Of a DNA stretch of 64,000 nucleotides, positions 1 through 64,000 are shown piece by piece. Numbering within the stretch: the first letter of the stretch is position 1; each line of letters opens with the position of its first letter. This DNA comes from Balanoglossus misakiensis. Lineage: Eukaryota > Animalia > Hemichordata. The position numbers and the translations under genes are program-made. The notes under the pieces were generated by a model. That model was not told the DNA's origin, searched no databases, and saw only the letters and a list, made by a program, of their open reading frames with translations. The stretch spans positions 4,882,303 to 4,946,302 of the forward strand of contig CM082582.2 in assembly GCA_040954595.2 (NCBI GenBank), read 5' to 3'.

Positions 1-91
1 CACATACAGATCAAATCATACATGCACATGACAAGACATGTAGTTCAGCTAATCTATGTCAGACAGTTTTGATACAACAGTCAATCCTTAC

Positions 92-3920
<3,829 letters not shown>

Positions 3921-6429
3921 TTACCTGTGAATACACTACAGATACACAACAAATGTTAGAGGAAAAAACTGATATACTGTTTACACAATACAGTACAAGC
4001 TTTGTATGAAAGTGGTATAGGGTCAATTGTCAGAATGACAATTTTCGAGTCTTAGACCTGGCAGAACTGTTTGACAAAATCAATAGTCACCTTAGGATGC
4101 TACTTTAACTTATAGTTTCATCAAAGTGACATTGACATCTTCGCCAGCCAAGGTCGCTTTGCTTTCCGAAAATTAGGGAGACCGTAATCGAGCTAAATGA
4201 CCTGTGCGAGCGGATGATGTGGCATTGATTGTTCTACCAACAGCAGTCATGTCACTTCAGAAATCTCTTCTTGAAAACTAATATTGACTGCCAATCATAA
4301 AACTATACTAGTCATTTTATCAGTGGCTTTTATGCAGTGTGATTGCAAAATGTACAAACATATGGTGTAAACCAATAGTTGGTTATTCTGTGCACGAGAT
4401 GGTAGAAGATACATCAGCCATCCTCCTGTATGATGCATTTACAAGATTGATAAATGAAATGCAAAGGAGGACAGGAAATATTATGTGGTTGTGATAATGT
4501 GACACATATGACTGCAAAATTTCCTCATAAATATTTTCAATTCAATAGGTACTGTAATTTGTCATATAATGACCTCTAAATAGACTTCGCACTCTGACTG
4601 TTATAACACCTGTTAATTATTGGTTGTCTGTTGAATGACAAACCACACATGTCACTGCCCCATAGTAAACAGAATGCTGACCTCTGACCCTAATGAAGTA
4701 TTAACTGGTTGTTTGTACATTGATATAAAGTCATCCATTGGAACTGCCTCATTGAGAGATTTTATTGATGTGTAAAATCTCGGAATGAAATTGTAGCACA
4801 TGTAAGCACACATGCCTGGTGAAACTTGATAGTCACAACAACAGCTGTCTATGTGACAGTGTCAATTGCAAAATTCTGTTAAATTTTGAGTAAAACAATG
4901 TATACTGATAAGAAACAGAACGTGTACCAGATAAAACGTTACCAGCATTAAAAATCATCATTTTCAACTGTGAGGATTGACTGACTGACAGGGAAGTAGG
5001 GGGACAGAAGTTATCTTCCTGGCCTGAAATAATGATTTGTGATTTTGTGTAACTATTAAAATTATATGCTACAAGCCATCACAATTATATGGAGCAACAG
5101 TCACTTTGATCAAACTTTGGAGTTCTACAATTTATATCAGAGGTTTTAAATAATCTGTTTCAAATAATCACATCATAGCATGCTAATTACATTTGTAATT
5201 TATGAATAATGGATACAACAGCTGTTCTTATCCTGGGTACCAGAATGCAAATAAATAAGCTTGATGAAGTTATTATTTGAGAGTCAAAATGTGACTGAAT
5301 ATGGATGGGAGAAGCCTGCTTTTTAGACAGAAATCAACCAACCACGTGGCGTGAGAAGCCCTAAGATACCATAAATAAAGATTAATGATATTGAATACAT
5401 TAAGTTTGTCATAAAATTTGGAATGTATTGTTTGCAGAGGTTTAAGGTCAACCCTGTCCTTCCTTTCAATGGCTATTAAACTCAGGGGTCAACTTTGAAT
5501 GCAGCCATTGTCCTCAATGTAGGCATATAACCTTAGATTGCAGAATTTAATTCGCCCATAATTCAGTTGCAGGGTCTCAAACTTTTGTAAGTCTGGCAAT
5601 TATCAGAACTTCAAAGACAACTTCAAAGACATTTTCAAATTCAAAAGCTGTTTTCAAATCTATATTCTAGCTCATATGCTAATCCATCTTGGGCTGGTGA
5701 ACACAATTTTCAATTTGAAAACTGACCCTGAGTTGATTAACTGGATTAAAACATTTCATTTAGATTGCAACAGCTGTTACATCAAATTACGTGTACAAAT
5801 GTACCATTTAGTAAAGCTAGATGAATTATGTTGCTCACTGTATACAAGTCAAGTTATAAACTCAAAGCATACTACCATAAATCTTGTTGTCTGACATCAA
5901 ACACTGGTTATTTAATTTAAATAACATATTAGATATTATACAAGATAAAAGCAGTCGCCATGTGTAAAGTCACTTGCTGAACTGTACTTTCTACAAATTT
6001 TGTGTGGGGTGACTGATGGACGCAGCTAGAATACACCCATGATCTGGAGGGTCTATAATGTTACTGTTAGATTAGGCCAGAAAGATTTTTTGGCACCATT
6101 ACCTCAGAACAGGATGGCACTGTTGCATACAGGTATGGTCATCTTGTTCTGTGGAATATTAAACTGTAATCATGCCAAATTTTGAAGTTGAATCTGCATT
6201 GAGATCACTGCTTCTAGTTCTACTTTTGCCTTTAATTGTTATTTTAAATAATAAGTGCCATTTAAATTCTGCAATGCAATTTCTACAACTGTTAGCAAGG
6301 TTGCTGTTTAGTATAGTTATCGGTTACTGCCTTCTTGTACCATGACAAAAAATCTATCGTTTGAAAATAATATTTGTGTGTGTTTCTATCCTGTGTATAA
6401 TGAACTTACATTTCAAACGACATCTGATC

Positions 6430-7130
6430 ACAATGCAGACAGCGTGTGTGAACAAGTCGACAACTAAACCCGGAAGTAACACGTAATTTAACAACTTACC
6501 CAGTAAGTCTTTTAAACGTCACTTTTCTTCCACTATGCAGGAGATTTATACTAGTTTAGACAAAGGGAAGTAGTTCCCATGTTTCAAGTCTTTCTAGAAC
6601 GGAAAGAACGTCCTCGAATTTATCATAGCATAAGCATCGTTTGATCATTGACTTCGATGAAACTTGACGAGGAAGGAGGTCGGGTTTCACTTGGTAAAAA
6701 CTGACATTCCATGTACCTGATGAATCGCCGTTTGTTTCTGTAGTCTAGATCGACAATTTGTGGTCGCGCTCTGCGTGCATTTCCGTGTGTGATACTGCGA
6801 CGGAGTCCGAAAATGACCAGTTAGTAATCTTTGCTTACGTGTCTCATAATATGCCATTCACAGAATTAACTCGCGCGAGTGTGCCAACGTCATTTCCGGA
6901 TGCAGACGACATAGGTCATAGGTCAGGGGTCAACTTTAACCAGCTGGGAATCCATTCAGTTCAGGGTGGATTTGAAATCCAATTGGATGTGTGAATTACC
7001 AGAAGGTTTTAATTCAGAGAATCGGTCCAACGTGTCACTTATTCCCATACCATGACAGACAAATTCTGTGGCCCTACCAACACAATCATGACCCGCCCAG
7101 ATACGAATTAAAGGTTGATACGTGTGAAGT
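6430..7130. promoter_or_regulatory. Probable bidirectional promoter and 5'UTR-exon region between PQLC1 and TIMM21
   Basis: Locally CpG-rich. ETS-type CCGGAAGT near 6470, minus-strand splice donor near 6498. Lies between two divergent genes whose first coding exons are both preceded by acceptors. Confidence 0.5.
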
Positions 7131-7680
7131 GTCGCCTGAATCTGATTCCGATGTGATGTTGATTGCCGTGGGAAGAAACGGGATCGGCTGTTGAATGTTG
7201 TTGTGCATGTGTGTGATGCACTTTCCATGAACAGAGCCAGGGGTATGCAAAAGTTTAAGTATAATTAAGGCTTGTTTAGTTATCATGCTGACACACTCTT
7301 GGTTGCTATGGATTCTACCTTTCAGCACTGCCATACATGATACACGCTTGTTGCTATCTGTTGCATGATGCTGCATGTGCGTGCACACCGTGTCCTCACC
7401 TGAATGGACGCATGCACGCACAGGCCATCTGCATGCAAACTTTAACAGGCACTGGAATTTGTAACTTAATTGAGATCTTTTCAAGATTATAACACACACT
7501 GGAATAGCTGTGGAGACCTCACTTTGCTGAGGCAGTGTAAGCTGCGCTCATTGAGTGGTTGCATGCTTCCATGTGACAGTGACCCCTCAATGACCTCATG
7601 CATGCAATAATACACCACCTCAGCTAACACCTGAAGAGAGAGTCATGAAGAAGGCTGTAATGTGGACTGTACCGTTGGAC

Positions 7681-7751
7681 TTAACCCTTTCACCCATCCT
7701 TCCTGTAGAAAACAGTGGGTTTGGACTGAACCATGGTGGTGAAAGGGTTAA
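7681..7751. mobile_element. Internally deleted copy of the TTAA/CCCTTTCACC MITE
   Basis: TTAACCCTTTCACC...GGTGAAAGGGTTAA. Confidence 0.75.
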
Positions 7752-8051
7752 GGCAAAGCATTAAAGCTACACGTCACCAGGTGTATCTGAGTGTTCTAAA
7801 GAACATATGGTGGCAGCTCTTTTTTGTGTGTGGTCCACCCACTGAAAATCTGTGATTGGCTTGATCTCAATTTACCATGGTAACTGTAGTTAAATTTGCA
7901 TAGGTGACATGTGCAGGCAGCGGTGAGCACATGTTGCTGTTTGTGAATCATCATATGAATTATCTCTTTTTCTTACAGATTCTGCAACGGATTGAGGCTT
8001 ACATTTATTCATGGATTTAGCGTTCTCTGATTTTTAACATGGTCATGTAGG

Positions 8052-10428
8052 ATGCTCGCAATGTCCGGCATAATGTCTCTACATCTTCATCGACTTTGTC
8101 CAGCTGCCAAGTACACCAAACTTTACAGGCTACTTCATACAAACTCATGGCAACTAAACCAAGTGCTGTCCAGCATACACAATGTACCAGTAATTGTTCG
8201 CTGCAGTAGTCGTTGCACAGATCTGCATGGACGTACCATAGATCAAGACCTCTGCAGGGAAAGGTTTCATTGTCAACTGAATACCCTGATATCATGTAGA
8301 CAGTACACCACTGAACAGTCTAGAAAGAAAGATGCTGTCGGAAGCTATTATCATAAAGAAGATACCCAGTTATCAACAGCCAAGAAAGGTGCGTAAAATT
8401 AACATCAACCTCATTCAAGCATGTGTGATTTTGGACAGTCAGTGTGACAGATCACTTTCTTGATGCAGGAAGGCAAATGGTTCTCGATGCACATGCTCAT
8501 GGACTATGTTTTCTGGACATGTATATCCAGTTATATTATTTGCTTTAGGTAATTTTTTGACAGTTTTCCTTTCATCTCAAAAATCTTGAAAGTTAACTGA
8601 TAATGCAGTCTTTTGTCAGTCTTGCATTCATATTATACAAAGCGGTCATGAAATATATCTTTTACAAGCAGACATGTATTGGAAATTTTTGTCAAAATGA
8701 ATACTATACAGTTGCTTTTTTGGAAGTGAGCATTATTTGAGTTTTTGCATTTTTATGTCACACAGTTGTTGAAACCAGCAAGACTGTATCTTATATTGGA
8801 ATAGTATTGATTGGCATTGGTGTAACAGGTGAGTTCACTTAGCAAAATTTTTCAAAAATTATTTAATCAGAATCACAATCAAACATCAATAAAATGTAGT
8901 GCCTTCTCATAATAGGATTCCTTAACAAAAGAATAGCAACATTCATGTACGTAGATACAAACAGAATATACATTAAATGTACTGGTTCATATGTATTGAC
9001 ATACTGGTATACAAGTCTAACCATGAGGGCATACACTACATGTACCGTGTTTACTCACAAATTGAACTGTAGAGGGTGCTATACACTGACATTTCCAAAC
9101 ACCTGAATGTGGGAAAGTTTATGTATAGACGAAACAACTGCAGTGTTTCAGCTTTTTCCAAATCTTTGTATACAGGTCTTATGTTTTTCACCATTGGAAA
9201 GGAGTTGTTCTCAACCAACAGTCCCAATGTGATCTACACAAATGCTTTGAAATTGTGCAAGTCAGATGAAAGGGTAAGGATTAATATTATCATTACATTA
9301 AATTGTCAGTAATTATTAAAAACAACTATTTGCGGAGACAGATTGAAACAAACCTGAAAATGAGCAACAAATTCAAGGATGCCTTGATATGCATGCATAT
9401 AATGTTTTATTTAAAACTTATAATTGAATTGTGACTTGTAAATATAAGTGCAATCATTTACCAAAAGGGTAAACATGAGTACCATGTATGGAAGGTAATT
9501 GTTATTTAGCAAAATTAGCACACATTACTCTCAGGGTAAATGAAACTTTTATATTGTCAAACAACAGGTGATTGACGCTGTAGGTGAACCAATCAAAGGT
9601 TTTGGTGAGACCACTAGGAGGGGATGGAGAAAACATGTCAGGTTGGTAATACAAATCTATCATTGGCCTTGTTTCAGCTGTGGTTTCACTTAGATTAGAA
9701 AACCTCTAAGCATTATCTTAATGTATGTGTGACATCATATTTGTTGTAGAAAACACAACCTGGCTTGTTTATGCAGTGCTTTTAATATTTCCAGGGAAAA
9801 TTTATGCAAATGAGCTGATCACATGCAACCAGCATGATAGGTCTCTTGAACTTGAATATTTAACAACAGATATTTTCAAACAGTCTGTATTCTGCATATG
9901 CTCATGTATGTATGCACAAAAATGAATTTCAACCATCATTACCTTGTTGCCAGCTGTAAATACATTGTAAATGCAGTGTTCTACTTGAGCATGAGTAACT
10001 GCAGTTTAGAATTTTCAAACTATACCTGTAGATAGTGTTACATTTTAAAACCAACGTCGCATCTTAAATAGTAAAGTGTGAATTCAAAACCACCATGGTA
10101 TAAAATCATGTGATTTGAATTTTTTTTTTTTTTCAGTCATTTAGAATATGAAAAAGATGGTCATAAGTTCATGAGAATGAAGTTTTATATACAAGGACGT
10201 TACAGAAAAGGAACAGTCAATGTTGAGATGAAAAAGGTACTTCCAGATTAGACAAGTTCATGAATTTTTTTTTTTTTTAATGTGCATAGTGTTCTCGTAG
10301 AACATTCATTTCTCATTAAGTTTTCATTTTCCTTTCAGAATGAGTATGGTGTGTATGACTATAGATATTTGTTTGTGGATCTGTCAGGATATCCCCAATT
10401 GACCATTGTCATCAAAGATCAGAGATAA
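8052..10428 (+). CDS. TIMM21: Mitochondrial import inner membrane translocase subunit Tim21. Exons 8052-8388, 8766-8828, 9176-9273, 9568-9641, 10137-10236, 10339-10428
   Basis: Basic presequence-like N-terminus, single TM (SYIGIVLIGIGVTGLMFF), then ELFSTNSPNVIY, GEPIKGFGETTRRGWRKHVS, MKFYIQG..KGTV and YDYRYLFVD..GYP motifs. All junctions are in-frame GT-AG. Confidence 0.95.
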
Positions 10429-10763
10429 ACAAGCCATACCCAGGACTCAAAACAGAATCAGGATTTCCCACAAAAACCTCACAAAGATTGCATCAGAACC
10501 TTGTTATACAACACAGAACATTTTAATCCACATTAGCGTTGTCTGAATTCTGAATAGGAGATTTTGTAAAGAAATATGCATATAATTGTGCCGAAGGCTA
10601 CCGAAGAAAATTATCTTGATTTCCCAGAATGAGACAGCATTTGATGATCTATATCTAATACATGTAGATGACTTCTGCTCATTGCGAGATCTTGCAAGAT
10701 TTGGTTAATTACCATAGGAACACGCTGGTAGTGATAGCCAAGTAATACAAGCCAAGCTTTGTA

Positions 10764-11111
10764 TTAAAGGGACAAAGTCTCTCTATCGCTGCCCTTTTTT
10801 CCATTAATTATATTTGATACAAGACACTGTTTGTTATTCTACATGTGGATATATAGTGAATCAACGTTCAACCACACACAAATCCCTCTTATAGACAGGA
10901 GAGTGAAAAAAATCGCCAAAATGAATTATCATTCTTTACCATTTATTTCTTTTTGGGCGCGTTTTTACTCTCATATTATACAAGTGGGATGGAAGTTTTG
11001 TGTGGTTGATCATTGATTCACTATATATCCACATGTAGAATAACAAAGTGTCTTGTATCAAACATAATTAATGGAAAAAAGGGCAGCGAGAGAGAGACTT
11101 TGTCCCTTTAA
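10764..11111. mobile_element. TTAA-flanked non-autonomous DNA transposon with ~100-bp TIRs (Kolobok/piggyBac-type target)
   Basis: TTAA-AGGGACAAAGTCTCTCT... and ...AGAGAGACTTTGTCCCT-TTAA, with long near-perfect inverted arms. Partial second copy at ~44917-45130. Confidence 0.85.
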
Positions 11112-12263
11112 ACTAGAATAGATGCGGAGTTTAACAAAAATTATGACTTCCGTGCTGTTTAACACGATGGGCCATATGTTGCTTGTCCTGAGTTACATGA
11201 GAATGTCCAACCATATGAAACTGCCAAGCCATATGAGATCTTGTAGGGTCTCGTGGAGTTCGGAAAATGGTCTATTACGATGAATTTATGTAATTCTGGC
11301 CGTATCTGATAATTATACCTACATGGAGACATTCCTGGGGAGACATCCTGAGGGTTGGCCATCATTATTTTCAATGACATACATTAGCAATGGTAGCCAC
11401 TGTAGAGTTTTGAAATCAAATGCAGAATATGAAACCCCAGTGTGAGGGGTCACGGCAGATCATGAATTCATGTACATTAAATTGAATAAATAAACAAACA
11501 CAACATTCACAGTAACTTGGTACTTCATTGCTCAATTTGGAGAGAAGCATGATTATTGAATTTTATACATTAAAATAATATAAATTTGAAATGGCAATGT
11601 CTTATTTATTTAAATGACGACACTGCAACGCAGGAATGTTACATTGGTTACAGAATGGAATTATCCTTGTAAACATGGTAATATGGACCAGCTGTGGCAT
11701 TGTGTATTCCTGATTTGGCAAACATTATGTTTACAATATGATCCTATCATAACAGCTTGTATGGTAAAAAAAAAACATTGAACCCAAATAGAAATGAAAC
11801 AAAATTATCATCTTTTTGTAATTTTCTGAGATAATCATTTCACTGCATGTGCAGAGACACACTAGACCCTATATGGAATTCATCATGCAGCTGTAGGAAA
11901 AACTAGATAATAGGAAATTGTTCATAGCCTGCAAAAGTACCAGGGAGTATGGCCTTGATACTGGAATAGTTAAGAAGGTGACCTTCACATCAAAAACATT
12001 CCTGGTACAATTTGCATAATGCTGTGCAAGTTGTTTGTTTTCATCATGCCATAATAGGCTGCAAGGACCAAAGAAGAACGGTGTTCATGGACATCCATTT
12101 TTATCCAGAGATCAGATGATTTTGATAGTGGAAGTGTGCCAGGTTTTATGCACTTCTGCGAACATGAAGTTTGGAAAATTTCACTGTAGGCATTAACGGT
12201 CTTGGAAAATTTAGAGTCCATAATTAATGCTCTCATATGAGATACACATACATGCACATGGTT

Positions 12264-12326
12264 CACATACATACATGTACATACATACATACATACATAC
12301 ATACATACATACATACATACATACAT
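12264..12326. repeat. (TACA)n microsatellite
   Basis: Direct reading. Confidence 0.95.
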
Positions 12327-13598
12327 TGTACATACATTGTACATGCATGTATACTTTACATGCAAACACACACACATAACTGGTATTTTGTCGACAGTTT
12401 TAAGTTGAACAATGACTTATATTTCGCATAAAGACACCAAGAACATTAAATCAGATTGAAAATGTACAAAATCATGTTTATTACTTAGGTTTGCTGAAGT
12501 AAACCTTGTTGAAAAATATTTACATCTTTTTACATTGATCAAGAAGAATCAAGAAAATCATCTTTGAGACTTATCTACATCTTGAAATAAATCAAACTTT
12601 TAATAAATATTTAATTGGTTGCACTATAATAATATGCATTCCCTCCATTTTCTTGTCTACATTAAAATCTACAGAAATCATAAAGAAATCATACACTCTC
12701 TTCTTCTATGTCTGGAAGGACAAGAAGCATATATACAATGAGAAAAGTGCAAGAAAATACAGCGACATGTTTGCATGCTAAATGCCAGGCAATAAAATGT
12801 TATTGATACGTTGAGTGAAAGAAAATGTACAAAACAATGTTTTGCTGGCAGGAAGCACTGCCTCTTGTACCTGTGAAGTGACAAAATCATGTAGCTGTAT
12901 TCAAGATGATTATGATCAAGAATTTGTCTAAAAATAAAAATCACTGCTACGGACAAGGCTGTTGATCTGGTTATAAATACATACAGGGAATAGTCATTGT
13001 GTACAAAATATAAATTTCCAGATTAAACTTACAAAAGTATACATTTGTACTTTGTTAATTCTCAATTTGCAATCAACTGGCAAGGACATCAAATATGTTA
13101 CTTTGTGATACTGGAAAAAAAATATGTCAATAATCAGGAAGAAGATATCATTCTGAACATAAATACAAAAGTGATTTGTTTTTGGAATGTAGTGCTTTGT
13201 ATAAACTCACTTTCAAATGAAACATTTAAAATCAATACATATCTTACAAGTACATGCATAAGGTCTAATATTGATGTGGAATATTGTTGATCCACATCTG
13301 ACGAAACTTTTCCTGATTACAGGATGTCTGTTTCTCTGTGGGTATCTGAAAAACTGCTACATAAATTATACATAAATTAAAGATGTTGTGGTAACAGATT
13401 GATGAACTGATGGCTGTCTCCGTACATGGTAAGTGCACATTCAATGAACATAAATACAATCTCTATGCAGGCAGCGGAACTGGACGGTCTAATCACTCAA
13501 TATCAAAAAGCCAAATTTCTCCCTCAAATAAACTAGCAAGTGTTTTCAAGATTCACATGATATGGTATCTGATCAAGTGACATGAAATTATTGTTTAA

Positions 13599-13691
13599 TT
13601 AACCCTTTCACCCCCAGTTCCCTCTTTAGAGGTCCAACCTTACCATAGAAAACTATGGGTTTGGACTGAACCACAGTGGTGAAAGGGTCAA
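13599..13691. mobile_element. TTAA/CCCTTTCACC MITE copy just downstream of the TMEM231 stop codon
   Basis: Same termini and core as 1668-1760, in the opposite orientation. Confidence 0.75.
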
Positions 13692-13752
13692 TAGACCTCT
13701 TTTGTTGAGATGTGAAAATATCACTGAAGTCTTGAGTTCACTCGTGATATGT

Positions 13753-16690
13753 TCAGTCCACATGTGCTTTGTGAGGCGCATCAAATCTTGGGGTCACCTG
13801 GGCTGTCAAGACAATCTTGTTCTTGAAGACGAAGGTCTTGATTCGCTCAAAGAGGAAGACGAAGATCAGCAGAATGGCCACGTATTGCACCCAGCCCCAT
13901 TTGATAAGCTCCCAGAATCCAGAGTAGTATCTGAGACAGCTGTTAAGGAATCTCGGATTAACTCAGAAACAAATGCTAAGTGCAAATAAATCTGGTTAAC
14001 TTTTCATTTGCATTTTTCTACTACAACTCTGACAAGTTTCTGAAATACATCACCATGGCTGCAAGGAAATATTTCACAAAGCTACAGATAAATGTAAATC
14101 TGACCTCCCTTCAATTATTCTAGTTTCATCAATACAGATTATGAATGTACTTCTGTTTATCTATTTTGTTCAATCAAAACTTCAGCTGTACCGTAGTTGT
14201 GGCATTGTGTGTTCATTTGTCTCATATTCTGAGCAATCAGAATCCAGAGCCAAAGTTTTATATAAGGCTACATGTATGTGGGTAAGTCAATGGGAAATAT
14301 TATCAAGATGCATACACCACATCATAGTATCCCCTTAGGATATCCTTATAATAGACATTCTAAGTGGCCCTGGCTTAAAATGGAACGTGTTGCTACAAAG
14401 ACAAAATAATGGTAAGGATACAAGATGGTTTCTTCGGGGTATCTCACAGATGCATCAATGTAGAACGGTTGACCTGATGCCTTGCCACTCACCCACACTG
14501 GGTATTCACCTGTGTATATGGTACTTACTACAAACAAAAGACAAAACAAAATTATTGCTTTCAAAAAACAACAACATAGAAATGGAAACCACTGACTAGG
14601 CATACAAGGCTGATTTTTATACATGTGCTAGCTTTTCGGTTCACTCAAGTTCAGGTATTCAGGAAAAGTCATTTTCGCTACCTGTAAATACAACTTTGAA
14701 TTTAAAAAAAAAACAATCTATCTAAAACAAACCTATTACTCACCATTTCTATCCAGATACTGTTTGAATATATTAGTAAGCTGGTAATCTTCTGCAAAAA
14801 TGCTGTCACCATTGATAACAGGATACTGTGGAGAAAACATACATGGTTAGAAGGGTGTGTCTAAGTCCTTTTTATCGAGTGGCCACTCTGACTGGCTAGA
14901 TCTCAACCCTTCATGGTAACTGTCACTAAGTTTGCATAGGTGACTCTGTTGTAAATGCTTGGGTTTGACTTCACTACTACATTCTCTAAGCATTAAGAAC
15001 TGACTTACATTAAATCGGGTATCTGTGCCTCTGTGGTTTAGTGGGAATTTCTGCTTAAACCTAAGTTCACCATCAACGGTGAGCTGAGCTCCAGGTCTTG
15101 GTGAGTTGTAATGAACGTATGCCATGCTCTCCATAATTAGACTTGTAAACCTCTGTTGAGATAATAAAGAGAAACATGACATTTTCTACCTAGAAGACTG
15201 ACATAAGCATAGGTATAGTTTGACTTGAACATTTGTTGACAATGACCAATGGCAATAAGTGTTACTAAAACCGAGCAGCAATACCAAACAGTATGACAAA
15301 CTGGGTTCACTGTTCCAAATGATACAGAATATTTTTGTCTCGAGAAATCACTCATAGTGCTAGTGATTAGTCCTGGGCTACATTTTTATGTCTGTCAAAA
15401 ACAAAACAAAACAAAACAAAACAGGTAATTGTGACAGTGTGCTATGCAAGTGGAAAACCAGACGTAAAATACACCCTGCCCCATCAAAACGTTATTCATT
15501 GAAAACAAAGATGCATGTACTCACATAAAGTTTGAACTCCACAATCAGAAGGAGATGGACAGAATAGACACTTTCTGTATCCAACATTGGGGTTTCTATG
15601 TTGACTTGTAATCTGTCAGCTTTGCCATCTCTGTTTTCATCAACTTCTCTCGACTGTGAAAAAATAACATACATACCATAATCATCATAAAAATATTTTA
15701 CTATTTTAGTTCTAGAAGACGTACATGTAAGATTAGTCCTGGGTGTGTGTATGAATGTGGGTCAGCGTTTGGGAGATCGGGAGGAGAATTAAATTACATG
15801 CATGATTTTGGGTCAAACCTCATTGACTATTTTCTCTGAAGTTGGCAGTGTCTCCAAATTCTGATGTAATTCTGCAAACCAGTTATTTTGTCCATATCAA
15901 GAAGGATAAAATCCACAGAAGAAGATACAAACCTTAACAATTGGTATTCGAAGTCTATCTTGATTCAACATATTGTAATTATGGTAAGTACTCCACGTGA
16001 TGTATTCTGTAGCAGTGGCACCTTCCAAGACCATCAATATTTGATGTTTATAATGAATATCTCCTTGTTCTCTGTATACACTGTTCTTAACCCAGAAACC
16101 TAATCATGACAAAACACATGCGAGTTAGTATTTTCATCAGTCCTACCATGGAGCTAGAAAGACTAAGTCCTACCATATCATGTGACTTTATTCGTATGAT
16201 GGACGAGCAAACTTTAAACCCTACATGTACATTTCTACCCTGGTCTCTTCACCCCAGAGGACGGGAAAACAGACGATGCTGTGATGCTGTGCCACAGTCT
16301 TCTTCATGAGCAGTTGTGGCTCAAGACAACACGCATTGAGCACATGTTATTGGTGCAGTGGTGACAATCTAGTACATATAGCAACTGGTATAATTTACAG
16401 TAGTAGTGTATTGGTGGTGGCCGGTGGTGCTACCGCCGGTTGCGTTACCATGGCAAAACTATGCAAGAGTTACTTGCAGCTGAACGGTGGTGTATGCGTG
16501 TACAGATCAGTTGTGGGCCACACTATGAACGATACGGATGTAAATACCCACCTTCACTTGTGTACGCTATCAGGAACGGTGCAATAATTGTCAGCAACGC
16601 TACTATAAGTGCAAATATCGATGCTTTAGTACAGATACTTGTTCTGTATCTAACCACGACTGGGTGATTATACACTTCGTAGACAGCCAT
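13753..16690 (-). CDS. TMEM231: Ciliary transition-zone protein TMEM231. Exons 16690-16552, 16099-15933, 15653-15525, 15152-15009, 14825-14744, 14527-14422, 13930-13753
   Basis: MAVYEVYNHPVVVRYRTSICTKAS..PFLIAY..GFWVK...YREQ; SREVDENRDGK; GELRFKQKFPL; C-terminal YYSGFWELIKWGWVQYVAILLIF. Seven exons join in frame. Confidence 0.95.
13931..14421 (-). other. U12-type (minor spliceosome) GT-AG intron, last intron of TMEM231
   Basis: 5' site GTATCCTT at 14421-14414. Branch site TTCCTTAAC at 13950-13942, 11 nt upstream of the next exon. No polypyrimidine tract. Confidence 0.9.
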
Positions 16691-17112
16691 TTTGATTTTT
16701 GAGCCAAAACATTTCGGCTCGAACAAGGTGGCCAAACTTGTACACCTCATTAGTTGATAGTAATGTATATTTTTGAAACCAAAATCATTTTGGTACAGTA
16801 AATCATTACATATATATTTTGAAATAAAATTTCTCTCATTATTACTAAAATAAATAACACTATTATTTACAAATCATTACAGCAATCTGTACGAGGCCGT
16901 TTATCTCTCTGGGCCTCGCGAGATCTCGTTGTTCAGGGCGGAGCTATGACATCATTGGGTCAGCTGGAGGAAATCCCTTGATCACATGATACAAACAAAA
17001 CTGGGAAAACAATTACGCCACAGTCGCACCGCAAAGTAAACAGAGAAGTGCGACACTTTTGTTGTGCAACAACTTGGAAAAAATCGCACACAGTTAAAAT
17101 CGTCTTAGGAAA
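16691..17112. promoter_or_regulatory. Bidirectional promoter TMEM231 / GABARAPL2 copy 1
   Basis: Start codons are only ~420 bp apart, head to head. CCTCGCGAGA (near the TCTCGCGAGA palindrome) at ~16914 and GC-box GGGCGG at ~16936. Confidence 0.7.
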
Positions 17113-18838
17113 ATGAAGTGGAGATTTAAGGAGGAGCACAGTGAAGGTAAAGGTTATTTTGTCACAAATTATCGAATCTGTTCCTTCAGTCATCGAAAAT
17201 ACGGTATCCCGTTATGTGTTAATTCATGATCATTGTGCGAATGCGTAGACAATTAACCTGATCAACAGCAACAGGGTGCTTGGTATTAATTACGATAACC
17301 AAGCCGCGAAAAGATACTGTGCATTCACCCTATGAATTGAAAGTTAACATTGACTATCACTAAGGTGGTGTATTGTGTCTGCCTCCAGTACGATTCCTAT
17401 GACTGAGGCTGAGGCCATTTTAGGAAATCACAATCCGATTTGCTTTGTGTAAATTTTACGCATACCTACTCTCCAAGGTCTTACCTTTGTATCAGTGGTA
17501 GTGCCAATATTTTACCTTAGAAACTGTTTTGTTATGATGCATTTTGTCATTTGATTTCTGACGTGCTTATTTACAAGACGTTCCGAAAATCGCAAAAGAA
17601 ATAATTATATAATACGTTATGGATACATAACATGTATACATCATTGTAGTCAGTTGCTAGAGTAGTTAAACCAATAGAATGTGATGACTCATACTCTAGT
17701 CATATGTGCGTTTATATATACAAAATACTGTAATAAATTTGACTTTTTTCGTATATGGCTAAGTCCTGTTCACATGATCGTATCTTATTTATCATATCAG
17801 AAATTTCCATTTCAATATATCTACTGTGACCTTTCCTTCTCATAGAAAAGTTCATGGTTTAATCTTAAACCACTTTTGATCATCTCAGGTGTATCTGTTT
17901 ACATATATGCTATACCAGATCCTGTGACCTCTCATATTATTCTTCTACAGTAGAAAAATAATTATATAGTCAGGATTAAAGGGCAAGTTGCATTCTTGTA
18001 TCCTAGAAGTAGTAGAGCCATGAACGTGGAAGGTCACAATAGGACAATCCCTCTGAGGTCACTAATTCAATAAAACATTTAGTACTTATTCATCTCTTAT
18101 TTCAGAGCAAAGGCTCAAGGAAGCCACCAAAATCCGAGGAAAATATCCAGACCGCATTCCAGTGGTGGTAGAGAAGAGTACCAGGTCTCAAATTCCAGAC
18201 ATTGACAAGAGAAAATTCCTAGTACCATCAGATATATCAGTTGCCCAGTTTATGTACATCATCAGGAAAAGGATTCATCTGCAACAAGAACAGGCAATGT
18301 TTGTGTTTGCAGGAGATGGCAATGTGCTGCTGGCATCGAGGTAATATTTATCTTTTACCCGTTCACAATCATGGTTCATTCCTAATCCATTTGTTTTCTA
18401 TGGTAGGGTTGGACCTCTATAGAGGGAACTGGGGGTGAAAGCCTGCGGGCAAGTGGCAGACCTCAGATACACTCGTTTCATGAGTCTAGCGCCCTCATGC
18501 AGCCATCATGAATTTGAACTCAAAGCCAGACCAATTGGACAATCCCCTTGATGTGATTGGTCAACTTTCCCCATCGCCTTGCTTGGAGTTCAAAGCATAA
18601 TGGTGTCATTCCAACACGCGCTAAGTATCAAACAAACAGACATTATCGCATAGGCAGTTGGCGTAAATAGTTTCCGGAAGTGAAAAGTATCAAAAGGTGA
18701 AAAAAATTAGCGTATTGAAACACTTTATTGCATTGTTGTTATTTCAGTGCCACTATGGGTGCCGTATATGCCGACCACAAGGACGAAGACCAGTTCCTGT
18801 ACGTTGCCTACAGTGGAGAAAATACTTTTGGCAGATGA
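17113..18838 (+). CDS. GABARAPL2: ATG8-family GABARAPL2-like protein, copy 1. Exons 17113-17146, 18106-18340, 18748-18838
   Basis: [63 protein letters not shown]...[19 protein letters not shown]. Confidence 0.93.
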
Positions 18839-21213
18839 ATCTTGGATGGAAAAAATACAGAACACGCTCATCGGTTTGGTGATATAGAAACAACGTGCCT
18901 GGTTTCTACACTCTGCACTGTCACCATCCATTTCTTCTTCAAGCCCCCGGAAGACTAACTTCAGCATTTACAATTTTTATTTCCTTCTCTGTTACGGATG
19001 GCAAGTTCAGAATTTTCAAAAGATTTGCCAATCTTTTAAGAAAGTTTGTATTGATTGTTGCATTAGGTGATTTCATTGCATGGAAATAATATTTCGTTCT
19101 TCATTCTATGGCAGTCATGGCTAGATCAATAAGACGAAGTTCAGTTTGGTTGACGGTTAACTGCAGTTTGATATTTGCATAGGTTGGTGGTAACATTGGC
19201 AAGGACTTGATATATAAGTCTCTTCATGTGACAAACAGTAACTGTAATTGTTGTCTTGACATTTTAATCATTTTATCACTTGCCAATGTTGTACTGCCAA
19301 ATTTTAACTGTGAAGTTTAGCCTACCCTAAGACTTCTTAAAAGATTTACCTTTCTATTTGACACCGTGCAGTTTCAAAGTGCAATTCATTAAAAGGTTTC
19401 AGGTAAATTGAAGCATAATCTGAACACTCCCTCAACAATCATCGAACAACAAATGCATGTTTTTATTATATAAACATAAAGTTATATAAATGTTGCGTGT
19501 ACACTTCGTAATTACCCATGTCTGACAACCATGAACAGTTTATCAGTTATATAAAGATGTTGATGTTTTCTACACGTTTGCATGAATGTACATTTGAAAA
19601 TTAACATGAATGATTTATGTGATCCTTTTAGCATTTATTATAGAAATAATGGACCATTAACGTTTGTTTATGGGCAAGGGCAAGGGGAAAGCCAAAATTC
19701 AAGGGAAAGTAGACAGTTGCTAAAATCAGCACGAACAATTTTCACACCTAACAAGTAACATTCCTTAGATCTGTCTGAGCTTTGGTCAAAGGTGATTGAA
19801 GTTGCAATCACCTTTGACCTTTGGGAGGTCAAAGGTGATTACAATTTCAAGGTAATACATTATTTAATAAATGCCATTACGTGGGGATGTGCTATTGTCC
19901 TCCGATACCTTCCAGTTTAACGCACACTAAGTTATGTATTTTACGATGAAAAATCAGAATTGAAAACCCTTATATTTTCTTTACTTTTTGATCATTCCAG
20001 TTGTATCACAAACTTTACTTTTTTTTTGCACAAGGGGAATTATCAGGTTAATTTTTTTCCGTCATCAACTTGAAGAACAATGGAAGTCGGATTGTTTTTT
20101 GACCATGAACTTTGACCTACGGATGACAACTCAGACGATTAATGGACTCTACAGACATATGTAGAATTGTATTAAATGTTGCAATTTAAAAAATGTGGTG
20201 GTAATTTATGTCTGCATGACTTAAATAGATAATAAATACTGAAATGTGGTGTATATTTATTGGTGCAATGACATCACTGGTCATGATGTGTTTTCGAATA
20301 TGTTAATTACGATCAATAAATATATGAAAGCAGCTGCATGCAGATATCTCTCTGTGTTTAACATAGCTCACACATAGAGAGAATTTTCTCTATATGTCAG
20401 TGGGGTATAGGGGCGTTACGTATAGAACGCCCTGTGGACGCGTCGCTAATCACACATAGCGTTCTGCAACTCATATAAACGTTGTAGTATTTTGACAGAT
20501 ATAACAGAATTTTCATTGTATGTATACCCATAGTCTTGCTCCAAGACTGTGTGATACTGAAAAGCGCGTCCGCGTTATAACGTCCTGTGGACGCGACGCT
20601 AATCAACAGTTGCTCACTTTGCCTGGCGACGCGTCGTACGCAGTTTGATGAAAGTTCCATTTTTATCGACAGGCACAGTGACTGCTATAGAGTCTAGGGC
20701 GAGCATAGCACGAGCGCTCCTATGGACATGAAATCGGGAGGTCGTCTAAGCAACTGATTTATCGTTTCTAAGCTACCTTACAATCAATAAAATACTATTA
20801 ACAATTGAGCATCTTTACAAGTGCCTGTGAAATGATATACCATGAACACTATAAAAATGACATGACTCCATCGCGAACACCCCACCCCACCCAAAATGAT
20901 ATGAACCAGCCTCTTACTTATTCAACTCATGAGGCTTATCACTACTAAATTTTCCATACTCGTCCTGGTGTGGAGCGAATGGCTTTGTGTATTTCATAGT
21001 CTAAATTTAGACCCTATATATTTCATGTTTATAGTCACACTAAAGACAAAACAATTTTCAAATAAATGTAACATCTGTTGGCCACCTGATGCACACAAGT
21101 GATATAACTCACACTGGTGTGTGATTTTATTATGCACTACAGTGAGGTTACAGTGACCTGGGAACATATACACTTTGCTCGTCAAATTTCTGCAACTACA
21201 ATCTCCACTAAAA

Positions 21214-22517
21214 ATGAAGTGGAAATATAAAGAAGAGTACACCATGGGTAAGTTTTTTGTCAAAAGCTGAACAGGTGGTAGTTTTCAGGGCATGAATGAT
21301 TCAATATTTTGTCCAGAAGCTATCGGAATATTCCAGTCGGACCACTCCCTTGTGTTGTTGTAGATAAGTTAATATGTATTTCAAAACGAAAAATCTTAGT
21401 TGGAAACCCTTATATTTATTTGTTTACTTATTGATCATTCCAGTTTTATCAGAAACTTCGCTAGGTTCCATCATGTCTCAGAAAGTTGGCTAGTGTTTTC
21501 ATCATCTGAATATCGTATTGTGATACTTTGGACTGGCAATCGAAAAAAAAATTGCTGTCAAAGTGGCTGAAGAAAAATTTGCAGACATACCAAACCCCCT
21601 CCCCCCTGCTAAACAAATGGTTCTCCCCTTGCAATAAGGATTACTTCAAAACTGCATTCCATTGCCCTGGAGACTATGCAGTGAAGTAAAAGGTCTTGTC
21701 AGTATACTGTAACTTCATGAAACTTTTTGCTACTGACTAATCTCTTCCCAGAGGAAAGACTCAAGCAGGCCTCCGAAATCCGAGCTAAATACCCGGATCG
21801 TGTTCCAGTGGTTGTGGAAAAAGCCCCTCGATCTTCCATCCCAGACATTGACAAGACACAGTTCATGGTACCTGCAGATTTGACGGTCGCTCAACTAATG
21901 TACATCATCAGGAAAAGGATTGATCTGCCACCAGAAAAGCCATTGTTCGTCTTTGTAAATAAAGTGCTGCCTGCAACAAGGTATTTTCATGCTATTTTAC
22001 ACATTCACCACCATGGTTCAGTCCAACCCATTGTTTTCTATGGTATGGTTGGACCTCTACAGAGGGAATTGGGGGTGAAAGGGTTAAAGTAATAACTATG
22101 TCTGCAGATCAGAACAGTCATTTTCATACCGGGTATACATAGTGATTATACTCAACAAATTTGATCATTTTTATTTACTGTTTGTATTTTAAAAATCATG
22201 TCCCTTTTTAAACAATATACCTACTTTTGTCTTTGCATGGAACTATTTGTTGAAAAAGGAAAGGGAAAAAAAAAGAGTCCCGTTAACTTAAGTATTTAGG
22301 AATCCTGGTGAATACTTTAGGTGGGTAAAGACTGAAGAACCAGAAAGCATAGGGACAACCTTGTCATAGTGATGAATATCAATAATGCAAAAAAGGGGGT
22401 ATTTGACAATTGCATTGTTGTTCTTTCAGTGGCACTGTGGGTGCCATTTATGAAGAACACAAGGATGAGGACCAGTTCATGTACATTGCCTACAGTGGAG
22501 AAAATACTTTTGGATGA
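21214..22517 (+). CDS. ATG8-family GABARAPL2-like protein, tandem copy 2. Exons 21214-21247, 21752-21980, 22430-22517
   Basis: [68 protein letters not shown]...[18 protein letters not shown]. Intron positions and phases are the same as copy 1. Confidence 0.92.
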
Positions 22518-22625
22518 TATATGTTCGATGGAAAAGTACAGTTGTTCCATGGATAACGAAGATACTGGCTGATACATTTGCCGTTTAATGGGGATTTCCT
22601 CACACAAAACCAGAATGTCAAATCT

Positions 22626-23869
22626 CTAGGTGAATTCTCCATAACATTTTGGTTTGTGACTCCATGTATTGAATACTTTTTGTAGACTTCTCCACGCTTG
22701 TTGGTATTCTCCTGCACCGTCTTTGTATTCTATGTACGTCTCCATTGAAGAGTTCCTGAGAAAGTATAAAAGAGAAAACATTTGTAGCATTTTGTGAATT
22801 TTTATGCCAATGCAGTGATGCAGTCTCCCCAGAAATAAAATGGTTGAAAATTAACATAACACTAGTTACAATTGATATGCTAATGAATGACTATTGTTAA
22901 AGAACAATGACCACTGTGCTTTTTGCTTTAGTGAGAACTCTGCAATGTAACTATTTGAACAAGAAACTACTGAAGATACACAAAACAAAAATACTGAAAA
23001 CATAGCAGAAAGTTACAGCTAATGGAATTTTCAAAACACAATAAACCAACTGTACCTTAGAGAATATGGTTTCTTGTCTTCAGGAATAATCTTCAACAAA
23101 GTTTTAAAAGTTGAAAATAACTCTGCTCTACAAATTTTACATCTGTTGGTGAGGGGGACAGTGTCTGTGAGTAATGGTTAGTTTTATTGTGTAATATAAA
23201 ATGCACTACTTTACATTTCATTCTTCTTGCTTTGAAATATTGCACAAGCTCTGCTGCAGGACAGTTAAAATTCCAGCAAAAATCACCCCTTGATACTAGT
23301 ATGGGATATTTTTAGATCTAGGGTGATAAATGTAACAGATGGTGGCAATGATCACAGGCCTCGTCATGTGATGAGTACTACCTCTGTGATATGATACTAG
23401 AAGCAAAATTAACCAGCTGTCTCAGCACACTCACAAACAAGAACGATACATGTAGCAAAGCAGTGAGATCTCAAATTGCCATGGTAACTGTAGATAAATT
23501 TCCATAGTTAAGAACAGAAGCATCTAACCTGGCATTTAATGTATTGAGTTTCTTTGATGTAACGCCTTGCTTATAACCATTCACAGAAACCTCCAGAGTG
23601 TTGTCAGGGACATCACACCAAATCATTGCTGGAAATAGAATATATAACATGTAACATTTGTCCACTAGGTTGCTAAGGTCACAGCTGTTTAAGAATCACA
23701 TCTGCATTAATGTTTTTAATTATTTACCACATAGTCATATGGCAATTTGAAATGCTTTGAGCCCTCTACAGGTACCATGATTTGGTTCTACCCCATTGCT
23801 TTTAATAGTCTGGAAGGTGGCCCCATTTACAGGGAAATGTGTGTATGTGTGTGTGCGTTTGACTGTATA

Positions 23870-23903
<34 letters not shown>

Positions 23904-26817
23904 CACGAATGCAGTATTACTGAAAGTGAATGTTCATTAATCTCTTCGATTGTTCATTATTAATATTAAATCTCTCTCTTTCTCTCTGATATCAACAAAA
24001 GAGAGGGTTTTTGATTTCCACTTTCATTTTTTTTTCTGAAAAGAATCTGAATCACAACAAATTGCATGGAAAAAAAATTATGAACAGAAAATCTTGCCGA
24101 CAATCTCACCCGCTCCCGATGGTGTTAGTTTCCCCAAAGTGGCATCGTGATGGTTTTCCATGTGACTCTTGCTGTATGGAAAAACAACTGAAGACTGTAA
24201 CAAGCACGGCTGATGTATCCTGTAACGTGTTGGCAGATTTTCTACACCCACGGCGCGAGATACTAATGCACGCTGCATGGCACTGTGGCTGTAAGGACAC
24301 CTGTACAAAGTATAAGGATATCAATGTTGATTTGCTTTAATACGTTTTACTGAAGATAGCTATGATGTATGCAGAATAGCTAGGTGCTCTATTTGAAGAT
24401 GGAGATTAACATTTCTGCACTGTAAGAACATTCACAAAGGAACTCTTTATCTACTATAGCAAACGTATAGGGACATTTGATTTTTTCGGTAGCTAAACAT
24501 CTTCTTGGTCTTTCAGGAAGAAAACACTAAACTGATTCCGAGATGCATACATACAAACATGTTAGTCCTACCTGCCGACTATGATGCACTGGAAGTAGAT
24601 TGGTTCTGATAAGAAATACGACAGCAGAGCTCCTTGGCAACCCAAAACATTCCATTTCGCAATCTTGTCACTGCAGGACATCGATAATGTTCTTTCACCT
24701 CTGCCGGGTTTGGTACGAAAGGCTCTGACGGCGTGATACGCTACACCGCCTTCACGAGGGTCCTGACATCCTCCGGCCACGCACTTGGCTCCAGTTCTGT
24801 GAATGTCTTTCTCAGTGACGCTTACTTTTTTCTCACTATCACTTTCCAGGGCATGATTTTCCTCCCTTCCTTGCGACATTCTGCCCGACAACATCCCTGT
24901 TTGTGCCGTCTCCCTGGTGACATCTTCTCTCGCTTCTGAACGTCCACAGGTTGCTCCCTGTCTGCTGCCCTCAACCGCATCGGTCAAACGTCCTACCTCT
25001 TCGTCCTCGAAACTTCCCGATGCAGTGCTTTCATTTCGACTTCTCTCCCCAGACGCTTCATTCACAGTACTCAAAGTCTCCCCGCGTTTCGATTTCCGAC
25101 GCAAAGATGACTCCCCATCACCGTGAAAACTCAGAGATGACTCCCCAGCGCGCTGGAACTTTGGAGATACCTCCCTGTCCTGCTTAGAAACCTTTCTTAC
25201 AGGTTGACTAACATCCTCATCCAATGCATCACTTTGATCACATGATCTCTTCAAAGTTCTTGGTGTTTTATCAGTGGTCTTTATGTCATCATTTCCATGG
25301 AAACAGTTGTCATCCTTGTAAAAAATTGATGCATCACCACCTAGCATAGGATATGAAAAAATTTGAGAGTTTACATATTGCTCCAAAACATCAATCAGAG
25401 CTGTTTGAAGTTCCTGGAGAAGTCAAAGGCATTTGTCCATAAACAATCTCTGTGCAACCCCTATAGTTTACATGTACATCTTTTTGGACAGCTGAGGTTT
25501 TTGGAGAATCAGTGTGTGTTGAAAATAATGAACATGTATCTCAATTGCCACTACAGAGAGTACATCTTCTGAAAGCTGCCTTGGTCTGTGCATACGGTGC
25601 TCCTAGAAAGTTCACAGTCATGGGTTTGGTTTGAGAGGTTATAACTATGTTTGTGGGTTCAGCGACTTCACTCAGTGTGAAGTACATGTGTACTACGATG
25701 TACATCTTTGGACACACAGAGAGTGTCTTATGGTAAATTTTATCCAAATCTCTAAATGAATGAGTTGAGTGGAAAATTTAATATTTTCAAAACAATTCTT
25801 AAGATACTCACTACATACTTGAAATAAACTGAATCCATGAAGAGACACTTACATGGTGTATGGCTCGTATAGAGATGAAATGCCACACCGCTCTGAAGTG
25901 GACATTTTTGGTTTTTGTCTGGTGCAAACACATCACTTCCCTCACCACTGTATGCTTTGCTAAGTTCGCTGTAGAGATATCTGCAAAGTGGCAAATGATG
26001 TTAGTGTCAGGAGTTCACACAAAACCAATATGAAATAAGTTAGTTCCCATGATCTTTCATTGGATGTCAACCCCCTTGTGTACAGCCAAAGTGTAAACAT
26101 ACTTTATGTTTCTATTGACAATTAAGTTGTCAATAGAAAACAACTTGTAGATAATTACCTTAGAAATGCTCTTCGGGCAATGACCTCTGCATGACTATCG
26201 TTTAAAACAGCACCTTCGGTAAGAAATCACACAAATTACCACAAATCAACCAACGTATAACTACATGACATTTTCAAGATGAAACAGAATGAAAAGTACA
26301 GTACATCAGTATATCAATTTTAGACTTACCTGTTTTACTCATTTTGCTTTGGCCAAGGCATTTGGATCCAGTTCCCATGGCAACGATTTTCAAATCGTCT
26401 AAATTAAAATTGAATAAGGAAAAGATGAATTGATGAGCTATAAGTCAGAAGCAAACACAATTGCATTTATGTTTTAAGGAAATTTTAATCTGGTTTAACT
26501 TTGAAAAAAAAGTTTTGTTTTCTTCCTTATTGTAAAAAAAAAACTTTCCCTTGTCTGGGTGTACTGGAAACGAACGATGCAGAATTTCACAAACTGCGTA
26601 AGCTATTTGCTTTGTACATGAACAGTATTTCAGTGAAATTTGTGTGCGTTCTTTTTCTACCTTCGGGTTTGCCTTTGGTCATACACACTGCTGCCACCAA
26701 CGTCCACTCTCTTCCTACTTGTGGCTTGCCCTTCTTCGGCAATCGTTCAAAATGATCCAAGCAAAGATTCGCCACTTTGTCGGCGAAACAACTCTCTCTA
26801 CTCACTGCCGCCATCAT
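22626..26817 (-). CDS. ADAT1: tRNA-specific adenosine deaminase 1. Exons 26817-26661, 26398-26330, 26213-26159, 25980-25853, 25340-24572, 24300-24110, 23628-23529, 23142-23056, 22755-22626
   Basis: [38 protein letters not shown] (Zn-binding H and catalytic E), [42 protein letters not shown]. No dsRNA-binding domain. Long low-complexity insert in exon 5. Confidence 0.95.
23838..23903. repeat. (GT)n microsatellite in an ADAT1 intron
   Basis: Direct reading. Confidence 0.9.
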
Positions 26818-27302
26818 TCATGCCATGTGATATGCGAAAATTAATCACAAATTAGACCACAAGGTCTTAGATGCTGAGATACCTGTCCTGTCCAGCTGCA
26901 GGCTTGCTGACCCTGTGTGACCCAGGTCATAAGGTCACGAACAGCGCCATCGCATGTTGACATTTTAACAACTTCGTTTTAAAAAGTTTCCTACCTATAC
27001 CCCAGGTACCCCCACTACCCTGCCCCCCCCCCCCCCCCATTTTTTTTCTCACGTTGCTGGTGCTGCACTCACAGCCAGCGGCGGGGATGGGGCAGGGGGT
27101 GGGCAGCCTATTAATATCAGATCAGATAAAATTGCAATATTGTTACAGAAAGTCAATCAAAAACGGGGCCAATCACGGAACATACTATACTTATATTGGC
27201 AAGGGAAATTTATTGGGGTTTATCAACTGGCTTTATCCAAATTATCGTTACCGTTAATATCATTGTTGAAATGATATGATGCATGATGTGTATAGGTACT
27301 TA

Positions 27303-28094
27303 GGCTGCATTCACAAACACCTCTGGAGGGGGGGGGGCGGGAGAATTCAATTTTTTTTACCGCTAATTTTCACATGCCCCCTATACAACCCGAAATATTT
27401 TGAAATACCCCCTTCCGAACTGCCAAAATTTTGAACCCCTCCCCATTTTCTTTCACAGAGCAAAACACATCACCTATCTATCTTGTAAAAAAGAAAAACA
27501 GCGCTCCCATGAAAAGAATTTGAAACTGATGTTTCCCCTCATCAGTGGGTATTAAAACTAAACATTGTTTTTATTTTTTAAGTATTTGCATTCTGTGTTG
27601 GGAGACATTGTAAACCGAGAATTGAAGGGGGTGGGTTTGGGAGGCGGTGTCCCCCTGCCACGTAAGAAAATTTTATAAAATACAGAGCTTAAAGCTGCAT
27701 TTTAATGAACCCGGCAAAAGCAAATTAACTCAACTACCGGTATGTTGGGGAGGACAAATTTAACCGTCGCCGCTCAAAGTTATCATGGGGTGGGGGCAAG
27801 TCCCCTGACCTGGGTCACTAGATAAACCAGTCAATGATTGAAAAGTGTTGATGAATTGAGGGGGTGGGTGTGGGAGGGGGTGTCCCCCTCCCACATTAGA
27901 AAATTTCGTAAAATAAAGGGCGCGAAACTGCATTTTTGTGGACTCAAAATAAATATTTAGTCGTCAAAGTTTTCAAGTCGCCCCCTTTCAGTCCCTAAAT
28001 TATTTCAAATCCCCCCTTACATACCCTCAATTTTTTCAAATACCCCCCCTCAATTCTCCTGCCCCCCCCTCCAGAGGTGTTTGTGAATGCAGCC
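27303..28094. mobile_element. Non-autonomous DNA transposon with ~45-bp TIRs and a TTAA-like target (Kolobok-like)
   Basis: GGCTGCATTCACAAACACCTCTGGAGGGGG... and ...CCCCCTCCAGAGGTGTTTGTGAATGCAGCC-TTAA. Two internal copies of a GGGTGTGGGAGGGGGTGTCCCCTCCCAC module. Confidence 0.85.
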
Positions 28095-31000
28095 TTAACG
28101 ATGCGTGGAAGCCCGTCCTGTTTGGCAAATAACTCGTGAGCGACTTTATCTCTCATGCAGGCGGGGGAAAACCTGCAAAACATATTCGTCGAACTGTTTT
28201 ACGGAGAATGCGTTCCGGACCTTCGTCTCCTGCTAATAGATCCTGTTTTGATGTCAGGAGTTCACGGAGCTGCACGTGATAACGTTATGCATCTTTATAC
28301 GTAGCACGCAGACACAGTGTCCTACTTTCATGGGTGAGTGTGGGAAGGGTCGTCGATTTTGTGAAAGACTTGGCTCTCGTCATGTTTTATTGCAGTCTTT
28401 GAAATGTCATACGTTTTGTACCAACAAACGCGGAGCTATACACACAGAACCCACCCATCATTTGTGGCCCGTCTCACCCACATTTTCACACTCTGTATTT
28501 TTTTCTTTTACAGGTTTTAACACTGTATTAAAGACCACCAGACCTGAACTTAGAACTTCGTGGTTGCGTGTCTTTCTCGCTTTTCACCCACAATACTGTT
28601 CTCTCCCGCCTTCTTTAACATATTGTCCCATACTGACACTAAAAACTTTGAATGATCACTGCTAGTTTGTTTCGTTAATACATGTATAACATCATAGATT
28701 GGGACAATATTATTATATATTTTAAAGAACACTGCATGGTTTTCCAGGCAGAGCGATGCCTATATTGAACGGGAAATTGTTCAAATTCTTCGGATTTTCG
28801 TTCAAGTTTCAGAAATGCCGTTGGGTTACTTCGAAAAGAAATAAAAGAAACAATATAACGCGATGTTTTGTTCTTACTTTCTTTGGTATTCACCCACACA
28901 GTTTCTTCATAGAAGAAGCCAAGCCTTGCTCTTTATATTGGTTAGAGTTCAAATTAAATCAGCCATAATATAATTACGGACGGATTAAGCTCAAGTATAG
29001 CGTTACCGTGTCCCAAAGTGGCGTGACCGTGTCTCAAATAACAACCCAGTGCAAAAGCGGTTGGACACCTGCTTTGGCATGCACCCAGATTCATAAATGA
29101 TCATTCTAAGTAAACGCTGTATTCTGTACATGTAAGGTTGTCATTAGAAAACCATTAGGGCGTGCGGTTGTTTTATGATCAATGACGGTCTATTCTGGGA
29201 AAGGGGTAATGTTTTAAATCGGTTAAATTACAAAGACAAAATCTATACTGTACTAGGAAATAAGGAGTTACGGCCAATTAGATGCGTTACATGCATATAC
29301 CCATATCAATAATGACCGGCCAAAAAGTCATGTGACATGTACCAGGAATAACGGACGTCGATTGCATCATCATCATCATTACCACCACCATGCACCACAA
29401 CCGACGAAGTCGACGGTCGTCACCATGGTTTCTGTCGAGGATACTGGTATAATTAAAACAGATATGTGGAATGTGGAAGGCAGTTCCTTTGAGAATATTC
29501 TCAACACTGACGAAGTTTAGTGCTTGCTTGTTTCTGTCCAATGTTAATACTCAACAGAAGATGTACTCGGGTACATTTAAATGGTTACAAAGTGAAATTG
29601 GTAAAGAAAATATTCCCCCAAGTAACTCGATGCCACCGTAACCGTTCCGATGTATTGCAACTTAGTAAACCATTAAAGGCTGGAGTCACTGTCCATTGAA
29701 TTGCAGCAACTGGCGTGACTCTACTGCTTTGCAATCTGCCAGCAGAGACTCTGGTTCTATGGTGACAGCCTGAGATATTCTACAACGCCCACGGTTCTAA
29801 CTTAAACGCCAACGCACACACCCTTGAGTTTAACTACCTGATCACATTATAGTACAACGCGGATCCACTGATAAGAACAACAGTTATACAAATAAGGTAT
29901 TAATAGGGGGGGGGGGAGTATGAATAAGAATTCACTTAGTGGCTTAAAACAATGAGCTTGTAATCAGCACTTGCGTGTGATGTGAAAACAACCAATACAC
30001 ATGCAAATACGGTTTGCATGAGGTTTTCAACCACGAAGGGTTTTTTACAACCTTTACAGTTAGTGTGTAGTGTGGCCATACATAAATTCATGCCCTGTAC
30101 GAACGACTGACAGAATTTAATCTATGAAACGTTCTTACACTTCCATTTATATCTTGTTATGTGATTTGTCCCTTTTGCATGGTAATGGCCGCCACCCACT
30201 GGGGTATATACGAGGACAGGCGAAGTCGTGACACATTCATAATATTTCTAGGGTCCTCATTTGATTTGTCTTGATTTGATTTCGATATCTACATATCTGC
30301 TTAATCATCTTTTCATGGAAGCAATATTAAAAAAATCTTGACAAGAACTTCACAAATCTAGTTTTTTCCGTTGAGAAAAACATTCCCATCTCTCTGTTGC
30401 ACTTTCCTTTGGAGAGATTACTGCTTCCAACGTGATATTAAATAACTGCCTGATACTAATTTCCATTGATTTATTCTTGTTGCAATAAGTACCTTATAAT
30501 ATCGAAGTACCGTTTATCGAATTTTAAGATTTATACCCTCTTGCGATTATTGTCGGTTAAGTTTCCTGTGGAGTCTGAGTTGACGAGTAATACCAATTGT
30601 CAAAATCGGACGTCCTGTCTGTAATGATATAAGGCCGACATCTGTCTAACTAGATGTTCTATCCAAAACGCTACCTTATAAGGAAAGTCGTTTTTCGAAG
30701 TTGGTAGCCCTGCATCAATCGACATTCAGCCGAGTCACTGTGATTTTCTTAAGGTGGCATCTAAAATTTCTGTTTCAAACAAACAAGTGCGTTGTAATGT
30801 CATGTCCATGGTTGTATCAACATCCATGCGTCAGCTGTTGCTTGGTGACGATGTTTCGGAAAGTTCCACGTCATCAGTGAAGTACAATAAAACAAACTTG
30901 ACACACGAACCGTGACGTCACACCTGGCGACTTGGTTTCAAAGCGCGAGCCGCCGGATGTCTACAGTTAAGTTTTCAATGAGATTCATTTACCAACAAAG

Positions 31001-32340
31001 CACTCCTGGACGCTGAATAGCAGTGGCGCAATTGAAGACATCGTAAAACGGTGGAAAGTTTTTAACTTAAAGCCCTCTATTACGTCATGCGCCTTTAACA
31101 TTCATGTCACCCGGGCCATCCACGTCACGTAGTACGCATTCATACGCAATCGGAAAATCCTATTACATCAAGTGAAGGGCTGAACTTGGCGTCTGAGCGA
31201 AATGTTCGATGTAACAATTGCAAATCCGCAATTCACGCCTAACGTATTCGCTGCACAAGCGATGATGTGTTGAAACTATATCCGTGCTTGAATTAACTTT
31301 TATCAAAATAAAAGAAAAACAAAATAGAATATCATAAGTATTAAATTAATAGAAATTTGAGTCAAATGTAGTTTGTTTGTTTAACGCCCGTTTTCGTAGT
31401 TTTGAAGTCAGTCACCGTCTCAAATAAAAACATTTTAAAGTACGGTACACTACGGGGCGGTACTAACATTCCAGTACTAGGCTTGGTCAGTTACCGGGTG
31501 AGACAGGTTCAATACAGAATGTTTACAATGTAGTGACTTTTTAATAGTCTGGAGATTTAATAACCGGTTAAAAGTAACCGTCTAATGGTTTTTGGACACT
31601 GACAATCAGCAATGATCTATCCGAAGACGTGTTTGAAACCATGAGTAAAATATCTACAACTTGGACAGGGATAACTTTAAGTTGAACGCTTTTCAATCGA
31701 GCTACAAGAGTTGCAACACGCCGGTACTGCCAAATCAAGACCCCCCCCCCCCGACCCAAAAGTACACAGCCACATCAAAACCCGATTTCCGTAATTTATT
31801 ATCTTTTATCGAGGCCAGACATTTCTTTCAAGCTATGTTAAACATCTAAATACACTAGAATAAATTGCTGATACCAGCTTTTCACCTCTTGAGAGCAGGT
31901 GTGGTAAAAGTATTTGCCAAACACGAACTCTGTCACGTGGAGGGGAAAGAACACTCACTCATCGGTGCGTAAATCAAAATTATCTCCAGACGGCACTTAG
32001 GCCCCACTCGTGACAATATAGAACTTTTCAGGTACACTTGTAGAGAGATATTTCTTGGAAAAAAACGACTCAGTATAAAAACAAATAAAAATGTAAAATC
32101 CTGATAGTACTTGTATACTAATACCAATGAAATGTTATTTTATGGACCGCAATATCACCAGCCTTATAACCCTTGGTTTTTGAGTGTTTATTTACAAATA
32201 TTAGGTATCCTGGCTACAGATCCCGTGGGGTACGTGTATCCCCTTTTATGAATCAACATTTCGTGAACCCACTCCTTGATTGGTATGCATGGGCGGAACC
32301 AATGGCTTTCAATGGAGCATTAGCATACGTCAAAGGGTGG

Positions 32341-32561
32341 TACATAAATAGGCGCCCTACAATAGCGGCGAATGAGTGCATTTTAGGAACGTCAGATCAC
32401 ATAAAGCTCTACCGTTGGTTGTACACTACACTACACTGTACTGTACAGGTTAGAGTAAGGCCACACGACTAGTGAACTGAACAGCGAAGTCGAAGTACTA
32501 GGGTTGGGGATCGGACACGAAGCCATACTGTGATAAGGAGCTCAAACTTGATGTTTTGCTG
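32341..32561 (+). promoter_or_regulatory. TATA-like promoter and non-coding first exon of PPPTM precursor gene A
   Basis: TACATAAATAGG at 32341, ending in donor G|GTAAGT at 32561/32562. Highly similar to the reverse complement of 42424-42644. Confidence 0.75.
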
Positions 32562-35500
32562 GTAAGTTTTGTCATGTTTGCGCCTTGCACGTGTGGATTA
32601 TATGGCACACGCAGCCGAGACATAGAACGAACGTTACACTGAGATAGCATCGTCTTACTCGACACGTTCATTCATGCTTCAAAAAAACCGCAACTGTCAG
32701 GCAAGACAGACTGTGGGCGTTCACGCTGCTGCTAGAGGATAACGTTGAATTTCACTGTGAAGTTTAGTCGCCGAGTACTTCAACTGGTGACTATGACATT
32801 GCCAGCTCCTGATAGATTACGAAAGATCAAAAGTTCAAACCCGTCGTAATAACGAGTTTGATTTTCGATAGTAAGCCGTGTGACTACAATCAAACGTTAC
32901 AGTGATGCACGCCCAACTGTTGAACTCCAAACATTGGTTATCTTGCAGTAAACTTTAATTTTTTGACGTGTTGTACGCGAACTATTGTTCAAATCTTTTT
33001 GTGAAGTAGTAATCGCGACCGTAGAGTACTAATTGCATTGAATTATCCTTAGCTTGATTCTAATATGTTCAACAGACGCCCATTTATTCAAAGGTGATGT
33101 ATCGTTCGTCCATTGTACGACGCTGCATACCTTGTCAGGGCCAGCCATGTTTTCTTTTCAATTTCGCTCCTATAAAATCAATGCACCGTGCCGCAGTGTT
33201 GCTAAAAATAGGCGTTTTAGCATAATAGATAAATCAAGCCTCCAAGTTTGACCATACTCTCGGTTATCCTTGGTTTAACTGACTGAGTTGTTAAACAACA
33301 GGTGGTCGACTGGGCAAACGTCGTCACTTTCTCTTCTTCAAGTTTTAGCTTACCGAAATCCGTTCGAAAAATGAGAAAAAATGAATGAATGATACACCAT
33401 GTTGTCAATACCCTTCACTGGCTGAAGTTTGTGTGCTGACATCGCCCGAGGGTGAACGTTCTCGGGTTTTGAAATTCAAATCAACGCATTTTTCCTTGAC
33501 ATGTCTACGGTCTATACGGATGGCGTATAATAGGGGCCTATTATACACACACTCAACTCCTAAAGAAAAAGAAACTTGTGCAACCTTCAATGCCATTATT
33601 GAGGTAGAAACGATTCGAACACAAGTAGGAAGACATCAGACAATACTGATAGCTACGAACGTTCCTGCGGACGAACCAGACAGCAATCGGAAAATCTCAA
33701 CCACTAAACGATTGGGTAAACATACAGCAACGCTATACTGAGTCTATACGATTAAGTACTTAAAAGTATTTCGCAATTTAGGTGTGTCGATTCAGTTGAC
33801 TTAGATAAGCACTCGTACAAATAATTATTGCAGAAGTTTAACATGTCTGCAATGACGGTTAATGGAACTGCTGACCTAATACTGTCTAATCCTCATCATT
33901 TCCCAATACACTAGTCACAATAATGGTTTGTTTACGTGGTTTTCAAGCATTGTATTCTGTTAACCGTAAACTTTGAACATTCTTTGTGTGTTTGGAAAGT
34001 AAAATCGGGTTGGCCGGAGATTACACTAACCACCGTTACTTAAGCTTAATAAGGGTGTATTTTTAGCCCGAATTGCGCGCGGTATTTATTGTGGTGTCGT
34101 CATGACAACCACTGTGTCTATTTTTCCTCTGGCGGTATGACTCACCGAAAAAGTATTGAGATGCATCTTGAACTGTATGTGAGTATATGAGGATTAAAAT
34201 AGGTACAGGTTGAAAGATTGCACGTATTCGAGGGTGGGGAAGTTTTAAACTGTAGCTGTGCCGAAATATCACACGAAAATTATCGGATCCTTTAGTCGTG
34301 TTTCCCCCAAAATAACGAATCAAATATACGTAGAATATTTCAATCGGCAGAAACAAACACGGATTCGTGTTTTTGAGTAGGTCCCTTTTATATGTGTTTG
34401 ATGGATTTTACTTTAAGCTGCAGTTTACAAAATCACTGGATTACAAGGATCACTGATATTACCGATGGAGTTGTTTAAGTCTGGTGATAAAGTGTATAGT
34501 GGGCAATCGGTTTCCGGTTGCTGTCTAACATTCCTCCGAATACCCATTTAAAGAAGACTTCAAATGTGGGTTTGATCTATGGTTTTCTTCAACATTTATT
34601 GTACAAAGGTATTTGACCCAGTTTCCGATGGCCCCACGAGTTCCTTCCCGCGACCATTTGCGGTTTCCCCGCACAAGGTATACGAAAAAAGGCGAAGTGG
34701 ACATTTCCGGTTGAAATAGGTTATCATCATTGTGTTTGTATTTTTCATTCTTGAAGCACCGTTATCAGATTAGGCGGGGATTCTTTTCACGGTCAGGATT
34801 AAGTCAGAGAATATTTGACATCAGAGCTGCATGGCATTTGGATGCGCCCTACCACACCTATCATTAATTTCTAGTTTGTCTGTCACCTGTAACTGGCAAT
34901 GACGTAGCCGATATTCCTGCGTATATTTGGGGGGGGGGGGGGGGGGGTTGATGAAAAGTCAAGTGCCTTGATTGAGGGCATGATAATATAGTTATGTATA
35001 GGGCTTGAACTCGCCATCCTCATACGGTAAACCTATATCAACCGTCATAAGCTAAATTTAAGACAACAACCATGCACAGCTGTGTAAGGAATAACAAGTG
35101 ATGAAAACCACCATAATTTCGATCGTCGTCGACGCCATCTTCTCAATCGTCGAGCTATATATGATTGTTATCTGCTAGATCGACTGAAGGTATATTTTGG
35201 GTAGCCGATGTAGATAAAAGGGGGTGCAAGAAAATTTCGACAGAATAAGAAAAAAATAGAGAAAAAATAAATGAGGTGAAACAGGCAGACGGTAAAATGT
35301 GACTATTGTATACGAGGAATGCCGTCAGTCAGCATCGTCGAGATTCATTCCGCCCCACCTGCTTGCCACATCTAAATGTACAATATCCGGAAGGTAAGAA
35401 CTCCGTCGTCGACACGCCGTAAAATGAACGGAAGTGAGTTGGTAACAAGGAGTGGTTCACCAGTGGCTGGGTCAAGTGTTGTTGACCCCAAACTCTTTGG

Positions 35501-36452
35501 CCACGCCCTTCCCTCTGTCGGTCCAGACTTCACTTCTCCTTTACACGCAGATCGCGCCGACTGATCTATCGTGGTGGAATGTGGTAAATCTTCAACTCTA
35601 AATTTTGCTGAGTCATTCGAGACAAATATGCATTACAGCCACAGAGAATAATCTTTTTCAGCAAAACACTTCCAAAGCAAGTAATTTGCAACAAAGTTGA
35701 AGGATTTATAAACTTATTTTTTGAGAAATATCAACCATTTTGAAATGAAAAATAAATCAGCGGATGCTACATGCATTGTGACATGACATCTCACGCTGAA
35801 CTGAAGTGTATTTAAAGTGAATTTGATGTCGTTTTAATGATATAGGCCTAATCATGTACAAATAATTGCAGCGTCTGTCACCCTTTCTGTTGTGATTAGA
35901 AATTATTCACAATTCGTTTTAATGGAGCGATGGACAGATCGACCTAAAATTGCCTGTCCTTGGGATGCCAAGCAACTTCGTCTGTTATTATCGTCAACGT
36001 ACACATCTTGTTTTAATTCAAACGTTTCCCCGATGGGCAGGGTGCAGGGTGTTTGATACCCTCAAGGAGTTTACCTTGATGTCCCGTCAAAGGCCTCTCA
36101 CATGTTGTATATATATAGCTGCATTGGTAATCGTCTCCTGAAATTCCCTACACGCCCATGGCCGGTAGGATTTCTATTAAGGTGGCTCTAAGGGTGCCCC
36201 TGGTAGCAATCAATCATTGTCTAGCAAGATAAATAACACGGTTGACTTCGCTGCAATGGTAACCTCTTTGTCCGTCGCACCCACCTGTTGATTTACAAAC
36301 TTTGTAACGCGTCGCTGACTCGACGATTCGGGACAAAAGTGAATTACCTTGATTAAGGATTCGGCATGCAAAACAGACCCTTTCAGGAATTGTAGTTTCC
36401 TCTCCTAAACCCCGAAGAGTTTATATTTTATTCAATCTCAGGTATAGGAGGA

Positions 36453-36530
36453 TAGACTGAAAGATTCAGTCCTGTGCGGGCGCTGTGACCCTTAGGGGAG
36501 CACTCGCACACGACTGAATCTTTCAGTCTA
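36453..36530. mobile_element. Short hairpin MITE in intron 1 of precursor gene A
   Basis: TAGACTGAAAGATTCAGTC...GACTGAATCTTTCAGTCTA inverted repeat. Confidence 0.7.
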
Positions 36531-36846
36531 AAGTATAAGGGAACCTGTACAATTCGAATCAGGCATTTTCACCAACTGTTGGCAATAGGTGCGCATCGTC
36601 AACGCATCTTTGTGTGTATTTTCGTGATTCTCGCAGTATTATATTTTGAAACGTGTTCAAGTCGGAAAATGGTACTAGTAATAGTTTAAGTATGCTTCAG
36701 GACACAATTTCTTTATCTGAGGAATCGTGGCACCATGATTATTATTCTCTGAGCGACAGACTACAGGCATCCCTTGTGTGTATAATTAACTCCCATGTTT
36801 ACACATGTTAATATGGATATTCTTTCTTTCTATCTCTATAGGGTGA

Positions 36847-38420
36847 ATGTATTCAAGAAATAAAATGGTAACTTCATTTCTCGGCGTGTTCTTCTCTGTG
36901 TGGTGCGTCGCTGTCACTGTGGAAGCGAGAGCTCTGGCAGACATAGCCAAGACAGGCGACATTTTGAATGGTTTAGAAACTTACAAGAGTGAGGCGAGAA
37001 GTGGTATCGAGGCTCGTGGTGATGATGGTGCAAAGGTAAAATACGACCTTTTAGAAGAATTAGATCTTCTGATGAAAGCGCTGAATAGTAGAGACGACGA
37101 ATCAACTGCCAGTCCAGCAGCTGGTACCAGTTCTGAAGAACACGATAACCAGTGGCCACAGCCGACTGCAAACAGTGGACAATCAAGCGAGGTCGCCGAA
37201 CCATCTGAATCCGATGAAGACGTATCCGATGATCGGTCGGATTCATCTTCCAGTGAATCCGAATCAGAGTCCGAATCAGACGACAACGATGTCCCCGATA
37301 CATCAGATTATGTGCTTACACTGCTGCAAGAAATCTTAGCCATACTTGAAAACAGTGACAAGGTAATGATGTTTTTAAAGAATATCTCTCTATCTCTCAA
37401 TGATCTCCACACCTCCCTTCCGATCCCCCTCCCTCCTCATCCCTGTCTTTCAACTACGGACATCGAGTGGTAGAGATGACAGTACATCATGTATATCGTA
37501 TAATTAGACCAATTTCTGGTGACCTGTGGCACTCTGCCTTGGAGGTTATCCGAATAAGCGAAGGCTAAAGGAGACCATTATTGCAGCACAATTATACAAT
37601 TTATATCCTTGTAAAGACATTATATTATTGTTATTCATATTAGGAAGTGCTGCCTTCACCCTCAAGAAAAGACATGCGCCCCCCGCCGACAATGCGAGAG
37701 GACGAAAGTAAAGTTCCACCAACCCTGAAAAAGGACGCAAGACCGCCACCAACTATGAGAGAGGATTCAAGACCGCCGCCAACAATGAAAGATTTGTTGA
37801 ATGAAATTCTCTCTGCAGATTCTAGAAAAGACGAGCGCCCTCCACCGACAATGAGAAAGGACGCAAGACCGCCACCAACTATGAGAGAAGATTCAAGACC
37901 GCCACCAACAATGAAAGATTTGTTGAAAGAAATACTCTCTGCAGAATCCAGAAAAGACGAGCGCCCTCCACCGACAATGAGAAAGGACGCAAGACCGCCA
38001 CCAACTATGAGAGAAGATTCAAGACCGCCGCCAACTATGAAAGATTTGTTGAATGAAATTCTCTCTGCAGATTCTAGAAAAGACGAGCGCCCTCCACCGA
38101 CAATGCGAAAGGACGCTAGACCGCCACCAACTATGAGAGAAGATTCAAGACCGCCGCCAACTATGAAAGATTTGTTGAAAGAAATACTCTCTGCAGAATC
38201 CAGAAAAGACGAGCGCCCTCCACCGACAATGAGAAAGGGCGCAAGACCGCCACCAACTATGAGAGAAGATTCAAGACCGCCGCCAACTATGAAAGACTTG
38301 TTGAAAGAAATTCTCTCTGCAGACTCCAGAAAAGACGAGCGCCCTCCACCGACAATGAAAAAGGACGCAAGACCGCCACCAACTATGAGAGAAGATCAGA
38401 GAGTGCCGTATCATCATTAA
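36847..38420 (+). CDS. Secreted multi-copy peptide precursor A (~430 aa; exons 36847-37362 and 37644-38420), with 17 x-x-R-PPPTM copies, mostly D-[A/S/E]-RPPPTM
   Basis: Hydrophobic signal peptide (VTSFLGVFFSVWCVAVTVEA), acidic Ser/Asp/Glu pro-region, phase-0 intron AAG|GTAATG...TAG|GAA, then PPPTM units separated by RK/KK/RE/K. Confidence 0.85.
37733..38395 (+). repeat. Coding higher-order tandem repeat, 126-bp (42-aa) unit, ~5 copies
   Basis: Unit: DARPPPTM-RE-DSRPPPTM-K-DLL(N/K)EILSA(D/E)S-RK-DERPPPTM-RK. Confidence 0.9.
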
Positions 38421-38434
38421 TGTACATTTTGTGG

Positions 38435-38548
38435 TAGCTGTGGTAACGCAGCTCACAGTCCATCTTGAGGGACTGTGCGCAGCTGTACTGTCGTGACGTG
38501 GGGGTAATCAGCACCCCCCCCAATGGTACAGCTGCGTTACCACAGCTA
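38435..38548. mobile_element. Hairpin MITE with ~9-bp target duplication, just after the stop codon of precursor A
   Basis: TAGCTGTGGTAACGCAGCT...AGCTGCGTTACCACAGCTA flanked by ATTTTGTGG / ATTTTGTTG. Confidence 0.8.
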
Positions 38549-39798
38549 ATTTTGTTGTAAAACGCTCAGATAATAAGCTCTATGACGATTGATTTCGATC
38601 AAATCGATATCCACGTGGTCAGAATTTCACAGCACCGGCTGAAGCACAATTTTGCACAGTATGGGGTGTGCGTTCTATCGTTTGCAGGTTTGACGTACAA
38701 GTGACTTGATCACCCTTTAGATGTATCAAACGAAAAACACTGTAAATGGAGAACCAACTATTCGGACAAAATAACCAAACGCTGCTTTCTGCTTGAAAAA
38801 CGCCCGTCGATTGTGAACCAGACGAGAAACCAATATTGTAGTTCGGACTCTGAGCAGCCGAATAGGCCACAAGTTTGGCTCTGTCACATGTAAGTCACTG
38901 GTTAGGTCTAATCTGATTAAATCCGATGTCGAGATGGGTTGGTCTTTTCGCTTGAATCGATTTTGTGGTCTGTACATATACTAGTACATATATTTAACAC
39001 GTTTCTATGACATTGACTGCCATTTGACGTAAAATTGTAGTATAACAGTTCCTGAAATTTGTTGTCCTTTATACTTGCCACAGTCATTTTTCCATTTGTG
39101 AGTCAGTTGTGTTGTTCCATGCAAAGTATTTTTTATCAATTTGAAACTAAAATGAAAACATATCAAACTTTATGTAGGGGACTACCCAGAATTGATTCAC
39201 AATTCAAGAAAACGTTATCACAGAATTGTCATTTTCTTGATATTGTACATGTGGTTTGACTTGTTGGAACATGGTTGAATATCCATCAACTGTACACAGA
39301 AATGTAAAAAAGGCGACTTTGTCCCTTTCATTGGAAAAAAGTAGTCTTTATTTTACATCAATTGATGTACAGACAGCATAAGTAAAACAGATATAAGGAA
39401 AGTGACATTAAAAGCAGATTTTGAGTAGTCCCCTACTTTTAAGAAAGTAACACATATCAAACACTTGATTTTCGCAAGCTTGTGATAAAACAATGGCATT
39501 CTCGTTTTAACTTAATTTAATGACGTAATCACCCAGGAAAAAAATACAGTGTATTTATATATTCGTTATAAGTCGTTTCCATGCCTTAAATTAACGTTGT
39601 CTGCATTTTGTATCTCGTCGAGGGGCCAGTAACCCTTAACTGCATTTTTTTCAGAATTTTATATTGTATGCAAAGTATGAAGTTTCTCTTTTCAGCAAAT
39701 TGTGCTGAAAGACCTGGTATTCAAATTGTCATCAACGCAACCGTGACCAGTTAGAGTTTTGACAACTGGACACTATGATTTGTCAAGGCGCAAATTGT

Positions 39799-39799
39799 C

Positions 39800-39855
<56 letters not shown>
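39799..39855. repeat. (ACA)n microsatellite
   Basis: Direct reading. Confidence 0.95.
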
Positions 39856-40101
39856 ATACGACACCAACAAATACAACAACACTGTATTTAACATATTCTG
39901 TGTTGACATATGTTGGAATGCGGGGTCTTCAACATGATGTAGGGGGTAGAATGAGGTACACAGAACACTAGGCTACTGCTCCTTTAAATAATTGTGTCAA
40001 TGTTTTATCGTTAACTGTCGCCTCTATTAATTGGTGTAATAAATCAACATATTAAAGTGTCATTTTTTTATCCATAAAGTACCGCAGTCTTCTCCTTGTT
40101 C

Positions 40102-40845
40102 TCAGCCTACGGACGGCTTTGGGTCCCTCTTCATGGTTGGTGGCGGCTTTGGGTCCCTCTTCATGGTTGGTGGCGGCTTTGGGTCCCTCTTCATGGTTGG
40201 TGGCGGCTTGGGGTCCCTCTTCATGGTTGGTGGCGGCTTGGGGTCCCTCTTCATGGTTGGTGGCGGCTTGGGGTCCCTCTTCATGGTTGGTGGCGGCTTG
40301 GGGTCCCTCTTCATGGTTGGTGGCGGCTTGGGGTCCCTCTTCATGGTTGGTGGCGGCTTGGGGTCCCTCTTCATGGTTGGTGGCGGCTTGGGGTCCCTCT
40401 TCATGGTTGGTGGCGGCTTGGGGTCCCTCTTCATGGTTGGTGGCGGCTTGGGGTCCCTCTTCATGGTTGGTGGCGGCTTGGGGTCCCTCTTCATGGTCGG
40501 TGGCGGCTTGGGGTCCCTCTTCATGGTCGGTGGCGGCTTGGGGTCCCTCTTCATGGTTGGTGGCGGCTTGGGGTCCCTCTTCATGGTTGGTGGCGGCTTG
40601 GGGTTGTCTCTATAATTTAGCGCTCTAATCAGAAGATCCAATTCTTCCAAAAGATCGTCTTGTACGTTTATGACATCATCACCTACGTCACCACTCCCCT
40701 TCTTGCTGTAAGTTTCTAAACCATGCAAAATGTCGTCTGTATTGGTGATGTCTGCAGGAGCTCTCGCTTCCACGGTGACAGCGACACACCACACAGAGAA
40801 AAACACAGCGAGAAGTGAAGGTGTCATTTTATTTCTAGAATACAT
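40102..40845 (-). CDS. Secreted multi-copy peptide precursor B (247 aa): 1x DNPKPPPTM, 15x DPKPPPTM and terminal DPKPSVG, all separated by KR
   Basis: N-terminal ~80 aa is clearly paralogous to precursor A (MYSRNKM..FFSVWCVAVTVEARA.ADI..T.DIL.GLETY...DLLEELDLL..ALN.RD). Splice acceptor 5 nt before the ATG. 30-bp coding repeat. Confidence 0.88.
   Translation of the reverse strand: MYSRNKMTPSLLAVFFSVWCVAVTVEARAPADITNTDDILHGLETYSKKGSGDVGDDVINVQDDLLEELDLLIRALNYRDNPKPPPTMKRDPKPPPTMKRDPKPPPTMKRDPKPPPTMKRDPKPPPTMKRDPKPPPTMKRDPKPPPTMKRDPKPPPTMKRDPKPPPTMKRDPKPPPTMKRDPKPPPTMKRDPKPPPTMKRDPKPPPTMKRDPKPPPTMKRDPKPPPTMKRDPKPPPTMKRDPKPSVG
40113..40603 (-). repeat. 30-bp coding minisatellite, ~16 units
   Basis: TGGCGGCTTGGGGTCCCTCTTCATGGTTGG repeated on the + strand. 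Confidence 0.97.
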
Positions 40846-41053
40846 TCACCCTAAAGAGATAGGAAGAAAGAATACTCCTATTAACAATCTTATGTAAACA
40901 TGGGGGTTAACGTATTATACGCTGTAGTCTGTTGCCGAGAGAATAATAATCATGGTCCCACGATCATTCCGATAAAGGAATTGTGTCCCGAAGCATACTT
41001 AAACTAGACTTCTATTTTTTCTACTTTATCACATTTCAAAATGCAATATATGC

Positions 41054-41137
41054 GTCAGGATGGCCGAGCGGTCTAAGGCGCTGCGTTCAGGTCGCAGTCT
41101 ACTCTTGTAGGCGTGGGTTCGAATCCCACTTCTGACA
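41054..41137 (+). tRNA. tRNA-Leu(CAG)
   Basis: GTCAGGATGGCCGAGCGGTCTAAGGCGCTGCGTTCAGGTCGCAG...GTGGGTTCGAATCCCACTTCTGACA: canonical A and B boxes, CAG anticodon, long variable arm, T5 run just downstream. Confidence 0.95.
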
Positions 41138-41147
41138 AATATTTTTC

Positions 41148-41485
41148 ATGTGTCACCTCTGAAAAGATACTGGGTTTAATTTTAGACAATTTTATTTCAT
41201 GGGACAAACATATTGATATTTTGTGTCTTACTTTGAGTCGGAAAGTTGGACTACTTAGGCGCCTTTGTAAATTCATTCCTTTACACCTTCGAAAAGTTTT
41301 ATATTACGGTTTGATTCGATCTGTCATTGACTACTGCTCTTTTGTGTGGGGAAATACGACTTCTAAAAATATAGATAAGGTTTATAAAATGCAGAAGCGT
41401 GCCTTAAGAGTAATACTTAATGCTGATTTTGATACCCCAACTGATGTACTTTTTGAAAGATTCGATGTGCTATCTGTTAGACACC
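41148..41485 (+). mobile_element. LINE (CR1/L2-group) ORF2 C-terminal fragment
   Basis: EKILGLILDNFISWDKHIDILC..LSRKVGLLRRL...LYYGLIRSVIDYCSFVWG...MQKRALRVI, typical of the non-LTR RT thumb region. Confidence 0.85.
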
Positions 41486-41599
41486 TAAATTTTACTTATG
41501 TGCGATTTGGCATCATTGACCCAAAAATGTAAAGTCAAACGTGTTTAGTATGGAATCCCGACTGTCGGGATTCCAGACCAAACTTTTATGACCATACAC

Positions 41600-42095
41600 A
41601 GCAAACCTTTCCACGTTAGACATTCTAGACACATAAAACGCGAAAAGATGAAAACACTGACTTCGAAACGTATTGCGACCCACATCAGCATGTCGAACAT
41701 GGTAATTACATTGCCCGTTTACCATGGAAGACTGATCATCCGCTGTTGCCAAGCAACTACTCCACAACCGAAAATCGCGCACGTGCAAGGGTCCGTCGTT
41801 TGTCACCAGCGCTGACATAAACATACGATGATGTTATCTATGATCAAGTGCGCCGTGACTTCGTCGAAAAAGTTGACAACCGCAAAAAAACGCGCGGTCG
41901 AAGAAGACTCTGGGCCTACCACAACTCCAAGTTGTATTGTGTACAACTGCAGTGCAAAGCAAAATTCAGAATTCGTCGAATTTGAATGACTGTTTCCAAA
42001 CCGTGCCGTAAGTTTACTGATAAACGTGATTTTCTCGGCATGCGATGTGCCGCGATTTCGCGCCAGCCATGTCGCCCTTACCAGTGACATTGACA
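41600..42095 (+). mobile_element. Decayed BEL/Pao LTR-retrotransposon pol fragment
   Basis: YIARLPWKTDHPLLPSNY...RARVRRL..*.YDDVIYDQVRRDFVEKV, IVYNCSAK and RFRASHVALTSDI motifs, interrupted by stops and deletions. Confidence 0.7.
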
Positions 42096-42423
42096 CACCA
42101 CTCGCCCTATACACAAGTGGCATGTCGCGACAGAGAAGGCCAATGATCCGCCCACCCCAAGGAGATCTAGAGATGCGGCCGTTGAAGCAAAGATCAGAAT
42201 TTTGGACTGTGCAGACTTTTGACAATACTTGTCGAGATTTTAAACACCTTTCATTAAACTTTTTTTTGTTTCTGGCCCTCTTTATTCGTATGTGCCATCC
42301 ACTGAAAATCTGATCTCAGTTTGCCATGGTAACTGTCGCTAATTTTTTGCTTAGCTGATTGTATACCTTAAGGTAAGTCCGACTCTTTAGCGACCATGTT
42401 CATAAATACCACGACAAACTTAC

Positions 42424-42644
42424 CGGTGTAACATCAAGTTTGAGCTCCTTCTCAGAGTATAGCTTCGTTTCCCCAACCCTAGTTCTTCGACTTCGCTGTT
42501 CAGTTCACTTGTCGTGTGGCCTTACTCTAACCTGTCCAGTACAGTGCAGTGCAGTGTAGTGTACAACCAATGATAGAGCTTTATGTGATCTGACGTTCCT
42601 TAAAATGCTCTCATTCGCCCCTATTGTAGGGCCCTATTTATGTA
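42424..42644 (-). promoter_or_regulatory. TATA-like promoter and non-coding first exon of PPPTM precursor gene B
   Basis: Inverted homologue of 32341-32561. TACATAAATAGG starts at 42644; donor G|GTAAGT at 42424/42423. Confidence 0.75.
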
Positions 42645-43294
42645 CCACAACCGTGACCACTTTGATTTTTTGACAACTGGACTTTCAATATGGTACTTTT
42701 GATTGTAATTGGTTATTTGCCATGGCATCAACCGTATATTCGTAGCCATAACAATCATACCATTGTCATCATTCAATAAACAATGAGGACATTAGTAGAA
42801 TTATACTTCCATCTGTCAGATAAGTCACGCTATAAACAGTTTATGTATTTGTAAAATACAATTAATTGGCAAGTTCCTCCATTGAGAAATGTTGTTTTCT
42901 AGGAATTCGAGTTGTCGAGCCTTGATATTTATGTTTTCTGCTTGCAAACATGCACAGTCATTACTAGGAAATCATTTTTTGGCACACATGTAAACATATG
43001 ATAGTATGCACTTATGACCTTTTTGCACTGACGTTTTAATTGGTGAAATAAATCGACATATTATCGATGAAATACCACAGTCTTCTTCTTATCCTTAGCC
43101 ATCGGTACGAACGAAAACATTTTGAATTTTTGGAAATTCCTAATACCCATGTGCACATACGACGATTGGGTTTGTAACCGTTGCAATAGACGTATTTCAT
43201 TTGGAACAAATGAAATACGTCAAATGGGAATAAACGGATGTCGCACACTGCGAGACTTTATACGTGGCTAGCCAGTTAGTTTTGGAAGACATTT

Positions 43295-44284
43295 TGTCAC
43301 AAAGTGTCTATAGTGTTGTGTGTTGTCTTGTGTGTCCAGTGTTGTTTTTGTGTGGTGGTTAAAGGTTAGTTAGGAATTGCTGCACGTCTACTTGTCTGAG
43401 GTGGTTAGACCATAGACAGTAGAGGGGGGGGGACAGTCAGTTACACATCTTAGCATCGAACGGCTTTGACAAAATGAACTCTGCTATGACACACAACCAT
43501 TGGGAGTAACTGCACATGGAAATTCACCAGCCCTGGATTACATAATCTCTGCACTGACTTGGTCGTCATGAATAATTCGGAGGGGATAATTCGGAGAGAA
43601 AGTAAAACAATAGACAGTGGAGAACAGTGGACAATCATTCTGAATAAATTATTGTAGAAAAATATGAACAGCAATGCACCTGGAAGGTGGTATAAAAGGC
43701 TGCGTGCCCATTCTTGAGGGAGAGACTGACATGACAGCCAGCGGTAGCACTGAGGCACTGTGTGTGTAATCCTACCAGAATCTGACCTGCCAGGCCTGTT
43801 TGGCGAAACTACAACGGTGACGGAGTTTTCCACCAAGTGTGTACGAGACATCCTGTGCGGCCACGGATCGACCATCTTCTCGATGAAACTGGAAAGACTT
43901 ATCTATTCTGCGACCCATTTCCCGGAACATTGTCACTACTGAACTCACGGGTAGGGCAAACTTTCGATAACCACCTGTTAATGTCTTTTGTCATGTTTGT
44001 ACCGTTTCATGTCTTTGTGTTTGTGTTTTGTGTAATATTTCTTTACTGTGCATACGGTCCACTGGTATTTTGTCTATAGTGGCTGTCCCTGTACAATTTA
44101 TTGGATCCATCGATACAATTCTGCAAGTTGAATAAATAGTCTATGCATAAACGTAATAATGTTTCTGAGTTTTACGATTCCCGTAGTAAGGGGTCCCCAG
44201 CACAAAAGAACCCAGTCACATGGTCTGAAGGAAAAGCTACCTGGTACTGCCGCAGTATCATCCCTTGTATCATACCTTGTGACA
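43295..44284 (+). mobile_element. Solo LTR (990 bp)
   Basis: TGTCACAA...TTGTGACA termini with a perfect 5-bp target duplication CATTT (43290-43294 and 44285-44289). Internal TATAAAAG at ~43691 and AATAAA at 44131. Confidence 0.85.
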
Positions 44285-44916
44285 CATTTCAATGTGACAC
44301 AGGGAAAAAAAACATTATCCAACTATCCATTAACGCAAATCGCACCATCATAGTAACGGTGTCATTATAACGTGTTCAATATGGTACTTTTAGATTGAAA
44401 TCAGTTATTGCCATGGTATCAACTTCACTTTCTTAGCCATAAAAATCATACCGTTGTCATTATTCGATAAACAATGAGGATATTACTAGAATTGTAATTC
44501 CGTCTGTCTTTTTAGTAATATTATAATAATTGTATGTATATGTAAAGTAGGATTGGTTTGATTGATTCTCACCACTATGGAAGAGAAACAACGCTTGAAA
44601 TGACCAGGGAAGCTTAATTATTCTCGCTAATAAGCTACGGGGGCTTTAATAAGTATACAGCATCGGTGTGGTGTTGATGGTTTGGGCCTTTGCTCCCCCA
44701 AACAGTTCCCCCCCCTTCAAATACATAACCTATATAGTGCCTGGGTGAATGAGTACAGCATGTAAGTCTGGACGAAACCAAATCGGCACTGCTATAGGGA
44801 AGCACAGGGTGAAAAATGTGTAATTATGAGATCGAAAAAAAATGTCGTTTGTGTTGTGATTTCCTGGCTCTAATAAAATCGAGCAATCACACTTATTTCT
44901 TGTCGGCGTTTTGATA

Positions 44917-45130
44917 TTAAAGGGACAAAGTCTCTCTGTCGCTGCCCTGTTTCCATTAATTATGTTTGATACAAGACACTGTTTATATTATTCTACATGT
45001 GGATATATAGGGAATCAACGTTCGACCACACACAGCTTCCATCCCGTTTGTAGGATATGAGAGTAAAGCTCTCGCCAAAATGAATAAACGGTAGAGACCG
45101 ATTATTCTTTTTGGCGCGTTTTTCACTCTC
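44917..45130. mobile_element. Truncated copy of the 10764-11111 TTAA transposon
   Basis: TTAAAGGGACAAAGTCTCTCTGTCGCTGCCC...TACAAGACACTGTT...CACACA matches the left arm. Confidence 0.8.
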
Positions 45131-45783
45131 GTGTCATATGTAACACCAGAGCAAAGTCTGGATGGAGCGGAACTGGCACGCACCAGTTGCATACATAAAC
45201 GGAACAGGAAATCGGGCAAGTGACCGTGTCCACTGAACTTCTGGTCGTTCATGTTGTTGGGCGCCCTTGAAAATTAATCATATTAGTTTTGTGATAATGA
45301 GCATTGTTTACTTTTGTTTGGAATCCTATTACCTCTTTACAAACTAATTATTCCGGATTGGGAATAATTAGGGGAAGGTGAACTGATTTGAGATGACTTA
45401 GGTTACTACTGAATGCTTTCTCCTTTTTTGAAACTTTGACGATAAATGAAGCAGCGGACATGTTCTTTAGAACAGCGCGCGTTTGGTTATTAAAGTCCAA
45501 GTGTTTACGGCGTACTGTTAGAATAATGACTCTCACAGTGAAGATGGGTTTCGCTTTTTCAGCATTCGCGTTTAAATGGGTATAAGGAATGTGGGAATGT
45601 GCGTGTACCCGCTTCTTGTGAATTTCTATTTTAAAAGTTAATTTAATATTTCATTATAAATGTCATATAAAAGAGACAACAAATTGTTAAACCCAAGTAA
45701 TGCCATTAATTCGATAAGTTGGGAAGGTTGGCAGTTTTAGCGACAAGAAGGCGTTTTTGTGAGAAAGGATTTAAGTTTACAGC

Positions 45784-48700
45784 ATGCATCAAATCGCAAA
45801 GATGCCACAGGTTAGTACATTTCAGTTAATTATGATGAGCTGGCTCTTGAATTACCGACGTCAGTATCCAATTTTTTTTTAGCAAACACGCTTGAGGATT
45901 CTCGTACATAAATCCCAAGTTTTGTTTCAGACTGTGTTTTAGATTTTAGCATCACGGAGATCGTGTTGAACTGGTTCGTATCTTATTTGGGGGACGAGAC
46001 TAGTCGGCTAAGTCGTGTTGGAAGCACAATCTCTCTCAACTGTGTTGTACCTCAAGGATCCGTTTTACGACCTATTTCAATCTTTATACTGGCCTTACAA
46101 GTTAGACATTTTTTTCAAGCATAAATTAGATTGCACATCGCCTGTATATCATTTAATGATACTCTTTAATGATACATCTGGTTAGTCATCTACCTTAAAC
46201 GGGGGATTTTTTTTTCTTGCAGACACAAAATGGCGACTGGACGTCCACCTGTGGAATCGGCAGATTTCGGCCGCCGTGGCTCCAGCGTTTGGCAAACACA
46301 AAGAGCGTCCTGTTCTTGATTTCATTCGCCTGGGTCGTCATCGCCATGGCTTCGAGCATCACCACTGTCAGTATTTCCACCTTGCAAAAGCGCTACAACC
46401 TGTCCAGCACCACGATCGGAATCTTCACTTCTCTGAAGGACGTGGCCGACATCACCTCCATCGCCGCCTGCACTTACTACGGGGGCCGGGCGGGCAGCAA
46501 CAAGACCCGCTGGCTCGGCGGCGGGCTCTTCATCTTCGCCGCTGGACTGTTCGTCGCCGCGGCCACGCAGTTGGCCTCGGACAAATACGACTACCAAACG
46601 GCGCGCTTCGATGTCGACGACAACACCACCGATGTCCTGGAACTTTGCGACGGCGCTGCAGAATATCAAATTGGCTGTGACAACAAAAAAGTTGCAACGT
46701 CTTTCATCACACAAGGGTCTGAACCGGCCATCTTGATCATGGTGGCCTACATTCTCATGGGGCTTGGTAACACGCCACTGTTCACATTGGCCATAGCATA
46801 TATCGACGACAATGTCACCAAAGCAAAATTGCCAATGTATATGGGTAAGATCGCAAGGGATTTAATAAAAACACGGTAAACTAGATCAAAATAACGAGAG
46901 ATACGGTTATATGAATTTGGTCATATGCAAACGAGATAAAAATCGTCCCTGAGTTTGTATAAAAATTCCGGAATGTGGTGATTATTCAATTTTTTCGGAC
47001 GTTGATCCATCCTCTCCAACTATCATCAAAAGTGCAAAAACTTTTATCTTCAGGGATTTTTGGCAGCCCACTGAGCTATGGAAGTATTTGTACATCGCAG
47101 TACTTGCACAGGGCGTGTATTACTACTACATCAAGTTTAGATAATATGATTGTCTACTTTGAATGAATGAATGAATGAATGAATGAATGAATGAATGAAT
47201 GAATGAATGAATGAATGAATGAATGAATGAATGAATGAATGAATGAATGAATGAATGAATGAATGAATGAATGAATGATGGCACTGACGCGGAACCTTCT
47301 TTTTTTCTTTTTCCTTTTAGGCGTGGTGCAAGCGTCGTTCACTATCGGTCAAATAATTGGCATGCTACTAGCTGCATACTCATCAAAGATTTATGTCGAC
47401 TTTTATCGCGTTGACATTGACGCACTTGATTTGGACGAGAGAAATCCGCGGTGGGTCGGCGCTTGGTGGCTCGGGTACTTGCTGGTTTCGGTTCTGGCTT
47501 TGGCAGCTTCTTTACTGATCCTTCTTATGCCGTCGGAGATTCCGAAAGAGTCGAAACGTAAGGACCAGTTAATGATGACCAGTAAAGAGGATGAAGAAGG
47601 CAAAGAAAACAAGGCGGAAGATGTTGTCATTGACGTCCCTCGAAGATCTCTGTCACGCTTTAAAGGTAACGGGCACTTTCAATAACATCATCACATTCTG
47701 TTTATACAGGTTAACAGAATGGCGACTTACAATCAACATAGAATCGGCCATTTTCCGAACACCACGAGACCCTGCGAGATTTCGCGTGACAAGGTAATTT
47801 ATATTGGACGACATTCTTGTGACACATGACAAACAACACATGGACTAAACGGCACAAAAGTTAGACTTTTCGATAAACTCTGCACCTATTCTAGTTTCAT
47901 ATAAAGCTCGATTGTATTACTTGGCTACCAACCCGTTGCTCGGGTAATTGACCAAGTCTCGCGAGATCTCGCAATGAGCGCAAAATCATCTATTCAGGTC
48001 ACATAGCAGTCTCTCGTAATCCAGATACCTCTAACCATGCTAACCTGCTAAAGAGCGGTGTAGTATAACCAATGTCCACTCTGACAAGCGTACAAGTACA
48101 TATCTAATACTCAAGGCGGACTTGTGGAAATTGATCAGTATGAGAACAAAAACAATTGATTGACTACCAGTGTACTACTATACTTGGTCAATTGGGAGCA
48201 CAGTGTTCTTGACGCTCTTTTTTTTCACATGAACAGAGACACTACGGGCCATCACTCGACTGTTCACCAACGTACCGTTCATCAGCTTAGTCCTGGCCAG
48301 AGTGATGTACATGGCAATGTTTCAGGGTTCGATTTTCCTTCCGAAATACATAGAAGAACAATTCAGAACAACGGTAGCTTTTGCAAGTGCGTTTTTCGGT
48401 AAGTACGAAAGATTGTGCGAAAGAACGGGTTAATATATATGTTTACGTTAGGGGAAAAAAGAAAAAAAGTGAAGTATCAACGTGTTTGCTTCTTTGTGGC
48501 ACGTACATACATGTATATGTGTACAGGTGCCCAGACGGGCTGGTGACATGGACGTACGGCTATGCATGGTTACTAGTAACCGTGGGCTAGCTGTGTGAAG
48601 GTTCTAGTATTATATTCTAAACTGCTCGCAAACACCACCTGGTATTACGGCAGTGGTCAATATCACCCATGCATATGATACTATAGTTCTTACAATGACT

Positions 48701-51206
48701 ATACAAGCTAAGGACTATGGATATTTGAGTCCCCATTGGCATATTTCTCAGTGTCTGATGGAAAGAATCAAAATGATATCCAGGACCTCGAAATACCATT
48801 CTAGTTTTTGCTTCATTCAAGACATGTACATTATCTGCAAGCTGCATACTCTCCAAGGTTTGACAATGGACATTTTTTCTCGTACAGCTGTCACTATCTT
48901 TCCAACCGGAATCCTGGGATTTCTTGTCAGTGGGATTTTCTTACGTAGATGGAAACCCAGTCTCCCGCAATTGGCCACTTTTGCGCTGATCTCGACAGCA
49001 GCGATGGCGTGCGTTCCTCTTCTGGGGTTAAACATTGGATGCAACACAGAGAAGTTCGCCGGTGTCACAGAATCGTACGTGCAAAGGCAAGTTTCTGAAG
49101 TCTAATTGTGCCGTTTGAATATCTCATGGTCTATCCTTAATTCATGGTTTCAAATTTGAAAGTGATTTTGCGGTGGTCCTTTTGGTACTGAGAAGACCCC
49201 ATCTGCTTGCGATTGATTAATTATTATGTATTATGCGGTCATTTTTTTACCACCAGGGCGTTGGAGACCCCGGATGCACAAATGTTCAGTGGCGTGAAGT
49301 CTGCATGCAATTCCGATTGCGCATGCTCATCCACCTATGCGCCAGTTTGTGGTCCTGAGGACACCACCTATTATTCAGCTTGTCATGCTGGATGCAAGCT
49401 TCGTCAAGACGTTCAGGTAATTTGAAAACGATACACCATTTTCCGAACTCCTGCGAGATCTCGCGTGGCTATAGGCAGTTCATGTGGGAGAACATTCTCA
49501 AGTGACTCAAGACAAACGGCACATGGGCAAACGTTACAATGTAAACTCTGCACTTATTCTATATTCTGGACTTGTAATACTTCGCTAGCAACCCATTGCT
49601 ACGACAACTAACCAAGTCCCGCAAGATCTCGCTATGAGCGGAAATCATCTATATAAGTATGAAATTTGTCTTTTCTATCCGATGTAGATATTTGAGGCCT
49701 GAGAAAAATGGAAATACAGAAAAGACCAATACAAGTTTTGTATATGCTTATATACAGTGAATAATAATATGAGAGCACCACATGGCCTCTTGGCACCATT
49801 GGAATCATAACCCCACGTGTGTTTTGGAAGTTATCCAGGCCACGTGCTTCGAAATGTCATGTCCGCGCTGGTGGTTGCGTCCCATCCAATCAAAGTGTGA
49901 ATTTCTATTGGTCTGAGGCCAAGCAAAACTAGTTTTTGGTCTATTGAGTGTCTATTTTATGAAAACGATAACGTACAAATCTATCCTTTGAGCGAGTGCC
50001 TATTTCATCAAAGTGATGCCATGTTCCCTCGTCTTATCATCTCATTTTTTTCTGAAAGAACTTTACAGCCTGCGGATGTGTCAATGGGTTAAATCACACC
50101 GTTGAGGGCACTGTACGTACAGGGATGTGCGGCCAGCCTTGTCCAAACCAGTTAATGCTGTTTGGCTTGACGACCGCTTTGTTTGGATTCGTCTTTCCGT
50201 TCGTTGTCAATTCTGAGATGACTTTACTGTTGAGGTAAGTGGTTACAATTTACGGGATGCTGTGGTATTGGGACTAGGGTTTGGGCGACTTCCGTGTCAG
50301 TAATTTCTGTTTTAAATACACTGGACGCCGAGATTTATATAGGTCAAGAATTATGGCTCGTTCTAGTTTTCATCAGTTTCCAAGCGATTAGTGTTTACAC
50401 GATGAAGCTGGTTTAAGAATTGACTTAGGCCTATACGTAAAAGGACGGTGTCATTAAAATCCAAGAAGCTGCTTCCAAATTCCAAGAATGTAAACGCGGC
50501 GAATTTAACACGACCGACACTTGAGTGCCACGTGGCCATTTTCGAGAATGGCTCACCATACACATGATCTAGCAAATAATGTGAACGACTACGTACTTAG
50601 AAATAATACAATCGCCGTGTACAACTCAATATTCAAATCCCAAATATATATTTTACAGATGTGTGTTGCCGACTGATAAATCTTACGCACTTGGTATTCG
50701 TGTGATTGCTACGGAAGTGCTCGGTATGTATTACTTCAAAGCTCCACGAGCTGTAACTTTTTGCTGTGTTTTCAGCATTTCTGTTATATTTATATACTGA
50801 GGTTTATTTTACCCCAAGATGATCCCGTTGAAATTGTCATTGTTTTCCCTTATTTCTTTCTTGGACCTGGTAATTAGTTAACCTTGAATGATACTGATTA
50901 TTGGACCTGAATTGATGCCTTCTTATATCATTCTTAACGTTTTCTGTTACCTCATTAGCCACTCTGCCGTCGCCAATATACCTTGGGGCTCTCATCGACT
51001 CCGCGTGTATTTTATGGGGACGGACGAAGTGCAGCGAGCGAGGGGCCTGTCTGCTGTACGACCTTCTGGACTACAAGACAAAATTCTTTGCTCTCATGGT
51101 GGGTCTTTTGGCGGCGTCGCTAGCTCTGTTTTTCGTTGTGTGGCTGTCGATCTACAGGCAAGCCGGTCGCCGCTCCAAACGCGAGGAAAATGTTGAAAAA
51201 ACCTGA
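45784..51206 (+). CDS. SLCO/OATP organic anion transporter. Exons (45784-45810 tentative), 46223-46844, 47321-47665, 48237-48398, 48888-49086 (donor ambiguous), 49257-49416, 50059-50234, 50659-50723, 50959-51206
   Basis: CGIGRFRPPWLQ, ISTLQKRYNLSS, GLGNTPLFTLAIAYIDDNV, the OATP signature DERNPRWVGAWWLGY, FLPKYIEEQF, Kazal-like CNSDCACSSTYAPVCG..YYSACHAGC, and PIYLGALIDSACILW..C..RGACLLYD. Confidence 0.93.
45945..46095 (+). mobile_element. Decayed LINE reverse-transcriptase fragment in an SLCO intron
   Basis: FSITEIVLNWFVSYL...VVPQGSVLRPI resembles the non-LTR RT GVPQGSVLGP motif. Confidence 0.6.
47160..47277. repeat. (GAAT)n microsatellite
   Basis: Direct reading. Confidence 0.97.
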
Positions 51207-52171
51207 TAACTTTGTTTGAGTCATGGTCCGCTCTGATTACAATGGCCAAATTTGGATGATAGATTTTTATCCTTCTCCTCAACATCACACTAGTCTAAGA
51301 GAAGAAACTTGTTTCACTCGAGAAGGACGTTCACACGGCAGATAAATTTGTCAATACTGATCTGCTCACGCTTCTCTCGGCACAGTGCCAGACTCGAGCT
51401 CTGTTTACAAAACATCACCTATCATAAATTATTACAGCAGTCACCCTGCTCTGGGTTTTAAAGGAAATAACTCTTTTTTCAAAGTGAAAACACCCCAGAG
51501 AAATGGAATATTGAAATATTGCGACAAGATCACTTTTTGTAAGAGAGCGCCCTCTGTGGCAAGACTTACTCAGACAACAATTGTACAATATTATTATAAT
51601 TGTTTATTTCAGGCACACATAGGCCCATATAAAAAAATCAACATAAAGATACAGTGGAAAGGGGGGAAAATAAAAAAAAGTTAAAACATTGTATGATGGC
51701 GTTAGTAATTTCTCTTGTTGTGTACTGGTCAGTATTTCAGTCGGGGCCAATGATAAATCTATGTCCTTTGATATGGATTACGACGTCAGAATTCCTTCTC
51801 TCTTCCCCCAAACAATATGTATTTAAGTCAGTGTACCTAGCTACTATACCGAAATATCTGTTCGCCTAAAGTACAAACATTATTGCTAATATAAAAGGTA
51901 TTACTGTCACTAATAAACACCGTGAAATATTAATTCCTATACATTAACTCCATCATAACGTCGATGGTCAAGCTTGCTATAGAGACTTGAAAAGTATCTA
52001 TCAATTAGGTTCGAATTAGCAATTACATGTACCTAAGCACTAAAAAACGGTGATTGGTATAAGTATGGTTATATTTTGCTTCTAATGTTGACAGAAAATA
52101 TGTGAGCTAAAAAAATGTCAGTGCTGACATCGCCAGTAATTTTTATCTTGTCGGACGACGCAATTTCCTGA

Positions 52172-52494
52172 CTAGAAAGTGCTTGGCCCTGCCACTTGTT
52201 CGTTCTTCGTTGATATTGAATTTTTATTGCTGGTGTCCAGGCTCCCGTCAGTTGACCAATTGCTTGAATTCGGTGCTTTTGCCATCTGGTGTGCACGTCC
52301 GCGTTTTCGGATGAGTTGTCTCCCGTCTATTGCTCTTCGTACGCTTCTTTGAAGTGCCTATTGTTGATGCCGTACAGGAAGGGGTTCATGACGCCTCCAA
52401 TATGAAGCAAAGGGCACATCAAGATTATGGTCTCTGGTGGTGGTCTTTGGCCGTAGAGCTGGTGACAGTTGATCAGTATGACGGCCGACGAAAA
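52172..52494 (-). pseudogene. Class A GPCR terminal-exon remnant (TM7, helix 8 and tail)
   Basis: After a pyrimidine-rich TAG acceptor: FSSAVILINCHQLYGQRPPPETIILMCPLLHIGGVMNPFLYGINNRHFKEAYEEQ* (NPxxY...F). A shifted frame continues as a Ser/Thr-rich tail to 52172. No upstream TM exons were recognised. Confidence 0.6.
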
Positions 52495-54740
52495 CTATGA
52501 AGAAAAAGAGTTTGCAAACCAAGCTCACTCTGCACAAGTGGCGTGATGCTTGATATCAACTGTTTCTGTGTACACTTCCTCGTCGGCAAAGTGATTGCTG
52601 TAAGCTTTATGTGGACAAAGTACAACATCTACTGTCATGATTACGCATTTAAAGTAATGATTGTTTTTTCCGAACTACTCTGCTTTCATTCAGACTTGGT
52701 CTTTCACCGTTTTGATGGTGGATTGTCATTATTTTCAACATTCCTCTTTAAGCCGTCCGAGTTCTGACCGATGAACAAATACGTTAATAAACGCGTACCT
52801 GGAATAAAGAAGAATGTGATCAACAACTGTTTTGTGTATATAAGTCCACTGCTATTTGAAAAGGCAAAGTTCGTATTATAGGATTACTAGATAATATTTG
52901 AACATGCGACAAACGGTAGTGTAACTCATCTTGCTCTAATATCGATATGTAAATGAAGTAAATGTACTCTCATCAAAGTAGAGATATTTTATAAAGCTGA
53001 TTATCGGTTCCAAACAGCTAATAGCCTTGATGTTTAATAAAAAAAAACATCTTTCTTAAATCGTTTAGGTTTTCGACAGTTTTCCGCAGTACTATTTTCA
53101 TGAACTTCAACACAATAGCGCACTGGACCAGATTTGATCATTGAAGTCAAAGTTATGAATTCAATTAAATGTGCTGATTGTTGTTCACCTGCTGGAACCA
53201 CCTATAAAACACTGTCTATATGTATTGACCCATATGAGTTTTAGGAATCACTTAGAGCTGGAGTTATCACCCTTTATCACTCTGCAAATTCATTTAATAT
53301 CTCGTCCTCGCGGAGTATTGAAAGAGAATACGCTTTATTACTCTGATCTGAATTAATTTTCACTGCAGCCATCAAACAGTGTTTTATTTTTGGCAGACAA
53401 AATAATCGCATTAGAAGACTTGTCTGCGCTGAGGCACAACAACATATGTATCAAGTAGTTCAGTACAGCACGGGTGATCACCATCATACACGAAGAATGG
53501 AGATGTGAGATGTGTAATTCAACTGAATCTCTGACATGCTCGCAGCAATTATGATTAGGCCAAAATACACAAATATGTGCTGTTCCGATTACCTGACCAA
53601 CTCTAATTTTAACCCGCCGACCCTAAACTTTTTAGAGCTTCGTAAACCCGGAAGTAAAAATAACAAGAGAAAAAAAATCGCAGAGCAAGTCTAAGCTTTG
53701 CACTCAGGACTCGACTTAAACCCCGGTGCGGAAAGTCCTGGGGTTCGGATTAACGTGTGTTTGTATAGTTGTTTATTTGGGAGTGGTCGTCGTGCATAAT
53801 GACTGTGTAATTGCTCTCATGTACACAGAAAATAATTGAACACTTCACACTTCCACGCGATTGACAACTGTTTGAATGGCGTGGTTATTGTTTCCCAGGG
53901 ACGCTTCTGAAAAGCACTGAAACCAGATTTCTCCCAAACTCATCGTTGTTTCATAAGCTCGTGTACTTTTTCGTCGATAACTTTATGTTGTGTGTGTTTA
54001 TAAAGCCAACTACTGTCGTTGTGTGGTGTAATTCTTTATGCTTGGACCTGTTTGGGCCGAGTTTCATAGAGCCAAGATCGTTGGTGTTGTCTGTTGTCAG
54101 TCAAACGGCATTAAGATTCGCCACTGATTTGGGGGGTCTTTTATACCCCGCACCGGGGTTTAAACACTACTACACTTTGTATGTCCAATATCAGATTGGA
54201 TTACAGGGGGCTGCAAAGGCGGAGTTCCGATCTGCATTTTCCCCCAATAAACATTACTTGCTGAACAGTCTCTGTGCTTGTTATTTTTCCGTGTTACCCC
54301 TCCTGTCTTATCAGTTGCTAATCCCGAATACAAGCTATCGAATTTCCCATTAAGCACCTGCTAACGACTTAATCTGTGTGCCCCATCCACGGATTAAGTG
54401 GATAAAGTAAACATCGGTCAGTTCTCACTTGGTAAAAGAAGAGGGAAAAATATCAAGTATGGGGGTCACACAGGCACCATTAAGACGGTTCTGAAGCGTT
54501 GTAAGTGGTCTTGAAACGGCTCAGATTTGAGACGGCTTTGCTGGCCAGACCTGAGCCGGTGTACGGATAAACACCTCTCCACAACCCTATGGGACTTAGC
54601 CTCAGCGCCTATACATAAACTTTGTGTGTTACGTCCATGGTGGAAGCAAGCGACTCAAAGGATCAATGCTCTGTGTTTACCATAGGCAAATAGTGTCTCA
54701 AATTTTTCTCTGTCTGAACCTGGTAAAGCACATGTAGGAA

Positions 54741-54895
54741 TAGTCTCGCTTCCAGACCCTCGTCACTTCGCAAAGTGCGCCGCGGGCGGTAGGATATGAC
54801 GAGTCGCCACCAGAACCGCTCGTCCATCGCGACTCCCCATTTCCTACCGCCCGCGGCACACTTTGCGAAGTGACGAGGGTCTGGAAGCGATACTA
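54741..54895. mobile_element. GC-rich hairpin MITE with ~9-bp target duplication
   Basis: TAGTCTCGCTTCCAGACCCTCGTCACTTCGCAAAGTG... inverted over ~55 bp. Flanks ATGTAGGAA / ATGTAGGAC. Confidence 0.85.
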
Positions 54896-55248
54896 ATGTA
54901 GGACCAAATGACTGTTTATTAGAACCCAAAGACCAAATGCCTGGTACAACCCTTCCTTTGACCACGCCGCTGACACTTCCCCATGGGGAATTTTAATACA
55001 TGTACATGTACTATGTATATTCTGTACATATTGTGACAGCGTGATCAGGTGGAATGCAGATTTCAGAATGCACATACGCCTACTCTATGCTCTAGGTAAA
55101 AAGTGGTTCAATTATATGCCAGCACGGTACAGGGGTATATGCAAACACTGCAGGTCGTGACATTTGTTGTTGTTATGGACTCTTTCTGCGTACACGTCCT
55201 TGTCGGCGATGGCACATTGTTGTATTAAAAGTTTGTCTTGATCAGAGG

Positions 55249-55761
55249 TTAAAGGCACGTAAGCTGTAACTTTTGGGATAATTTTCATAATTTTTGTTTC
55301 ACACTGCACTACCATTAGTCCATGCAGATGAAGGCAGTGAACTATACACAAGCATTATAAACCCTAAATATGAGTGCATATGCAAGTTTTAACCAGATAA
55401 ATAATAAACCTTTGCCGCAAGCGATTATGGCCGCCACCGTGGGAAAATTCAAGAAACAATGAAAATGTTGCATTTCCGGTTGTGAAACTTCATAAACAAA
55501 ACATGATCTCATCCACTTGAGCTCATGGAAGTAAATGTACACCACTGAGACATCAGATTTTCATTTTTCATTGCAATATTGCACTTTTTTTTAAAATTGC
55601 AGGAATGTTCGTTTTTGTTTAATTTTTGGCCATTTTGTCATAAATAAGCGTTGAGCTTGATATATTATCATGAAATAGCATTTAATAGACATAATTAAAA
55701 GCATATATGAGATTATTTAAAACTTTAATTTTTTATCCAGTTGCAGCTTACGTGCCTTTAA
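55249..55761. mobile_element. TTAA-flanked non-autonomous DNA transposon
   Basis: TTAA-AGGCACGTAAGCTGTAACT ... AGTTGCAGCTTACGTGCCT-TTAA. Confidence 0.8.
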
Positions 55762-56534
55762 CGGTATCTTAGTTACACCATCGGTTATATTGTTTTAATT
55801 ATTCACTGTTCAGGTCCCGGTCTTCTAGTTGAGGATATAAACCCTGGCTCTAGCCAATCAGCGAGCTGGATTCACACCAAGCACAAGTATTATAATTAGA
55901 GGTTATAAACCCACCCGCCTGCAGCTTCTGAAAGATTTCGATTTGTGATTTCAGTCCTTCCAAAACACGCGTGGCGATTTGGTGCCCACATAAGAAATCC
56001 CGAATTAATTTCTCTTCGTCTTGTGTGAGCATCGCTGTAAATACACGCCGGCAGTAAATATCAAAATATGTCGTTTATAATCCTACTTTTCAATAAAAGT
56101 TTACCTATTCCGGTTTCTTTCGTGTGTGTGTGTGTGATTTTTTGGGCGAAACTGGCCTTACTGTACTAAACATTGCACTAGCATTCATGTGAAAGGTTGG
56201 AACTTCCATACATGTCAAACCATGTCTGCTACCCTACTTGTAAAAACATGGTCCTTAAACAAGGTCGCACACAACATCGGGTCAGATTAGGAATTGGCAA
56301 ACAATATGTGAACGAGTCCACAGGTGCAAATTCCCCCCGATCTCTGCTGTAGAAGACAGCGTTTGTTAATAAGCACACTTAAGGCAATTTCAGTTTCGGT
56401 CTCTGATGGTACATAGCATTGACTCTGGTTGACGGGTCAGGAGTTAGAATGTTTACAATTGTATTTATTGGGAAATTGAACATCTGGTAAACTGTATAAA
56501 ACTGAAAATGAGATGGCTATAGTAGGGTATAAAT

Positions 56535-57272
56535 ATGCTTTTATCACTGTGAAAAAATGCACAATATCGATCTGTTATGGCGCTCCACTATGCAACCGTC
56601 ATGACCCCCCAGGTGACCGTACGTCCTAGTACTGAAAAATACTTGTACCTTGCCTGTTACACTCTGGTACTTCAGTAGGTGTGAAAAATACACCACTGAA
56701 ATTTTGACGAGACAAATTGATTTAAATCCCTGTGGAGTGACAAGGATTATCCTGTGTATGTATGATGAAAATCCGTGATAAAATATAAGGGTCACCGCGC
56801 TTGTTTTTGAAATGCAGAGCCATGAATTTAGTCGATAATAGAAGAAAACTGCTGACTCAACATATGTCACCAATGGTTTGACTATGGGCGAAAACTTGAA
56901 CGAAATTTATCCCAAAATAGAGCGCGGTGACCGCACGATTTTATTTGACCAATTAATTTATATTTACTTGACTGAGCTATGTGTAAAATTTCGTGAAATA
57001 AATGACAATAGTAGAAGTTTGTTTTCTAGCAATTATCAATGTAGTCCTATGGGAAAAAGACACACGTGTACTGGTTATGTTCTGCGCGTACATCCTCAAC
57101 AGATATTTAGTGGCTCGCTATCTGAATTTATTTATTGCACATTAACACACATCTGAGCCAAGTTTGGTGCTTTTATCACTGTGAAAAAATGCACAATATC
57201 GATCTGTTATGGCGCTCCACTATGCAACCGTCATCATCTTATGACTCCCACGTGACCGTACGTCCTTGTACT
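56535..57272. repeat. Direct repeat of ~100 bp (56535-56632 and 57168-57272)
   Basis: TGCTTTTATCACTGTGAAAAAATGCACAATATCGATCTGTTATGGCGCTCCACTATGCAACCGTCAT...GTGACCGTACGTCCT occurs twice, ~630 bp apart. Confidence 0.85.
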
Positions 57273-59186
57273 TTACACGGTGTGAAATAGTCTGGTCCCC
57301 TGCCCCAATCCCACCGCTGGCTGCGCTACGCTAAGTGCTGCAAAGGGGTCAGGTACAGACATGCTTGTGACGTCAACTGACCGGATATTGTTGGTTTTAA
57401 CCACAGCAACGACTGCGATACAACCATTCTCTTCCTTGTTTTAATCATAGACAGTCGCTACTGTCTATGTTTTAATTCAATCACGAGCTTTCGAACCCCC
57501 AAATATTGGTTCCATATTTGAATGATATTTATGAAGATTTCTCACATGGTCATTAACCAATAAGTCGGGAAGGTTAGATTTTTATTGAAGGTACGTTATT
57601 CTGTGTGTCTTTGACAACTGGTCTAGTGCATTGCGACATTACCTAATTTTGCTGTTGCGCACCGCATACATGCCCACGTTCGTGTGAGACGCCATAAAAT
57701 GCATTAAGTATTTCGAGTCTGCAATTTTTACGCCTACACAGTCACAGTTCATTGATAAGTTAAAATCACACATCTCCTGCGTTTGATATTACATGTAAAG
57801 TGTATTCTCCTTTCAAACATAATTATGAGTAATGTCCATAACACGTATTCTGGGCACTACTTTGGTTGTTCTGTTATTTTTCTTATACCCATGTCGTGAT
57901 ACGATTATTGCTCTCGCGAGGTAAGTTGGTACATGAAGAGCCAATACTTGTTTTACAAATTTACAAAATATAAGAGGTTGAGAGCTAATATCTCAACAGT
58001 TACAGACATATCAGTGCTGTGGTATTGTTTTGATAATCTCCTCAAAGTTTTCAACCCCCTTTTGAACCAGTTCTGAAAATAGAAGCCTCCGTCAAATTGA
58101 CTTCTTTCTGGGTTAGGGGTATTCGATGGACATTCTATTCCCGTACATATTTTAAAAACATTTTCTAGATTTCGTGCATGGACCACGCTGAAGAACAAAA
58201 TCACCACTTTCTGTCATTTTTGGAACACTCATGGATATCCAGTTTCCCTGAGATGGGCAACCACCTCAAAATTCAACGAGACATATCTAAAATACATCTC
58301 AAAAAGCTTTTTAAATTCAACAATTACGCAATTTGCCAAATTTTTGTGTTTGATGTGTAATACTTTTTTTACGCTGACTATTTCTGATGGTACGTATTAG
58401 ATATGCGAGTTACTTGGTCACTTTACTCGTCATCCCAGAATGGTTAAAAAACATAAAAATATATGCTGTGGCTAAACAGGCCAAATCAATCCTAAACATG
58501 TACAATTTCATAAATCACCCAACACTTCTTGGCACTTAAGCTCCGTTATGCCATTAGCTTTGATAATCTTTACAGGAACTTGACTGGCCAGCCTTTGCTT
58601 GTTTGAGACACGGTTAACCGTGTTTGAGATGTCACTGGCCGTAACCGTGTTTTACCGAGCAATTTGAGGTGCCTGTTACGTTTGGTACTGATAAACTGAT
58701 GATTGATTGCTCGGATAAACATTAGGCCACTTCACTAAGGGATTACTCCCCTGTCGCGGGGCGTGGCAAAGGTCTTCGTGCATCAACGATTCAAAAGCGC
58801 TGTACAAAGTTTAATCTTGTGTACAGACTTTAGCCGTGTCCTTCACATTAGACATATTTTTATTTCCCCATTTAAAGGGAACACAATTTGTTCATATTTT
58901 TTTCCAAAGACCATGTGAACATAATGCATGAACAGCAATTAAAGCCCTCTGCAATATATCACCGCGTTTAACCAACCCATTGTCTCAAGCTCTCGTATTG
59001 TACACATTCATTCCATTGAAACTTTTGTTTCTTATCAGCATTGTCACCATGACCTATGAATTCACCTGCAGAGTAACTTGTTGTCCAACACCGGGGTGTG
59101 CGCACGCATCGCCCTATGAAACGGGTCTGCTAACATGCCTGCACAGAACCTTGGCTTGCTGGCCAACATCTGACCATCGGTAGTTA

Positions 59187-60340
59187 GGGACCGTTCAGTT
59201 TTTACGGCTGGGGGGCGGCAAGTTTGTGTCATCGGTTGTCAAAATCAGGCCGACCCCCCCCCCAAAAAAAATGATGACCCCTCCTTTGACAGGCCAAAAA
59301 ATATGATGACCCCCCCCCCATGCCGAAAACATTCACCGACCTGAACCTATGTACACTGTATGCAATAAAGGGAATGAGGCTCCTCACACCTCAATTATAA
59401 ATTTCTTAAAGTAATTGAAGTAAATAGTAGTATATCGTTGCATTAAAGAAATCTCTGAACAAATTAAAATGACAAGTCAATACAATGGTTGCTAGAATTG
59501 ATAAAACAAGAAAAGTGGCGGGGGTGGGCGTAGGAGGGGGTGTCCCCCTCCCACATAAGAACATTTTGTAAAATATGGTGCTCAAAGTTGCATTTTAATG
59601 AACTCAAAAGCAAATTAACTAAATGTTAGGGAGGACAAATTTAAATTTGCCACTCCACTCAATGTAAGCATCAGGGGGTGGGGTGGCAAGAAGTCTGCCC
59701 TGGTTCACTAGGCAAATCAGCGAATAAATGAAATGTGGCGAAGAATGGAGGGGGTGGGTGTGGGAGGGGGTGTCCCCCTCCCACACAAGAAAATTTTGTA
59801 AAATATGTAGCGCAAATTTGCATTTTAATGAACTCAAAATCAAATTATCTCAATGTTTGGGAGGACCAATTTAACTTTTTGCCACTCCACAAAATTAGAA
59901 GATTTGGCGTCATCTTCGTCATGACATCATTTATAAAACTTCTAGTATAGAGGATGCAGCGCGAAACTATCGGTTATGGAAAATGGTTTAAACGATTATT
60001 CTCTTTTATGTATTTACTTCGTTAAATATTATCATCGGTGGGGTTGGGGTGGCAAGCACTCTGCCCTGGTACACTAGGCAAACCAGCAAAAAATGAAATG
60101 TGACGGAGAATGAAGGGGGTGGTGTGGGAGGGGGTGTCCCCTCCCACATAAGAAAATTTTGTAAAATAAGGGCGCGAAACTGCAATTTTGTGGACTCAAA
60201 AGCAAAAGTTCGGTGGCAAAAGTATGTGACCCCCCCCTAAACGTTTCCAAAAAACAGTTGCCCCCCCCTTTGGATTTCAAAATTTAAGTGACCCCCTGGA
60301 TTTTGCCGCCCCCCCCCGGCCGTAAAAACTGAACGGTCCC
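59187..60340. mobile_element. Non-autonomous DNA transposon with TIRs and three internal tandem modules
   Basis: GGGACCGTTCAGTTTTTACGGC...GCCGTAAAAACTGAACGGTCCC-TTAA. Modules at ~59520, ~59750 and ~60115. Confidence 0.85.
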
Positions 60341-61097
60341 TTAATCGTTGGTTATTTCACCAGGTGCACCTTTAGCAATTCCACACATATTTTGCTTAAA
60401 ATGATGCAAAAACTTCTCCTGTATGAATGTTTACATAAAACCTTTCATTTCACTTGGTAAAATTGAAAAAAAAAATCTTTTAATTGCGGGTACTCCTTTT
60501 ACCCCTTGTAAGTGTAATCAAACTATGGTGTCACCATTATAATTTTTAAAAATAAGGTCATGATTTTGTCGGTAATGGAACGGAAACTGCTGAGTCTTTC
60601 ACCGTTGTTTCATTTTTGTGAGAAAAAAATCGATGAAGTTCAATGTGTATCTGAAGTGTTTCTGAGTGTATCTGAATATACAGTTGCATCATAGTAGTCA
60701 CTGCATTTCATTTCTTTTGAGTGCGCGATGCGCTAAATTTTATGCAAATGACAGCGTTCAACAATATACGACCAATATAGACTGTGCTTTTGTGTCTTGA
60801 ACAAAAACAGCAGAGGCTCGATCGATAGTTATAAAACCCGATTTAAAATTAGGATGTAATGTATGCCATAACGTTCTTGCGAGAGATAATAATCATTTAT
60901 TGCCACATAATGCCCTGGTGCAAACTACGAGCGCGACTAGAAACCGGTGTTCACTCACACAAGGGCCGGCGGCGACAATGGGGTGTTGAATTGACACATC
61001 AAACTCTGTGTCCCTTGGCAGGACCCGAACATTTGTGAAGACTTAAAAGATTGTGGTATTTGCTTTTTGCCTGGTCCGACCGTAGTTGATCAGTAGC

Positions 61098-62665
61098 ATG
61101 GCGGCAAGAACTGATAATTCGCCAGGTGAGTTTGCATGCACGAATTTATTGTCAACATATCTTGACCATAGCAAATTTCGCGAAACAATGATGCGTGTCA
61201 TTGTTAGGGAAAGTTATGAATCAAAATGTACAGCCACCTGGGCAACAGACTAAAGAGCTTGACAGACTGACATATATACAGTTTCGTGTACGGTGTGCCC
61301 TAGCTGCAGGATAGATACAAATCCACCATGAAAGAAGAATTATACTTATAATATTTAAAAGACAAGATGTTCTTAATTCTTTAATGATCGTAAATTATCT
61401 CCAACGCAGGAATCGACTGTACCTTCTTACTCATTGCGAGAAGATGGCAACAAGAGAAATGTGACGACTCAACATCGTTTGTCAACAAACAGTTTGCAAT
61501 TCAACTGCAAAAATCTGGATATGGCGTCCTATCAACTGCCCTTGAAGCAAGCAACGATGAAATGAAAGATGCCGAGCAGAAAGGCGTCACCTTGATATTA
61601 CCTAAAGAAATGCGCCGCTCATATAAAATAGAGAAAAATGATTGGTTGATGCATCCTAACAAATACTACAGAGAGTTGAAAACACACAAGAACGTGGCGT
61701 ATATTGTTGGTCATGTCAATCAAGAAGGCTATGACACTGTTGATGAAGCGATGTCTATGAAAGAAACATTCTTTAGGAATGCAAAAATCGTTTTGTTTAT
61801 TCATTTCATATCACCGCTTAGTGGTCACGGCGAATATAAACAGATAGGCGAGGATGACATAATGCAATTTGTAAAATACTCTGAATTAGTTGTTGCTGTC
61901 GGCCCCGCCTTGAAAGGCTATTACTTAACTTTTCTACATCCGTTGAGAACCGAAGTATTATGTTACTTGCCCTGTCCAGACGAGGAATACCTTAAATTGC
62001 CTATGAAAGTTCTGCCACAGGGGGCTGATACTGAGACCGTCACGGTGAAAAATTTCTCTGACAAAAAACAGTGGGATAACTGTGAGCCAATAGCTCCAGC
62101 TATGGCAAAAGTGACGCAGGATTGGGCTAATATGATGTCAGAATCTCTGGTGTGGAAGCTTTGTGATATAAATAGAACCGATATCGCCGCTTGCAAAGAC
62201 CATTTACTCAGTATATGCTCATCTCAACATCTGAGTATTCGCCAAGCCCCAATGGAAAGTTATACAAGCGGTCTTCCCACTGTTTTTCAACGGAGTGCAC
62301 TTCTTATCGATACAGGCTCAGAGTCGTTTTCCGTGACAGGTCTCAATGCCATTGCTGCCGGTCTGCCTGTCATTTTTGATGACAGGTCGAGCATTGCAAA
62401 ATTTTTGCATTCTGATTGTTTTCTCCAGACACATTGTGAGGAAATTTTGGTGAAATTAGGAGTGGGCGAATCAATTCACTCAGCCGCAGTCAAGTGGGCC
62501 GATAAAATTTCAACATGTGTCATTAGGAAAGATAAGGCATTTGCACGTGCCGCGAAATTGAGAGATAGCCTTAAGAAATCTATCAACGAGCCTGGTGGAG
62601 CTATTAAGCAGTCACATGACGACATAATCGGTCGGTTCAAAACCAGCTCTGACCAATCTGCTTAG
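61098..62665 (+). CDS. GT-B fold, family-4-like glycosyltransferase domain protein (~427 aa; exons 61098-61125 and 61410-62665)
   Basis: In-frame phase-1 splice (G|GTGAGT...CAG|GA) extends the 367-aa ORF. Motifs NKQFAIQL, DAEQKGVTLI, YIVGH, LVVAVGPALK and ESFSVTGLNAIAAGLPVI (compare GT4 E-x-FG-x-x-x-LEA-x-x-x-G-x-P-V). Confidence 0.75.
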
Positions 62666-63763
62666 ATAAAAGTGCGATTCACTTGTATGAGTAATGGTAC
62701 AGTTTTATGGAATTTCAAAACTGGAAGTTGCTTTATTCGGAGATTTGTTAGTGTATAACCACAAGACATTTGTCACATCTGGAATACTGTGAGTGTAGAC
62801 GGAAACTCTACGGAATTATCGCCATAACATTTTCTGTGGCCCTTTCATGTGTATTCAACACTCACTGTTGTCTGAATGTATTGATAAACTGACATGAATG
62901 AAATGTCCACTTCATAAGCTTATGAGGTGAACAATGGACCCTGTTTATTGGTATTTTATGCGGGTACGAGGCTGGGTTCTGGTACGAGGCTGTGTCACTT
63001 GACCAGCATCATCTCACAGCTGTTCCCGCCAGTGTGTGTTTGTGAAAAAAAAAATATTTTCTTTTCCCTACCCTTTTGGATGGATTAGTGTTGTCAATAA
63101 AGATTGACCTTTGACCCCAACACATGGTTTGCTGTGGTTATGCTAGCATAAAAACAAACATACGCCATTTGTTATGTTTTCAGACATGACTAGTAGTTAT
63201 ATGTGTAGATCGAACAAAAGAATTATTCTCTGATGTAAATAATGTAATTCATTGGATTTGCTCAGACATGATAGAGCTTTAGATTGTCGCAAATAAGTTG
63301 ACGCCAAAAAAATAATACTAAGTCAAGCTTAATTTTTACTGTGTTGAAATCAGAAAGCACTTTTTACATGTTTTACCGGCCACATACTTTCTTTTCAATA
63401 ATTGTGTTGTCATTGAAAATCTATTCAGGAAGATGTTTACATTTGGAATCGTAATGTAAAATAGACATTTAGGTGTTGAGTACTTTGACGTGGACAGTTC
63501 CGTATGTGCCTTATAGTATATTATCTTGTCATAGAGTCTAAGAGTTATACCATTCAAGTCGTTTTATTATGAAATCACTTGTTCAGAAATAAAGCTTTTA
63601 GAAACTGAAAATATACACAAGTTGTGATGCCACTTCAAGCAGTGGTGTTCCATGCTTTTTATCGTTCAATGCAAGAAAATTCAATTATTCCCATAAGAAA
63701 TGTTTGGACCAACGGCGGGAGGGGGAGAGAGACATAGAGGGAGAGAGAGAAAGGCAGAGAGAG

Positions 63764-63767
63764 ACAA

Positions 63768-63806
<39 letters not shown>
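63764..63806. repeat. (GACA)n microsatellite
   Basis: Direct reading. Confidence 0.9.
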
Positions 63807-63807
<1 letters not shown>

Positions 63808-64000
63808 GGGGGAGATTACAGGCGGGGCTTATTTTCACAAGGGAGGAACATGAAAGCAACCGGAAGTGTTATGTCCTTGAGCTATAGTCATGGCCCAGCG
63901 AATCGTTTCGGTACAACAACAGTGCGACTCGAAAGTAATATTAATTTTGAAAGACATTAAAGTTATGACTGACTGACTGGCTTGCGAATTAGCAAACTAG

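Follow-up and report, generated by a model that had tools for sequence, protein, structure and literature searches.

Two neighbouring genes in the window, the whole 64-kb stretch of DNA analysed here, quite probably belong to a lineage-restricted family of multicopy precursors that are processed, in some form, into signalling peptides. The PPPTM precursor paralogues A (plus strand) and B (minus strand) are tail-to-tail duplicates with a common signal-like N-terminus. Both were found where a sequence-only reading had placed them, and recounting gave the same 17 (A) and 16 (B) PPPTM units, copy numbers as assembled, with no contig spanning either array. A two-unit DNA pattern has 25 matches in the window and 0 in 100 shuffles, and no third copy of the precursor was found within the 64 kb. 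Features are given in window positions.

36847-38420, plus strand: gene A, two coding exons, 430 aa, 17 PPPTM units
36847-37362, plus strand: coding exon 1 of gene A, 172 codons
37363-37643, plus strand: predicted intron of gene A, 281 nt, GT-AG, phase 0
37644-38420, plus strand: coding exon 2 of gene A, 258 codons and stop
40102-40845, minus strand: gene B, one coding exon, 247 aa, 16 PPPTM units
36637-36846, plus strand: non-coding block upstream of gene A, with a counterpart at gene B; likely a 5' UTR intron
40846-41048, minus strand: non-coding block upstream of gene B, AG at 40852-40851, donor-like site at 40998
37144-37173, plus strand: possible decayed peptide unit in exon 1 of gene A, a weak likeness from codon comparison by eye

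An ADAT1 gene lies near the pair and groups with Ptychodera flava, which makes an acorn worm the likely source. Rfam detected one tRNA and nothing else over positions 30000-46000.

Each protein has a single hydropathy peak at residues 11-21 (2.29 in A, 2.58 in B) followed by V-E-A, and the signal peptide is called by hydropathy alone. Helix 9-28 of the predicted model of B overlaps this stretch, which also holds the one Cys of each protein. The signal region has a dN/dS of 0.26 (p=0.04), the common N-terminus is weakly constrained (dN/dS 0.55, p=0.07), and 5 of 7 translated allelic coding differences are residue-changing. The upstream blocks of the two genes align with 159 matches, 40 mismatches and 15 gap columns. 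At gene A, a pyrimidine tract and AG (36840-36841) precede the first ATG (36847) by 5 nt, and a donor-like GTATGC is present at 36690. The block is likely a 5' UTR intron, its splicing being read from these signals. A second in-frame ATG of A, at 36865, has A at -3.

Gene B reads as a textbook KR-delimited multicopy precursor. A signal-like stretch and an acidic pro-region lead into 16 PPPTM units, with KR after each (16 KR). The reading had every B unit delimited by KR; this holds on both sides for 15 of the 16, all DPKPPPTM, and the first unit, DNPKPPPTM, has a single R before it. The array is a 30-nt repeat of 16.4 copies (40114-40604). One run shows raised contig depth across gene B; depth does not give copy number. 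A truncated last unit reads DPKPSVG-stop, and its terminal Gly makes one amidated product possible. The PPPTM units themselves lack a Gly amide donor, as had been claimed: no G precedes K/R, and G[KR] occurs 0 times in either protein. Ending in PPPTM, the units are unlike RFamide, LWamide/Wamide, tachykinin, TRH, VIamide and NNFamide peptides. The predicted model of B is of low confidence (pLDDT 55.7), with three N-terminal helices and coil across the repeats. Pfam found 0 families in B and weak compositional matches only in A, where P3A, SirC_C and RelB-like on exon 2 had 0 passing stretches. The B model and the Pfam search point to no folded domain in either protein.

For gene A, only one of five acceptors tested, that ending at 37643, leaves the frame unbroken; in the second allele, 105 letters of the intron are replaced by 629. 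Exon 1 encodes the hydrophobic signal-like stretch, a pro-region and a Ser/Asp/Glu-rich spacer (residues 84-152), of whose 69 residues 19 are Ser and 22 acidic, and the whole protein contains 7 S-x-E motifs. In the decayed-unit candidate of this exon, D, N, P, P and T align with the first unit of B. The 17 PPPTM units comprise 5 DAR, 5 DSR, 5 DER, 1 DMR and 1 GAR, in addition to one degenerate unit, ESKVPPTL. Five acidic amphipathic spacers of 11 residues each are encoded in exon 2, and the array is a 126-nt repeat of 5.4 copies (37715-38396).

The basic sites of A after the signal region are 0 KR, 0 RR, 10 RK and 2 KK. The protein passes a generic [KR][KR] pattern, but 12 of its 17 units would come free only with cleavage at a single basic residue at one end or both. 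Cleavage at pairs only is predicted to free 5 of 17 units as 8-mers and to leave five 30-mers. Two of the products listed by the reading, DARPPPTM and DSRPPPTM, require single-basic cleavage, a point it had not flagged. The overall architecture it proposed, a signal-like N-terminus and repeats between basic sites, holds, and its interpretation as a whole is supported in part.

Finding a frame open across a 30-nt repeat carries no weight by itself: 5 of 6 frames are open across the B array, and 90% of shuffled units yield an open frame (20% additionally contain KR or RR). What stands above chance in the sequence is the fusion to a common signal-like N-terminus together with a synonymous bias. 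[RK]PPPTM and the next basic residue are retained in 33/33 units with varying codons. PPPTM itself is invariant, its P, P, P and T each using 2-3 codons, and the residue after it is always K or R (4 codons). The core shows a minimum of 6 synonymous changes against no replacement (p=4e-4; p=0.014 with the degenerate unit included), and 9 of 13 variant alleles in the five 126-nt blocks of A are synonymous (p=4e-4), counts that are only partly independent, as the units are homogenised copies. These codon patterns indicate that the PPPTM units are under protein-level selection, which is new in this analysis, and such codon-level selection supports the idea that the units encode a real peptide. Position 2 of the unit is free (A, S, E, M or P), and position 10 is R, K, E or D. 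Since the core and the basic residue are kept while position 2 varies, [RK]PPPTM is likely the active core. Asp occupies position 1 in 31/33 units with both of its codons in use, so this position appears to be constrained as well and may belong to the ligand. An antisense frame that shares third positions shows 4 invariant columns; because nothing connects it to the signal-like N-terminus, it was rejected as a shadow.

A search of 1.84 billion representative proteins found no homologue, and none turned up in any animal, the Ptychodera proteins of the collection included, so that turnover would be faster than for most neuropeptides. A first protein search, spanning 135-433 aa, left none of its 27 candidates at E<=10. 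A second, spanning all lengths, gave 11 repeat-only matches, with 0 to the N-terminus and 0 with [RK]PPPT; these are period-10 or proline-rich repeats of unrelated proteins and no homologues. The PDB had no match below E 0.6. Metagenome scans returned 105 pattern matches, of which 0 were confirmed. One metagenome match to the two-unit pattern (L001) was rejected, being a minisatellite of three copies in which Asn follows Met and which lacks a signal stretch, and the two-unit pattern had 0 matches in viral contigs. In the ESM Atlas, the best score for gene B was 0.79 to a yeast alpha-factor cluster, below counting level and an architecture lead only. The PPPTM peptide was not found in the literature and supplements searched, PPPT is absent from the supplements of PMC10508912, and no hemichordate peptidome study is among the literature matches listed. 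That the motif fits no known family, as first proposed, thus agrees with the protein, PDB and literature searches alike.

The gene design is familiar and the peptide is new. Clade- and species-restricted multicopy precursors are already a known, common class: PMC6188537 describes 14 clade-restricted multicopy precursor types and 16 single-species precursors in xenacoelomorphs, and A and B both satisfy the dibasic multicopy pattern of that study. Its MCPs (LWDY, AWDF, MxGFG) likewise have a signal peptide, short repeats between basic sites and unamidated forms, and are confined to one clade or species. However, there is no motif in common; the A/B core is a triple proline without an aromatic residue, gene A is without KR/RR, and A and B are known from genes alone. 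The Hydractinia LWamide precursor (P0005, XP_057295875.1) likewise has a 10-residue period and D-x before a basic-Pro-Pro start. There D-A precedes KPPGLW, and the annotated peptide is KPPGLWamide without that dipeptide (PMC8638164). This precursor is cnidarian, with a GLW-amide end, a repeat-only match (E 2e-7) and none to the N-terminus; it is a processing analogy, not homology. APHAIRPPSG of Apostichopus japonicus is an unamidated ambulacrarian peptide that contains R-P-P, is released at a single Arg and was detected in nerve-ring extract. It is single-copy in a 56-residue precursor, however, and nothing else is alike. In this sea cucumber, mass spectrometry has confirmed cleavage at a single basic residue and a myoactive peptide that contains Pro and is not amidated (PMC6586643). 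VIamide, WFMRFamide and NNFamide of Saccoglossus kowalevskii are likewise hemichordate and named by a repeated C-terminal motif, but all are amidated (PMC10508912); the same study reports PC2 expression broadly across Saccoglossus neural territories.

We tentatively favour a short unamidated receptor ligand released from peptidergic nerve or neurosecretory cells, at slightly less than an even chance; the sequence holds no pointer to neurons over gonad or gland. The precursors would enter the secretory pathway, where a convertase would cut B at KR, and A would be cut at RK, KK and single R/K, with carboxypeptidase trimming. A cut after the basic residue behind every PPPTM would free many unamidated copies with the likely core [RK]PPPTM, predicted as about 15 of the Lys form from B and, from A, as many as 17 with Arg. 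A dipeptidyl peptidase may then remove D-x and stop at the X-Pro-Pro start, a step that we regard as evenly balanced. The products had been called protease-resistant, which would hold for the core only, since trimming may shorten the 8-mers to [RK]PPPTM. The receptor would be lineage-specific, probably a GPCR.

For chordate nervous systems, hemichordates serve as the key outgroup, and the cataloguing of hemichordate peptides has relied mainly on homology. A neuronal PPPTM peptide would be a new ligand family and a cell-type marker, and a reproductive one a tool for spawning or fertilisation in a hard-to-breed group. The selection-marked six-residue core provides a cheap, precisely defined test, with predicted MH+ values of 882.44 (DPKPPPTM), 670.36 (KPPPTM), 942.43 (DERPPPTM), 884.43 (DARPPPTM), 900.42 (DSRPPPTM), 1029.47 (EDSRPPPTM) and 698.37 (RPPPTM). 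Gene A tests whether a multicopy precursor with neither KR nor RR can be processed.

Less likely, the same processed peptides act as a reproductive signal into seawater, either an egg-coat peptide that activates or attracts sperm or a spawning pheromone. Echinoderm sperm-activating peptide precursors have single-basic separators, those of sea-urchin egg peptides being multicopy with single Lys, and selection in A keeps one basic residue, not KR, behind each unit. The very high copy number, the predicted free-acid products, the recent A/B duplication (dS about 0.34) and the lack of a detectable relative even in a related hemichordate also suit such a role. The speract and asterosap precursors of echinoderms, the sister phylum, are likewise multicopy and lineage-restricted, but we see no sequence similarity or tie to described sperm-activating peptides. 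The echinoderm peptides are made in the ovary, occur in egg jelly and act on sperm guanylyl cyclase. Asterosap, a 34-residue peptide, requires a disulfide ring (PMC3528131), whereas the only Cys of A, like that of B, lies in the signal stretch, and the strict KR pattern of B is the neuroendocrine norm. A true gamete or spawning signal would be an independent hemichordate counterpart of echinoderm egg peptides. Its most specific form, [RK]PPPTM as the first hemichordate signal of this kind, is marginally less likely still: a waterborne hexapeptide, proline-blocked and produced in bulk, would be cut out by a protease for which one basic residue suffices and then trimmed, one paralogue supplying the Lys form and the other the Arg form.

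It is improbable that the proteins remain intact as extended rods, possibly O-glycosylated or phosphorylated, in mucus, burrow lining or ossicle matrix. Conserved repeats would be expected in an intact protein too, the 10-residue period is Pro/Thr-rich, and the Ser-rich acidic spacer and S-x-E motifs of A would suit modification. DOPA adhesive decapeptide proteins and mucins are marked by a repeat containing Tyr, or by dense Ser/Thr accompanied by Cys-rich domains. By comparison, no unit of A or B offers Tyr or Cys for cross-linking, each has one Thr per ten residues, and Pfam gave no adhesive, lectin or mucin domain. The acidic region of A is absent from B, and convertases of most secretory cells would cut 16 exact KR pairs. 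Hemichordate epidermis is strongly secretory (PMC13554239), and acorn worms make ossicles (PMC9490348).

Release from skin glands, for defence or for inhibition of proline-specific peptidases, seems more improbable again. Venoms offer an analogue in their proline-rich oligopeptides, and the high copy number, proline-blocked core, fast turnover and secretory epidermis (PMC13554239) would fit. However, defence families usually diversify and the core here is invariant. At 6-9 residues with a net charge near zero, the peptides lack the length and the cationic charge expected of proline-rich antimicrobial peptides.

Least probable of all, one or both genes would be silent, the products of minisatellite expansion within copies that are decaying or wrongly assembled: the similarity of B to A ends beside a tRNA-Leu and a LINE-like fragment, so that no promoter is assigned to B, and neither array is spanned by a contig, but the frames are intact, the splice signals conserved and the synonymous bias lies in the sense frame. 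Substitutions in the allelic contigs across exon 1 of A number 19 and 20, without a gap, and none of the 12 indels listed, out of 37, falls in coding sequence.

Genes A and B are convergent, each pointing toward the other, and encode predicted secreted precursors of PPPTM peptides. Two paralogous genes had been proposed here from a sequence-only reading, and both are present as described, A on the forward and B on the reverse strand.

Coding features of the PPPTM gene pair
36847-37362, forward strand: gene A exon 1, 172 codons
Between exon 1 and exon 2, forward strand: gene A intron, 281 nt, GT-AG
Ending at 38420, forward strand: gene A exon 2, 258 codons
40845-40102, reverse strand: gene B, single frame, 247 codons

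Five acceptors were tried for the gene A intron, and only the site ending at 37643 keeps the frame unbroken, giving a spliced product of 430 residues. The two genes share 78% DNA identity over about 460 nt (36637-37098 versus 41048-40603), including about 205 nt upstream of the coding start. In both genes, this upstream part has a donor-like site as well as a pyrimidine tract and an AG that precedes the first ATG by 5 bases, a layout which suggests a non-coding first exon in each. Two in-frame ATGs per gene provide two candidate starts, with an A at -3 of the second. A single hydrophobic peak near the N-terminus (2.29 in gene A, 2.58 in gene B), followed by V-E-A, is consistent with the signal peptide proposed for both, with hydropathy as the sole criterion. 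No third copy of the pair was found within the 64-kb window. On the gene B side, the A/B similarity stops beside a tRNA-Leu(CAG), which runs on into a 151-codon frame (41054-41532, forward strand); this frame matches no Pfam family and is presumably a LINE reverse-transcriptase fragment. Short inverted-repeat elements at 36453-36530 and 38420-38550, where contigs have many loose ends, flank gene A and are likely high-copy miniature transposons. Further palindromes locate at 10764-11111 and 54741-54895.

All 16 PPPTM units of gene B have KR after them. Fifteen are DPKPPPTM, with KR on both sides; the initial DNPKPPPTM is preceded by a single R and is the one exception to the idea that KR surrounds every unit. 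Its frame closes with a truncated unit ending in Gly. Gene A contains 17 PPPTM units and one degenerate unit (ESKVPPTL); both copy numbers first read from the DNA are thereby recovered. The gene A array consists of about five copies of a 42-residue block, in which three peptides are joined to an acidic, amphipathic spacer of 11 residues, and a Ser/Asp/Glu-rich stretch of 69 residues is present in gene A and absent from gene B. Neither protein has a Gly preceding a basic residue, in agreement with the earlier remark that the repeats lack an amide donor. Past the signal region, gene A carries 10 RK and 2 KK pairs, and neither KR nor RR. The pair resembles a multicopy prepro-peptide in its workings: the testable features of this class are found in gene B and partly in gene A, and the architecture originally claimed for both stands to that extent.

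Allele data came from one sample, perhaps the source of the window, whose three public DNA runs cover the locus. Contigs join exon 1, the intron and the beginning of exon 2 of gene A; neither array is spanned by any contig, so the copy numbers are those of the window sequence. The exon 1 alleles show 19 and 20 substitutions and no gaps. None of the 12 indels listed (of 37) falls in coding sequence, and among seven coding differences translated from the listing, five alter a residue and none creates a stop. In the gene A intron, one allele has 629 letters replacing 105 (37401-37507), and alleles of the acidic spacer differ by about 6-8% substitutions. This is high heterozygosity.

Over the gene B array, five of six reading frames are open, and most shuffled 30-nt units are open too (90%, with 20% holding KR or RR), so open frames prove little here. 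The evidence for a real peptide is carried by the codons. PPPTM is identical in 33/33 units, with three, two and two codons used for the three prolines and three for threonine. Position 3 is R or K, as is position 9 in all 33 units (via four codons), and position 1 is D in 31; position 2 takes five different residues and position 10 takes four. Counting minimum changes and not the copies themselves, we found six synonymous and no replacement changes in the core (p=4e-4); with the degenerate unit included, 6/9 are synonymous (p=0.014). The five blocks of gene A contain 13 variant alleles, of which 9 are synonymous (p=4e-4). Four other frames have no invariant columns with varying codons. The antisense frame with common third positions has four, as expected of a shadow, and was rejected as coding. 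The N-terminus common to A and B has a dN/dS of 0.55 (p=0.07), or 0.26 (p=0.04) within codons 1-28, and a replacement divergence (0.17) near the 0.20 of the non-coding block upstream; this counts against strong constraint.

The motif had been called unmatched to known peptide families, and our searches agree. Gene B gave no homologue among 27 candidates at E<=10 (proteins of 135-433 residues). A profile built from the repeats together with the N-termini of A and B was searched against 1.84 billion representative proteins of all lengths and gave 11 matches, all confined to the repeat part and none with [RK]PPPT; of ten looked up, nine are unrelated or unnamed repeat proteins and one is a Hydractinia LWamide precursor. 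PDB, metagenome and viral scans yielded nothing usable. Among the matches listed by full-text search for PPPTM (six of seven), none is on peptides by title or abstract, and neither the PPPTM family nor a hemichordate peptidome is among those listed by the literature searches. PPPTM is absent from the searchable text, figure-printed sequences aside, of the supplements of PMC9793003, PMC5627052 and PMC6586643. The PMC6188537 supplement has no PPPTM and one RPPPT, located in a receptor. The PMC8557429 supplement has no PPPTM and four PPTM, the two displayed lying in a phoronid CCWamide precursor; the PMC10508912 supplements also have no PPPTM, a weak test, as the passages displayed look like manuscript and review files. 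The lack of relatives may be due to gaps in the annotation of related genomes. With no amide motif and no homology, the PPPTM pair falls outside every named peptide family. Xenacoelomorphs have 14 clade-specific precursor types and 16 single-species precursors, according to an excerpt of PMC6188537. The multicopy clade-specific design is common, and the PPPTM sequence family is new; the value of the pair lies in its host group, its sharply defined core and a gene A without canonical sites.

Gene B suits the standard route: its product would lose its signal peptide, be cut by a convertase after KR and be trimmed by a carboxypeptidase, so that DPKPPPTM would be released in 15 copies, each with an internal Lys-Pro bond that is resistant to cleavage. 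Gene A is the harder case. In silico, if it is cut only at basic pairs, five DERPPPTM come free and five 30-mers remain; if it is cut at every basic residue without a following Pro, all units are released. One basic residue is kept after every Met and the second is not, which fits a monobasic cut behind each Met of gene A. In a sea cucumber, mass spectrometry has confirmed both cleavage at single basic residues and an R-P-P peptide without amidation (PMC6586643, excerpt). A free position 2 ahead of an unvarying basic-Pro-Pro start points to D-x as a leader dipeptide, which would be removed by a dipeptidyl peptidase. DP and DA are substrates of such peptidases, and X-Pro-Pro, where trimming would halt here, stops them. 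In the Hydractinia LWamide precursor, KPPGLW is directly preceded by D-A, which the annotated peptide, KPPGLWamide, lacks (PMC8638164, excerpt). The conserved Asp at position 1 speaks against a leader, so we regard trimming of D-x as evenly balanced.

A single-sequence structure model has no folded domain (pLDDT 55.7), which is weak evidence. With the rivals summed, processing of the PPPTM precursors into short peptides is probable. A neuronal or neurosecretory source is the best single reading, at somewhat under an even chance; neuron and gonad are not separable by sequence, and a reproductive waterborne signal ranks next as a minor possibility. That the peptides are a hemichordate gamete or spawning signal seems rather unlikely. 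An intact matrix or mucus protein is more doubtful. A gland defence peptide is improbable, and silent gene copies are the least credible.

Around the pair, the window holds two ATG8-family genes, ADAT1, an OATP transporter and a GT4-conflict frame. The tandem, diverged ATG8/GABARAPL2-type genes (18075-18853 and 21721-22535, forward strand; 58% identity over 89 residues) and reverse-strand ATG8-related pieces near 13599-13691 and 1668-1761 apparently represent a local ATG8 expansion. For ADAT1, the single-exon search, covering the best 120 of 498 matches, was uninformative; with all exons joined, Ptychodera flava scores 598 bits (57%) and the runner-up 415. A quick tree (27 rows, of which 26 are named matches, in a set without echinoderm) places ADAT1 with P. 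flava at SH-aLRT 98. The host is accordingly a probable enteropneust distinct from P. flava, and at minimum an ambulacrarian. Exons at about 14300-16700 (reverse strand), which we take from their translations to be TMEM231-like, adjoin the ATG8 copies (18000-22500, forward) and ADAT1 (22626-26817, reverse). TMEM231, GABARAPL2 and ADAT1 also lie together in the human genome, and the cluster may be old microsynteny next to a lineage-restricted gene pair. The multi-exon OATP transporter locates at 46199-51203 (forward), and the single match of one exon is from P. flava (31% identity). A single-exon frame of 423 codons at 61394-62665 (forward) matches GT4-conflict (PF20706, E 4e-30), a glycosyltransferase-like domain of conflict systems, here in an animal genome. 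At 91-318 (reverse), we notice an exon whose translation resembles a PQ-loop transporter, SLC66A2-like.
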